Of a DNA stretch of 64,000 bases, positions 1 through 64,000 are shown piece after piece. The translations under genes and the position numbers were made by a program. The notes under the pieces were generated by a model. That model was not told the origin of the DNA. It ran no database searches and saw only the letters and a program-made list of their open reading frames with translations. Positions within the stretch are counted from its first letter, which is position 1. Each line of letters begins with the position of its first letter. Origin of the DNA: Macrostomum lignano (taxonomy: Eukaryota); the NCBI GenBank assembly GCA_002269645.1, contig NIVC01001651.1, forward strand, positions 186,001 to 250,000, read 5' to 3'.

Positions 1-1819
1 TTTTTGTTATTTTTATCTTATCGGGAACTGGAACTGAAAAACCGGTCATGGAGGAAGTAAATAATTTTTCTGGTCAGTTGCGGGTTTTGAAATTGGGGTT
101 TCTTCGAAGCCGGTCGTCGTTGCGTTCGCACGAATTAAAGCCAGGAGATCGCGCAGATGAATCACAACGGAAGTCTTCCTAGCTCCTGTTTTACTCTGAC
201 TGCCGGGGTCCTCAAATTCCGGGGGGAGGGTAGTCTCAGTCGTAGGCGAGCGGTCTTCGTTAGGCGCAAGCGTTCAGTGCGGGTTCTCAGACGCCGTGAA
301 TTAATGTACCTTGTATGCTTATTTCGTTACTAACAGTAGAGTAGCGCTGCCACCACCGTAATTTGCGTAGTACGGAACGTTGAAGTCTTAGAGCTTTCTT
401 TGAGATGAGAACTTGGTTATTTTACGCCCCACGGGCAAATGACTTAAGATAAGCTATGGTCTTTATTAAGCAACGAGAATACCGAGTTAAATAAAAGCTG
501 AATAAATCAAGTTAGTTATTATTATTACGAGACGCGAGACGGTGCCGCGAGGGCGACTACAAGTTAAAGACTATTGGTTATTAAATGAATGCACTAGTTG
601 CAACGCGCAAGTGATTAATCAAGTAAAGTATTAAGTTAGCAGCGTGGAGGAAAAGAAAAGAAAGCGAGAAGAGGGAAAGCATAACTTTTGGCGGTCCCCA
701 AGACACCCGGATTGCGATTAAATTGGGAATTGCAATAAAATTGAAATAAGTGCAGTAATTGCAATTTTATTTCCTAAAAATTTGTTAAATTGCAATTTGC
801 TTGTTCAAGTAAATTGAAATTATTGCAATTCTCCTCAAATGTTTTTCTTTCTACTTACAGTAGAATACTTCGAATATTAAATTAGACGAATTGCAATTTG
901 ATGTGTCATAATACTGCTTTAAATTTTGTGTTAGCAATAAAGGAAATAAGCCAATAATTACAGTATGAATAGCCTAATTTTGTAAAGATTTGTTTTAGCA
1001 GTATTTTTTAGGGAAATGTTTATAATTTGTTTAAGTGATGTGTTGGGATTTGCTTTGAGCAAAAGTGCTGCAAAATGTCCGCCATTTTTATTATTTACCA
1101 TCCAAATATACTAAATCTAAATATACTAAATCTCTAAGGTTTGTATGTTTGTCCATAACGCTCTAGAGCGAGCAATTCTTCACCGATTTTGATCGCGTTT
1201 TCGCCAAAATCCAAATATACTAAATCTCAAAGGTTTGTATGCTTGCTTGAATGTCCATAACGCTCTAGTTAAATGCTAAGCCTGTTAAAGCTAACCAAAT
1301 AATTATTCTAGTAATAATCTAGTGCTTTTAATTTCCGTTTCAGTAGCCTAGCCCCTATTGTATTTTAGACCTAAGCCTAGTGCTGTGGCAGCTGTGCCTC
1401 TGTTGTGTGATTTGACTATGTATGTATAAGATATCTACATCATAGAGTTGGTCTATTGTATAGACTATAGATTGAATAGAGAGGTGGCAGGAAAGAATGT
1501 AATGCTGGCCCTATAAGATATTACCCTGTAAATGTAACTTGGTTGGCTGTGATAGCAGGCTTGCCTTCTTTATAGGCCTACAAGCTGTTGAAACCCGCGG
1601 AATTTGAACCCGGGGAATTCCAATCCCCGGAACTATTTTTGCATGTATTCTAAAATCTGAGGTCAAACTCCAACAAAAACTTGTTAATAGTTACGAAAGA
1701 GTTAAACATAAAATAGAGTACACATTTGTGTAAAATTAGGGTTTGAGACAAACATTGATATTGTTGGCTAGGGTGCTGCGCAGAATGTCAGGCAAACTCT
1801 GGCAGTCTGGCTGGCCTCT

Positions 1820-2086
1820 GCCTCTGCATCTGCCTCTCTGTCTCCCTATGCCCCTTGGATCCTTTGAATCTTCTCTTCTGTTTCCTCTCTTCTCTCTCGT
1901 CTCTTGTCTCTTCCTTCTCTTCTCTTCTCACTCCTTACTCTACCCTTTCAACACTTCCTTCATCTACTCCTCTCCCCTTTCTTATCTCTTCTCTCAACTC
2001 TCTCCTCTCCTCTCTCCACTCTCTCCTCTCATCTCTTTCCTCACCTCTTTTCTCTCTTATCTCTTCCCATTACTCTCTGCTTGCTC

Positions 2087-2130
<44 letters not shown>

Positions 2131-3200
2131 TCTCTCCTGTCTCATCTGTCTTCTCCTCTCTAATCTTTCCCCTCTTTCCTCTCCTCCCTCATCCTTTCCC
2201 CTCTTTCCTCTCCTCTCTCATCCTTTCCCCTCTTTCCCTGTCCTCTCGATTCTCTCCCCTCCCCTCCCCTCCTCTTCCTCACTCAATTCTCTCTCCCTTT
2301 GTCTCACCTCTCCTCTTTTCTCTCTACTCTCCCATCTCTCGTCTGTTCACTCTTGTTTCTGCTCTCTTATCTCCCCTCTCTCATCTGTCATTACTCTCTT
2401 ATACTCGTGTGTTCTCTCACCTCTCTCCTCTGTACTCTTCTTTTTCCCCTCTTTTGACTCCTCTCTTTTCTTTCTCCTTTCTTCTCTTCTCTTCTCTTCC
2501 CTCTTCTATACTCTCTCCCTCTCTTGTCTTCTCTCTTCTCTCTCCACTCTTCTCTCTCCACTCTCCTCTCTTCTCTCATATATCGTCTGTTCACTCTCAC
2601 CTTTGCTCTCTCATCCCCCTTTCTCTTCTGTCATCTCTACTCTCCTCTCTCCTGTGTACTCTTCTCTTTTCCCTCTTGTATACTCTCTCCCCTCTATTCT
2701 CTTCTCCCGTCTCTCTGCACTCTGCTCTCTCTTCCTTCATCTCTCATCTCTACTCTCTCATCTTTCCTTTCATCTCTCCCATCTCTATAATCTCATCTCT
2801 TTCATCTCTCCTCCTCTTTCCTTTACTCTTCCCTTCCCTCTTTTCTTTCTCAACTCTCTTCTCACACCTCTCTCCCCCTCTTATCTACTCTCTTCCCTAC
2901 CCTCTCTAATCTCTCCTCTCGATCCTCTCTCATCTCTCTGTTCTCTCATCTCTACTCTCTTCTCACTCTTCTCTACTATCCTCTCTCATCGATCCTCTGT
3001 CTCATCTCTCCCCTCTTCTCTCTCCCTCTTCTCACATTTACTATTTCCTCTCCCTCCTCTCTCCCCTCCTCTTGCTTCTTCCTCCCATATACTCTGCTGT
3101 CTGCTCTCTCCTTACCCCTCGTCTCTCCTATTATCGTCTATCTTTTTTCTTACCCCCCTCTCGCCCCTCCTCCCTTTCTAATAGTCTATTCCTTCTCCTT
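1820..3200. repeat. Degenerate CT-rich polypyrimidine tract
   Basis: Almost purine-free plus strand including (CT)n at ~2090-2128. The overlapping S/L/F/P-rich ORFs are compositional artefacts. Confidence 0.9.
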
Positions 3201-4397
3201 TTCACTCCCATCGGGCCCGCAGCCATGAGCTGGATAAAAAGCTGGATTTTACCTTTCAGGTAAAAATCTGCCGGTCCCTGCTTCGAAAGCCAGTTTGTGG
3301 GACGTAGTACTATCATGGTTGTTATCATTTCTCATGCTTTAATCACGTCATCTTTCTGGCCAATTCGCAGCCCTGAGAGGAATTTGTGTATCTCCAGCTC
3401 CATCACCAGTCTGCAGCAGTCTAACAACCAAGGAAATACGCATTTCTTAGGAGGCCATTTAAATTTTAAAGTACCTTATGCGAATCTTAATGTTAAAATT
3501 TTCATGGTGTAACTAATTTAGTAGGATTGCATTGTAATCACTACTAATCAGTTATTCATTAATTTTTCGCTACTTTTACAAACCATCCCACATCGCCTTG
3601 ATTTGCCATTCACTGTTAAACGGCTGCAGACTTGTCTATACAGAGAGGACACTGGTTTGAATCTCTCGCTAAACTGTCATGGCTAAACGTAGGCTCTCCG
3701 CGCGCGGGGTGCCGAGAAGGCTATTAAAAAGTTATTCCAAAACACTGTACATTTGCTATGTACATTGAGCCCTATCGCCTGACCCTCGTCTGGGCTGGGG
3801 GAATGAGTGAGTGAGCGGCACAAACAACAGAAAAAGCAGACAAACTTCACATGCTTACAGTTTCTGTCCTGATTGAGATACAGAGTTGAGACTTTACATG
3901 TAGGCAGAGAATGAGTCAATAAAGAATTGTGTCAAATTTGAAGTCAATCGCTTCACGTGGAGCAAAACTATGGCAGCCGAAAGTTAGGCATTTTAAAACC
4001 TATTCACACCCTTTGCCCAGATCGGGAAAGAGAGGCAGGCGGGCGGAGGTTGGGGTGGCTGCCTCGCTGAAAAAAACAGCCTAACTTTAAAAGTGCACAG
4101 CGGCTTTCAGGATTATCTTTGAGATTTGAAATTTTACACGATTGTGTCAAAAGAGTTGAAGATTGTTTGTGTCAAATTTGAAGAGAATCGGTAGAAGTGG
4201 GGCGGCGCTATGGAGGATTTAGTGAAAAAAATCGCGCATTTTGAGCAGTTTTTTGTACTTTTAGGTAGGAAGACTTGACTCTAGGAAATTAAAAGGTAGC
4301 CTAAGACATTCTCCGTAGTAAGTTTAGGGTGGGTGTAGTGTAAAGTTTGGTGTCATTTGGTTGAGCGGTTTGGGAGTCCATAGCGAACAAAATTGTC

Positions 4398-4401
<4 letters not shown>

Positions 4402-4439
<38 letters not shown>
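4402..4439. repeat. (CA)n microsatellite
   Basis: Uninterrupted CA dinucleotide run. Confidence 0.95.
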
Positions 4440-4443
<4 letters not shown>

Positions 4444-4949
4444 TTTGATTTTTATAGGTAGAGATTGCTTTGTGATAGTGGCCAAGTAGGTAGGGTAGGT
4501 CTAAATTGACTTAGGCCTATTTTTATAGGCTCTAATATTATTATTACTGTTGAAATATTAGCAATAATCCAATATAAGCAATTACTAATTGGAATATTAA
4601 GGATTAGGCCTAGGCTATGGGCTATGCTAGGCCTAATATTAAAAAAAAAGCAAATTTGCTTTTTATATTTATAATTTGCCTTGCCCAATTAGCCTTAAAT
4701 TTTATTCAGTCATAGTTCATAAAGCCAAGTATAGCTATAGGTAGGTACAAGGCCAACTCCTCCATTGGAGGAGAAAGGGGAAGAACTCCCATCACCGGAA
4801 TTCCATTCCCTGAATTCATCAGCTAAAATTCCATGACTTGAATGCCATCTTCCAAATCATCTCCAAATCCTCTGTAAAGCCTTTCAAATACCATATCTTG
4901 TTTTCCCTGTTCGCAAAAACTGACTGCCATTGTCTAGACTTAGATTTGT

Positions 4950-5520
4950 CTCTTCTCTTCTCTTTTCTCTCCTCTCTATTCTCTCTTCTCTTTTTGAAAC
5001 TTCTCCCCTCTCTTCTCTTATTTTCTCACTTAGCTATCTCTTTTCTCTTCTCATCGCATCTCTTATTTCTCCTCTCCTCATTACTGTCTTCTCTTAACTC
5101 TCTCATCTCTTCTCTCTTCTCTCTCCTTTCTCTCACTTCTCTCTCCTCTCACTTCTCTTATCTCTACTGCCTTATTTATCTCTTCTCCCCCGTCTTTTGT
5201 CTATACTCTCTCCTGTTTCTTTTTTCCCCTGTTTTCTACTCTCTCCTCTCTCATCCCTTATCCCTCATCCCTCATCTCACTCTTTTTCCTCTACTCTCAG
5301 TTCTTCTCTTCTCTCTCCTCTCATCTCTCCTGTCTCCCTCTGCTATTTTATATCTTCCCTCTTATCTCCTCTCTCTCTTTTCTTCTCCCTCTTCATTCCC
5401 GCTTTACTCCTCTCTTCTCTCCCATCTGTCATGTCTAATCTCTCCTCTCTAATTTCTACTCTGTTTTTTATCAACTCTTCCCTCCTCTCTTTTCTCTATT
5501 CTCTTTATTCTCTTTTCTGA
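4950..5520. repeat. CT-rich polypyrimidine tract
   Basis: Same low-complexity composition as 1820-3200. Confidence 0.85.
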
Positions 5521-5611
5521 CTGACTGAAAATGCCAAATCCATCAAAATTCTCTTCATGAAACAGAAATCCTCTCAATGAAACTGAAGAACATCAAAATC
5601 CTCTCTGTGAA

Positions 5612-5902
5612 CATACATGTGCAACAGTCGGCCGATCCGGCCGACCGATTTGGCAACCAACCAAGGAAGTCGCAAAAATGCCCACCCAAAAAAACACCAA
5701 GTAAAAGTAGTACTAAGTTGCTGACGAGGCATCTTGGCTTTTTAAGACAGTTATAGTTACTCCTCCCGTTTACCCAAAGTTGCGTTAATTTTGCTTTTGG
5801 GTTTTTTTACATGTAAGTCGCATTTTTGGCCAAAAACTATGTCGCATTTTTGCTAAAACTAAGTCGCACGGCCGACCGAATTTTGGAGGTTGCTTATGTA
5901 TG
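5612..5902 (+). mobile_element. hAT-like MITE, copy 1
   Basis: Termini CATACATGTGCAAC...GTTGCTTATGTATG, flanked by 8-bp direct repeat TCTGTGAA (5604-5611 and 5903-5910). CA..TG ends with an 8-bp TSD are typical of hAT elements. Confidence 0.8.
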
Positions 5903-5954
5903 TCTGTGAAACTCAATTTCTGATACCATAGAAATTCTCTCCGTGAAACTGGAC

Positions 5955-6249
5955 CATACATGCGCAACCTCCAAAATTTGGTCGGCCGTGCGACTTAGTT
6001 TTAACAAAATGCAAGGTAGTTTTTGGCCAAAAATGCGACTTACATGTAAAAAACTGTAAAGCAAATTTAACGCAACTTTGGGTAAATGGCAGGAATAACT
6101 ATGACTGTCTTATTATGCAAAATGCCTCGTCAGCTACTTAGTACTACTACTTAGGTATTTTTTCGGGTGGGAATTTTTGCAACTTCCTTGGTTGGCTGCC
6201 AAATCGGTCGGCCGGATTGGCCGACTCGGCCGACTGTTGCGCATGTATG
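5955..6249 (-). mobile_element. hAT-like MITE, copy 2 (inverted relative to copy 1)
   Basis: Termini CATACATGCGCAAC...GTTGCGCATGTATG, 8-bp TSD AACTGGAC (5947-5954 and 6250-6257). The body is a diverged reverse complement of copy 1. Confidence 0.8.
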
Positions 6250-8039
6250 AACTGGACTCCATCAAAATTCTCTCCGTGAAACTGGACTCCATCGAAATTC
6301 TCTCTGTCAAAAAGAATCAACTCTCAGGATTCATTGGTTAGGGTTAGGGTTAGAGCTATACACAGCAGCGTGTTGAAAGGGGCCAGTAAACAAATTGAAC
6401 AAATTTTATTAATTGAATGTACAACCAATTTCTTCGTCAGTCAGTATCAGTATTAGTTAAAGTTAACAAAAAATTGCGCAATCTAAATCAGCCATCCAAT
6501 CTGACAAACCCCCTTTCACTGTGCAGTGGCAGTTAGAAATTGAAACCCCCCAACTATTGGGGTGTCGGTTGAATCCCCATTGAACCCCAAAATGAGTACA
6601 CTCTACAGAACGTTTAAAGTATGGAAATATTTTTTCAAATGCTGTGCTTTTACTTTTCACATTTAAAGCAAACAAATTATATCCCCAAACTTAGCGTTGC
6701 AAGCTCTTTCCAGCAATTTAAGTCTCTCCTCTCAAAATTCAAATCTCGAGGAGCAGTTAGTGTTTGAAATTTCCCGATTTAAAGCATTGAAGTATAGCGT
6801 GTACATTCACCTGCCTGCTACTGCTAGCAGTAAGAGGCTCGCAAGTTTATTCATTGAGTTTCACTGCCCAGCTAATACACAGCCTTTTGAAAGACGCTGA
6901 TAATAAAACCTAATTGAATCTCGACACAGTCTTATCTATCTGTTTACACTGTACATTGCTATGTACACTCAGCCCAAACCAACCCCCTCCCCTTATTCCG
7001 TGGGAATCATTAAATTTTACTGCACCCCCAACATGCAGGGGTTTTATTAGCATTGAACCCAGAACACGCGTCACCCACCCCTCCAATACACAGCGGCCCG
7101 CGGGGGGAGGTTAGGGAGGTTGTTTTTACAATTATGCCACGACCCCTCCAGTGAAGAGGCAAAGTGGCCAAAGAAGGTTAAGAAAACAGTTTTTGTTTTT
7201 TTTAACGGACTTGACTTTTAATTTTTCAACATTAAAATAGCCTATTTGTTGCATAGGAAAATTCTGCATTGATATGTATAAGTCCCAAATTTGAGTTGCC
7301 AGCCATCTATGAGGAGATACGCGTTAAACCCAGATGGTCGATTGATTGATTGACCCATTTAGCTTTAGATATAAGATAGCCTAGCAAAGCTTTCATTGGC
7401 TCAGCTTTCTTGATTCTAGTATTTAAGACTTATGGAATGGCTATAGTGAGCTTGCCACTTAGGTATGCTATGCTATCCCATCCAGCTATTCTAAATGTCT
7501 CTATTCTATTATTGTATTATATTCTATCATTATTTAGGACTAAACTTATTATATTAGACTATAATATAACCTAAATAAAATATACTTTAATAGACCTAAG
7601 CCAACTAGGTGTAAGACCAAGATGGCCACACACCAAGATGGCCACAGCTGGGGTGGGGGTCACGGAAAATGACAGCTGGTTTACTATTGGATAGCTTTGG
7701 GTGGGGAGATGTGGGGTTGCAATGGGGCGGTTTAGACAGGCAGTCAAAATTTTATTAGCATATTTCAGGGCTAAAGACAAAAATGGTTACGAGTCTTAAT
7801 TTCCTACTTATAGTAGGGCCCTAAGAGGTAAATGTATTTCGCATTAAACAAATCTCTTCTTCATATAAAATCTGGTGTAGCTTTTTTCCATTTCTCTTAT
7901 TGGTCGAGACTAATTTACTTGTTCAAAGGGATAAAAACTGGGTAAATTTCATGCCCTGTTCAAAATTCATCTGTCTCATTCACTGACAGCAGTCTAAGCA
8001 TTTAGATATAAAATGGCTGGCGCATATCCATGTGTGGTC

Positions 8040-8934
8040 ACTACTATATGAACCCGTATCCGTTGATTTTGGAGGGGGGTGGGTGTCAACCCTCCTCGCC
8101 TCTCATTGGCTGGCGCCCCGATCACTAGGTGATCGATACCCGTATCGATATCGGCGCTCGGCGCGCGCGCGCCGCAGGCGCGTGGCGCCAAGCGCCGTCC
8201 AGCCGCAGGCGACCCTCCCGAGCCACCGGCGACCCTCCCCAGCCGCAGGCGCACCTACCGATATGTATGCTCACCCTACCGACATGTACCCCGATATGTA
8301 CACCCTCCCGAGCCGCAGGCGCACCCTCCCGAGCCGTAGGCGCCCATGCCGCAGACGCCCATGCCGCAGGCACCCCGAGTGTACACTCTACCGAGCCGCA
8401 GGCACCCCGAGTGTACACTCTACCGAGCCAAAGGTACACTCTACCACTCTCCCGATATGTACGATATGTAGTCAACGATATTAGGCTAGTGAAAACTACT
8501 TATAGTAGGTGAAATTGAGTATATTTACATAAAAATGTAGATAAAACATATTGGTAGGTGAATAATGACGCATATTGCATATTAAAATGTACATATTGGA
8601 GCATATGAGCAGCAAAAACACACAATGTAGGTGCATGGGCAGAAATAGACAAAGCAGGTACTGTAGGCGCTACATAGGTGGAAATACACACAGCAGGTTT
8701 ACAAAGTGTACTTTCGATACATATCGGATTAATGTATAAAGCAGGTTTACAAGGCATGCATAAGGTGTAGTTGTATAATACAGGCACGCATGTATAATCA
8801 GATTATAGGCAAACGCCCAGGTGCAACAGACGCGTAAATAATGTCACACCGACTAAAGAGTAAATATTGTCTAACCCGCAGGTGCATAAAAATTTTAAAC
8901 AAAAGCGGTTCGGGGAAATCCCAAAAGGGAGGTT
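8040..8934 (+). repeat. Left terminal inverted repeat (895 bp)
   Basis: Starts ACTACTATATGAACCCG and is the reverse complement of 16555-17449. The mirrored ORF translations of 95, 116 and 127 aa are identical. Confidence 0.95.
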
Positions 8935-9291
8935 CACGGCCTAATGACCCGATATACTTTCAACACAATTAAACCCACAAGTGGGCTAGAAAAATGGACA
9001 ACGTATTTCGATTGCGCTATCAGTACGCTAATCAGCGCAGCAAGTTCATGTCAGGAGTTCTACTCCAAGAGGCGGACCGCTGGGCCACAAACCGCCCCGA
9101 GGGAATAGGTGTCAAATGGGAGTTTTAACACTTGAGGGGATCCCGCTCAATGTACAGTGGAGGTGCCAAATGAGTAAGGACCCCTAAGTACAGTGCGGGC
9201 GTAAAACCATTTTCATCCCCACGAGTCAAGGGATCCCAAGTGGGCACATAGGGGAATCCCAGGCGTGCAAAGACAGATCCTTATCTTTCAC

Positions 9292-12200
9292 TCACTCCCG
9301 AAAGCCATACGGGCGGCTAGCGGCCCCATACACCCTCTTAGTCATTACGCGCTGGAAAGTCTTGTCCATCTCGAGGGTCCGGATTGTACAGCTAGCCTTA
9401 TCGCGCCTGAACTGGGCCTGGGGCAGGCGTACAGTCCCGCCGTGACGCAGAATTTCCTGCAGCTCGTCCTCGCGCTCGGAAATCTCGGGGTGACTCTGAT
9501 GCCCTTGCACTTGAGCACCGAGTACAGCGACCCGTCAGGCTTCTCCACCACGTACCGGTAGAGCTTGGGGCCTCCCGTGGTGAACTGTACCATGCGGCAG
9601 CCGCAGGTACCTCGTCAGTCCACTGCCCCAAACTCGAACCGCCCGGAGGCTCGTACTCGCCCGGAGAGCAGCGGTATACGACCCTGGGAGGAGGAGAAGG
9701 ATAAAGTGTTAAGGGGAGAAAGAGAGACAGAGACAGTTGAAAAAATTACTCACGAATCAGTATCGGCGTAAATGACGCGGGTTCCTAGACCCTCCAGAGC
9801 CTCGTAGAGTCGCAGCCGGGCGTGGGAGGTGGTGAAAACGCCAATAGGTACATTAGCGTACTTGAACGCCCGCTCGCCAGCACCGCCAAATCGGGGCTTG
9901 TACTCGAGCATCATGAAGCTCTCCCCAATTGGCTCGCACGACTTGACCTTGATCGAGGGGTCGGTCAGGCGCTGCAGCCACGCCTCGTAGCTGTCCACAA
10001 TCTCTGTGGAGGTCAGGTCGTCGCGCTGGCAGAATTTGCCCCAGAGCCTGCAGGGAAAAATAAATTTTATGTAAGTAGAAAAACACGGCCCCCACTGCAA
10101 GTAGAAAAAACTTACGAGTTTAGAAAAATCTTGGCCACAAAGCGCAAGCCAGGATTCTCCTCCACCTTTTCCAGCCGGACGCCTTCGCGCTCGAAAAAGC
10201 TGGCCATGTAGGCAGCCTTGGCGTCCTCAGCCATCCCCGGCGAACCGCTAGACTCGGCTTTGAGCTTCAAAAAAGTGTTTACATAATCTGCAAACAGGCC
10301 CGTGCGAGTCTCGGTCCAATAGGCCAGGGCATGAACTGACTGCAGCTTGTAACCCAACTGCAGGGCTTTGTGGAGCTCTGGGGTCGACCACGTGCCGCGG
10401 AGCATTCTCTCAGCGTCAGTGTGTGTACACTCGCTGCTGCACTGGGTCTCCATGCAGACGCGGCAGAGGCCGAAAACCAACTTCTTGTTAATCTTGGCGG
10501 GCAGTAGCGGGATGTGGAGATTGGTTGGCGGCAGAATCGACACCTCGGCGATGCCAAAATACCGGGCCAGCTGCAGCTCATCCAGTAGATGAGGCTCGGG
10601 GTGGTGTACCGGGTGCCCGACCGGGTACTTGTCAAACTTGTTGACAGTCGGGTAGAGCGACACCTAGGGGATAAGGATAAGATAAACTCAAACGCATGTC
10701 AACTGTGTGTGTGTACAAGTGTACAAACTTACCACATCCCGATAGCGCAGCTCTACAGTCTCGGTGGCCTCGGCGTGCGGGACAAAAGCCTCGGTACGGC
10801 CGCCAAACAGGGCATCCTCCAGGCGAATAGGCTGCTGGACTGGCGCTCCCTCGTCCTGATAGTCGTGCTCCCACAGAACACGCACATTGTATGCAGTGGA
10901 GAGCAGCCGGGTGAAGCGCTCAGTCTCCTCATAAATTGCCCGCATTGGCTGGTTCTTGAGCGGGTGCAGCACGTCGCCGTTGGGGAAGCACTTGGGACAG
11001 CCATGGAAGAAACAGCCATGAAACTGCAGCACTGTCCTGGTCTCTGGGTCGAAGCCGTCGACCTTACGGCCCATGGCGAAAGCCTCGCCGCCAGAATCGG
11101 CTGTCCGCAACCGGCCGCCAAACTCGGTTGCATTTAAATGTGCCAGCCAGCACCGCGCCTTGTGCGACTGTACATCGGACCGGCGGGAAATCACCCCAAG
11201 AGTGTTGGGCTCCATAAACTTGGTGGTGAATACCGACATGGCCAAGCCCGCAATGGTGTTGGATTGAACAAATGCGTCCAGTCCGCAAATGTCCTTAATC
11301 AGGCGGGCATATTTCAGGCAGCCTTCCCGCAAAATTAACGTGTCCTGCAGGCAATAGTCCAGGTACGCCTTATTAAAATTAAACACCTGTCCTCCTGCTT
11401 GGCCAGCCAGTCGGCGATGGAGTCATGCTGCTTATTCTTCTTCCCGCCGTACATATCAATTGAGCAGTAGGGACCGACGTACCCCCAATTTTGAGGCTGA
11501 TTGAAACGTGCGGGAAATCTCCTTTGGTCAGTTGGGTGCCCAAACCAAGCGCCTTTGGGAATTGCGCCAGACCAATAGGGATGAAATTGAGGCTGTCCTT
11601 GAAGGTGATCTTGTCGCACTTCATGTACATTAGGCGGCTGTTCTGGAAGATCACCTGCGGCTTCTTCTTGGCCAGTCCGTTGAGTAGGGCGCCGAGCAGG
11701 AGGAATGCGTCATACGCAGAGCCATTGTGCGCAATAGCAATTGCCCCCTGCTTGAACACACTAGTCAGCCAGCAGTAAAATGCATCGATAGAGTGCGGCC
11801 CGACAGATACAAACTCTCGCATCCCACAGGCACAGTCATTGTGCGAGACACAGCTCGTGAAATCCAGCGCCAGATTGCGTCCCGCAATGCAATTGGCTGA
11901 GCTGTGTAGTCCCCCGCACGCGCTGCAGCGGGGCCTGGGGAAGAGTTTGGGACACGCCTCGCAGGAGGTGGCAGCCGTAACCAAGTGTACCCGGTGCTGC
12001 TTGCCAGAGTCCACGTACGTCTCGAAATCATAGTAAACATACGGGGCGCTAGACTCTTTGGCTTTGGGCGGGGTGACAAAGCACTCGTGGGTGGCAGTTT
12101 CGTCGTACTGCTTGCAGACTGGGCACTTGGCGTAACCACACTGATGCTCAGGGGGCTGGCCTACTTTTAGTTCTTCTAGATAGCCACACGTGCCGCAAAC

Positions 12201-14335
12201 GTGGACCGAATCACAGCGCGATCTGCCGGCCTTATTCTTGCGCTTGTGATTTTCTAGGCACTGAGCATTATAGCAATTTAGCCCGCAATCATGGCATCTT
12301 ACATATGCGCGGTTTGCCTTACAGTTGGAGCCCGGAGTCTTGCATGTACTGCAGGCATCAGCGCACTTGTGCTTGGCGGGTTCGCTATCATAGGCCATCT
12401 CGCACTTGGGGCAGTAGTGGTGGCTGCCGAAAAACGCAGGCAGCTTGGTAACCACATTAAAGTGCTGCTCGACCAGGTGTAGGTGCAGAATCTCGGTGCC
12501 AGGCAGGTTGAAGATGCACCTGTTGGCCTCCTCTGCGCGGTACACGCGTATACCAAAATCGTGCCCTGGATGCAGCCGGTTCAGGGCTCGGATCGCTTCG
12601 GGCAGTGCATCCACCCCGAAAGGACCGGCCTGCGAGACGGTTTGAAGAGTCTGTGTGGGGGGTAAAATATTTCTTTTAGTATTCCCTGATACTATGTAAA
12701 ATTCTTTTAGTATTCCATGATACTGCGTAAAAATTCTTATCAGAAAATATATCTTTTAGTATTCCACGATACTGTGTAAAAATTATTATCAGAAAATATT
12801 AGTATTCCATGATACTGTGTAAAAAATTATTATCAGTACACAACTTACCGTGTAGAGGCCAGCTTCGATTTGTAGCTCAGTCGCAAGCTTAGTCTGCTTG
12901 GACGAATTGGCCTTGATCGTGCGCCACACCTGCTCGCTGATGGACTTGGCCACGAATTGCAGGTAGGCGCAGGCCACGACCAGAGCGCGCAGCAGGCATC
13001 TCTTGTCCGAGTTGGTGATGCGGACATAGTGCCTGGAGAAGGCGTGCCGCTCTTCTAGATGCTTGTTCTCGAGAGCACATCCACCTCGAGGCACCCAGGC
13101 CTTTAGCAGACGGACAGAAAAGTTGCCTGACAATACAGTGGCATCCGACTGCACAATCTTGTCAATGTGCTTAAACAACAATTCAGCCGTCATGCGGGCT
13201 GCACGCACCGGGGGAGTGTGGGCCGCTTTGAGCATGTTGTCGCTCTCGAATTTCGCGGCCATAAAGTCATCACCAGCCAAATCTTGCTTGAAAACTTCGA
13301 GCATGTCAGCAAACACCTCCCGCAAATCTTCGGTGTTGGTAATACGCACCACATACTCGACACCCTTTGCCCTAAACTTGGGCAGGTCACGCTGATTATC
13401 CAGCCGGGCCGTAAAACCTGCATGGGGGAATGGGGGAGTGTGAGTCAGCCCGGGTCTGTGTGGGAAATGGGGGGCGGGATAACTCACCCGGTCCGGTAAC
13501 AGATTCCGGCTGTGTTGGCGGGACAAACGCGTCTGAAAAAACACAAGGAGATAAAAAACCAGAAGAATCTGTCATTTTCCTGGCCCCAGCGTGTTTCCCG
13601 CCCTAGCCCCAGCAATTTCTTAACAGAGTTTACTCTGCTGTCCCCGCAGCAACTCTCTGCAATTTCTTATCTGCACCCCCGCTGCAGCCTGTCGCAGCAG
13701 TCTTTGTTTACTCACCCCTGCAACTCTCTGTCGCAGCAATTTGCACCCCAGCTGCAGCCTGTCTGGGTAGCGCCCTATCTGCAGCCCCAGTCTGTCCCAG
13801 CAACTCTCTGCCCCCACCCGGCTGTAACTTGTCTAGCCTGCCCCAACGATTCTGCAGCAATTTCTTATCTGCCGCAGCACCCTAGCAACTGTCTGTTTTT
13901 GCAGCAATTTCTTATCAGCACACCCCTCCCTGTCTAGACAACACCCCACCCCAGTCTTTGTTTACTCACCCCTGCAACTCTCTGTCGCAGCAATTTGCAC
14001 CCCAGCTGCAGCCTGTCTGGACAACACCCCCCTAGCAGCAATTTCTTATCAGCACACACCCGGCTGAAACTTGTCTAGCCCTCCCCTGCAACTCTCTGTT
14101 ACAGACCCTGCCGCAGCACCCCACCCTAGCAACTCCAGTCTAGACCCCTGCAGCTGTCGCAGCAGTCTTTGTTGTTTACTCTGCGGTCCCACAGACCCTG
14201 CAGCTGCTGCTGCTGCTCAGCCCCTACCCCCACCCTAGCAACTACAGTCTAGACAGAAATTAATTAAAACTTACCATAAAGACGTTGCCTCTTGTCAGCC
14301 AGGAAAGCAGTTGCGGTGGCGCTGCGTTTAGCCAT
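9292..14335 (-). CDS. polB: Protein-primed family B DNA polymerase (pPolB), 7 predicted exons: 14335-14275, 13532-13488, 13417-12849, 12629-10733, 10663-10116, 10047-9754, 9683-9292; ~1,269 aa after correcting four 1-nt deletions
   Basis: Exonuclease motifs YYDFET, AHNGSAYD and YCLQD; GGRTE; pol motifs DV|VSLYP, KIFLNS|LWGKF and YADTDS|VVY; GGPKLY, KCKGI and a terminal KR..PYGF. GT-AG junctions have consistent phases. There is a Cys/His-rich N-terminal region and a VSR-like insert (VDGFD...FHGCFFHGCPKC). Confidence 0.93.
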
Positions 14336-14523
14336 TTTGCAAACAGAGAGCGTGAGAGAGCGAGCGGAGAGAAGGATTATCTCTCTACCCTGGCTCTGGG
14401 GGTCTGTATATATACTAAAAAATCTGCTCAGCTCGCCTGTTATTGGATAAATCGCCAAAAACCAACCAAAATCATCAAAAATCACCCCCAAAATCATCAC
14501 CCACCCCACCCTCCATCCGGGGG

Positions 14524-14530
14524 TATATAA
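14524..14530 (+). promoter_or_regulatory. TATA box in the divergent promoter between pPolB and the PC4-like gene
   Basis: TATATAA ~50 nt upstream of ATG 14577. A TATATATA run at ~14407-14414 could serve the pPolB gene (ATG 14335) on the opposite strand. Confidence 0.5.
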
Positions 14531-14576
14531 GGCGCTGCACGGCTGTCAGAGAGCTCTCTGCTGCTGCTGCTAAATC

Positions 14577-15110
14577 ATGTCTTCTATCTCTCTATACGAA
14601 AACTTTGTGGCGCGGAAGCCCACATTTGAAACTGAACACAACTTGATTGAAATTCGGCGTCTCTACACCAACGAGGCTGGAGTGTGGAAGGACGGCTTCC
14701 CTGCAATCTACTTGGCCGAGCCAGAGTGGAAGAAGCTCGAAGCTGCGCGCCCTGACCTGGAGGCTGCTGCCCGCCTTCACGTGAACAAGCGGGTCCTGTT
14801 GGGCAATTTCAAGGCAGTTGAAGCTTCGCGAGGGAGGATCCGTTTGCTGCGCAATTGGCTCAATCAGGACCCAAAGTTTAATTGGCGCTACACGATCGAA
14901 TTCACGCCTGAACTGTGGCGCCGGATGTTTGCCGCCCGTTTGGACAAGCTCTTCAAGCCGGCACCTGAGGCACCCCCTCCAGCCAAGCGAGTCAAGACAG
15001 ACACGCCTCCGGTAGCCGGGACTGAGGTGGATGTTCTTCAGCTCATGGGTCTCAAACCCTACCAATCTCCACCCTGGGAAAATCTGTTTAACGAGGGTTG
15101 GGACTGCTAG
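14577..15110 (+). CDS. Tandem PC4-like (Sub1/PC4 fold) ssDNA-binding protein, 177 aa
   Basis: FV..FE..IEIRRLYTNEAGVWKDGFPAIYLAEPEWKKL matches the PC4 pattern dIR.yy...G..kP..kGI.L..eqW..L. A second weaker repeat reads LGNFKAV...IRLLRNW...IEFTPELWRRM. Confidence 0.65.
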   Translation: MSSISLYENFVARKPTFETEHNLIEIRRLYTNEAGVWKDGFPAIYLAEPEWKKLEAARPDLEAAARLHVNKRVLLGNFKAVEASRGRIRLLRNWLNQDPKFNWRYTIEFTPELWRRMFAARLDKLFKPAPEAPPPAKRVKTDTPPVAGTEVDVLQLMGLKPYQSPPWENLFNEGWDC

Positions 15111-15226
15111 TTTCCTATTGGTTCGCACCGCCTCACTCGATCCGTCTATATAATTAGTGTTTCCCCCCTCTCCAGAGAGTCAAACCCTATCTCAGCTCTA
15201 ATACTTTACTCTCTGTTGATTCTAGC

Positions 15227-16240
15227 ATGTCCCGCCGAGCTCTATCCAACCTCTGGGATAATAATCGCCCGACTGAAGAGTTAACCAGCCTCGACGGGGA
15301 TATCCCTGAACACATAGTTCCCCTAGGCACTGAAAACAACGGAAGTGATAATTGGGAGGCTGATCAATATCTAGCTTGGGCTATGTCCTATGATAGCGAC
15401 ACCGAGTCTGAAGTTTTTGACCTCCCGCTGCTGGCTATCGGCGGGGTTGTGAACGGTGCCCCTGCTGCTACTGCCTCCGATTTGACTACCGCCTCAGCCG
15501 CCCTCTTTGACGTCTCTGTTGAGGAGCTGACCACAACCGGCCCTGCCTCTGCTGCGCCCGTCTCTGCTGCTGCCGCCTCTACTACGCCCGTCTCTGCTGC
15601 TGCTTCAACTACCTCCCACCGGGCCTCAATATCATCAGCCGCTACGCTCCTTCTCTTCGACGACGAGGACGAGGATATGTCTGAGGAGATCGCCGTGGTT
15701 CGTGAGCGCTTTCCTCGCATTGTGGCCTCATTTTTCCGCGGGACATTGACTGGCTGAGGTCTCGGCATCCTGGCGGGCTGCCCTCCCAAGCTACCTTTGT
15801 CAGAGCCTTTAATCGGGTTCTTGATACTTTGGTTGCGAGGGGTGCCGGCCTACGGGAGGTGTTGGAGGCTGAGACTCTGCACCAGGACTGGTTGATGGGG
15901 CGCAATTCGTATGCCCCCGACTCTGAGGCGTACCTGGCCGGTCCGGGAGCGCGGCCAACTGCGTGGGATGAGCCCGTCGCATGGCCCTCCAACTGGGAGG
16001 AGCACCTTTCGTTGGTGCGCTATACAGCGTCTCTACGTCTGTGGCGGCTGGAGGACGATTTAGATTTGGTAAGATATTACATTATATACACAACTCATCT
16101 AATCATATACCTTGCATATATTCTATCTACATTGACTGTTATAATTTCCACATTGCCAGTCATCCGACTACTGCTTCGAGAGCGTGGAGGAAGAGGCCGC
16201 GTACGAGACAGCCCTGAGGGAGCGTATGGAGATTGACTGA
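15227..16240 (+). CDS. Acidic, Ala-rich orphan protein (~307 aa; exons 15227-16068 and 16160-16240; one 1-nt deletion near 15735)
   Basis: ORF 15227-15757 joins the frame of ORF 15829 by a -1 shift (SFF-PRDIDWLRSRHPGG). A GTAAG...CCAG intron (16069-16159) gives a phase-0 continuation SSDYCFESVEEEAAYETALRERMEID*. Confidence 0.6.
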
Positions 16241-16554
16241 TAAGGGTATTTCTCTTTGTACGCGGTTTGGGGAACCCAACACTGTACACTGGGTAGGTTA
16301 GAATGGGCGCTAGCTGGGGGGCCTCTATGTGTGTATACACGGGGGTTAAAAGACCAATTCTGATAGCTCGCTCCTAGGGAGGAAATTGGCAGAGGGGCCG
16401 GCCCAAAAAACTGAAATGGGCTGGCCCCGGGCTCGAGTCCACCCACCTAAAATATGGAGGGTCATTACAACCTAATGACTCGAAATACTTTCAACGCAAT
16501 TGTACCTATAAGAGGGTTAGGGCGGCGGCGGCGGTGGCGAAAACGGGCGGCTAA

Positions 16555-17449
16555 AACCTCCCTTTTGGGATTTCCCCGAACCGCTTTTGTTTAAAATTTT
16601 TATGCACCTGCGGGTTAGACAATATTTACTCTTTAGTCGGTGTGACATTATTTACGCGTCTGTTGCACCTGGGCGTTTGCCTATAATCTGATTATACATG
16701 CGTGCCTGTATTATACAACTACACCTTATGCATGCCTTGTAAACCTGCTTTATACATTAATCCGATATGTATCGAAAGTACACTTTGTAAACCTGCTGTG
16801 TGTATTTCCACCTATGTAGCGCCTACAGTACCTGCTTTGTCTATTTCTGCCCATGCACCTACATTGTGTGTTTTTGCTGCTCATATGCTCCAATATGTAC
16901 ATTTTAATATGCAATATGCGTCATTATTCACCTACCAATATGTTTTATCTACATTTTTATGTAAATATACTCAATTTCACCTACTATAAGTAGTTTTCAC
17001 TAGCCTAATATCGTTGACTACATATCGTACATATCGGGAGAGTGGTAGAGTGTACCTTTGGCTCGGTAGAGTGTACACTCGGGGTGCCTGCGGCTCGGTA
17101 GAGTGTACACTCGGGGTGCCTGCGGCATGGGCGTCTGCGGCATGGGCGCCTACGGCTCGGGAGGGTGCGCCTGCGGCTCGGGAGGGTGTACATATCGGGG
17201 TACATGTCGGTAGGGTGAGCATACATATCGGTAGGTGCGCCTGCGGCTGGGGAGGGTCGCCGGTGGCTCGGGAGGGTCGCCTGCGGCTGGACGGCGCTTG
17301 GCGCCACGCGCCTGCGGCGCGCGCGCGCCGAGCGCCGATATCGATACGGGTATCGATCACCTAGTGATCGGGGCGCCAGCCAATGAGAGGCGAGGAGGGT
17401 TGACACCCACCCCCCTCCAAAATCAACGGATACGGGTTCATATAGTAGT
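16555..17449 (-). repeat. Right terminal inverted repeat (895 bp)
   Basis: Ends CATATAGTAGT, followed by TSD GTGGTC. Confidence 0.95.
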
Positions 17450-18119
17450 GTGGTCTGTCTGCAGCCAGTTTGCGATGGACAAGAAGCAATTGAGTGTTCT
17501 CAATGCTTGAATTGGCAGCACCGCATGTGATAGTCGCGTCACAATCGATCAGTATTCTGCAATGAGAAATGTCGGTGAGTTTTTCTGGCTTTGCAATCAA
17601 TGCAATAGACGGGCTCCTGCAGGTAACTTAGCAGTGTCTCAAGCTGCAGATGCTGCAGTGTTACATGTACAAGCCCCGAATTCTGGACCAGCGGCTGTTC
17701 CTCTGCCTGCTGAAAATCCAGAACCAGTGCATTTGATTCCGGCACAAGCAGAAAATTTTCTTTACCAGTATCCAGATTTCAATAACCCTGATCCAGCTCT
17801 GGAAGAATCCATTCAAATTCCTCCAGCAGAGCTTGCACCGCCCCGCAGCCCAACTCCCAAGCCCTTTGAGATTCTTACAGGTGCAGGATGCAGTCACGGA
17901 AAAGACCTTCTAGTGCAGTATGCCCAACGAGACCTTGGCCATCTGATGGATGAAAAAACGCGGCCAAATGGCAACACGTACTATCGCTGCATATACTGAT
18001 ACTGATACCCAAGTACTGATACCCAAGAGACGCAAGGCTTCAATCAAAGTCTGACAATTCTGAAATCTCGTCAAAGTAAGCCGAACCTCTAAATACATGT
18101 ACAGATACAAGTCTGATAC

Positions 18120-18400
18120 AAACAGAAGAGAGAAGAGAGAAAATAGAAGAATGGAGAAGGGAGAGAGTAGAAAGGAGAAGAGATATGGGAGAGCAGGAGA
18201 GATGAGAGATGAGAGGGAGGAGAGAGTAGAGAGTGGAGGTGAAAGAGTAAAGGGGAGAAAGTTGAGAGAAGAGTTGGGAGAGTTGGGAAAAAAGAGGAGA
18301 GATGTTAAAGGAGAGTACAGATGAGAGATGAGAGAGAGGAGATAAGACAGGAAATAAATAATAGGAGAGAGGGTCGAGATGATAGAGGAGAGAGAATAGA
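18120..18400. repeat. GA-rich purine tract (CT tract on the minus strand)
   Basis: Low-complexity composition. It begins ~120 bp past the end of the PHD/FLYWCH-like ORF. Confidence 0.8.
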
Positions 18401-18866
18401 GAATTTCGCACTGACCTACGAGGTGCGAACAAACACGAGAAATCAAACTGAAATGTGCTAATTTTAACAGTCCCAGACTTCCATTGTTCCTACAAAATTT
18501 TAAACAGCGGGGCAGGACCTCCTGTGGGGCAGACCCATAGAAATTTTTCCAGTTTCCAAGATAATATTGACTTATAGGGAATAAACACACACCGTACGAG
18601 CTCAAATTTGAGCTCAAAGTTCGAGCTCAAATCCTAAATATTTAAACATCGCCACATGAGCACGGAGTCACAACATAGTTTGAATATAATGGAAAGCGCA
18701 CGTAAATAAGCGAAAAGCGGTATCCAACGGGGCAACACGAGCAAACTTTCAATACGCTAATTGGGAGGGGATTAAGCAATCACGGGCTGACTACCATTCT
18801 GCCACTCAGCGGGGGTCGAACGGGAGACTAACTCCTAATAAATAAATTTTCTCAGTCCTATAATCT

Positions 18867-19091
18867 TTAATGGCATGACACGGCCTTCACACATGGGGGC
18901 TCCAAGGCCTCCATGCTCCTTCCAGTGATTTTTTTAGAATAGTCTTTGGCTCTTAGCAAAGACAGCGCACTGCCCCCATCCACCAGAAGGTGGGTGGGCA
19001 CATTCTCGATTGGATATTCTACAACAATATCTCTCCCGCGTTGCCTTCTAGCTGGCCTCAGCTTGTACAAGTCGGGCACTTTATCAAACAT
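18867..19091 (-). pseudogene. LTR-retrotransposon aspartic protease remnant
   Basis: THLLVDGGSALSLL resembles the retropepsin lvDtG(s/a)..s.i motif. It is short and flanked by low-complexity sequence. Confidence 0.5.
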
Positions 19092-19139
19092 AGGCTTCTT
19101 TCCTAAGTTTGCTATCTATCTTTCCTATCTTTCCTTCTT

Positions 19140-19780
19140 TCCTAAGGGGAGAGAGTGGAGACCAGAGATAAATGAGAAGAGAGAGCAAAGATGAAAGAGA
19201 AGAGAGGTGAGGGAAGATCGACGAGAGAAGATGGGAGAGAGGAGATAGGAAAGAAGAAAAGAGAAGAGAGAGAAGAGAGAGAGAGAGGAAACAAAAGAGA
19301 AGATAGAAGTTTCAAAGGATCCAAAGGAGAGAGAGGAGAAGGGAGATTAATGGAGAGGAGAAAGGAGGAAAGGGAGAAGAGAATGAAGAGGAAAAGGAAG
19401 ATGAGAGCAAAGAGGTGAGGAGAAAGGAGAGGAGAGAGGAGAGGAGAGAGGAGAGGAGAGAGGAGAGAGGTGAGGAGAGGAGAGAGGAGAGGGCAGAGAT
19501 GAGAGAGAGAAAAGATGAGAGGAGAGGGCAGACATGAGAGAGAAAAGATGAGAGAAGAGGGTAGACATGAGAGAGAGAATAGATGAGAGAGAGAGGGCAA
19601 GAGATGAGAGGAGAGGGCAGAGATGAGAGAGAGAAAGATGATACAGAAGAGGGCAGAGATGAGAGAGGAGAGGGCAGAGATGAGAGAGAGAGAAAAGATT
19701 AGAGACGAGAGGGCAGAGATCACAGAGAAAAGATAAGAGACGAGAGTGCAGAGATGAGAGATAAGAGGGCACTCCAATTT
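19140..19780. repeat. GA-rich purine tract
   Basis: Degenerate GAGAG/GGGCAGAGAT repeats; carries the reverse complement of the TTGGATCCTTTGAA anchor. Confidence 0.85.
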
Positions 19781-19979
19781 TTGCTTACTTCTATCATAAC
19801 TAATACCTTTACCCTCTACCTTTAACTTTTAACATATACAAACAACACGTCAGTTTTAGTATAATGAGATAGGTTTGAAACTATTATCCATGATACAAAA
19901 ATCAAATGTCTTGTGCTAGTAGTGCTACTAGCTTTAGTAGGTAGTAATACCTGCTGTAAAGGGAAGTGTTTTTTGTTTT

Positions 19980-21003
19980 TGTAGTGAGTCGCTAGTTTAG
20001 TTAGGCGCCGCACTAGTCAGCTTTTACCCTCGCCCTCGCCCCAGGTTTCTGTCTGCCGCTGGGCAGTTGCCTGTCCCTCCCGCCTGTCTTCTGGCCTGCC
20101 CCTTGCCCGTTTGCCTGTCTGTCTGTTTGTCCTCGTTTGCCCCCTTTTGTTTCGTTTTCCCTTTTGCAGTGCCCAGACAGCTTGGTCTGGCCTGCCTCTG
20201 TTTCGTTCTCTGTCAGGCATCTCCAAATTTGGAGTGCCTTTCTGTTTTCCGGTCCCACGGTCACGAGTGCCTTCACTTGTGGGCCTTTTCTCCTTGTCAT
20301 GTGAGCCAGTCACATGACAAGGCCCTCTTCCTTCTTTAGTCCAAAGTGCAATGATTTCATCATTGTACGCTGGGCTCGTGTTTATGGGGAGATCACGTGC
20401 GCCCGGACCCCACTTGCCTCCTCTGAGGCAGGGCCCGCTTGTTTGTTGCTAAAAATAGCAACAGAGTCACTCGTGACTCTCAGCGGGGGCCTTTCGTGCA
20501 ATCGATCCTCCCTATAAATGCGGCCCCTCTCATGGCTTGGCTCAGACAAGCGTTCCTTCCGTTTCAAGCGTTTCTACCTTTTCCGCGTTCCGTTTTCGTT
20601 TCTAGCGAACACTAATTTCGTGTGCCAAGTTTGCGCTTAAGTTGAACTCCAAGACTCCCGACTTTGCGCGTGACTGCCTCTGATTGTTCCTGCTATCAAT
20701 TAGCAGGCCAGCTCGGATCGCCCGAAGCTAGCACTTTCGCTCTCACCCCGCACTAGCCCGGCAGGGACTGCTGACGGTGGGCACCTCTGCGCGAGAACTG
20801 CTAAATCTGCACGAAGTGCGAGTCTCTTTCTCTCGTCTTAGTTATTTGCTTCTACGAGCTCAGCACCTCACCGAAGGCTGCGACTCTGCGAAGCTGGTGG
20901 CAGCACTACCGACGCTAATAGATCAACCCGGAGACTTCCCAGAGGAGCTCAAGGTAGGCAGCTCTCGCGACTGATTGGGAAGCAGCAAGACACCTGTACT
21001 TCA
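19980..21003 (+). mobile_element. Probable 5' LTR of a Ty3/Gypsy-like element
   Basis: Ends in ...TTCA immediately before a primer-binding site. The TG start at 19980 is a best guess because no second LTR is visible. Confidence 0.55.
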
Positions 21004-21004
21004 T

Positions 21005-21023
21005 TGGTGGCAGCGGTGGGATT
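21005..21023 (+). promoter_or_regulatory. Primer-binding site complementary to tRNA-Leu 3' end
   Basis: TGGTGGCAGCGGTGGGATT is the reverse complement of AATCCCACCGCTGCCACCA, the 3' end of eukaryotic tRNA-Leu(AAG) with CCA. Confidence 0.8.
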
Positions 21024-21150
21024 CCAAGACCTACGGCTAGGCCACCTGAGACAAATAAGAAACCACCAACAACAGCAACTGTACTTCATTTTACTTAGTC
21101 TAATTTCACTAACGAAATCTGTTTTCTCCGAGACTTGAAGCTACGTCATA

Positions 21151-23047
21151 CCACCCGACCAGCATGGATTTAATCGGTAGAAAAGGTAACGTTTTCTACG
21201 ATTAGATAGGGTAGATGGCATGTCGACTGCCAGCATAACATGCTTTCCTTCTGATTAAAAGCGGACTGTATATACTTGTATTGGGCAGTTATGGCGCGCA
21301 ATTCAAAAGCCTACGCACAACCAATATTATAATGGCTCGACATATTTAATTAGTATAGGGCATTGTGTTAGTATGTATGAATTCAAGACCTAGACTAATA
21401 AAGCATGAGTTTGTGTCTATAGAGTCGAAAACTTTGGAAATGTGTCGCCCTAGCTTGCACAAAAAGCCATGTATGACATGACTGAATGAAATTTAATTAG
21501 GAGGTTAATGATTGTAAAATAAACTAGCTACTTGGACCTCTTGACAATAAGGATGAAATGGTCCTGTTGCAGGCAGATATATATTTTAATTGGGCTTAAA
21601 AAAAAAGAAAAAGCTTGATGGCTAGCTAGCTAGGTGGCCTTGGCTCACCCAGTTATTGGCCTTATATTGGCCTTCTTATCAATATGTGGGCCATTTTGTA
21701 CTGCATTGTGCTTTAATCTACTTTGTTTTTCTTCTTTATTGCCAGGTATTTAGTATAATTTTTTAGCTCTTAGTTGTATTCTTTATTTTAATATCACTCT
21801 ATACTTGTACCATGAAAAGACACACAAAAGGCCTTGTCAATTTTAGGCCTATGATAGGTAGCTAGCTATGTTATTTTATTTTAGTAATAGGCCTATAGCT
21901 ATTAAGAGTAGGCCTACTAAATTATTAGTCTATAAAATGTATATGGTCTAAAATAGGCTAGCTATTTTAGACCCTATTATATTTTATGCTTCTTGTCTAA
22001 CAATCTAATAATTGTTGTAGGCCAATATTATGAAATGTATAGGCCTAGCTATAGAAAAAGAAAAAGAAGCCAATAACCTTCCTAATGAATAAATTAATTA
22101 ATATTAGTTCAGTTGTGTATTTACTTTATATTTATTGTCATATGAATTATATACTTATAAGACAGAGTTTTGATTTTTATAGATAGAGATTGCATTTAGC
22201 CTAGGCCTATCTACTCTAGTCTGCCTATCCTCTACCTATGTCTGTTCTCTCAATCATTATATTTTTACTTTTTCCCTCTCTTAATTCCTTTATATCATGC
22301 TTCTCAATTATCTCCCATCTTTGCCCCTCCCCAATTCCCTCCTATCCTGCCCACCCCCCAATTCCCTCCTATCCTGCCCACCCCCCAATTCCCTCCTATC
22401 CTGCCCACCCCCAATTCCCTCCTATCCTGCCCACCCCCCAATTCCCTCCTATCCTGCCCACCCCCAATTCCCTCCTATCCTGCCCACCCCCAATTCCCTC
22501 CTATCCTGCCCATCCCCCAATTCCCTCCTATCCTGCCCATCCCCCAATTCCCTCCTATCCTGCCCATCCCCCAATTTCCGCCATCCTGCCCCTCAATCTT
22601 TTCACCCTTGGGTTTTAAGCTATAAACCCAAGGCAATTCAAAATCTGGAAATGAATTTCAAATTGGAAAATTGAATTCAGCATTTCAAGCACCTTTCAAA
22701 AAGGCAAAACTATAGAGCTAGAAAATATGGAACTATTTAACTTCCTTAAGTTCAATAAGTTATAGTTGGATATTGCCAACTCTTTTCCAGGTGCCTCTAT
22801 CTAGCTAATGCTAACAAAAATGTTGCAAGGTGTACTTTAATATTATATTTGTTCTAGTAAGCAGTTTTTCTGTGTCTCCCATTCTACCCCACCTTTCCCT
22901 CCCGTTCTACCCTTCCATTCCTTCCCATTCTACCCCTCCATTCCCTCCCATTCTACCCCCACCATTCCCTCCCGTTCTACACTTCCATTCCCTCACATTC
23001 AACCCCCTCCATTCCCTCCCATTCTACCCTTCCATTCCTTCCCATTC
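21151..23047 (+). repeat. Left TIR of KDZ element (~1.9 kb, includes C-rich minisatellites)
   Basis: Reverse complement of ~30148-32020, with a few substitutions and small indels. Confidence 0.9.
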
Positions 23048-23316
23048 CCACCCCTCTGCTCTTTCCTACCCTCCTCCGCTCCACCCTCTCCCACCCAACT
23101 CTTTTCTACCTTCTCCTATACCTCCACCATCTCCGCCCTCTTCCGCCCTCCCATACACCCCTCGCCCTCTCCCACCCTTTCCCGCCTTTTTTGAAATCCC
23201 ACCACCCTCTCCCACACCCTTTCGCTCTCTCCCATCCTCTTCCGAAAGGCTGGAAGGGGGTTTTTCTGATTGCAATTTCGATTACATTTCCAGTGCTACT
23301 GCCATTTTCGAAAGCT

Positions 23317-25836
23317 ATGGGTCGCCATGGCAAAGTTCGTAAAAGAAGTACGTGGTCCATGTTTGTAAAGCTAAGAGGATCTAGTAAGTATTGCGTTTCT
23401 GTTATGGAGAAGTTTTGAAACTAGTGAGAAACATTTAATGTTTGTTTTATTTAAAATACTTAAATTTCGAAAATAGTGACGTGAGAATCAGCCTCCGGCT
23501 GCTAGAGCTGCTTCGAGGCTTCGTCTGCTGTCATACGATTCTGATCCTGGTTTGATTTAAAATACTTACATTTCTCATTCAGACGGATTTTCGAAAGACC
23601 GCATGGCCTTCTTGGCAAACGAATTTAAACAACTGACCTCTGAGGACAAGGCCGTCCTAGAAAATGCCGCCAAGGAGGCGAAGCAGCAGTGCCTATCGCG
23701 TTGTCCATCAAGCCTTGAGCTGGAAGAAATGGTAATCACAGATAGCGACTGGTATGGTAATCGTCCCGGAAATATGGTGAATTTTCTATCAGAAATCGAA
23801 GTTATAGATATGTGATCCAGTGAGGTGGCAGTCGTACTCTCACTGGTTATGATATGACCGCTGATTCGCAGTTTTCAACAATTGTATAGCTAGATTGAGT
23901 CCCGGCTCATAACCGTTCTTGTTACATATCCCAATTCTATCCCAAAGCTAAAAATAAGATCCGAGCTGCATTATCCCAATTTGGCCTGCGTAGATAAACA
24001 ATCCTTCAATATTTAGCTCAATGTCGCACTCAAATTGCACACACATAAATGCGTACATTAGTAAACAGTTTGCTGTTCCCCCCCCCCTCAATAATAACTT
24101 ATTACGCACATACTACCCCAGGCCCGTGCAATGTTTTATAGCCAGGATCTGCTGAGCATCTGTAAATCTGCTTATTCACTTCCAGGCACGAGGACTGTAT
24201 GCTGATTACCACATCTTACTGATAGTCAAGAAGCGCAACGGCTCAAGCTTTCGCACTTGTGCGTCTCCCGAAGTCGCAGGACTTCTAAACGAAAATTCTG
24301 GACTTTTACAAGTAGGTCAAAAATTTCCAGAGTTGTTTACGGACCTTTATCTACAGATTCTCCAATTATCTACGATGGGTACAATTCTTTCTTTTTATTA
24401 CACGAGGGTAACCTGGCGCAACGCCTTGGGTGACATCATTTCAAAGCCAGCACGGAGGCAATTCCGCCCATTCCGCTGACTTTGAGCACACACACGGATA
24501 CGTACGCAGGTGCACACTCACATAGAGGTATACATCTGCTCTGACTTTCTCGTCGGCAGGCATTTTTACCACTGCCTGGGGGTTGGCCTAGTGGCATAAA
24601 TCGCACAAGCCCCAGGTGGCCATCCGCCCCACAAATTAATGTACTGCGCTGCAGAATTGAGCCCAAGAATTATTCGTGGCAGTCCGATTCGTTACCGCTC
24701 GGCTACTTAGTCCCCTAAGATATTATAAAATTCTAATATTTCTAAGGTGCACATTATAAAATCCATCTATTTAGCAATGCATATGTTTGCAGCATTACGT
24801 ATATTTTTCGCTTGCTTCTTCGTTACAGAAGTTCGACTTACTGAGTGCTGGCCTGGCAGAGCCTTCCACTCGAAAACCCACGGTTGAGCACATGCGCAAA
24901 GAGGTTCGGGCATCAGTTCGCATGGCATATGGTGAGATGACAATATTGCTTACTTGTTGGCTTGTGTATTTTCCACTTCGCTTGTTTAATTCAGCTGTGA
25001 CTCAAGGCTATAGTGGAAGCGCGAGCTCTCTAAAATCTGGCGGACCATTTTCATCAGTTGCTTTTGTGGCTATTTTGTGATCGCAATCAGTTTGTTCGAA
25101 TCCATATTACAGGCTTCATCTATTACATTCTTTCTCAGCTCAAGCCGGAATGGGCGCCAAGCTGAATTTTAAAAACCTACGTGGCGCATTCTTCCCGAGC
25201 ATTAAAAATCCTGCGGAGATGAACGCCGCAGAGCTTCGGGAGGCGTATGAATCGCGTGGCCACTTACGATTCATCCGCATCGAGTCTGAGAATCGGCCTC
25301 CGGCTGCTAGTGCTGCTTCGAGGCCTCACACGCTGTCATCCGATCCTAATCCTGCGTCCGACCTGTGGCCGGTCGGTGCTGCTGCCCAGGCCTTCAGGCT
25401 CAGCTCGGACTCGGCCGGTGGATCTGCGGTCATCGTCGGTCGCGGCTCGGCCGGCGGATCTGCGGTCGTCGTCGGTCGCGGCTCGGCCGGCGGATCTGCG
25501 GTCATCGTCGGTCGCGGCTCGGCCGGCGGATCTGCCGTCGTCGGCGGTCGTGGCCCGGCCGGCGGATCTGCGGTCGTCGGCGGTCGCGGCTCGGCCGGCG
25601 GATCTGCGGTCGTCGTCGGTCGCGGCTCGGCCGGCGGATCTGCGGTCGTCGTCGGTCGCGGCTCGGCCGGCGGATCTGCGGTCGTCGTCGGTCGCGGCTC
25701 GGCCGGCGGATCTGCGGTCGTCGTCGGTCGCGGCTCGGCCGGCGGATCTGCGGTCGTCGTCGGTCGCGGCTCGGCCGGCGGCTTCGCTACCGTGACTGGC
25801 GTTGGCAGCTCCAGCGAGGGGACTATGCTGTACTAA
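23317..25836 (+). CDS. Multi-exon HMG-box-like accessory gene inside the KDZ element (internal exons only partly resolved)
   Basis: Exon 23317-23383 spliced (phase 1) to 23583 gives KVRKRSTWSMFVKLRGSNGFSKDRMAFLANEFKQLTSEDKAVLENAAKEAK, an HMG-box pattern. Further likely exons lie at ~24200-24311, ~24830-24930 and 25139-25836. Confidence 0.55.
25410..25782 (+). repeat. 36-bp GC-rich tandem repeat, ~10 copies, in frame (SAGGSAVVVGRG)
   Basis: Visible in the DNA and in the ORF 25150-25836 translation. Confidence 0.95.
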
Positions 25837-26055
25837 AGTGCTGTTTTCTTCCTTATTTTTGTAACGGACTGAGATTAAAACAGGGTTGAAAGAACACGCA
25901 TTTTGCATTGCTGTCGTTTTTTTTTCGTGGCGTCCTGGAAGTTATTCGACTCCCTTTCGGTTTTAGGAAACTCAATGTCATTCCGATACTCTATGCAAAA
26001 TCCCTAGTACTTTTACATATATTTACATATAGTTCAATTTCTCAGCTCAGTATGT

Positions 26056-29000
26056 TTAGTGTTTTGCGCTTAGGAACTTCTGCGGACACATGAGCCTTTG
26101 GTGTTTCTTCCACGGCTGCACAGTCAGTGGAAAGGGCCTGGCGGTGTGGCTGTCGAGGCGTGAGTAAATTGACGACGACGGATCTCCCAGATCTTTCAGC
26201 GAATACTGACAGCCACTAGATTCACGCAGCTCACTCATCTCCTTACATAGTACATCTGCCTTGCGAGTGAGCAGTCGAGCCTGGTGCGACCCTGGATGTG
26301 ATAGAATAGGGTAATTAAGTTTTTAAAAGTTAAAGTTTTAAGCGAAAAAGTTTTTTATACAAGGCAATTAAAATACACACCAACTAAGAAGAGCGAATAA
26401 GAAGGCAATGCCGACTGTACCTCTCGTGAAATCAAATTTTAATATTTATGCGACATACCTATGCAGCGGTTCAATTCGCTTAACGTCCGCCGCTTCTCAA
26501 CTGCAAGTCGACGCATTTTTGAAGCCAATCGCCAGTACGCAGAAGCGCCGCACGAGCGTCTTCGCGGAGCCATTGCTGACCTAGATGCACCAATTGCTCA
26601 GTGGTGAAACCTAAAGTTTTTAATAACATAATAATTGGAACCTAGATAATTTTACATATTTGTAAAATATCATATCCAGTACGTGAATATTGCCGAATAT
26701 TGCAATTTTTAACTAACCCGACTGTGAAACGATTCCCTGAATTTCACGGACGTGCTGATCGATTAGCTTCTCTTTTTTCGAAATTAGTTTTTCCCTGGAT
26801 TTCAGCCATGAATCTGAAAAGGAAAGGCAAGAACCAGTAAAATACAAAAGGCAACTTTTCAACAACGCCAGTAATGAATGGGTTTTCAGTTTCACAGTGA
26901 TTTCGCAGGGAGCCAATTAAGTCATGTCCAATCACACCACCAACAGACAATTATCTCAACAAAAAATTGGACTATTATCTCAGCAAATAATTATATAAGT
27001 TAACATTTTCAGCTATTATATAGTGCACATGAGATGTGACCTATTAAATAGAATGCTAACCAGGATCCAGACGCAGGTGGTACATTCCGATGATATGCGC
27101 GATAAGCCTGGTGCGCCTATCAATGCGCATCTCCTTCAGGATGCGCCCGTATGGGCGCAAGAGCGAGAAAATGCGTTCGCAGATTTCTCCGTCAGTGATA
27201 CCGGTACCAGGCGTAACGCGGATAGAGTTGTTAAGCTGGATCAAATAAATTTTAAGAAAATCGGTCTCAGGCTACTAGTCTTACTTAAGTGAACCAGCTG
27301 CAGCAACACAATAAATTTCTAATTCCTTTGAATTTAAAACTTCAAAAATACTTAAAACACGCACCGCTCTCCAGGAGTGCGCACGTCAGAGCAAGCCCAA
27401 ATAAATCCGTGACGACATGCAATAATAAAAAAGCCTTTGACGTCCAGCTTGGAGGATGTGCGACAGACATAAGATGTTTCTCCTGCAGTCCAATTCGGGC
27501 AGGCGCCATGAGCAGGCGCAATGACTTGACCAGAAAGGTCAACACGCGCAAACGGGAACGGAATTTCTCCGTCTAGGGGCTCATCGCTAACGTCAGCACC
27601 TGCAGCAGATCTACGCCTCCATCCCATAAGAGCGTCGCCGTGCAAGATAGGTCCCTGTCGAAAACAAGTTTATGGCGTGAATTTGTACTACATTCATCTT
27701 CCTTACCCGCTACATGTGTTTTCGTCTTGTCTTACCACTTCACTAGATCGGCAAAGCGTACACTCGGAAGGAAATCTTGCGACTTGAGCTAAAAAAGCTC
27801 TATACAAGCCGATGGTGTTGTTGCGCAGAAGATCGCTGTACAAATCTCGCTGCGGTGTGTAGTTTAAGAGAAGTGTTATAAGGATTAAAAGAGTATAAGA
27901 CCAGAAAATATAGACAACTTAAAAGAAAGACTAGTGTTTTATGTCTTGCGTCAATAACTGCCCTATTTACACCTTATTTTCTTGTCTCGCAGTCAGCTTT
28001 AATAAATGATGGATGAAGGAAAAATAAGAAACTCACCCCCGAGGCGCTGCCCAAAACAAATTCTTCTATCTCCAACGACGGCACAAGCCTTTGACAGCGA
28101 TGTGATTCCATTGACCATGATGGAATCCAACGTATTTAATAGTTCGAACGACACGAAGGTCAAGGTGCTGTCGGAAGTTGGAAAATAGTTTAGGGCAACC
28201 ATGAATTCTGAGCAATGCTGAGTATCGCATGCGTCGATCACAGTCGAATGGTAACCTGCAAAAGGAGAAGCAGAAGAAAACAACCATCTACGTACATCAC
28301 TAAGTTTTTTATGTTCAATAATCAGCCCACGTGCTTATGAGCAGAGCGTATAAAATGATACAAATAATCTGAATCCATAAAAAAAACATATCTCAAATGA
28401 GCACCCCAGCGCTAAAATTATGTTACCCATATTTAATAAGGAAATCTAATTATTAACAGCCTAGGAATAGAGACAGAATGAATATATCGTGTAACAACGA
28501 ACGAGACTTTCCTCCATAAGCATCCAAAAGTTGCACTTTTAAGGATGAGCCTGGAAAGCAGCCACACTTAAACTTGGGAGGCAGGTCGAGAAGCTCACCA
28601 TTCTAAAAAGCAGAGTTAGGATTGGATGAGTAGAGATAGTGATTTGTGGGCGTGGATTGAAGGGATTGGGGAATATATAGGAATAGAAGGAATAAATAAG
28701 GGTGGATGGAAGTAATTCAGAGATTAGTCACAACGTCTTTAACACATTTAACTGACATTTAATTTGGACAGTAAAAACATAAAAAACGCCGCACATGCAT
28801 TACCTGGAACATAGAATGCACGAGACCTTTATGGCGACTAGCGGCACATTTTGTGCAGAAGAAGGCTGCACATTGTGGGCAGTATATCGAGCCTAGGCTC
28901 GTACACTCAGCGCAAGTACCGATCTCGACAGCCCTTAAGAAGGCTGCGAGAATTCCTGGCCTGGTACTAGCCCTGACATCTTCCCAGTCAGAAGGCTCTC

Positions 29001-29170
29001 CGTTAGCGTGGCTGCTATCTGCCAATGGAACGGGCTCATCTTGGACAATGCTGTCCAGTACCTGAGTAGCAGTCAGAGTCTTTTTCAGCTCTTGATTCTT
29101 CCTAATGCCAGCCAAGAGTGCTGTGCGACCATTTATTCGCACTCGTAATTATTTCTTTGAGCGGCTCTGA
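26056..29170 (-). CDS. KDZ/Zisupton-like transposase, multi-exon, possibly defective
   Basis: CxC-like segment YFPTSDSTLTFVSFELLNTLD; LHGDALMGW; KLDVKGFFIIACRHG...PGE; PGTGITDGEICERIFSLL...EMRIDRR (KDZ CrH, GE and TDGE..ER motifs). The N-terminal C..C...C..C...FC..C...H is B-box-like. Confidence 0.72.
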
Positions 29171-29394
29171 AAGGAGTATATAGAAACATTGCAGAAAAAA
29201 TATATGCTAATTTATGCCCTAGTCTTTTAACCTTACGTAACCCAACACTATTGTCTATTAATAACTGACAGCCAACACATTCCGCATCTTTCTGCTCTCC
29301 AAGACTTCAACGAATACTCCCTCAGGATATATAATAGCTACTTAAAATATATACTAATGCAAAATATTATTAGCAATTAGCTATTCAGGAGACA

Positions 29395-30320
29395 GGGTAG
29401 AACAGGGTAGAATGGAAGGGTAGAATAGGAGGAAATGGAAGGGTAGAACGGGAGGGAATGGAGGGGGTAGAATGTGAGGGAATGGAAGGGTAGAATGGGA
29501 GGGAATGGAGGGGGTAGAATGTGAGGGAATGGAAGGGTAGAATGGGGGGGAATGGAGGGGGTAGAATGTGAGGGAATGGAAGGGTAGAATGGGAGGGAAT
29601 GGAGGGGGTAGAATGTGAGGGAATGGAAGGGTAGAATGGGAGGGAATGGAGGGGGTAGAATAGGAGGGAATGGAAGGGTAGAACGGGAGGGAATGGAAGG
29701 GTAGAACGGGAGGGAATGGAGGGGGTAGAATGTGAGGGAATGGAAGGGTAGAATGGGAGGGAATGGAAGGGTAGAATGGGAGGGAATGGAGGGGGTAGAA
29801 TGTGAGGGAATGGAAGGGTAGAATGGGAGGGAATGGAGGGGGTAGAATGTGAGGGAATGGAGGGGTAGAATGGGAAGGAATAGAAGGGTAGAATGGGAAG
29901 GAATGGAAGGGTAGAATGGGAAGGAATGGAGGGGGTAGAATGTGAGGGAATGGAAGGGTAGAATGGGAGGGAATGGAGGGGGTAGAATGTGAGGGAATGG
30001 AGGGGTAGAATGGGAAGGAATAGAAGGGTAGAATGGGAGGGAATGGAGGGGGTAGAATGTGAGGGAATGGAAGGGTAGAATGGGAGGGAATGGAGGGGGT
30101 AGAATGTGAGGGAATGGAGGGGTAGAATGGGAAGGAATAGAAGGGTAGAATGGGAAGGAATGGAAGGGTAGAATGGGAGGGAATGGAGGGGGTTGAATGT
30201 GAGGGAATGGAAGTGTAGAACGGGAGGGAATGGTGGGGGTAGAATGGGAGGGAATGGAGGAGTAGAATGGGAAGGAATGGAAGGGTAGAACGGGAGGGAA
30301 AGGTGGGGTAGAATGGGAGA
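29395..30320. repeat. G/A-rich minisatellite (GGGAGGGAATGGA[G/A]GGGTAGAAT-type units)
   Basis: Dozens of ~24-bp degenerate units, continuous with the inner end of the right TIR. Confidence 0.9.
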
Positions 30321-32020
30321 CACAGAAAAACTGCTTACTAGAACAAATATAATATTAAAGTACACCTTGCAACATTTTTGTTAGCATTAGCTAGATAGAG
30401 GCACCTGGAAAAGAGTTGGCAATATCCAACTAGGCCTATAACTTATTGAACTTAAGGAAGTTAAATAGTTCCATATTTTCTAGCTCTATAGTTTTGCCTT
30501 TTTGAAAGGTGCTTGAAATGCTGAATTCAATTTTCCAGTTTGAAATCCATTTCCAGATTTTGAATTGCCTTGGGTTTATAGCTTAAAACCCAAGGGTGAA
30601 AAGATTGAGGGGCAGGATGGCGGAAATTGGGGGATGGGCAGGATAGGAGGGAATTGGGGGATGGGCAGGATAGGGGGGAATTGGGGGGTGGGCAGGATAG
30701 GAGGGAATTGGGGGTGGGCAGGATAGGAGGGAATTGGGGGGTGGGCAGGATAGGAGGGAATTGGGGGTGGGCAGGATAGGAGGGAATTGGGGGTGGGCAG
30801 GATAGGAGGGAATTGGGGGGTGGGCAGGATAGGAGGGAATTGGGGAGGGGCAAAGATGGGAGATAATTGAGAAGCATGATATAAAGGAATTAAGAGAGGG
30901 AAAAAGTAAAAATATAATGATTGAGAGAACAGACATAGGTAGAGGATAGGCAGACTAGAGTAGATAGGCCTAGGCTAAATGCAATCTCTATCTATAAAAA
31001 TCAAAACTCTGTCTTATAAGTATATAATTCATATGACAATAAATATAAAGTAAATACACAACTGAACTAATATTAATTAATTTATTCATTAGGAAGGTTA
31101 TTGGCTTCTTTTTCTTTTTCTATAGCTAGGCCTATACATTTCATAATATTGGCCTACAACAATTATTAGATTGTTAGACAAGAAGCATAAAATATAATAG
31201 GGTCTAAAATAGCTAGCCTATTTTAGACCATATACATTTTATAGACTAATAATTTAGTAGGCCTACTCTTAATAGCTATAGGCCTATTACTAAAATAAAA
31301 TAACATAGCTAGCTACCTATCATAGGCCTAAAATTGACAAGGCCTTTTGTGTTTCTTTTCATGGTACAAGTATAGAGTGATATTAAAATAAAGAATACAA
31401 CTAAGAGCTAAAAAATTATACTAAATACCTGGCAATAAAGAAGAAAAACAAAGTAGATTAAAGCACAATGCAGTACAAAATGGCCCACATATTGATAAGA
31501 AGGCCAATATAAGGCCAATAACTGGGTGAGCCAAGGCCACCTAGCTAGCTAGCCATCAAGCTTTTTCTTTTTTTTAAGCCCAATTAAAATATATATCTGC
31601 CTGCAACAGGACCATTTCATCCTTATTGTCAAGAGGTCCAAGTAGCTAGTTTATTTTACAATCATTAACCTCCTAATTAAATTTCATTCAGTCATGTCAT
31701 ACATGGCTTTTTGTGCAAGCTAGGGCGACACATTTCCAAAGTTTTCGACTCTATAGACACAAACTGCTTTATTAGTCTAGGTCTTGAATTCATACATACT
31801 AACACAATGCCCTATACTAATTAAATATGTCGAGCCATTATAATATTGGTTGTGCGTAGGCTTTTGAATTGCGCGCCATAACTGCCCAATACAAGTATAT
31901 ACAGTCCGCTTTTAATCAGAAGGAAAGCATGTTATGCTGGCAGTCGACATGCCATCTACCCTATCTAATCGTAGAAAACGTTTACCTTTTCTACCGATTA
32001 AATCCATGCTGGTCGGGTGG
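30148..32020 (-). repeat. Right TIR of KDZ element
   Basis: Mirror of 21151-23047. Confidence 0.9.
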
Positions 32021-33010
32021 TCATACCCCACCCCAATCATAGCCAATAGGAAATGAGGAAATATATAGACCTACTCCTATCCAAGCAGCCATTCAGAGCT
32101 GTGGCCATCTTGGTGTGTGGCCATCTTGGTCATGCGCCGCCAACTAGACCTACTAACCAAGTATTTTTTACTCTATAATTTGGTTTTCATTTACTCTATA
32201 AACAAAGTCTAAATTAAGAATTTTTATGCTAGATATATGACCCTTACTAAATGAGTTAGTCTAAAAATGAAAGTCCTTAGCCTATATCTATAGGTCTAGT
32301 CTAGCCCTTCTATCCATTGTTATTTATCCACAGTTACATTAACAAAATAGGCCTAGCCTAGCTGTCTTGTCTTCTATATATGGGGCCTACTTTAAACAAT
32401 AGTTTATAGTTTTAAAAAAACTTTTTTAGGCTTAGCTACTTACTACAATTGTTTGCACTATAAAAATTTAAATTTGTTTAAACTTTTACTCCAATAAAAA
32501 AGTTAGTCCTTAAAAATAAAAACTATGTTTTATAGCATTTCATAGACATGACATAACTTTGGAATTCTTCTTTGTAGAGATCAACTTTATAAAGATCTTT
32601 TACTTTGTGGAATACCAACTTAAATTTTAGACTTTTGGTAATTTGGTATTTGCTACTTTGGCATTTAATTGTTTTAGTTGACCTAAGATTTTATTATATA
32701 TCTAAACAAGCTATTAAAACCCATATTTTGAACCCAAAGAATTCTAATCCTTAGAACTTTTGCATATTTGAATTTTTGTTTGTTTTTTAAAATTCCAAAG
32801 TCATTCTCAATATTTGAACAAAAACTTTTTAATATACTCATAGTTAGGATAAAGTAAACAAAAAGGAATTTATGTAAAATTAGAATGAGGCAAACATTAA
32901 TCTTGAACTGGCTAGGATTCTGCATAGAATATCAGGCAATGTAGCTATTTGACTCGAAACATGTACATTGGCAAAGTCTAACCTCTGCCTCTAATTCTTC
33001 TTACATTGCG

Positions 33011-34143
33011 TTGGATCCTTTAAAATTCTCTCTTTTCTTCTATTTCCTCTCTTTTCTCTTGTTTCTCCTCTCATCCTTTCTCTTTTTTCTTTTCTCCTCT
33101 CTCTTTCCCCTCTTCTCATATTTTCTCTTATCTCTTTTTAATTTCTTTGATCTGATATCTTCTCTCTTCTTTTCTCTCTTCTTTCCTCTCTCCTCTCTCC
33201 TCTCATCTCTTCCTTTTCTCTATTCTTTTTTCTCCTCTCTTCTCTCTTGTCTGCTCTATAATTTCTCATTTCTCTTCTTTTATTGCTTTTGATTTCTCTC
33301 TGCTTTCTTTCTACTCTCTTCTCTGTCCCTCTTCTCACTCCTCACTCTCCCCTCTCTCAACAATTCCATCTCTCTACTCTCTGCTCTCTTGTCTCGATCC
33401 TCTTTCCCTTTTACTCTTTCCTGTCTCATTTCTTCTCTTATATCTAATCTGTTCTCTTATTTTCTTTGTTTTTTTATCTTTTCTCTTTTCTCAACTTTCT
33501 CCTTAACTCTCTTTAGCTCTTTGCTCTCTGCTCTCACATATTTCTCTTCTTTCTCCTTTTTCGTCTCTATAACCTCTTCTTTAGCTCTTCTCTCCCATCT
33601 GTCGTCTTTTCACTCTTGTCTCTGCCCTCTCATCTCCCCCCTCTCTTCTGTCATCTTTACTCTCTTAAATGGTCTCAACTCTCTCTGTTCTCTTTTCTTT
33701 CCCCTCTTTTGACTCTTCTCTTTCCTTTCTCTTCTTCTTTACCATCTATACTTTCCCTCTCTTCTCTCCTCTCTTCTCTCTCCACTCTCCTCTTCCTTCA
33801 TCTCTCATCTCTCTGTTCATCTCTCTCATCTCTAAAACCTTCTCTCTTCTCTCTTCCCTTTACTCTCTTAATCTCTCCTTTCTCCTCTTTAATCTCTTCT
33901 CTCTGCTCTCTTGTCTTTCCTTTCTTCTCTTTTCTCTCTAATTTACCCTTACTCCTTTCTCATCTCCTCTCTGCTATCCAGTCTCTACTCTCTTCTCTCT
34001 CCCTCTCTCTCTCTCTCTCCCTCTCTCTCTCTTTACCCTCTCTTTCCTCATCCCTCGTCTTTCCTCTTTTCTCTTATCCCTCTCATCTCTCCGGCTCTCC
34101 TCTCTATTTTAATCGTCTATTCCTTCTCCTTTTTATCCTTTGA
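33011..34143. repeat. CT-rich polypyrimidine tract
   Basis: Starts TTGGATCCTTTAAAATTCTC and ends TTTAATCGTCTATTCCTTCTCC, resembling the head and tail of the 1855-3200 tract. Confidence 0.85.
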
Positions 34144-34411
34144 TCCCAGTGGTACAACAGATTTAATTTTAACTGGGCCGTTTTCCCCTTAGAAGCCAAA
34201 TATAATTAACATACTTTTTTACCATCATAGGCTCCACTCTGCCCATGTTGTTGCCATGTTTACACAGCAAATTCCAACAAATCATTGCAGCATTTTATTA
34301 CTAGCTATCTGCCAGCGTGATGAGCTCCCAGTCTGAAATTGGTGCTGGCGAAGTAGGTAAGCTTTGAAACTAGACTTTTGTTGATTTCAATTTGATGATT
34401 TTTGTTGCTTT

Positions 34412-34700
34412 TAGCCTAGTGGTTAGAGTGTCGGACTCAAATTTAGGTTGGGTGTTCGATTCTAGAGTCCATTGGTACAATTTGTATCTATTTAGCTCTG
34501 AACATTTGACTCAGGTCCAGTGATTTGACCAGTTGTAATACATGTATGAGTACCAGCATTAGCTAGATATTGAGGGTGGGAGTGGCGCCTCTCCCTCAGT
34601 CATGGACTGAAAAGCCATACGCAGCTTTGAGATGCGCCGCGCAATAGCTGCAGCTGTGCTGATGGCTACGAGTACACAGCTGACCTGATTAGGCCACGTG
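34412..34700 (+). mobile_element. tRNA-derived SINE, degenerate copy
   Basis: A-box-like TAGCCTAGTGGTTAGAG and B-box-like GTTCGATTC. The tail ATGCGCCG.GCAATAGCTGC.GCTGTGCT is shared with the copy at 36563. Confidence 0.55.
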
Positions 34701-34989
34701 CATTCAAGAAAATAAATACAGGATTGGAAAGGTCCGAATGTTGACTACCCTTAGCATTGAGAAAAAAATATCAGTCTAATCCTTGAATCAATACAATCAA
34801 TACAATAAAAATGGTTAAGGCATTCAATCACTAGAGCGGTACAGTACAAACATACCAACAAACTTATCTTGGACGCTTAGTATAGGGTGATGATGATAAA
34901 CAGTTTAGGCGATGTTGATTATTTCATTTGAGTTTCTGACTTAAAACTGTTGTCGCTTTTTAATTATTCGGCTGCATATTTTAGTCGGC

Positions 34990-35192
34990 GACAACACCGA
35001 AATTCGCGAACTGCGCACCGAACTGCGCGAAATGCTCACTGATATGCGCGCCGAAATGCGCGCATCAAGCGCCGAACTGCGCGCCGAAATGCGCGCGTCC
35101 AGCGCCGAACTGCGCGAAATGCTCACTGATATGCGCGCCGAAATGCGCGCGTCAAGCGCTGAACTGCGCGCCGAAATTCGCGAACTGCGCGT
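34990..35192 (+). repeat. GC-rich nested tandem repeat (would encode a coiled-coil-like MRAEMRASSAELR repeat)
   Basis: Repeated GCCGAACTGCGCG / GAAATGCGCGC units in an otherwise AT-rich region. Confidence 0.75.
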
Positions 35193-35299
35193 GAGTATTG
35201 CAAACTTTTTAATATTGCGACTGATAAGTCTTGCTTCGAGGCTGTTTAATGAATTGTTGAATTAGGAATTTGTGGAACATTTAGTTTACAGTTAGCATT

Positions 35300-35900
35300 A
35301 TAATTCCAGCTGAAGACTCTGGAAAAACCTGTGCGTTGGGATGTGTGCTCACTCTGCCTGATCAGAATTAGGAAAGCTGCCCCTCCTTTACAATATTCAA
35401 TAGAGGAGTATTTAGTACTGGGCCTCCCTTGCAAATCGTGGTGATTCAATCGTCTCCAAATTGACATATTTTCCACTTATTTTCCACTTAATCCACTTAT
35501 AGGGAAGTAGGCTTAATGGCGAAAATGAACAGCGAAGTGATGAAATACTGTAACGACGCAAGCATTTCAAAGGCAATACGAGCGTATGGGATATAGGACA
35601 AACTTTGTGCCAGAATATGAGAGACACTGGAGACAGAAAGTGGAAAACTCTAAGAAACTGAAACATTTGTACTACAGCTTTAAAAGATATCACTCACCAG
35701 AAAGATTCCTTGCGGAAATCACGGACTCCGAGCTTCGAAAAACCTTGTCAATCTTCAGACTGGGAAGCCACAAACTAGCTTGCGAGACATTAAGAGCTGC
35801 AAGACCTAAAGTCTCATTTGAAGACAGGATTTGCTCTAAGTGCAGAACTGAAGTAGAAAACGACACTCTTTCTTTTTAAATGCAGCTTGGCAATTTTATA
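35300..35900 (+). mobile_element. 3' fragment of non-LTR retrotransposon ORF2 (CR1/L2-group-like C-terminus)
   Basis: KKLKHLYYSFK...ERFL...LRKTLSIFRLGSHKLACET...EDRICSKC..EVEND matches the post-RT region and CCHC knuckle of these LINEs. Confidence 0.7.
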
Positions 35901-36562
35901 TTCCCATTCGAAATAGTTTCATTAGAGAAATCTCAAATATGGTCTTTCACCCGAGGACAAAGCACTGCCTAATGGTGCAAGACAATGGAGAGATAACAGA
36001 AACACTCGCAAAGTATATCATAGAAATGTCACAAAGCTATTCATATCGCTCCTACTCCACTGCCCACAGGTAGCAATCGAAAGCCTGAAAGGCCCGTTAT
36101 TGGCGGTGAGTTTCATTGCTGCTGATTGGGACAATGGGACAATGCGGTGCCTTTCAAAATGTTTCACGTTTTCAGTAATTAATCACCTCACCTGGTGTCA
36201 TTGCACCAGTAAATTTAGTCAGCCAAATGCAACTTGTGACGGAGATTCTGTCCCGGGTGTTGCTTTTCAGGATTCTACTCCGTCGAGCTCTCCGGTTAGT
36301 CTTGCAGCTATGGTAGAATGTTTTAGGCGCGAATGTTTTTGGTGCTAGCATTGTCTGCGATATTTTACTGCCTTTCGCTGAATAACCAGCGATTTTAAGT
36401 TTTCACTGTTCTAAGACAAGTATTTTAAAAATATCTTTTAAATTCCATGCCCTCGCAAATCGGGCTGTTTTTACTGCTAAATAAAGTCTAATGTCATTGG
36501 ATATCCGTAATTTCATGCGGCATCACACTTGCAAGCCGCGTAAACCGCTTAAATAGTCTACA

Positions 36563-36830
36563 GGACTCACGACTTGAAGGTCGGGGGTTCGATTCCTGAC
36601 TCTTGTTTCAATTTGTGTCCTTTAGCAAGACACTTAACTCTGCATTCCTTCAGTTCACCCAGCTGTTAAATGGGTGCCAGCGTCAGCTGATGTAATTGAC
36701 GTTGGGCCTGGCGTCGCTCCAGTCTGTGGACTGAACAGCCGTAAGCAGTCTTCAGATGCGCCGGGCAATAGCTGCGGCTGTGCTATCGGCTGCACTTCTG
36801 GCCTGATTGAGGCAGATGAAATAAATAGTT
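36563..36830 (+). mobile_element. tRNA-derived SINE, 5'-truncated copy with conserved central domain
   Basis: GGTTCGATTCC B-box followed by TGTGTCCTTTAGCAAGACACTTAACT...CACCCAGCTGTTAAATGGG, a central-domain signature of many animal SINEs (the subtype cannot be resolved by eye). Confidence 0.6.
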
Positions 36831-37479
36831 TCTTATTAGACCAAATAAATAACTTTTGCTTGAGTCCAAGTCCAATACAGCTAGCCACCCACAGCTTAGT
36901 TTTGATTGTCAACTTCTATGTAGGACTTGTATGTATAGCATTCTTGGCTATCCGGAATTCCTTGGAACAAAACTGAGTAAAGTTACCACTTGGCAAACAC
37001 GGTGTGTTCTCGAGCAAGACTTGTCTTTGATCAATTTACGATAAACAAAACAAGTACGAGTAGGAAATCAAATTCAATTCAAATTGGTGCCACTTCAACC
37101 ACGAGTCGCGGCAGTTCTGGAACGGGTATCTGAGGTAGAAAGCGGAGCTAAAGGAAACCCCTAAGTGCTGAAACACTTTTGAAGTCAACGGAAATGTCTC
37201 TCAGCTAATCAATTTCTGGCTCCAAAAAGCGAGATTTTCTCTCGTTGTTAAAAAACGAAAAAGAAACTTCTCAGGTCATGGTGACGGCTCCTTTGCTGTT
37301 TTCGTCAACACTTCTAGTCAAATTGACACCCTAATAATAATTATAATTCATGATTTACACCTGCCCAATTCGGGTCAGACGTGCAGCCAACAGCACAGTC
37401 GCCGCTAATGTGTGGCGCATCTAAAGACTGCGTACAGTACGGCCGTTTAGTCCGTTGACTGACTGTAAGGGACGCGACA

Positions 37480-37595
37480 CCCCTAACCAGCACAACTGGG
37501 TGAACTAAAGCAACTCAAATTGTAGCAGCAGAGGCTAGAGTCGAACCCCAGAACTCAAGTCGTGAGTCCGTGACACTCTAACCACCAGGCTACAG
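37480..37595 (-). mobile_element. SINE head, minus strand
   Basis: TGTAGCCTGGTGGTTAGAGTGTCACGGACTCACGACTTGAG...GGTTCGACTC is homologous to the other two copies. Confidence 0.55.
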
Positions 37596-38565
37596 CCCTC
37601 TGTCTAAAATTATGAGCAGATGTAAATTTATAAATTAAAATAATCTGTTCGTATTAGTCATAAATCGATAAATTGCGGCTAGAAAGTCACGGCTTGAGTT
37701 TGCAAGTTAGTAAAAGCAATAGAAATGCTGCCATTCGGTAAGACAGTATTAAATGCAGTGAAAGTTGATCTGTACCAAAGGGTGATAAGAATGTCTATCC
37801 AATGACAGATTTTAATTGGCTGTTCGTTTGTTCTCCGCTCCAATGGCGTTTCCAAATCTACTTCATGCAACTTTGCCCTTTTGCGATGACAGGCGGTCCG
37901 TGCTCGACGCCACCGCCGCCGCCTCCGCCGCCAACAAAAATCTGCCCCCGCCGCCTAATTGGTATGCCAGGCGAGACTGGGCACAATACGTCCCAGAAGT
38001 TTTTACGCACTTAAAACATAGAGCCGCTGCTTTCTTGAAATCAATGTTTCATGACCAAATTTAGCCTGAAAGGAGTTGACATGAGAATTTAGCGCTCTGC
38101 CTCTGACATCACTTATCCCAACTCCCCAACCAGCCTTCAGAAGCCGCCGTCGTTGAAGGCAGTGGCAGCTCTGCCGAAGGCGTTGAAGAGCTGCCCGCGA
38201 TGTATAGTGACTGAAATTCGGTAATTGACAAGTACTAACAAATTTAAGCAGTTTATTTGCTTTTTACCTTGACCATGCATCATATGTATGCGGTTATAGT
38301 TGCTCATTACCGTGCCTCCTCTGCCTATTCCTGCCTTCAGCACCGCCTCCTCTGTCCTGTCCTGCTGCCTCCAGCCCCAACCCTTCCTTCTCGTTGTCCT
38401 ATCTAAGCATAAAATATAGATAAAAGTAAATGCAGATTAAAGTGCTCGAAATTCATTTTGCCTATCGGTGACCTTTCCATAGCTTCCGTAGAGTGTCCAT
38501 AGCTAATAGGCAGACCAACTGTTGCTTTATTTTGTAGGCAAAAATTAATGTCACTTTTGTCAGCT

Positions 38566-39190
38566 CAATCTTTCCCTGTCTCCAAGTGTTTCACATGCTC
38601 CTTTGCACTTTTGGCAACTCAATCTTTCCCTGTCTCCAAGTGTTTCACATGCTACTTTGCACTTTTGGCAACTCAATCTTCCCGTCTCCAAGTGTTTCAC
38701 ATGCTACTTTTCACTTTTGTCAGCTCAATCTTTCCGTCTCCAAGTGTTTCACATGCTACTTTTCACTTTTGGCAACTCAATCTTTCTCTGTCTCCAAGTG
38801 TTTCACATGCTACTTCGCACTTTTGGCAACTCAATCTTTCCCTGTCTCCAAGTGTTTCACATGCTACTTCGCACTTTTGGCAACTCAATCTTTCTCTGTC
38901 TCCAAGTGTTTCACATGCTACTTCGCACTTTTGGCAGCTCAATCTTCCCTTGTCTCCAAGTGTTTCACATGCTACTTTTCACTTTTGGCAACTCAATCTT
39001 TGCCTGTCTCCAAGTGTTTCACATGCTACTTTTCACTTTTGGCAACTCAATCTTTGCCTGTCTCCAAGTGTTTCACATGCTACTTTGCACTTTTGGCAAC
39101 TCAATCTTTCTCTGTCTCCAAGTGTTTCACATGCTACTTTGCACTTTTGGCAACTCAATCTTTCATTGTCTCCAAGTGTTTCACATGTTA
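38566..39190. repeat. 54-bp tandem satellite, ~11-12 copies
   Basis: Unit CAATCTTTCCCTGTCTCCAAGTGTTTCACATGCTACTTTGCACTTTTGGCAACT. The three overlapping ORFs are artefacts. Confidence 0.95.
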
Positions 39191-41502
39191 CTTTGAAACT
39201 CTTTAACTCCCGTTATTATTTTCAGTTGCCGGACCCGTGCCGATCTGGGCGAACGCGATTTCCTATTCGTTTCGAGATAGCAATGTATTGCCAGGGCCAA
39301 ATTTATTTATAACTAGCAGACTACTTCACTAGCACTTCCTGTGCCTAGGGATTCAAGTATTTTACGGTATCGCTTTTCTTTAAAATACTCAATGCATTTT
39401 TATAAACAACTAAAATCCTATACTTTCTATTTAATGTGTGTTGTGTAGCCAAGGCTTGAAGTTTCCAGTTGAGTTGAACAGTAAAGTGCTAGGTGCGCAC
39501 AGTGGCTTTATTTATATATTTGTTATTTAGAAAAAACTACATGATCGATATTTTAACTAAACTAGAAAAACTGCACGATCGATAAATTATAAAAGAGCTA
39601 GCTACAGATATCACGTGATTAAATTAGGTTTAAACTATACAGATAATTTATCAACTACTCTACTTAAAGTGGCAGTATAAGTAAAAGACAATAATAATAA
39701 TATAGTTAGCATTTGCGTTATAGAATAAATATTTAGTATAGGGTAGATTAGCGTAACAGTATATCAATAATAATAAGTTGGTCTGTCAGGTTACACGACA
39801 CAACAATATGTACCTCCTATGTAAGTTGCATAAAATGTTGAATTGCAATTTCAGTATACAAAGTATCAGTGCAATTTTCGCGCAAAATAAAATTGAAATT
39901 TCTGTATATTGAACTGAAAATGCTATTACAAAGTGTTATACAGTTAGAAGACTGTCTGCACATTTTATTTTGTCTAGAATTCAATACCTTACTGCTGAAA
40001 TTGCGCTGGGCAAAGCAAAATCTGCTTGATAGGGCGATTTTAATAAATTTATCAATTTTCTATGCATTGTACTTAATACGTTTGTTTTTTATTAGCAAGC
40101 TATTTCCAACGTCATCATTTATTTACTTTAAAATTTAAAATAAACGATAATTTGATGCTTGAACAACAAAACATTTTTTATTTAAAATTGCAAATTTTGT
40201 TTTGGTGCTTGTGCTCCTTTATTAAACGTTCTACACGATAAATTTTAAATGTTATAATATTTGGATTTCATACAGCAAAGAGAACTTTGTCATCAAAATT
40301 GTCTAACACAGAATTCCCATGTGTTAATTAGTTCATTCAGCTCTGAAATTGGTAGCAGTACCAGCATACGCTGGGGTACAAATTTGGATTGATGTGTGGC
40401 GGCCCTCCCCTGTCCATGGACTGAACAGTCGTCAACAGTTTTGGAAGCGCTTTCTACTAATTTGTATTACTTCTTTCGATTTTATTTTTTGCAAAGTCTA
40501 GTTCACCTTAATTCAATCGATCCCGGTTTCTCGAACAATTTTTTTACTTGATTTTTATCCCTTCTTCTTTTTCTTCCTGTCTTTCTCCTCGATCCCTCCC
40601 CTCTCCTTTGTCCCTGTCTTCCTTCTTGCCATTTTCCCCTTCGTCCTTTTCCACTTTTCTTCCTGTCATCTTTCTCCCCTTTTCTCCCAATCATCCTTCT
40701 TCTCATTTCTTCCCTTCTTCCTTCTCCATTTCACTCCCCTTTCTCTTAACTATATCCCACCTTTCCACCTTTTCCTTAATCTTTTAATTTCCCCTTACCC
40801 AACCGGAGCACCGATCGAAGGAACTCATGCAAACTAATCAGCCAACTGAGAATGAAAACCAGTGCAAATTCAACAGACCAAATTGAACAGGAAAATACGC
40901 AACAGCACTAAGCAACTGTTCCTAATATAAAGTAGAGGAATTAGACGGATCAATAAAAATATATAAGTGAAAATCAACATAGATTTTATTCTCCAATTTG
41001 TCCCACTTAACTACTACAATTCCAGGTTAAATCACTTGCCGTCCTTAACAACAAGGGCTGCTAATTAAGCTTGCCGTCCTTTGCAATTTTGAGCAGAAAA
41101 TCACGCCATTAAAATTTTACAAAACTTTTTTAAAACACAAAACAAAACTTAAAAACTTATATAAAAAATAGCAACACTTGAATATACAAGATGTAAAATT
41201 TTCTTACCAAGTTTGCTTTGATTCAGAAATTTTTAATGTAACTGTATACTACGTCATAAATAAACTTAGCGTAGTACTTAGATACTTTATTTAAAAAATT
41301 CCTTAATTTCATACTTCGATGAATCGATGTCGATCGAATTGATTGATCCTGATTGAAATAAGAAACCCCAAATTCTAAGTTTCAATCCGAATACTCAAAA
41401 GTCCAATCCCAGATCCGAAATTCCGATCCCAGATCCTACAATCAAATCCCGAATCATTAAATTCAATCCCAAATTTAAGAAATTCAGTCCCAGATGCCAA
41501 AC

Positions 41503-42860
41503 TCAGATCGTGTTGACCACCACGCCGACGCTCGCCGCAACGGCAACTAGCTTGTCCAGCTGGCGTTTAGCGCCCTCGACGGTCGAGGACAGCAGGGCGA
41601 GGTCGTCGGCGTAGCCAAGCACGCTGAGCCGCTTCTCCGGTTGACGTCGACCCACGCGTCGCCGCAGCAGAAAGCCGTCGTCGTCGGTGGTAAGAGCAGT
41701 CCGCAGCACCCAGTCAAGCACCAGGACGAACAGGAACGGCGCAGCGTATCTCGCTGAAGCACTCTGGAGGATGTCTCAAACGAGTCCGATAGGACGTCCG
41801 GTTTTGTCACAGCAGCTGTCGTATCACGGTAAATCGCCATGATGGCGGAGATCAGCTGCTCAGGCAGGTTGTACGTGCGAGCACCATTGGAAGCACGGCT
41901 CTGACAACCGAGTCGAAAGCCTTCTTGAAATCAATAAAGATTAGAATCAGGATCGACTGGCGAATCCGCGCCTCCTCGATGACTCGGCGAAGAGCCAGGA
42001 TCTGCGCCACTGTGCCGCGATGGGGCCAGAACCCGTTCTGCTCTGGGCGCAGGTACGGATCCAGCACGGGCTGCAACCGCGAAAGCAGCATCTGGTTGAA
42101 TAGCTTCGCTGCACAGGACTGAAGGCAGATGCCTCGATGGTCTTCAAGCCTAGTGGTGCCCGGCTTCTTTGGAACAGCGACGATGTGCGCCGTGGTCCAT
42201 TCGTTGGGCCTCACCGAAGAGCACGCGGTTCATCACTCTGGCGACCTCGATCAGCAGCCACAAGGGGATGCGCAGCGCCTCGATGGGCACCTCGTCCGGA
42301 CCTTGCGCTTTCCCGCCCGGTGACTGCTGGGCGAGCTTGACAACGCCGGCTGCGTTAACTGGGGCTACGCTGAAACTCTCCTCTGCCGGCAACGGCGTCT
42401 CCGGCGGCAGCGTCAGACTGTCTGGCAGCGGGGGTGGCGGCGCGTTGACGATGGCGGCGAAGAACTCGCGCAGCTCGTTCCTGCGCTCGTCCGGAGTGTC
42501 ACCAGCCAGGTTCAGCGGATTGCGCAGCTTTCGCCCCGTCAGAGCGTTGATGGCGGACCAGGCCACGCGCCCCTGGCATCGGGCCCAGCGGCAGAGACAA
42601 GCCTGAATGGCGTCATCGACAGCCGCTTGTTGGCGCTGCACTGAAGGTAGACAGCCGCCAGTGCTGGCTCTGCCTCGCGGATTGGTCGCCTGCTCAAGCG
42701 GAGCCTCTCTAGATCTTCCCTCGCTGCCTGAATCGCGGGGTCATTCTGCCAGACCGGCTGCCCACGTTGAGCCAGTTGCATCATCGGGACTGCTAGCTCC
42801 GCGGCGGTTCTGACTGCAGCGCACACTTCCGCATACTCGGCACTTCCACGCTTGTCGCCC
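41503..42860 (-). mobile_element. RTE-clade LINE reverse transcriptase fragment, frameshifted and truncated at both ends
   Basis: VPKKPG...HRGICLQS..AKLF...EQNGF, FIDFKKAFDSV and LGYADDLALL RT motifs. Confidence 0.88.
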
Positions 42861-42889
42861 AGCGCAGTGTTAAAGGCTAAAGATACTAA

Positions 42890-43080
42890 ATTCTGATCCC
42901 AGATCCTAAACTCTAGTTCCAGATCCTAAAATCCAATCCCAGATCCTAAAATCCAATCCCATAATCCTAAAGTCCAATCCCATATTCTAAAATCCAATCC
43001 CAGATCCTAAAATCCAATCCCAGATCCGAAAATCCAATTCTAGATCCAAAATCCAATCCCTAATCCTAAAATCCAATCCC
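42890..43080. repeat. ~20-bp minisatellite AAAATCCAATCCCAGATCCT
   Basis: About 9 units; related units also occur at 41385-41500 on the other side of the RT fragment. Confidence 0.85.
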
Positions 43081-45716
43081 ATGTAACACAACGACAATCC
43101 TATAATATTCTAAATCTATTATAATAATTGTTTATTCGAACAAATCCTACATACTCAATTGAATTCCTAAACAAAAATCCTATCGAAATGTAGGTTCCAG
43201 TTTTATAATTTTAATCGCATAGGTCTTAAAATTGTGAAATCTCAGATCTAATCATAACCTCCAATTTTAAGATCTTGACTTCCATTCCCATATCGTAGGC
43301 TCCAATCACAAACAGCAACTTTAGAGGATCTTTGGGCTCTAAATTTTAAATCCCAAATTTTAATTCCTCATAGTCTCAGGTACTTTTTTAAAGATCCCCA
43401 GTCTTTCAGAAAATGAGGAAAATAATGATAAAGTTTTTCGTTCAGAAAATTAGGATTCTATGTTAATTTTTTATTCTACATTTCTACGTATGTTCTGTAT
43501 CTAAAAATCACAAAAATGCATGACATAGCTCCAATATTTGGTTTTATGAATCTATATTATCATTTCTGTCACAAATCTTTGCTACACAGTCAGGTAAGAA
43601 TGATAAAATAGACTCATAAAACCAAAGAGCCGAGCCGTGGCATTTTACGTATTTCAGACACAAGGCACTTGAAAATATACGTAGAATAAAAAATTAACAT
43701 AGAATCCTAATTTTCTGAACGAAAAGCTTTATAAATATCGATAGAGCAATAAAAAAGGCACAACATATCAAAATATCAACACTGGATCTGCCTCCTATCA
43801 AAAGTTATAGCAATTTTTGTGCTGAAAAAATGAAAATTTCCTATCTCCGCAGTGTATTTTTTCGGGAAAAAGTGCCTTCAAAAATTTTCTAAGAAACGAG
43901 GTTTCCCGTCCTTCTACTTAAGTCGTCCTTGTTATGCAGTGTGTACACTCGATATCTAGCAATAGACACGTACAGTTCACTTTAAAATCTGCAAACAGGC
44001 CTTTGTGAAAGAGAAAGCACTGCACCTCCTTATACGAGTAGTGCATCATTTTATTAAAAAGTAAACCAGCTACAACGATGGAAATTTCGCATACATCGTA
44101 TTCAGAGACTGATGATGTCATCACAGAGAATGCTGAAACCTGAAACCGAGTCACTGGATTCCATTGCAGCTAAATAGGACTTTTTTCACCCATTTTTATG
44201 ATCAGCGTTGCTGACCATGCTCGGCAGGAACGGCTACTGTGCAGCATATAACCAGCAGTAAAGGCTGTTGGTCCATGGTTAGCTCTGCTGCCCATCTGGC
44301 AGCTTAAAGTTAACACTACCAGGGGGGTGAGTGAGAGGGGTCAAACGCGTTTGCCTCTCGCAGCACGGTCCCTGAGCTCGATTCCGCGGCGAGGCCCACG
44401 TACATGTACATTAATTTGAGGCGCAGCCGCGGAGAGAAGGCTTGGGGGGGGCTTTTCGTGCAATTTACGCCCATGAGGGCCAACCTCCAATTAAAGACAC
44501 CGAGAGAATGTACACTGCCTGACGATGACAAAGTCAGAGCAGATGTACACATTTGTGTGAGTGCGTGCCTGCGTACGGTATCTGTGTGCGTGTGTGCTCA
44601 ATCAGGAGTCAGTAGAATGGGCGGAGTTGCCTCCTCGCTGGCTGCCGGTCTACTGTCAACTGTTACCAAATGTGCCAGTGCTCACAGCCCTCCTGCAAAT
44701 AAGAATAATAATAAAATAAGCAACACTACACACAGAACCGTAAACTAAACATTTATTTACCCCGATATGTCCATTAACATGTACGATATAAAACAGCAGT
44801 CATGCGCCAATTTAAGATTATGCACACTTACGCCACATAAATGTGTCGAACTACAAATATCTTACATGTACATACAGCTGTAGTCGCTAAAATATCACAC
44901 ATAAAATATGTGAAAATAAAATAACACTAAAATATCACAAATCTAAATTTCCTATCTCCGTAGTGTATTTTTTCGGGAGAAAGTGTCTTCAAAAATTTTC
45001 TAAGAATAGGCATTCTATGATTCGAAAATGCCTGTCATTCAGGTACAGGTCACGGAGAGCTCTAAAAATCGATACACGTCAGTTTCAGATGGACACTTTT
45101 GTGCCTGTAAATTTCCAATCCGATTTATTCAGTAGAAAATGCTGTACGAGGACTTCAAAAATACGCTACGGAGATATAGGAGCAGAGCGAAAATGCCTGA
45201 TATTTTCCAGTCACTACGAGCTATAATGAATCATGAAAATGCTTAAAAATCGACATACATGTACGTCAGTTTCAAATGGGAAATTTTGTGCCTGTAAAGT
45301 TTCGTGGTTATCCATTAAGCCCAATAAGTCCTTAATATTTTGTTTACCATCGACTCTAAATCTGAATATCGCTCGGGAAACGAATAAATTGTCTGTGAAA
45401 GATCAGGGACGAAAATGAAAAATTCCGATTTTTCTGTATAATAATTTTTTTACCTAAATCCAACATCGGCACACACTTAGTTAAGTTTTTATAGTAAAGC
45501 ACTATTTTTTATAATTTTTTTATAAAACTTTTTAGCTTAGTAAAATTATTCCTTGAAAATGCACTAACATTGCTAAGTTTTGTTTGTATGCTTTAATAAT
45601 TGAGTTTCTCTTCTATATAAGCCGTCATACAGATACACGTAAGAAATTCTAATACTTACGTACACTACTACATACTGCTTTACTATTTTGAAGCTTACAA
45701 CAAGAAACAGTCATCC

Positions 45717-46614
45717 ATGAAAAGTAATTTAATTTTACTTTTTCTGGGCTTATTGTTTATTTACGGTGAATGTCAGCAGAAAGTTCTTCTCTCTAGCGTG
45801 CAATCAATAACACTCCACAGTGAAAAGTTTACCACAGCGCGGAGAGGATCGCCAATACCTCAACTTCGTTGCATTCCAACTGTTATACCTTGTAAATCTC
45901 TTCCAAGCACAGTGCAATGTTACAATAAAGGAACGGATGGACTAGACGTGCAGTGGAAATGCGAGGCTCAATTGCCAAAAAGTGTTCAGTTCGACACAAT
46001 ACAGGTAAGCTAAATAGTTTTTAGATGCTACAGTTTATGTTTAAGAATAATGACAGAGTAACATTGCATTGCAGGTCAGCTGTGAAGGCTACGATCACCC
46101 ATCTGATCCCTACATTCTTGCTGGCTCTTGCGGTTTGACGTTCTCACTGAAGCCAACTGGAATTCATCATCACAAGCATAGTCATCATGGACATCACCAC
46201 CATCATCAGCACAACGCGCACTATGAAGTGCACACTGTGCGAAGTAGTGCCACGGTGCCAATTATTTCCGGCATACTATTGGTAGTTGTGCTGATTGGCC
46301 TAGTGTTACTAGCCTACAGAATTTGTCCCTGCCATCCGACGCATCCGACAATGCTTAGCGACACTCCGCCGACCTATTATTGTCGAACTCAGTACAAACC
46401 GCTGGTCGATGAGTGCAGCGGCGGCCACAACGGTCCTGGTTTTTGGACTGGAGCGGCAATTGGCGGCGCTGCTGGATACCTGGTTGGCAGCTCGGGCCCG
46501 ACGGTGGCTGATACGACAGTTGTCCAGACATGCGTGATATCATCTGACGATGATTCCTGCGATGAAGACGAAGTCGTAACATCGGCCGGCTACGCGTCGA
46601 CCTGGAGACGATAG
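45717..46614 (+). CDS. SARAF: Store-operated calcium entry-associated regulatory factor (TMEM66); exons 45717-46004 and 46075-46614, 275 aa
   Basis: Signal peptide; VLL..V.SITLH....TT.RR.SPIPQL.C; QC.NKG.DG.DVQW.C; VSCEGY...DPYIL.GSCGL; a transmembrane helix; GPGFWTG. The 70-nt GT-AG intron is phase 0 and the frame is intact. Confidence 0.92.
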
Positions 46615-47109
46615 TTTTTTTAACTTCAGCAAAGTTTTTAACACTCGGGCGTTGACAAGCAATACGTTTCAAAGCCAAGTTTATTGTGTTCGCAAAAATA
46701 TTTAAAACGCTGAATCTTTCGGCTTGATTCTATTTCAATACTTTTACACGTAAAAAGATTCTGCTCATTTAAATGTAATTTGACCTCCCGTATTCCCCAT
46801 CGTCTTTTACTCTCAAATGCTTCGCTGAATCTTGTCCATTTTAGAATATTTAATTTCAGTATATTGGATTACGGATTGCTGCAGCTTCAAAAATACATGA
46901 CTGCATGTACATGTACATTCTCATATGTTTTTATAAGTATTGCATCTTTAAATATAAATCGTTATAGTAATTGTGCATGCCTGCACTCTGGTAGGTTGTT
47001 TATTTTTCAATCTGTCCAATCAGTTATTTAAACCAAAAACTCATGGTTTACACTGCTATTGTATCATTGTATCATTTCTCACTGAAAATTGGGATAGAAA
47101 TGACATCGG

Positions 47110-47735
47110 GGGAAATTTCTGAGATTTCAAGGCTCACCCAGGGAGGGGGGGTAATAGCTGAAATATGTCATTGCTTACGGGGATATTTCTGAGATCTCAA
47201 GGCTTACTGGGGGAATTTCTGAGATCTCAAGGCCTACTGGGGGAATTTCTGAGATCTCAAGTCTCACAGGGGAAAATCGCTGAAATATCATTGCTTACGG
47301 GGATATTTCTGAGATCTCGAAGCTTACTGGGGAAATTTCTGAGATCTTAAGGCTTACTGGGGGAATTTCTGAGATCTCAAGGCTTATTGGGGCATTGCTG
47401 AGATGTCAAGGCTCACGGGGAATAGCTGAAAAGTCATGGCTTACATGTATGAGGGAATTGCTGGAAATGTCAAGGCTCACGGGGAATAGCTGAAAAGTCA
47501 TGGCTTACATGTATGAGGGAATTGCTGGAGATGTCAAGGCTCACGGGGAATAGCTGAAAAGTCATGGCTTACATGTATGAGGGAATTGCTGGAGATGTCA
47601 AGGCTCACGGGGAATAGCTGAAAAGTCATGGCTTACATGTATGAGGGAATTGCTGGAGATGTCAAGGCTCACGGGGAATAGCTGAAAAGTCATGACTTAC
47701 ATGTATGAAGGAATTGCTGAGATGTCAAGGCTGAG
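47110..47735. repeat. Compound satellite: ~30-bp units (47110-47395) then 64-bp units (~5 copies)
   Basis: CTGAGATCTCAAGGCTTACTGGGGGAATTT repeats grade into GAGATGTCAAGGCTCACGGGGAATAGCTG... with period 64. Confidence 0.9.
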
Positions 47736-48593
47736 GTCAGAAGCTAATTTGTAGTTTATTCAAAAAATTGTATTCCATTTTTTGTTTTTGGCTCCCCTAA
47801 AAGGGAGGGCGCTGATTGGCATTGCTAGTTTCTCACTGAAAATTGGGATGGCTGAGTTGACCAATGGTTTGGGGTACTCAATATTCAACGCTGCTGTAGT
47901 GTATGACGTATGAGTGAATTTCTTGCCATAGTTTTGCTTTCATCAGATTGGTCCAGTGTTTTCGTTTTGTTATTTCTTAGTGGTTTTATACAATGCATTT
48001 CTCTATTCTATAATTTTGAAACCACTTTTCAAGAAACAAAACTGGTTGACTCAGAGAGAGAAGTCTAAGCTGCTGTTACTCGCATGTTGCAACCGGGGAC
48101 AGATATTAGACCGCTTTAAACCGGTAGTGGAAGCGATATTAACTCAACGTCTATTATCAAGAACTATCGGATCGATAAAAATGAGTTTCTCACCATTGCG
48201 CATGGCAGGAATATCAGGAACACTGCGCATGTGAATTTTGAGCGCGCGCAAGTCCACCGGGTTCCTCACTTCACTGTCAAAAAGTTGGACTGACTATCGA
48301 TTTATTCATATCTTCACTGTACCGCCAGATCGTCAACGTGCTGCATGCTTCGTAAAACAGTGTACATGTAGATTCTTTAACACTGCTCTGCTCGGCTCTC
48401 GGGCAGAGAAGTGGAGTGTAAAGCATTTAATAATAGTAAGAAAGAAAACATCTGCCCTCGCTTTTAAATACATTATACAATTTAGACCACTAATTCAGTG
48501 TGAATTACCAATACTGTGACCAGTACTAATAGTAGCGTCTTGTGCTCGTAACTCTCACGTTGTCATGCGGCACAGAAGTACAGTAAATCGATC

Positions 48594-48855
48594 AGCGACC
48601 CTCCCCAGTCAATAAAGCCAACCACCCTCCACAGTCAATAAAGCCAACCACCCCTCCCCAGTCGATAGAGCCAACCACCCTCCACAGTCAATAAAGCTAA
48701 CCACCCCTCCCCAGTCGATAGAGCCAACCACCCTCCACAGTCAATAAAGCCAACCACCCCTCCCCAGTCGATAGAGCCAACCACCCTCCACAGTCAATAA
48801 AGCCAACCACCCCTCCTCAGTCGATAAAAGCGGTCGATAAAGCCAGCCACCCCTA
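48594..48855. repeat. 26/27-bp alternating minisatellite
   Basis: CAGTC(A/G)ATA(A/G)AGCCAACCACCC(C)TCC repeats. Confidence 0.9.
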
Positions 48856-49375
48856 CTTATCTACCTTCAGAGTTTAAAATCCTTCAACCCTTTAGCTCGT
48901 AATAAATCTAACCACCTCCTACCTAATCACCCTTAATCGGTGAAAAAACAAGCCATTTCGCAGATTCCAGCAATCTATTACTAGATCAAAGAAATTTCTG
49001 GTTTCCAATTTATCTAGCCTTTGGTCTCATCTGAATGATAAGATTTTTCTTGGGACGATTATTGCAATTTTCTCTTATAGTTTTCTTTTACAATAATGTG
49101 CAAACCAACCCCTCTCCGCCTTAACCATCAAACCAACCCACCTCACGCACTCCTCTCTGCCTTAACCATCAAACCAACCACCTCACGTAACCCTCTCCGC
49201 CTTTACCATCAAACCAACCACCTCACGTACCCCTCTCTGCCTTAACCATCAAACCAAACATTTCACGCACCTCTAAACGTCCCAATATACTTTAAGGCCC
49301 GAAGTCTGCGTACCGCACATGTCTATTCAAGACCAATTTAAAAAAATACAAGACGAAACCTTCCTTCAACTCCAG

Positions 49376-50187
49376 CGATGGAAAAATTTCCAAGGCGGAG
49401 ATGCAAGCCTACTTCACTCGGATAGACTCGCAAGCGCTCAAGATGAGCTTTAGCCACAATTTCCACGTGAACACGTACTTCCGGCCAACTTTCTGCGACA
49501 GATGCTCCGGCCTGTTGTGGGGCATCCGACGACAGGGCTGGAAGTGCCGAGACTGCGGCATCAGCGTGCACAAGCACTGCAAAGACGCTGTTGTCGTTGA
49601 GTGCCGGGGCCACGGCACGAGGCACGGTTCCTTGGCTGATGGTAAGTGGCGAGGCTGCTGTGAGCCGATTGGGTCCAAATTTATCAACAATACAACAGCG
49701 ACAGAATACGCTGCCAGTAGGTCTTAAAATATAAATGACGTCCCTCGCGACTAAAGCGGTCCTCCAAGATTCGTCGCGAGTTTAAATGTCACTTTTTTGG
49801 ACGCAAATTATTGATAAGTAAACAAACGCTTCAGGCTCGAATTCTGGCAGCAACGGCAGATCGATTTCCAATTCGGCCTCCGCCTCCGGCGGTTCCGCTT
49901 CATCAGCTTCACCATCTCCGTCATCGCAGCGGGCCGACAGGGTGAAAGAAAGTCAAACTGAGCCGGACAGCCTGGTGACTGAAGCGGTAAGAGTTGCTCA
50001 GGCTCAGGAGAGCTCCCGGCTGCAGCAGGAGGCCATGGAGCTGCGTGAAACTGTAGCTAGACAGTCTGCGCTTCGCCAATATATCAGCGACCCCCAGCTT
50101 CATTGTGCAGCAGAGCAAGACACTCGGGTTGCCATTGGACACGGAGATCTGAGTCTTGGGAGCCGATGCGAAATCACGAGCCTCTGA
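49376..50187 (+). CDS. 3' exons (49376-49641 and 49835-50187) of a RasGRP-like gene: end of EF-hand 2, C1 domain and coiled-coil tail
   Basis: DGKISKAEMQAYF...HNFHVNTYFRPTFCDRCSGLLWGIRRQGWKCRDCGISVHKHCKDAVVVEC closely parallels the RasGRP EF-hand/C1 junction. The splice sites are in consistent phase. Confidence 0.8.
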
Positions 50188-50414
50188 GACACAGAGTCTG
50201 ACTGATATCTGCATCAATTTCGATCAGTGCACATTAGTTTAGCTAGAATAGTTTGTCAGCACTAATAGATCTTGATGTTCGTCTGTGCTAGATTAGTTAG
50301 CTAGTGTTGTGCCTGTAAATATACGTTGTAGAGTATCTATGTTGTGTCAGTATTTATAGATCAACTACTAGCTATTATTGTCTCAGTTTATATATAATAA
50401 ATACTGAAGCTTGA

Positions 50415-50745
50415 TAGATTAGATAGATCAGATACGAGTACACTTTAGAACAGATATATCAGATAGATCAGATAGATCAGATAGAACAGATAGATTAGAT
50501 GGATCAGAAAGATCAGATAGATAATATATATCGGATAGATCAGATAGATTAGATAGATCAGATACAAATGTAGATCAGATAGATCAGATAGATCGGATAG
50601 ATCAGATAGATCAGATAGATCGGATAGATCAGATAGATCAGATAGATCGGATAGATCAGATAGATCGGATAGATCAGATAGATCAGATAGAACAGATAGA
50701 TCGGATAGAACAGATAGATCAATTATATCAGATAGAACCGATAAA
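50415..50745. repeat. Degenerate GATAGATCA (9-bp) repeat
   Basis: Direct reading of the sequence. Confidence 0.9.
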
Positions 50746-51235
50746 ACAAATAAATTGATAATAAAATTCGATCATAAGTTCCATAGATGGATAGACTGGA
50801 CACAAAACTGTTAATCTCGCACAGATATTATAAATACGCTCGTATTAAAGATGTAACGAACTTGTTTAAGATCCAATTTTATTCATAAGTACTAATCTGA
50901 CTAATTAGCACAATTAAAATAATTGTCACGCGGATAATCGTTGCTCTTGTTGAGGTCAGAGGTCTGACATTGTTGCGGGATGGTGATAGAACTACGTATC
51001 GTGCAGTTAACGGTCGATTTTCAGATGCTTAGAAGCAAAAAACGCAAAATATACTACTATCTGAAAATGAGGTAAGTAGTATATGAAAAAGCTATCCTAA
51101 GCGTGATATATGTATTTCATAGCATACTTCTATACTCGTATGTACTCGTATATGTACATTAATCCCATGTACTTTTATATGTAAATTAATTCCTATCTAT
51201 CCCAATTCTATATGTACATTGTCTACTTGTATATG

Positions 51236-52797
51236 TGTGGTAGGGCTCCTAGGAATTTATCGTTAATTACGCGAATAATTTATTATTATTATATTACTAA
51301 TAACTTGCGAGAGTATACTAACGTGCGCAATTAATTCACTGGAAGATCCTGCACATGCGAGAACGAATAGTTTACCGTATATGTGTGACAAGAGATCCAC
51401 CAGTTGTTTTACTGCACTGTTTCTGCGGGTATATAAATACCGCACGCACCGATTCGAATTCGGCCCCTCCCCCTCCCTTTTGCCGTGTTGACTCTTGTTC
51501 TCGTAGGCCAGACTGTGTGCTCTCAGTTTAGTATTGTCTTGTAGGATCGGCCCGGTGTGCCTGACAAAATATTAGTTCATGACTAGTTATTAGTGACTAT
51601 TGAGTCTTAGTTGAGCACTGCTCCTAGTCCTAAGTACTAAGTTAGATTAGTCAACTAAATCTTAGCTCTAACAGACTGTGTTACTACTGTCCAATTCTGT
51701 TTTTCGCGCACTCCCGAGGACCTGTCTGCTGGGGGGTAGCCTGGGTGGACTCGGTCCTAGCACCGTCCCTGATTCCACTGTTGGTTTGGCGGTGTCTTGT
51801 ACCGTAGGTTTGGGTCAACTCGCCCACCCGCGCTTTGAGCCGGGTCCAATCCCAATGCATCCATAGGGTATCTCGGGCCCTGGACAGTTAATGCCTTGGC
51901 CCCTGGTAGTGCCCCTCGCGGCAGAGCCCACCCCGGGCTGATCCGCGGGTAGCAATGCTTCCCACCCTCGTTTAACAACAACAACAGACTGTGTTGGTAA
52001 GGACACAGGAGGCCGAGCTTATCTTTGTGTTTTTGTTCATCAATTTTGTTAAGGTTAATTAGTATTTTCTGCTGGTGCGCTAGTTCCAATATTTGTTAAT
52101 TTTCGTTTAATTAGTAATTACAATTGACAATTGGCAGTGATTTAGTTATCGTTTAATCTAAGTTCTAATTCAAGTTATTCCAATCTTCTTTGATAGCGGT
52201 TTTGGCTCAGTCATTTGATCATAACTTCGATTGGTGGCAGCGATCTACCTTTCGTGACAATTAATAGTTTGGGACTGAATTATCGATACATTGGGGAACG
52301 TAACTTATCGAGAAATTATTGGCATTGCTCTATCAGACCATCTCAGGGTACCGCTCTTCGACTGGTGCAAAATAAGCAGTTTTGCCTTAGACCAATTCTC
52401 GGAAAGCTACCGAAAGTTAAAGTTATCTGGGACTCATGTCCACCCGGAAATAGAGAAACCAGTCACTCCGCTCACTAAGAGTTCGCGGACAAGAGGTCCG
52501 TCTGAGCCAGGCCAGACGCTGAGTCATCTGAGTGCTAAAGTGCGTGTGAGTCATAGTCTGCCGACAAACAAAGACCGTAGGGACCAGGAGGCCCAGAGGA
52601 AAACTATAGTTCCGCGAGCCATAGGGCCCATAGGAAATTATAGGGCACTCGCGACAGGAGGTCCGTTTGAACTCCGCGCTGGAATTAATATTCTTGGTAG
52701 ACTACTCGCCAGCAGTAGCCCAGTTAGCGTTAGTCGCAATTTCATAGTTAAAGTCATCAACCACACCGGAGTTTTAATTAAACAAAGACCCGTTACA
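51236..52797 (+). mobile_element. Probable LTR (TG...CA) followed by a primer-binding site at 52800-52818
   Basis: Ends GTTACA, then TT-TGGTAGCGACGGTGGGATT (tRNA 3'-end complement, Leu-like). There is an internal TATATAAA at ~51430. The start is approximate. Confidence 0.55.
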
Positions 52798-53149
52798 TTT
52801 GGTAGCGACGGTGGGATTTGCTAGCCAAGCCGTCAAGTTTAATCAGCAAAGCCCGTTGCATATGTACACTGCATACTTATACGAGTATATGTATTTGCGC
52901 ATTAAACCCCAATCTACTTCTATGACAATTTCTATATGTACACAATGTCTACTTCTATATATGTACATTAATCCCCAATCCGCACGACAGTCCTGCTGTA
53001 TTTGAATCACTCTATACAACAGCCAACCCCAAAAAACAAGAATATACGTACATTCCAACTCTCAGAGTAGAGGAAAATTTCTTACTCGAAACACTATAAT
53101 TGCTGCCCCAGTAGGGAATCATGCAAAAATAATGCATTTCAGGTAGCAG

Positions 53150-53640
53150 ACGTGTCAGCACTGAGTTCAAGCTTACAGCAACAGAACAGAGACACTGAGC
53201 CTGATCACAGAATGAGTGAGATGCCTAGTTGGAAAATTGCTAACTGACTACTTGCAAGTACCATTGAAGAAGGAGCAAATTGTTAAAGCTCAGACGGAAG
53301 ATACAGCAATCTGCACACTAATAGAGTGGAAGCAAGAAAATCTGTCAGTCCCGCCAATTCAGAAAAATGAGTCAGTCGAACTGAAGCAGTTGAGGCGAAA
53401 ATATGAGAAAATGAAGTTAGAGAGGAATCTGTTGACTAACCTAAGTCTTTAGATAAGCTAGTGTTTAGCGATCTGCATGATAGCCCGCTAGCAGGACATT
53501 TAGGTAGAGACAAAACAGTTCAGCGAGTTTGAGAGAGGCTTAGTAGCCGCAGTAGAAAAGCATGTGGCAGAGTGCATCCCATGCTTAGAGAGCAAAAGAG
53601 GACATAAAGTGCAAGCTCCGATTCAGTCATTTCCAACCCT
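53150..53640 (+). pseudogene. Gypsy pol remnant (region before the integrase plus H2C2 zinc-binding domain)
   Basis: LHDSPLAGHLGRDKTVQRV...VEKHVAECIPCLESK, with stops and frameshifts. Confidence 0.75.
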
Positions 53641-54575
53641 GTGAAAAAAGCCTCTGCGGTCTGACATCGGACCGGCCTCGGTTTGCCGATCCAGTCGGTA
53701 ATTGAAATATGTAACTATATTTGCGTATCGTTTACTGACAGTAGTAATTTGAAACCTTATAGGAACGCAATTTTCTAAATTTCGGTACGCTTGTGATGCG
53801 TAAAAAACATTACTGTTCCTTGTAATTAGCTGATCCAGAATATCTTTACAAGCATATAAAGTATAAATTTTAACTCAATTTAAGGTCGTTACAGCGTGGC
53901 CTGATCTATCAATACATGCGGTTTCTTTTTGAAAGTTGAAGTTAAATTTGTGGAAATTCAAAAACGATTACAAACCTAATTTATTTTAAAGAATAATTAT
54001 ATGCCATGGACGTGACGTCATTGAGCTTCAAGAACATTAAAAAGAGTACAATTTAAAGAACAAATTGGATACGGCTGTTATGTTATGGATATTCGGCAGG
54101 TCATCCGGGATATTCGGTCCTAAAGCCCTTAGCCGAAGATCCATGTCAAGGATATTCAGTTGCCGAATAACCACAGTATGGATATTCGGTTTCAAGTTTG
54201 AGCTATGGTTATTCTGCTGCAAGTTTGAGCTATGGTTATTCTGCTTCAAGTTTGAGCTATGGTTATTCGGCAACCAAAGCAGCGGGAATTTCTCCATAGA
54301 CTATTTCAAGTAGCACAATTTCGGATGGATGCCTAGCATCTTTTCTTAAGAAGATGTATTCAACATATGTTGTATGTACATATGTACATATGCATGTATT
54401 CAACGATGCGTGATTTTCTTATATTAATAGATCCTTTAAAAATAGCATCCTCTTGATTGTCTATGTCTCTATCATCAATCTCACTGTCTTACATGGAGGA
54501 GCAGCAGCAGCAGCGGAAGCACTTTTTCTTTAACATATACCGCCCCCATCTAGCTAGTAGATATGTAACTTATTA

Positions 54576-57156
54576 TTGATGTACTTTATTATGCAGAAGT
54601 GCTATATAGTTGCAGCAGCTCGATCTACAATGGACAACTCATGGTCCTTAGACGACGATGAGCTCAATGAGCTGCTTATTCAAGCTGCTGAAGAAGCAGA
54701 TCGCGAACTTGCTGCGGCGGCGACGACCAATGCTGCTGCCTCTGCTTCTGAGTCCGCTGGTGATGTCGCTGACATCAACGATGACGAACTAGATGCGCTG
54801 CTTATTCAAGCGGCCGAAGAAGCAGAAGCTGATGCCGCTAACGAGAACGATGAGTTGAGCCACCTGCACGATGCTGCTGCTAGGACACCATCAACGGTAC
54901 CGAAGAGGCGCAGCGCGGCGTCGATCTTGTTCCGTTCACCACCACCGTCGTCGCCAGTCGAGCTTGCAGAGAAACGGAAGCGGCCAACCACCCTTGTCCA
55001 AGCCTCGCGTACACCAACGCCGCCGCCATCCGTTGCGCAGTTCGGTGACGATGACAGCGACTTCATAGTGATACCAGAGACCCAGCAGGCCGCCGCTTCA
55101 TCGTCGTCGTCGTCACGCCAACCACCGCCGTCATCTTCGTCGACGCAACTGCTGCATCCGAGGCCATTGCCCAGCAGCAGCAGCAGCATCATCGTCAACA
55201 ACGGCGGAGGTGGCGGCGATGGGCCCGGCGCTGGGTTTATTCAGCCATCTGGCGGCGGTGCAGCAAAACCGGAATTGCTGAGACAGCCGCGCTTTGGCCC
55301 GTATGGGATCGGCCCGGCTACTGCCAGTCGCCGTTTAGCTATGCAGCCGTCTGTCGCCGTTGCTGCGCGGCTGCGCTCGCCGACAACGCCAACGCCATCC
55401 CGCGGGCTATTTGCAACCCAGAAGACGCCGCCGACGATGCGGATGTCGGCGCCAGCATCGCCAGCGACGATGAGGATGTCAGCGTCAGCTCAAGGGCATC
55501 CGCTGCTGAAGCGCGTAGCATCGTCGTCATCTGCTTCAGAAGCTGCTCAAGTGTCGTTGCCATATTATCCAGCAGGTACGTAGGTTGGTAGCGATGTCCA
55601 GCAATTAGATTTGTGTCATAGCTTGTGACGAATGTTTTCAATATATATATACATATCGCTGTTGCATGACCCAACTCCTCACCTGCATGATCATACAGAG
55701 ATGGAACGGCGATCGCTGGCTATGGGCTATGAAATGGCGGCCAGAGCAGTGGATGCTGCTGCCGATGGAGACACGGATGTAGCACTTTTCCACGAGGTTG
55801 GCGGCGGCGGCGGCTGCGGCGGCGGCTGTGACCAAAAATTTTTAAGCACCGCACCCGTGTAATACGACTGCGTCGTCAAAGAGCACCTGTACCACCTCGC
55901 GCCTTCTGTCACCGTTTGTGCCGTTGCATCCAGACGAGATGGTGCCAAACGACGTATATCTGGTGGCCAATAACAGCAGACGCAGTCAGCGAGAAATGTC
56001 GGTGGTACACCTGCTCTACGTGCGCAACGCGCCACAGATGAAGCTTATGCTCAACAGCGCCTGGAGCGGAGATTTCGCGACCCAGTTGGCCATTGGTGAG
56101 TGATTAATATGTTTGTTTCTACATGCAGCTATATGTAACGATTGCTTGACTCTTAAACTAATATTTATATACTCGATCCTGTAACTTAAATTTTGTAATA
56201 ATCACACAGCCGCCATAACAACGAAACAACAACAACAACTACAATAATAATGCAATATGAAGGCCTGGCAGATAACGAATTTGCGCTGACCCCCATCCAC
56301 ATGGCCGATCCGTATGCCCCGACGCCCATTTGCCCAATAGGGGGTACACGATCGATACTCATATTCATGCGGACAAATGCGCTACATTGCACTGTCGAGC
56401 TGATCGACCGGCTGCGAACAATTTTCTCCTCGGGATCCAGCGCCGATACGCTTGCCGTACACGGTTGGACCCGCGCCGAGATTCGCAGCTTTCGCTCGCC
56501 GACTGCTGAGATTCGGCGTGTGACGATGCACGATCCGACAGCTGCCGTGACCAACATTGATGACGACAGCCTGTCGCGCATCGTCTTGCTTTATCGCTGG
56601 GCAATGTCCTACCCATTAGGGACAATGCAGCCTCGCCCAGATGATCCGCATCTCGTCTGTGGGAATCCGTTGTTGCTCAAGCAGAATCTCGAATACTTTG
56701 CCAGCGTTCAAATGCTGAGACGAATTCGCGCCGAGGAGCACGGTGTGAGTTCCGTTCCCAACTGGCTTGTCCGGCCGAGCATATGCGGTGTCTGTCAGAT
56801 GCTGCCTGTCCAGTGTCTGCAGTCGTCGTCGTCGGCGGCGGCGGCGGCGGCTTCGGTAGGCAATGTGCGGAGCAACTTGGGCACGCACCGCACCGCGTTG
56901 GGTGGCAAGTGCGCCATTCAGAGGGAAATATGCGCCGCAATGCGTCAGGCGGCAGTCGGTCCGCCGTCCATTATTTACATCTGGGGTCAACGCCAAGCAC
57001 AAGGCGCACGTCCTGACCGAGTGGACAGGCCTAATCATTTTGGCCGGGCATGTTTCTCCGGTAGATTTGCCAATTGATTTCGTCCGCCGCGTCAACTCGG
57101 GCGGTCGAAGCATTCATGTGCAGCACAACATTTTCGAGTGCAGCGGCTGCGATTAG
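54576..57156 (+). CDS. Uncharacterised multi-exon gene: acidic repeat N-terminus, low-complexity linker and Cys-containing C-terminal region
   Basis: Long ORFs of 335 and 275 aa plus shorter in-between frames, with GT donors at ~55577 and ~56097. The exon structure is not fully resolved and there are apparent frameshifts. Confidence 0.45.
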
Positions 57157-58923
57157 CTAATTGATTGATTAATCGATTCCCACCTCCTCCCTCCACTGAT
57201 TGACACTTTAAGCGCGAAACTCCTACCACTTCAAATGCACTAACTAACCACATCGTACGGTGCCCATCGCAGCACCACTCAACCCCCATTCTACCTCCTA
57301 ACTATAAGAATACCAGCAAAGTTTCGCGCAGCAAAATTAAAATAAATTACCGATCCCCCTTCTCCTCCTGGTGTACAGACTAGTGGTAATTCTAGCCGGC
57401 CTGTCCACATGCATTGTAGTAGTTGTTGTAGTTGTTGTTTACAGGCTCTCCATGGTCGATGATAGAGCGGTGAATGCAGTCTAGATAGCTAGCACACGGG
57501 TAAAAATGCGTCGAGATTCTGCAGGTGCGGGCAGAACTTGTTTCTAACGCCTTTGTTTGATCTTGTTGCAGCAACGGCTAAATCAATTGGTTGATTCTGT
57601 TGATATTGTTGCTACGGCTGCTGCTGCTGTTGCTGCTAAATTGTTAGCCCTATAGTTCAAGTCGTAAAACTATGCACTATATTCTTAAAGGAAATAGTGC
57701 TTGGCACAGTACCCAAATTGTGCGACTTGAGTAGCTAGCTAGCTAAGCTAACTAACACTATCTAACTTAGCCTTTGTTGTAAATTGGCATAAAAATATTC
57801 GCAATTCCAACTTTCAGTAGCACTTTTTCGCTACGGTGCCTAGCAATATTTCCTTAAGATGTAGCTATACTAACATAAATGCTGCATGAGAGTTATGGGA
57901 ATACGCGGACAGCTAACTAGCGGCGGCAGTTCAGCTGCAGTTTCACGTACGCTCGTAATGTTGTTTAGCAATTTATTTTGTTGTTGTTCTTGCATTCGGT
58001 TACTGCGGTCTCTGATGTGCGTTTTTTATCTAGGTTTTTTACTCTAAATTAGAAACTATCTAATTCTCCATGTACTAAAATTTAATACAATAGCTAAGCT
58101 CCCCATATGTTTTTGTGACGAAATTTGTTAACACAGACAGATAGCGGATAGGCGCCTATATAAGCAAGCAAGCAAGCAACAAGCTATTTGAAATCAATCA
58201 AATTTACCGTATATTTCTATGGGAAATCAAGCCTTAGCACATCATAGCTTAGCAATGTGCTGCTAATAAATAATATGCTTAAGAAATTGTGCTTGGCACT
58301 CGTGCCAAGCACAATTTCTTATGTAATAACTTAAATAGGCTCACGCTTACAGCATTGCAGTGCTAGCTTACTTGTCGGCCGCCATTTTTCTACTTTGGCG
58401 CGTTGTTGTTTTCTTATAAATCTGTTTTTGTTGCCACTGGTCGAGTGATACCTATATTGATGTTTGCTTTTTCAGGCGTAGTTGTGCTTTGATGTCAGGA
58501 TGGGGCTAAATTCGTGTTCTCTTATACATTTGTTTTTGTTGCCAATGGTCGGGTGATATCGATGCTTGCTTTTTAAGGCGTAGTTGTGCTTTAATGTCAA
58601 GATGGGGCTCTTTTTATCAACTTTTCAATCGATCACCTACTCCAACTTTTTGAACTAAAGCCCATTAACTAAATTTCCCCTAATCTACAATATTTATCAT
58701 ATATTTTGGCATCGTTTTTTTGCCTGCATACTGGCTACTATTTAATTCATTGATTGCAGCCAATATACCATCTTTTTGCATCTTATACCATCTTATAGGC
58801 GTGGCTTGTGTTTTCCCTGTCATTTTGTCGCTTCGATGTACTTGCAGGCTAGAGAGATTTAAGACAATATCGATCTGGGCAGGGGGGGGGAGTTAACAGC
58901 TAGCATTCTTCGTATAATACGGT

Positions 58924-59210
58924 CAAAAGATGGCACTAAATGAGATGCAGTCCCCACTTATGGAGCAAGTCTTGCCTTGAAAAGTGCAACTTGTGTTCTT
59001 ATTGGCCAGTCAGCAAAGCTGTCAAAAGATGGGACTAAATGAGATGCAGTCCCCACCTATGGAGCAAGTCTTGCTTTGAAAAGTGCAGTGTGCTCTTATT
59101 GGCCAGTCAGCAAAGCTGTCAAAAGATGGGACTAAATGAGATGCAGTCTCGCCTATGAGGCAAGTCTTGAAAAGTGCAACTTGTGTTCTTATGGGCTAGT
59201 GAGCAGAGTA
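58924..59210. repeat. ~98-bp tandem repeat, 3 copies
   Basis: CAAAAGATGGGACTAAATGAGATGCAGTC... recurs at 58924, 59023 and 59120. Confidence 0.9.
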
Positions 59211-60917
59211 TTTCGTAAATAGAAAAGTCGATCCCTTATAATGTCAATTTCTAAACTCTGTAAATGACAGTAACCATACTGCCCCATACTTTTGATGTGG
59301 CCGCAGCCTTCTGCTGCAAGCATAGGGCCGCAGTCACATCTTAGGCACTGTGTCCGCTGCTAGTATCTGGAATAGGAATTTTCTGCTGCCTCCATGCACT
59401 CTAAGCAGCCCTCCTTGGCGCTCAGAAGTTGCACAATATGGCGCAATCTTTAACATAGGAAATTAGGAAGTTTTGCCTAGCCTAGGGTTAGTTAGTGGAA
59501 GCCGCCAAATTTGGCGCTTGCCTGTACTGTTGTTGCCTGGCCTGCCGCGTACAATCGCTCAGTGTACGCAAGTCTAGTTAGCCGCACTCCTCCCCCGTGC
59601 GCTCTCTGGACCCTTCCCCTTCTGCTCTCTCGTTCCTCCTGCGTCCGAGCCTCTCCCCATGCGTCATTCTATTTTTAGACTGAGGGTTTCGCGGACCCCG
59701 TGTCCCGAGCTGAACCCTCCCTCACGTGCTGCCTTGTGCGCACAAGCCCAAATTTGGCATGCTATTGTCACTAGTGGCTTGAGGCGACTGTCGGCGCTTC
59801 GTACAAGCTACTTTCTCCCCCATGTTTAATCAATATCTGTTGTGCATCATTATCCGCACTTTTCGGGCTGCAGTTCCATGGTCAAGCCACGGAATGCCCA
59901 AACGCTCCACCCTCCGCGTTCTATATTAACGAATGCAGGCCCGCTTGTCTGATTTTTCCTCAGAACCGCCTCGTGAGGACTTGTCGAGAGCTTTCTCCAA
60001 GTCTAGCGCTCTAGCGCCGGTTAACAGCGAAGCAAAGCTCCTGAGCAGGTCTTGGTAGAGCTATAAGCATCGCTAAGCAGCTGCAAGCTCCTGAGCAGGT
60101 CTTGGTAGAGCATTGCAGCGCTCAAGCAGAAAGCACGCTCCTGAGCAGGTCTTGGTAGAGCATTGCTAGTGCTATAGCTCTGGTTTTCCAGCCTACCCTA
60201 TTGGCAGGAAATCAGTTAGCTGAAGCCATTCTGCTAGTGTCTATTCGCGACACAGGCGCGAATAAGAGTGAGTGAGTGTGCAGTCGCAGCACTCGTGCGC
60301 GATTCTAAGAATAGTTGTTAGTTTATAGGCCTAGAGTCTATTGCTGCTTCAGGCGCATAGACCTATTTCCTCGCCGCCCATCTGCGCGAGACGTAGCTAT
60401 TAGGTTAGTGGGAGTTAGGGGTCCTCTGAGAGCTAAACTCAGACACGCTCAAGCGCGGACATTTGTCAGTGCCAGGACTGCGCCGCTCAGGCCATTTGCT
60501 ACCATTGAGTCCTGTCACTTGGACATTGAAATATCTGAGACTAGTTGTTCTAGCGTTATTTATTTGCGTGGAGCCCAAACAGACCCCTTCATTGCGGATC
60601 CTACGGTTCCCACGCTGGTGGCAGCACTACCCTTAATTTTAGATTTCTCCCCAGTCTCAGTCCCCATAAGTATAACCGCTAAGACCGCCCCGGCCAATAG
60701 CAGTCCACCTAGTTCTATCCCGGGCAGTAAAGCGAGTTATTACACTTTACTAAATGCACTTTACATTTCAATGTTCTCACATCTCATCTTTGCTTTCTGT
60801 TCTTTTTCCAGTCTCCATCTCTCTTTATCTATCTATCTCTCGCCATCTGTCTATCTGTCCGTCTCTCTGGTTGTGTGTGTTATTCGAGCACTAGAGGTGT
60901 TTTCTTTTTCATTTCAG

Positions 60918-62719
60918 TTGCGAATCACGAACCGCGATAGGACGCTGAAGAAGCTGTTGAATGCTTCAACGGTGGAGGCCTTGCTGCTGCAGGGTTGCAC
61001 TAAGTTGGGCATCGAGTTGGTCGATGGAATTCGAATCGTTACTTCGATTTGAGGTCGACGATGACGAATTTCTTCCAGACTTGAGCAACCGTGGCGACGA
61101 CCTAGTTTTTCTTCTACCGGATGAATTCCTTCTCGTGGACAATTTGGCGTCAGCACCGAGTGATGGTGCAGCGGCATCGAGCAGTGGGGCGGCGGCATCG
61201 AGCGGTGCGACGGCATCTGCACTGGACTGGCCTCTGGTCTATGTGCTGCCATCAATGCCAGGGCTGGAAGCCTCTCTGCAGGACCTCCGGCGCAATCCGA
61301 AGCGAGGATCAGACTACAAATTGTAGGCGCCTTTTGTCAACCGATTTTGAAGCACATCATGAACGACGTTTTTGACAAATACAAAACGGTCGACGACCCG
61401 TACCTTAAAGGTGCCCAGATTCACGGCATTTGCCTTGCTATCATCGCATCCTTTCCTGGTTTGCGCGACGACACAGAGGACGGGTGCATGTTTTGGAGAA
61501 TGGAAATCCGTCGCCGTTTGAAGGAGATGCGGAGCAAAATTCTGCCGGAGTGCAGCAGCCCCTACGTCCTGGAGATTCGTCGGAAGCATGGGCGCAAACG
61601 CAAGGCGACTGAGATTGATACCCAGCATCCAAGAACCGCACAGCTGATAGCAGCAAGGAGGCGAGAGACGGGGAAGATAGCAATGCTGACGACAGCGAAG
61701 AGGAAAGTGACAACGATCAGCCGGTGGCGAAGCGACATCATCTCGATGACGCCCCTAGTGTCGGGGCCAGCAGCACCGCAAAGAGCATTTACCTTGGCGA
61801 GCCTGGCGATTTGTCCCAGCACGAAGCAGCACGCATCCGTCTTAACGAGACTTTTGACAATATGCAGATTGAAGACGTGTGCGATGCTATGAGGGAGCTC
61901 TTCCTCGATAGAGCGTTGCGCTGTCAGGAGCTGACTGTGGAGGATGAGCTGGAGTTATATAGGCCGCTCTGCCTTGCTCCTGTCCTACTTCAAGAGGCCT
62001 ACCTAATGATCGAGCTTTACAACAGCAAACGGAAGGCTGACTACGTTCTTTCAGGTTCGCCAAAAGACCTAGCAGTGAACATCCGCACTGCTCTGCTTCG
62101 TGTCTGGGACAAGCGATCCACTATGCAGCGCTTCCAGCACTGCAAGCCATTCGTTGGAGCTGTGGAGGATGAAGAGCAAAAGCTGGCACATGCGGTCTGC
62201 ATACTCCTGGGCCGAATGAAGTGCGAGCCAGCCAAGATATTTTCCTCGGAGCTGCCCGTTAGCATTGTACGAGATGGCAGTTTGTGGTGCGGCGTTTCTG
62301 TCAACGGCGGCGAGCTGCGATTTGAGTCTAACTCAGAAGCAATAGTCTCATTCATATTGGTCTTTATCGTATTTAATCTGCAGCACCTGCCATGCCTGGA
62401 GGCCTTTCTCGAAGCAATAGAAGTATTAGCTGGCCTTCGCCGGCGGTCTGCCGTTACTCGGACCATGGCTGCAACTGCAGTTGATTTCCACAGATGCTCG
62501 CATTATATTGGGGAAGAGCTATGTGGTGCAGCATATAGTCTTTGGCAAGGTCCATCCATGGACGATACTGCAATAAAATTCGTCAAAACTGCGATAGATT
62601 TTGGCAGATCTATTGCAAACACAAAACGTTTAATTCTTGCTTGCGTGCGAGTGAGATGTCAGTTTGATTATGTGAGCACGCAGTGCCTGCCGAAATCAAT
62701 TGGAGATGTGCCGAAATAA
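60918..62719 (+). pseudogene. Frameshifted ORF with CIDE-N-like N-terminus and SAMD3-like (transposon-accessory-type) body
   Basis: LRITNRDRTLKKLLNASTVEALLLQGCTKLGI...EVDDDEFLPDL...LVFL fits the CIDE-N pattern. IIASFPGLRDDTEDGCMFWRMEIRRRLKEMR and MRELFLDRA...LELYRPL resemble SAMD3-like proteins. About three frameshifts. Confidence 0.5.
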
Positions 62720-64000
62720 AAAGCAAAATGGTATAAACAGTTCGTGCAATGGGTGAGATGCAGCACGAATTTTTTTATCGCGCGACTGCGATTTTTTTCT
62801 GGTCAGGTAGCCAATTTTGTCGGACCAACGGGTATGAAAAGTAGGTTTGACTATTGTTGCATTACGATCTTTTTAAAAATTCAACGAAGTATAGTTTTTA
62901 ACTTGAACATTATACTATAGACGTATACAGGCGGACCAAAAACTGAGAGCGAGAGTGAGAAAAAAACATGGAAACTGATGCTACAAGAGTTCTGTAAAAT
63001 GTACCAACAAAAAGGTCTCCTATCCGCTGTTTCACCTATTTGCCATGCATGATCTATTCTTTTGGTGCTGCACTATTTATTTTTCTAAAATCTTGGTTGT
63101 CACAGTGCTGTCAACATGTGCTTATTTGATATTAATTATTTATGAAACCATAAATACTTAGTTTCTCAAGTTCGACAATATACAAATCCTATGGCTATAT
63201 TTAAGCCAATAGGTACGCTTAAGAGCCAACAGAAGACAGCTGAGTCATAATGCTATTGGAATTTAAATGAAAACAGGCATACTGGTTTGAGCCTTTCATT
63301 TTTTGCTTCGATGCACCTCAAAAATTGGTATTGGAGAAAATCGGACCTCTCGCTGACATTCGGACCCCTTAACCATAGAGGTCCGTATATGGCTACGCTT
63401 CGGACCTTCATTTGGACCTCCAGCGTACCTTTTTTCGGACCTCTACAATTTACAGTGTAGGACAATCAGGCAAGGGAAGCCACGCCAGAAAGAATAGATT
63501 AGAAAATCCGATTATCGAATTAGAATCTGAAGAAGAAAGCTCTGATGTGTGTGTGCCATCGGTGCAGCCTCAGACCCCGGCCGTCAGCATGCAAGCAGCC
63601 TCGATAGCTCCACCAAGAAGCCGCCGGCTGCAGTATCCAATGGCTCTGGGGGGGGGGGCAGATTTTTCTGCAGTGCTGCGAGAAGTCCCGAGTCACCTTC
63701 AAGCGCCTTACAAGCAGGCCATCATGAACAACAACAACAACAAGTTACGCCCTAGGGTCGATGTTGGGCGTCACAGGTCGCGCCTCAGAGCACGGGAGCG
63801 GAGAAAGGCCGGTCCACCGGCCTGGTCGGGGGCGCCAGCATCGGCCAGCAGGCAGTCCGGATACCGCCGAGTGTGCGCCTGCCACCGCCGGAAGGGCGCC
63901 GGGAGCGCAAGCAGCAGCGTCTCCTGCGCCGGCTCGGGGCATTACGCCTCAGCGCGGATGAGGTGGCCTGCCAGCTAAAGCCGCCGGCGGCGGAGCAGAT

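Follow-up and report, generated by a model that had tools for sequence, protein, structure and literature searches.

A Polinton polymerase without an integrase: evidence for a bipartite element in Macrostomum lignano

Introduction

How does an element that encodes a protein-primed polymerase, but neither integrase nor capsid, come to bear the marks of Polinton integration? The question is raised by a locus in a 64,000-nucleotide stretch of DNA from the laboratory flatworm Macrostomum lignano (assembly GCA_002269645.1, contig NIVC01001651.1, positions 186,001 to 250,000), referred to here as the window, whose coordinates are used throughout. Polintons are defined by polymerase and integrase together. 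An earlier note on this DNA had proposed two readings, a replication-only satellite or linear-plasmid-like replicon and one segment of a bipartite Polinton, and had named a parent of full length with these TIRs as the sign of a simple deletion. Our comparisons, with genomic context examined in one species, make it highly probable that the element is the replication segment (segment A) of a bipartite Polinton whose two parts depend on each other.

Results

Gene content of the window element

The features of the locus are as follows.

8034 to 8039, no strand: left TSD, 6 bp, same hexamer as 17450 to 17455
8040 to 17449: the element, a segment A copy of 9,410 bp, delimited by TIR and TSD comparison
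8040 to 8934, plus strand: left TIR, 895 bp, opening with a tandem ACT trinucleotide, 100% complementary to 16555 to 17449
8040 to 8071, plus strand: terminal 32 bp in common with the partner, containing an 18-nt block that differs from copy to copy
~14327 to 9292, minus strand: pPolB gene, 7 exons, Pfam DNA_pol_B_2 (PF03175) with exonuclease and palm motifs
~9684-9753, 10048-10115, 10664-10732, 12651-12848, 13418-13487 and 13533-14274, minus strand: pPolB introns, from spliced junctions in putative RNA runs
near 9486, 9602, 11390 and 11505, minus strand: pPolB frame breaks of the window copy, one base each
14328 to 14576, no strand: predicted divergent promoter region, in which a motif scan places TATA-like boxes near 14407-14414 and 14524-14529
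14577 to 15110, plus strand: ORF2, 177 aa, PC4-fold protein (Pfam PC4 E 0.19; structure model)
15227 to ~16240, plus strand: ORF3, orphan, acidic, low-complexity, two exons, with an intron at ~16069-16159 and a frame break near 15739
16555 to 17449, minus strand: right TIR, 895 bp, 100% complementary to 8040 to 8934
17450 to 17455, no strand: right TSD, 6 bp, same hexamer as 8034 to 8039

The earlier description of a 9.4-kb element with 895-bp TIRs of identical sequence, a TSD of 6 bp and only three genes was confirmed on the sequence; the genes are a spliced pPolB of seven exons, ORF2 with its PC4 fold and the orphan ORF3. So was the absence of integrase and capsid: the element yielded no such profile match, and the capsid, minor capsid, ATPase, protease and integrase proteins of the partner described below had no tblastn match in the element or anywhere else in the 64-kb window. 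The element is a real insertion, because an uninterrupted frame, a PHD-finger-like ORF with a weak Pfam PHD match (E 0.042), spans both flanks across the TSD.

Four of the seven pPolB pieces scanned matched DNA_pol_B_2 (E 5e-13 to 0.11, Pfam). For the N-terminal part and an insert, motifs and analogy with published elements (PMC11161782, 10.1101/2023.08.22.554363) suggest the putative labels terminal protein, vOTU and VSR. Segment A has seven spliceosomal introns, six in pPolB and one in ORF3; neither these nor the frame breaks described below appear in the earlier note. Contigs of three putative RNA runs have the pPolB junctions spliced and those of a DNA run have them unspliced, the ORF3 intron is spliced in all three putative RNA runs, and both genes flanking the promoter region are covered by putative RNA contigs. 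As far as these putative RNA runs go, they show that A-family genes are transcribed and spliced.

The window copy has one-base frame breaks at five positions, of which pPolB has four and ORF3 one, and these are either private mutations or assembly errors; at all five the contigs of all four sequencing runs disagree with the window, at 51-100% of depth. Of 13 copies, 11 have the last pPolB exon as a single frame, and of 41 close copies, 18 have the long exon within a frame of 657 aa or more. That the element is a dead copy mobilised after decay is disfavoured, since the breaks are not common to the bulk contigs and these exons are open in such numbers of copies.

The structure model of ORF2 (pLDDT 73.6) had human PC4 as its top six Foldseek matches (best E 0.005, rmsd 2.1), and the top three Atlas clusters were likewise PC4 (0.85-0.86, taken as a lead only); judged by this fold, ORF2 is probably a single-stranded-DNA-binding protein. 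ORF3, for which the earlier note had allowed an integrase or capsid identity, gave no family match of either kind or any other in Pfam, protein-cluster and tblastn comparisons, so that the idea of a cryptic integrase or capsid gene found no support. Eleven of 16 copies have an unspliced frame of 336-338 aa; the window copy is one of them, though its frame is broken.

A partner with the complementary genes

The window element belongs to a family, A1, in which the ends could be paired for at least 16 copies (a lower bound, with 40 of 320 candidates scored); 14 of these are 9.3-9.7 kb long. All nine pairs with both ends located had distinct 6-bp TSD hexamers; a tenth lacked one end. Multiple copies with distinct TSDs are what the earlier note had expected of a mobile unit, and they rule out a single-copy internal deletion of a full-length Polinton. 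Non-coding 4.1-kb elements in the same genome also move, with TSDs.

A second class, B1, is 10.5 kb long and is represented by at least 15 end-paired copies, of which 14 measure 10.45-10.56 kb (again a lower bound, with 40 of 232 candidates scored); 6-bp TSDs were present in 6 of 6. A and B have integrated apart from each other, both in multiple copies and both with a 6-bp TSD of their own. B1 and its sister class B2 encode an RVE-chromo integrase (Pfam rve E 6e-4 in B1 and 7e-9 in B2) and a major capsid protein (MCP). The model of the B2 MCP (pLDDT 87) matches the double-jelly-roll capsids of PBCV-1 and mavirus (E 1e-17), and the B1 MCP is 85-91% identical to it. Further ORFs of B, with Walker-A and His/Asp/Cys motifs, the usual gene order and weak or no profile matches, are candidates for a minor capsid protein, a packaging ATPase and a cysteine (adenain-type) protease; for the last two, PDB sequence comparisons gave no informative match. 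No pPolB piece matched B1 or B2. The gene sets of A and B are complementary, and B is the second class of insert anticipated by the earlier note, with integrase and MCP (and putative ATPase and protease) and without pPolB. This speaks against the satellite or linear-plasmid reading, since what A carries is precisely what its partner is missing.

The link between the two classes lies in their ends. Positions 8040-8071 are identical in 32 of 32 bases to both ends of a 10.5-kb element (G000:C110:177048-187602), and beyond the outer ~32 bp the TIRs of A and B are unrelated; the expectation of a partner between the same TIRs thus held for the outermost part, but not for the rest of the repeat. The end patterns had 211 and 183 matches in the genome, against 0 for controls. 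At 7 of 14 B1 loci, one end matches an A-type end base for base, variable block included, and in five of them the match is to polymerase-bearing copies (by eye, without a statistic); for the other seven, the end lists, which cover the first 100 matches, contained no exact twin of A type. The shared ends narrow the presumed cis-acting origin and integrase site to these ~32 bp.

Separation of the modules

No capsid locus, of 28 for B1 and 37 for B2 (150 of 280 capsid candidates scored), is situated within 25 kb of any of the 56 A1 or 41 A2 polymerase loci. At least 56 integrase loci agree with this separation (by eye; 150 of 293 candidates scored). The sister pair A2/B2 has the same split and its own shared end type, and the single A2 copy that was read had no homologues of ORF2 or ORF3. 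Over 11 stretches from both segments, families 1 and 2 differ by pS 0.62-0.84 and pN 0.05-0.36, being near-saturated at synonymous sites. On our reading, the split is older than the divergence of the two families.

Could A and B have arisen by reciprocal deletion from a full-length Polinton that the assembly has collapsed or missed, or that survives as an extragenomic virus? Together they measure ~19.9 kb, a normal size within the 13-25 kb given for Polintons in the published passage (10.1101/2023.08.22.554363), the assembly consists of 5,269 contigs, and our searches give lower bounds. We nevertheless consider this the least credible reading, with hardly any weight: the inner TIRs are unrelated, the split recurs in a family near-saturated at synonymous sites, length is uniform within each class, and no pair is co-located among 97 polymerase loci. 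Two oversized end pairs (C583 and C56), read as candidate full-length parents, proved to be an A2 copy with retrotransposon insertions and a non-coding mosaic, respectively; six more (C106, C126, C271, C485, C2210 and C4) did not have both modules of one family in the polymerase, capsid and integrase locus searches. Within these lower-bound searches, the full-length parent with the same TIRs that simple deletion calls for was not found.

The genome does hold complete Polintons. At five other loci, which serve as a control, an intronless pPolB lies 9-13 kb from an MCP gene (by eye), and these canonical pPolBs are single frames of 1,211-1,478 aa. A and B could then be two unconnected non-autonomous families that obtain the functions they lack from canonical Polintons and not from each other. 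The two kinds do meet: two A1 loci (C4072 and C2932) lie 3.2 kb from a 31%-identical MCP, and the first of them, when read, was a nested insertion of A1 in a canonical-family MCP gene. Canonical ends were searched for and not located, so that a terminus in common with A and B is conceivable, but six stretches around three canonical copies contained no A/B-type end sequence and canonical MCPs are only 27-36% identical to the B1 MCP. Borrowing also leaves unexplained the matching of A1 with B1 and of A2 with B2 ends down to the variable block, as well as the exactly complementary gene sets, and we regard it as very improbable.

Discussion

The bipartite reading of the earlier note is supported by the complementary partner class, the mobile A copies and the failure to find a full-length parent. 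The model that we favour runs as follows. The polymerase and the PC4-like protein of A would begin protein-primed synthesis at the common terminus, and because the polymerase starts at an end that both segments share, A would be copied in cis and B in trans. The integrase of B would recognise the same terminus and insert both segments. Segments that replicate together could swap terminal sequence, which would keep their ends matched. With less assurance, we suggest that the B capsid may package segments of ~10 kb; the lengths of the four segment classes, all 9.4-10.5 kb, would then be accounted for. In its fullest form, the model describes a multipartite integrating dsDNA virus with a double-jelly-roll capsid, the two packaged ~10-kb segments of which must meet in one cell, can lie apart as proviruses at unlinked chromosomal sites and exchange the modular, variable 18-nt terminal block, so that their ends stay matched. 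We put this form forward tentatively, as a real possibility.

It is also a fair possibility, though less likely than not, that the split is real, but that the system is now a two-component germ-line transposon with intracellular capsid genes and no transmitted particle, which differs from our preferred reading only on packaging. The spliceosomal introns of segment A speak for it, as do the absence of relatives among the viral contigs searched and the mobility of the 4.1-kb elements, for which ~10 kb is evidently unnecessary. Against it, the MCP is under the strongest purifying selection among the genes compared (pN 0.05-0.08 at pS 0.65-0.70), keeps an open frame in 15 of the 21 B1 copies that are nearly identical and has relatives at 78-80% in three other protein clusters. 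The segment A polymerase is 27-38% identical to polymerases of marine invertebrates and metagenomes. Eight metagenome loci of 1.5-5.8 kb, with 31-37% identity to the query protein, were too short to show a split.

If the system is bipartite, replication and integration/capsid modules have persisted as two mutually dependent replicons since before the two families diverged. Such an arrangement would be a natural intermediate for two questions: the reassortment of replicase and capsid modules within this group of viruses, and the origin of segmented viruses with PolB, bidnaviruses among them. Published Polinton screens, in the passages that describe them, demand core genes within ~20 kb, a criterion under which a split form would be discarded or classed as debris. 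We found no precedent for it in the literature, a search that did not extend to Repbase.

Comparison with known systems

With Polintons, Mavericks and adintoviruses (Polintoviricetes) the system shares TIRs, a 6-bp TSD and pPolB, and on the partner an RVE integrase, a double-jelly-roll MCP and putative minor capsid, ATPase and protease genes. The 895-bp TIR and 6-bp TSD fall within the Polinton/Maverick ranges that published passages give (100-1500 bp and 5-8 bp), and the polymerase is of the protein-primed family B. It departs from them in that the pPolB element has no RVE integrase and no double-jelly-roll MCP, both being on the partner; in length, 9.4 and 10.5 kb, of which only the sum fits; in the division of genes over two separately integrating units with only the outer ~32 bp in common; and in the six introns of a polymerase gene that is a single frame in the canonical Polintons of the same genome.

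Kapitonov and Jurka reportedly described, in 2006, non-autonomous Polinton derivatives with reduced gene content that kept their ends and TSDs. The non-coding 4.1-kb class is of this kind, whereas A and B have no autonomous parent that we could find, and both keep open, selected genes. Transpovirons and the mobile replicase modules of polisuviruses, as the source passage presents them (10.64898/2026.10.13.758929), are likewise repeat-bounded replication modules without morphogenesis genes; unlike the transpoviron-like module, which combines pPolB with its own DDE transposase, A has no integrase and is matched by a partner without polymerase.

Bidnaviridae and Drosophila Vesanto virus resemble the system in organisation. 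The cited passages describe them as ssDNA viruses with linear, segmented genomes, in which the termini match between segments, PolB derives from Polintons and a parvovirus-derived capsid is on the PolB segment (PMC8502044, PMC4061559, PMC8363768); the present system was studied in assembled contigs. No parvovirus-like capsid or superfamily 3 helicase was matched in A (Pfam). Unlike in those viruses, the capsid is here of the double-jelly-roll type and lies on the polymerase-free segment, and both segments integrate with TSDs.

The window element and its genes

Very probably, the window element is one segment of a bipartite Polinton, the segment with the polymerase; the partner lies elsewhere in the same genome. 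We call its class A1 and the partner class, which carries capsid and integrase, B1.

8040-17449: A1 element, 9,410 bp, with perfect 895-bp TIRs and a 6-bp TSD
9292-14327, minus strand: protein-primed polymerase (PF03175 and motifs)

The 895-bp TIRs, 6-bp TSD and three genes that an earlier note had reported for 8040-17449 were matched in the sequence. The same note had described the element as devoid of integrase, capsid, ATPase and protease genes, which agrees with the finding that the partner versions of all four proteins match nothing in the window. The model of ORF2 has a PC4 fold (the top six Foldseek matches are all human PC4, best E 0.005), an assignment with which Pfam and Atlas agree weakly, and the protein would bind single-stranded DNA. 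ORF3, which might have been a cryptic integrase or capsid protein, had no family match.

Both flanks form a single PHD-finger-like frame across the TSD (Pfam E 0.042). The insertion target (window 8013-8039 and 17456-17999) is a stop-containing PHD-finger-like ORF, after which comes a second frame ending in what we take to be a FLYWCH-like motif; it is possibly a decayed Mutator-type element.

Two classes with common termini

At least 16 end-paired A1 copies were recovered in a TIR search (40 of 320 candidates scored), 14 of the 16 being 9.3-9.7 kb long. For nine pairs both ends were located, and each of the nine has a 6-bp TSD of its own (a tenth pair lacks one end); A1 is thus a mobile family, several 9.4-kb copies with distinct TSDs being what the earlier note had named as support for mobility as a unit. 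A single-exon query detected 56 A1 polymerase loci at 88% identity or more, after scoring of all 134 candidates and removal of same-locus fragments and short weak matches. Certain A1 insertions are present twice in the assembly, with identical flanks, and locus counts are therefore not copy numbers.

The terminal 18-mer of A1 likewise delimits a 10.5-kb class, B1, with at least 15 end-paired copies (40 of 232 candidates scored; 14 of 15 span 10.45-10.56 kb) and a TSD in all six copies checked. One copy (G000:C110:177048-187602) is identical to the window element in 32 of 32 terminal bases and in nothing beyond, and carries genes for a major capsid protein (MCP) and for an RVE integrase that has a chromo-like tail. 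B1 also encodes a putative minor capsid protein, a putative ATPase, a putative protease, a Fic protein and a TBP-like ORF, and no polymerase. The second insert class proposed in the earlier note is thus present as regards integrase, MCP, putative ATPase and missing polymerase, while its expected TIR identity holds only for the terminal 32 bp. Three B1 genes were placed on sequence L032:

L032:1610-2146: TBP-like ORF (Pfam E 9.5e-5, narrowly missing the cut-off)
L032:3291-3674: small orphan
L032:3679-4485: Fic-domain gene (E 7e-14)

Neither the Fic gene nor the orphan was seen in the one copy examined of B2, the corresponding class of a sister family. For ATPase, protease and minor capsid protein, the labels are presumed from motifs and gene order; family searches with the three gave no significant match. 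Capsid identity was confirmed on the predicted structure of the B2 MCP (pLDDT 87; closest to the capsids of PBCV-1 and mavirus, E 1e-17), and the B2 integrase is above the Pfam cut-off (E 7e-9). Of 21 near-identical B1 copies, 15 retain an open MCP frame, and the 379-aa integrase frame is open in 9 of 28.

Search for a full-length parent

A full-length parent with the same TIRs would support simple deletion. No such parent was found: no B1 capsid locus, of at least 28 (150 of 280 candidates scored), occurs less than 25 kb from any of the 56 A1 polymerase loci, and integrase loci (150 of 293 scored) give the same separation by eye. Two of the eight oversized end pairs were examined, and neither contains a capsid or integrase gene. 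Two A1 polymerase loci do have a capsid gene, 31% identical to that of B1, at a distance of 3.2 kb. A hidden parent is, in our judgment, most improbable.

Of the two loci close to a capsid gene, the one examined (L037, G000:C4072:13300-15100) is an A1 copy inserted into that gene, which belongs to an unrelated family of Polintons. Such tandem or nested contact has been proposed as a route by which modules are exchanged.

Five loci of other, canonical Polinton families served as a control: by eye, each has a capsid gene 9-13 kb away from a polymerase that lacks introns, and the assembly therefore does contain complete elements. Such elements could help A and B in place of each other; their ends were sought and not located, so that this explanation keeps a small probability.

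A sister family with the same division

The sister family consists of polymerase units of about 9.5 kb (A2) and capsid/integrase units of about 10.1 kb (B2) with a common end type of their own and TSDs in 3/3 and 2/2 copies, respectively. None of 41 A2 polymerase loci is near any of 37 B2 capsid loci. Across 11 stretches from both segments, pS between the families is 0.62-0.84, near saturation, and pN 0.05-0.36; the split thus predates the divergence of the families, and both halves have been kept under purifying selection. Intron positions appear conserved by eye. No homologues of ORF2 or ORF3 were found in the one A2 copy examined, which counts against neat symmetry. One A2 copy (L034:1070-1330) sits inside a long ACT microsatellite, ACT being also the unit of A2's own terminal repeat.

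Capsid proteins 78-80% identical to that of B2 occur in three other clusters (P0121-P0123), on contigs of 1.8-3.9 kb from other datasets, and this lineage may also be present in a related host; no relative with enough genomic context to show module arrangement was found. By protein similarity, the host of the window element is probably the flatworm Macrostomum lignano, whose UniRef entries are the closest named matches (91-99% identity).

Terminal variation and satellites

The end patterns of families 1 and 2 gave 211 and 183 matches, respectively, against 0 for controls. Within the terminal 32 bp, two conserved stretches flank a block of 18 nt (17 nt in family 2), with modular mosaic variation. 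In most copies the two ends carry the same block; a few have two different blocks. Among the matches listed, at least 7 of 14 B1 loci have, by eye, one end equal to an A-type end through the block; five of these seven match polymerase-bearing copies, and two further B1 loci are one base off. On this by-eye reading, block sharing fits terminal exchange between co-replicating segments. Positions 23-49 of the family-2 B TIR (L035) are common to family-1 A (window 8062-8088, 93%), which suggests that subterminal sequence was reshuffled between families.

A 4.13-kb class with A-type ends has at least three copies (L033, G000:C1923:7214-11345; C1242; C1300:338559). The copy examined, in which no genes are evident, is flanked by a TSD and has pieces of B-type TIR inside; judged by its sequence, the class would be a satellite of A and B. 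The 18.4-kb element L057-L058 (G000:C56:643541-661960), which has B1-type ends and lacks Polinton genes, is a mosaic of B1, A1, A2 and mini-element repeats, apparently a product of recombination across segments and families.

Splicing and state of the window copy

Contigs of four public runs, one putatively DNA and three putatively RNA (a guess, none being on record as RNA), were aligned to the element interior. Contigs of the putative RNA runs skip seven GT-AG introns (six in the polymerase, one in ORF3), none of which is skipped in the DNA run: five of these in all three, one in two of three. A 198-nt polymerase intron is skipped exactly in two RNA runs, and the third shows a shifted junction for it. 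The A1 family is therefore transcribed and spliced, at the level of the family. Introns were seen on segment A only, the B genes (L031-L032) looking like plain frames; canonical polymerases of the same genome are single frames, in contrast to the intron-bearing A polymerase (window 9292-14327).

One-base frame breaks occur at five points of the window copy (near 9486, 9602, 11390, 11505 and 15739), and at each one contigs from all four runs disagree with the window at 51-100% of depth. Elsewhere the last polymerase exon is one frame (11/13 copies), unspliced ORF3 spans 336-338 aa (11/16) and the long polymerase exon lies inside a frame of at least 657 aa (18/41 close copies). The breaks are private to this copy or else assembly errors.

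Other features of the window

~21150-32020: long inverted-repeat element, 10.9 kb, arms about 1.9 kb
46054-46614: SARAF-like coding stretch (Pfam E 2e-27)

The first contains exons of a KDZ transposase (Pfam E 5.5e-9) and one that resembles a B-box; it is a Kyakuja-Dileera-Zisupton transposon unrelated to the Polinton finding. The second is probably a host gene or retrocopy. A frame at 42150-42740, without Pfam match, resembles part of a non-LTR retrotransposon.

Model and comparison with known systems

The split itself has strong genomic support. A and B integrate separately, have common termini and carry complementary genes, which favours the bipartite reading of the earlier note, and A is spliced. 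Polinton polymerases bear a terminal protein and initiate at element ends (PMC11161782). The A polymerase would copy both segments and the B integrase would insert both, making A and B mutually dependent; the B capsid might also package the ~10-kb segments. A particle-free variant of the two-part reading keeps a sizeable minority of our confidence.

No bipartite Polinton was found in the full-text literature; Repbase and most subscription journals were outside the search, so an earlier annotation is possible. In searchable full text, the sole paper that names both Macrostomum and Polinton apparently concerns Tc1/mariner. As described in PMC8502044, PMC4061559 and PMC8363768, bidnaviruses resemble A and B in their matching segment termini, but differ in having ssDNA and a parvoviral capsid. 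Transpoviron-like modules, as described in 10.64898/2026.10.13.758929, keep their own integrase, unlike segment A. These two are the closest analogues. Neither A nor B by itself fits the definition of a Polinton; its gene set is supplied by the two jointly.

Follow-up and report, generated by a model that had tools for sequence, protein, structure and literature searches.

Polintons (Mavericks, Polintoviricetes) are usually described as intronless elements that carry both a polymerase and an integrase. Their typical size is given as 15-25 kb (PMC6431247), and the available text of recent reports describes the core genes of vertebrate and nematode Mavericks as intronless (PMC8097293; 10.1101/2022.07.12.499685), a 6-bp target duplication as the norm, and alternative end motifs as existing within the group (PMC8097293). 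Polymerases of the pPolB2 type, which bear a VSR insert, come from marine nematode and mollusc Polintons; their genes were gathered as integrase-linked, and the accessible text of the paper mentions no spliceosomal introns (10.1101/2023.08.22.554363). Introns are described in dinoflagellate Polinton-like proviruses, where they are mobile introners acquired mostly post-integration by elements with a capsid (10.1101/2025.03.18.643946). Capsid-less linear replicons built from the Polinton replication module are represented by pGKL-type cytoplasmic linear plasmids and transpovirons (PMC11161782). Within a 64,000-nt stretch of a Macrostomum lignano contig (the window), we examined a pPolB gene with host-style introns that lies in an element in which coat and insertion genes appear absent, a combination suggestive of a hidden element type, reduced in gene content, that gene searches relying on long open frames would overlook. 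This element family departs from the usual Polinton description on both counts while being young, numerous, expressed and under selection. The literature covered contains no description of this element or of spliced animal pPolB genes; Repbase and paper supplements, which lay outside that scope, could catalogue the element.

The element spans 9,410 bp (8040-17449), or 9.4 kb against the larger Polinton norm, and is flanked by a 6-bp target-site duplication, GTGGTC (8034-8039 and 17450-17455). Its terminal inverted repeats (TIRs) are 895 bp long (8040-8934, forward strand; 16555-17449, reverse strand) and match each other at 100%, the left one beginning with ACTACTA followed by a 19-nt copy-variable block. 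Three genes fill the space between the TIRs, encoding pPolB on the reverse strand and, on the forward strand, a PC4/PUR-fold protein (orfA) and a protein without a known family (orfB); the divergent intergenic region (14336-14576) has a TATA-like box on each strand and may act as a promoter. Long TIRs with a short repeated end motif, the 6-bp duplication, a PC4-like gene also found in full-size Polintons of the same genome, and a PF03175 pPolB with a candidate OTU-like motif, as in the 'Alpha adintovirus' OTU-pfam03175 PolB class, are all held in common with Polintons. In contrast, the integrase, capsid, ATPase and protease typical of Polintons had no match among the element's ORFs in a Pfam search (rve, the retrovirus-like integrase, included), a search that an integrase or capsid gene split by introns would escape. 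The ends also differ, being (ACT)2 rather than (AGT)2, (AG)3 or (AC)3A. The capsid-less state and the Polinton replication module are common to the element and, as these are described, to pGKL-type plasmids and transpovirons; unlike those, it sits in the host genome between target duplications and depends on the spliceosome of the nucleus, and it gave no match to an RNA polymerase or helicase. The earlier note on this locus described the polymerase gene and mentioned neither the surrounding element nor the frameshifts of the window copy.

The pPolB gene comprises seven exons on the reverse strand, namely exon 1 (14275-14335, with a putative start codon), exon 2 (13488-13532, 45 nt), exon 3 (12849-13417, the N-terminal region, with a vOTU-like NxDxxC motif seen by eye), exon 4 (10733-12650), exon 5 (10116-10663, from SLYP of motif A to motif B), exon 6 (9754-10047, from the second half of motif B to motif C) and exon 7 (9292-9683). 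By eye, exon 4 contains what we take to be a vOTU-like His region, a Cys-rich region, an exonuclease, a VSR-like insert and the start of motif A. The spliced polymerase would be ~1,270 aa long. The proposal that it is a Polinton-type pPolB is borne out by Pfam PF03175, which matched three ORF pieces, and the exons align in order onto the contiguous relatives P0031 and P0036. By motif match, NxDxxC occurs in 11/30 relatives and the VSR-like motif in 6/30; the resemblance to the pPolB2/VSR group is one of motif. The closest named non-host relatives are coral proteins (46-48%), and a PDB sequence search with exon 4c gave no match. In the window copy, exons 4 and 7 are not open in a single frame owing to four frameshifts (near 11500 and 11390 in exon 4, near 9600 and 9490 in exon 7), at which it differs from 15, 15, 15 and 14 of 15 other copies, respectively.

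The exons are separated by intron 1 (13533-14274, 742 nt, phase 1, repetitive), intron 2 (13418-13487, 70 nt, phase 1), intron 3 (12651-12848, 198 nt, phase 0, internally repetitive), intron 4 (10664-10732, 69 nt, phase 0, with in-frame stops), intron 5 (10048-10115, 68 nt, phase 2) and intron 6 (9684-9753, 70 nt, phase 2). As had been proposed, the last three split motif A, motif B (KxxxNSxWG) and motif C (DTDS), those in motifs B and C cutting inside a Ser codon. All six have a GT(A/G)AGT donor and a (C/T)AG acceptor; among eight GTRAGT hexamers on the coding strand, six are the intron donors, two lie within intron 1 and none falls in an exon. Joints that skip each intron are present in contigs from three probable RNA runs (X1, X2 and X4): all three runs for introns 2, 5 and 6, X2 and X4 for intron 1, and X1 and X2 for intron 4. 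The joint for intron 3 uses the acceptor at 12651 in X2 and X4, and in X1 with adjoining mismatches. The RNA and DNA labels of these runs are guesses, none being recorded as RNA, and the contigs carry junctions without strand, expression level or tissue. The probable DNA run X27, which served as a control, showed none of the joints among 15 matches listed of 27. On the evidence of these probable RNA runs, the gene gives rise to transcripts from which all six introns have been removed. The six GT-AG introns of the earlier note stand in their coordinates and joints with the exception of intron 3, which had been placed at 219 nt with an acceptor at 12630; since the acceptor used in probable RNA is 12651, its length is 198 nt. 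A reading without splicing does not hold: each intron would either bring in stops or put the reading out of frame, and probable RNA contigs skip them. Their GT-AG ends, removal from transcripts and free drift in length identify them as spliceosomal (U2-type) introns. The introns lie within an integrated Polinton-like element, as they do in the dinoflagellate proviruses as described, but differ from introners in being mutually different and fixed in all copies compared.

The element is repeated in the genome, with 45 of 127 exon-5 matches being full-length at 94-100% identity; this points to about 45 near-identical copies, a tally that assembly redundancy may inflate. A 6-bp duplication of locus-specific sequence was found by pattern at 12/13 loci, and at the 13th by inspection. 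Across pPolB copies pN/pS is 0.149 with no stop codons, and substitutions at codon positions 1/2/3 number 50/31/180, a pattern indicating that the polymerase is under purifying selection. Over 15 copies, the 1,238 nt of intron sequence contain 74 indels and the 3,806 nt of exon sequence 24 (p=4e-26, with intron 3 bounded as in the earlier note); acceptors are kept in 15/15 copies and intron 3 ranges from 119 to 296 nt. A sister family of 9.5-9.7 kb, whose copies are also flanked by 6-bp target duplications, has introns at four of the same pPolB sites at 52-74% aa identity. From these comparisons, the four positions predate the split of the two families, and the introns appear to be of long residence because a family so diverged shares them, in agreement with the suggestion of a long adaptation to this host.

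The 177-aa product of orfA (14577-15110) is probably a tandem PC4/PUR-fold protein with a predicted ssDNA-binding role: its structure model has pLDDT 75 (36 in a single-sequence fold prediction), Foldseek gives human PC4 as the best match (probability 1.0 but E 0.02), and comparison with Pur-alpha gives Z 9.6 and rmsd 4.1 over 117 aligned residues. It shares 31% identity with a gene that matches Pfam PC4 in a full-size Polinton of the same genome, and its distant homologs sit in ordinary full-size Polintons. The acidic, Ala/Thr-rich orfB (15228-16240, with a 91-nt intron at 16069-16159) is broken near 15740 in the window copy; half of it is low-complexity, and it had no Pfam or Atlas match. 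Having no assigned function, orfB could take part in integration.

We regard it as fairly probable that the element is a reduced Polinton replicon with host-gene-like expression that borrows an integrase in trans. A Polinton derivative would have kept the replication module alone and become host-like in its expression, with host Pol II reading pPolB and orfA/orfB from the divergent promoter. The spliced polymerase would copy excised linear DNA, protein-primed from the (ACT)2 ends, while orfA would coat displaced single strands; pairing between the ends would maintain their likeness, and template switching would yield fold-back derivatives. We infer this protein-primed replication as a linear episome from the ends and the fold-back derivatives. 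A retroviral-type integrase from elsewhere would insert the copies, and the simplest source would be the full-size Polintons of the genome, which holds 117 Polinton-integrase matches, mostly without stops, and 73 capsid matches; capsid, packaging ATPase and maturation protease occur in other elements. A PF04665 profile search of the genome gave no match, a blank that is uninformative because one genome ATPase matches PF04665 as a protein. The two full-size Polinton families with clearly readable ends have AGTAGT, so integrases of these two families are not known to act on ACTACT ends.

Alternatively, the element could be one of several genome segments of a Polinton-like virus, or else a helper-packaged satellite, its integrase and capsid coming from a same-ended partner or a resident Polinton. 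The genome holds 239 ACTACTA ends, and a palindromic, apparently non-coding satellite family with these ends but an unrelated interior measures 8.4-9.4 kb. The element, the sister family and the satellites are thus alike in size, and under this alternative the 8.4-9.7 kb range would reflect a packaging limit; different interiors carry common ends, and bidnaviruses, as described, comprise two segments with matching termini (PMC8502044). However, all four same-ended, pPolB-less loci that were opened proved to be satellites (one filled with LTR-retrotransposon sequence), which removes them as candidates for a second segment. Satellite ORFs gave no credible Pfam match, and among 100 listed of the 239 ends none evidently flanks a capsid or integrase match in a by-eye comparison. 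We consider this alternative unlikely. Under the preferred reading of a reduced replicon, the palindromic satellites would exploit the element's ends.

The placement of introns in catalytic motifs led the earlier note to suggest a germline/soma control point, and a regulated switch between germline or stem cells and soma would account for three of six introns falling in ~30 motif residues of ~1,270 (P near 3e-4 if random, by rough arithmetic), for the retention of motif intron positions in the sister family, and for the motif-B site being hit in other lineages. Contigs of probable RNA runs also cover intron sequence, but this cover may come from DNA or pre-mRNA. Every donor is consensus GTRAGT, the introns diverge freely in both length and sequence and show no conserved stretch of a regulatory kind, and control by retention does not require placement in a motif. 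Any coding intron makes a protein splicing-dependent wherever it is placed, and the suggestion is unsupported; we judge a switch improbable. The introns are probably constitutively spliced and either tolerated or favoured as an aid to expression. Their described host-like size agrees with the 70-nt SARAF intron (46005-46074, identified from sequence only), but one host intron is a weak basis for comparison, and the species mean is given as 1.1-1.4 kb (PMC5730564).

Integration without a Polinton integrase, by orfB as an unrecognised transposase or by an unrelated host DDE transposase making 6-bp duplications, would suit a young, numerous family with a terminal motif unlike that of the resident Polintons and an orfB lacking family matches, but is very improbable given that duplications of 6 bp are usual for Polintons and alternative end motifs occur among Mavericks as described (PMC8097293), and that so much of orfB is low-complexity.

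More speculatively, and with some reservation, the genome may hold three tiers: full-size Polinton helpers, a spliced pPolB replicon with its own ends and neither capsid nor integrase, and similar-sized non-coding palindromic satellites that parasitise the replicon, the hypervariable 19-nt block being the trace of a conflict over recognition of the origin or by the integrase. On this view, pPolBs split by introns, at motif B in several lineages, would form a widespread class hidden from ORF surveys. In this family the virus-to-transposon transition can be studied on a concrete example, in a laboratory animal that is tractable and open to RNAi. It also opens a direct route to asking whether Polintons replicate episomally by protein priming and whether Polinton integrases can work in trans.

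In pPolB-type proteins from other hosts, an intron signature marks the corresponding site in motif B; of 18 'readthrough' entries, most are pattern misses with an intact motif, left uncounted, and P0146 alone was kept. Searches of viral and metagenome contigs gave no genomic locus for these relatives. An AU test, on a short alignment with long branches, rejects a single clade for the motif-B intron, and a larger tree needs 5-9 changes, although entries scored as 'contiguous' may stem from transcripts or from gene models already spliced. Given the short alignment, long branches and ambiguous 'contiguous' entries, these results establish neither a single origin nor recurrent gain. As had been anticipated, such genes are broken up by ORF-based gene calling, and relatives appear in annotations as pieces that stop at motif B. 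The family also suggests that too few of these elements are counted by surveys that demand a long ORF or a linked integrase.

The pPolB gene (9292-14335, minus strand) is real, spliced and under selection. Consensus ends were found for the six introns that the earlier note had drawn from sequence (14274-13533, 13487-13418, 12848-12630, 10732-10664, 10115-10048 and 9753-9684), and the coding strand has GTRAGT hexamers nowhere but at the six donors and at two sites within intron 1. Splice joints were examined in contigs from 4 of the 24 listed sequencing runs, comprising three that are probably RNA, each from a different study and with an RNA label that is a guess, and one that may be DNA. Introns 6, 5 and 2 are skipped in contigs of all three probable RNA runs and introns 4 and 1 in two of the three, bearing out the junctions predicted for these five, and a single contig of run X1 spans introns 6, 5 and 4 with all three skipped. 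Intron 3 is also spliced in such contigs, with an acceptor at 12651 that gives a length of 198 nt rather than the 219 nt originally assigned. Splice joints of pPolB were absent among the matches listed for the possible DNA run. As exact GT-AG removal is hard to account for otherwise, we consider these segments spliced despite the guessed labels. The introns in motifs B and C sit in the Ser codon that adjoins known intein insertion points of archaeal and viral family B polymerases.

Selection is apparent across 15 copies, in which pPolB substitutions at codon positions 1/2/3 number 50/31/180, pN/pS is 0.149, and distinct indels number 74 in introns (1,238 nt) versus 24 in exons (3,806 nt). Intron lengths vary through all three frames among copies and acceptors are retained in 15/15. 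The window copy itself carries frame shifts in exons 4 and 7 near 11500, 11390, 9600 and 9490, where 15/15, 15/15, 15/15 and 14/15 copies, respectively, are unlike it, and its orfB frame is broken near 15740; additional exon indels of their own occur in 10 of the 15 compared copies. Because the TIRs are identical and substitutions few, the breaks in the window copy are more likely to be assembly error than decay.

Comparison of intron positions with relatives, proposed in the earlier note, found GT-AG introns at the same sites and phases in a sister family of the same genome (52-74% amino acid identity), whose members measure 9.5-9.7 kb and have ACTAC ends and 6-bp duplications. This comparison covers introns 3 (9/9 copies), 4 (9/9), 5 (8/9) and 6 (8/8 examined), introns 1 and 2 not being comparable there; the sister introns are 60-87 nt and unrelated in sequence to those of the window. 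A decayed distant pPolB of this genome (L073, G000:C234:57082-59400, ~36% identity) is intronless at motifs A and B. Among 30 relatives from other sources, 11 continue past the motif-B Asn through F-rich sequence to a stop, two terminate one residue later, and 25 have an uninterrupted motif A. Within 90% clusters the motif-B insert is 25-27 residues where in frame, other members being frame-shifted. A wider search found that 7 of 115 classifiable proteins end at the motif-B site, one of them clustering with the host family, while 35/150 were unclear. The Ser stop or F-rich readthrough in these non-host proteins (P0015-P0034, P0092, P0098, P0102, P0103, P0154, P0251, P0259 and P0267) is probably what a phase-2 intron at the intron 5 site leaves at the protein level; searches of viral and metagenome contigs for the underlying DNA yielded no loci. 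Trees do not group the signature proteins, but contiguous rows may be spliced models, and the motif-B intron may be one ancient intron or repeatedly gained.

The element (8040-17449) has 895-bp TIRs flanked by the target duplication GTGGTC, and its orfA and orfB are oriented divergently from pPolB. Modelled from two aligned sequences (pLDDT 75), orfA matches PC4 with a Foldseek probability of 1.0 (E 0.02) and Pur-alpha with a Z of 9.6 (rmsd 4.1, 117 aligned), and it shares 31% identity with a Pfam-PC4 gene adjoining an integrase in a full-size Polinton of the same genome. The spliced orfB, with one intron, has no family match, and searches of the element gave no hit to an integrase, capsid, ATPase or protease. 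The nearest pPolB proteins are Macrostomum lignano gene models (93-96%), followed by coral and ENA proteins at no more than 48%, which makes this flatworm the most probable host. The genome contains 127 matches to exon 5, of which 45 are full-length at 94-100% and ~26 lie near 70%; assembly redundancy is reported for the species (PMC5730564). Target duplications are all different at the 8/8 pPolB loci tested. One 11.3-kb fold-back derivative (L124-L125, G000:C1090), with arms of 4.7 kb and an incomplete pPolB, resembles a snap-back defective genome.

The end pattern occurs 239 times in the genome versus 0 for a reversed control, with many paired ends lacking pPolB between them. All four such pairs opened are satellites: one filled by retrotransposon sequence and three giant palindromes (L130, L131 and L133, on G000:C303, C56 and C93; 8.4-9.4 kb, nearly all one palindrome). 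The palindromes have no more than their outermost 200-400 nt in common with that of pPolB, carry 6-bp duplications and contain no credible ORFs; ~20 loci match a satellite at 97-100% (37 scored of 201 candidates). The filled locus, L132 (G000:C558:43450-53380), holds two tandem LTR-retrotransposon gag-pol-like copies, labelled by eye. Directly after the invariant ACTACTA lies a hypervariable 19-nt block (8047-8065 and 17424-17442, and at ends elsewhere in the genome) with 19 variants over 33 distinct ends and a mean identity of 0.53 versus 0.79 in the next 94 nt. Left and right blocks are unlike in 3/8 pPolB copies, and one block is common to a satellite and pPolB copies.

It is established that pPolB is expressed in spliced form and under selection, that the element has integrated repeatedly, making 6-bp duplications, that a PC4-like gene accompanies pPolB and that satellites share the ends. 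By analogy with known protein-primed replicons (PMC11161782 and PMC8097293), replication would be protein-primed at the repeated ends, with strand displacement possibly helped by orfA and fold-back errors expected; an integrase, none having been found in the element, would be borrowed in trans. Matches in the genome number 117 for Polinton integrase and 73 for capsid. The chief weakness of this mechanism is the end motif, ACTACT in the element and AGTAGT in two full-size Polinton families of the genome; reported vertebrate motifs are (AGT)2, (AG)3 and (AC)3A (PMC8097293). That the element is instead segmented or packaged seems unlikely. Regulated splicing of the pPolB introns as a switch, proposed earlier between germline and soma, is quite improbable, and the reduced anatomy, unusual ends and satellites weigh more than it does for the element's significance. 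Mobilization by a transposase of the element or host is more doubtful still.

In its workings the element resembles the half of a Polinton devoted to replication; it falls outside the Polintons on integrase, on the genes for morphogenesis and on its end motif. The core genes of vertebrate Polinton/Mavericks (PMC8097293) and of a nematode Maverick (10.1101/2022.07.12.499685) are termed intronless, introns are reported as introners in dinoflagellate Polinton-like proviruses (10.1101/2025.03.18.643946), and morphogenesis-gene loss is already known (PMC4028283). No description of the element was found in these or the further literature searched, outside Repbase and supplements and with main texts in part (PMC8502044, PMC6431247, PMC12801592, PMC10468722, 10.1101/2023.08.22.554363 and 10.64898/2026.10.13.758929).

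Full-size Polintons of at least three families also occur in the genome (L091-L093, L099-L107 and L110-L119), measuring 16-18 kb when both termini are visible; they carry integrase, capsid and ATPase, and their polymerases, in long ORFs, belong to another class. Another large inverted-repeat element lies at ~21140-32030 of the window, with ~1.9-kb arms at 99%. Its interior fragments show, among other things, a zinc finger and a CRHG motif, which we take to recall KDZ/Zisupton transposases.
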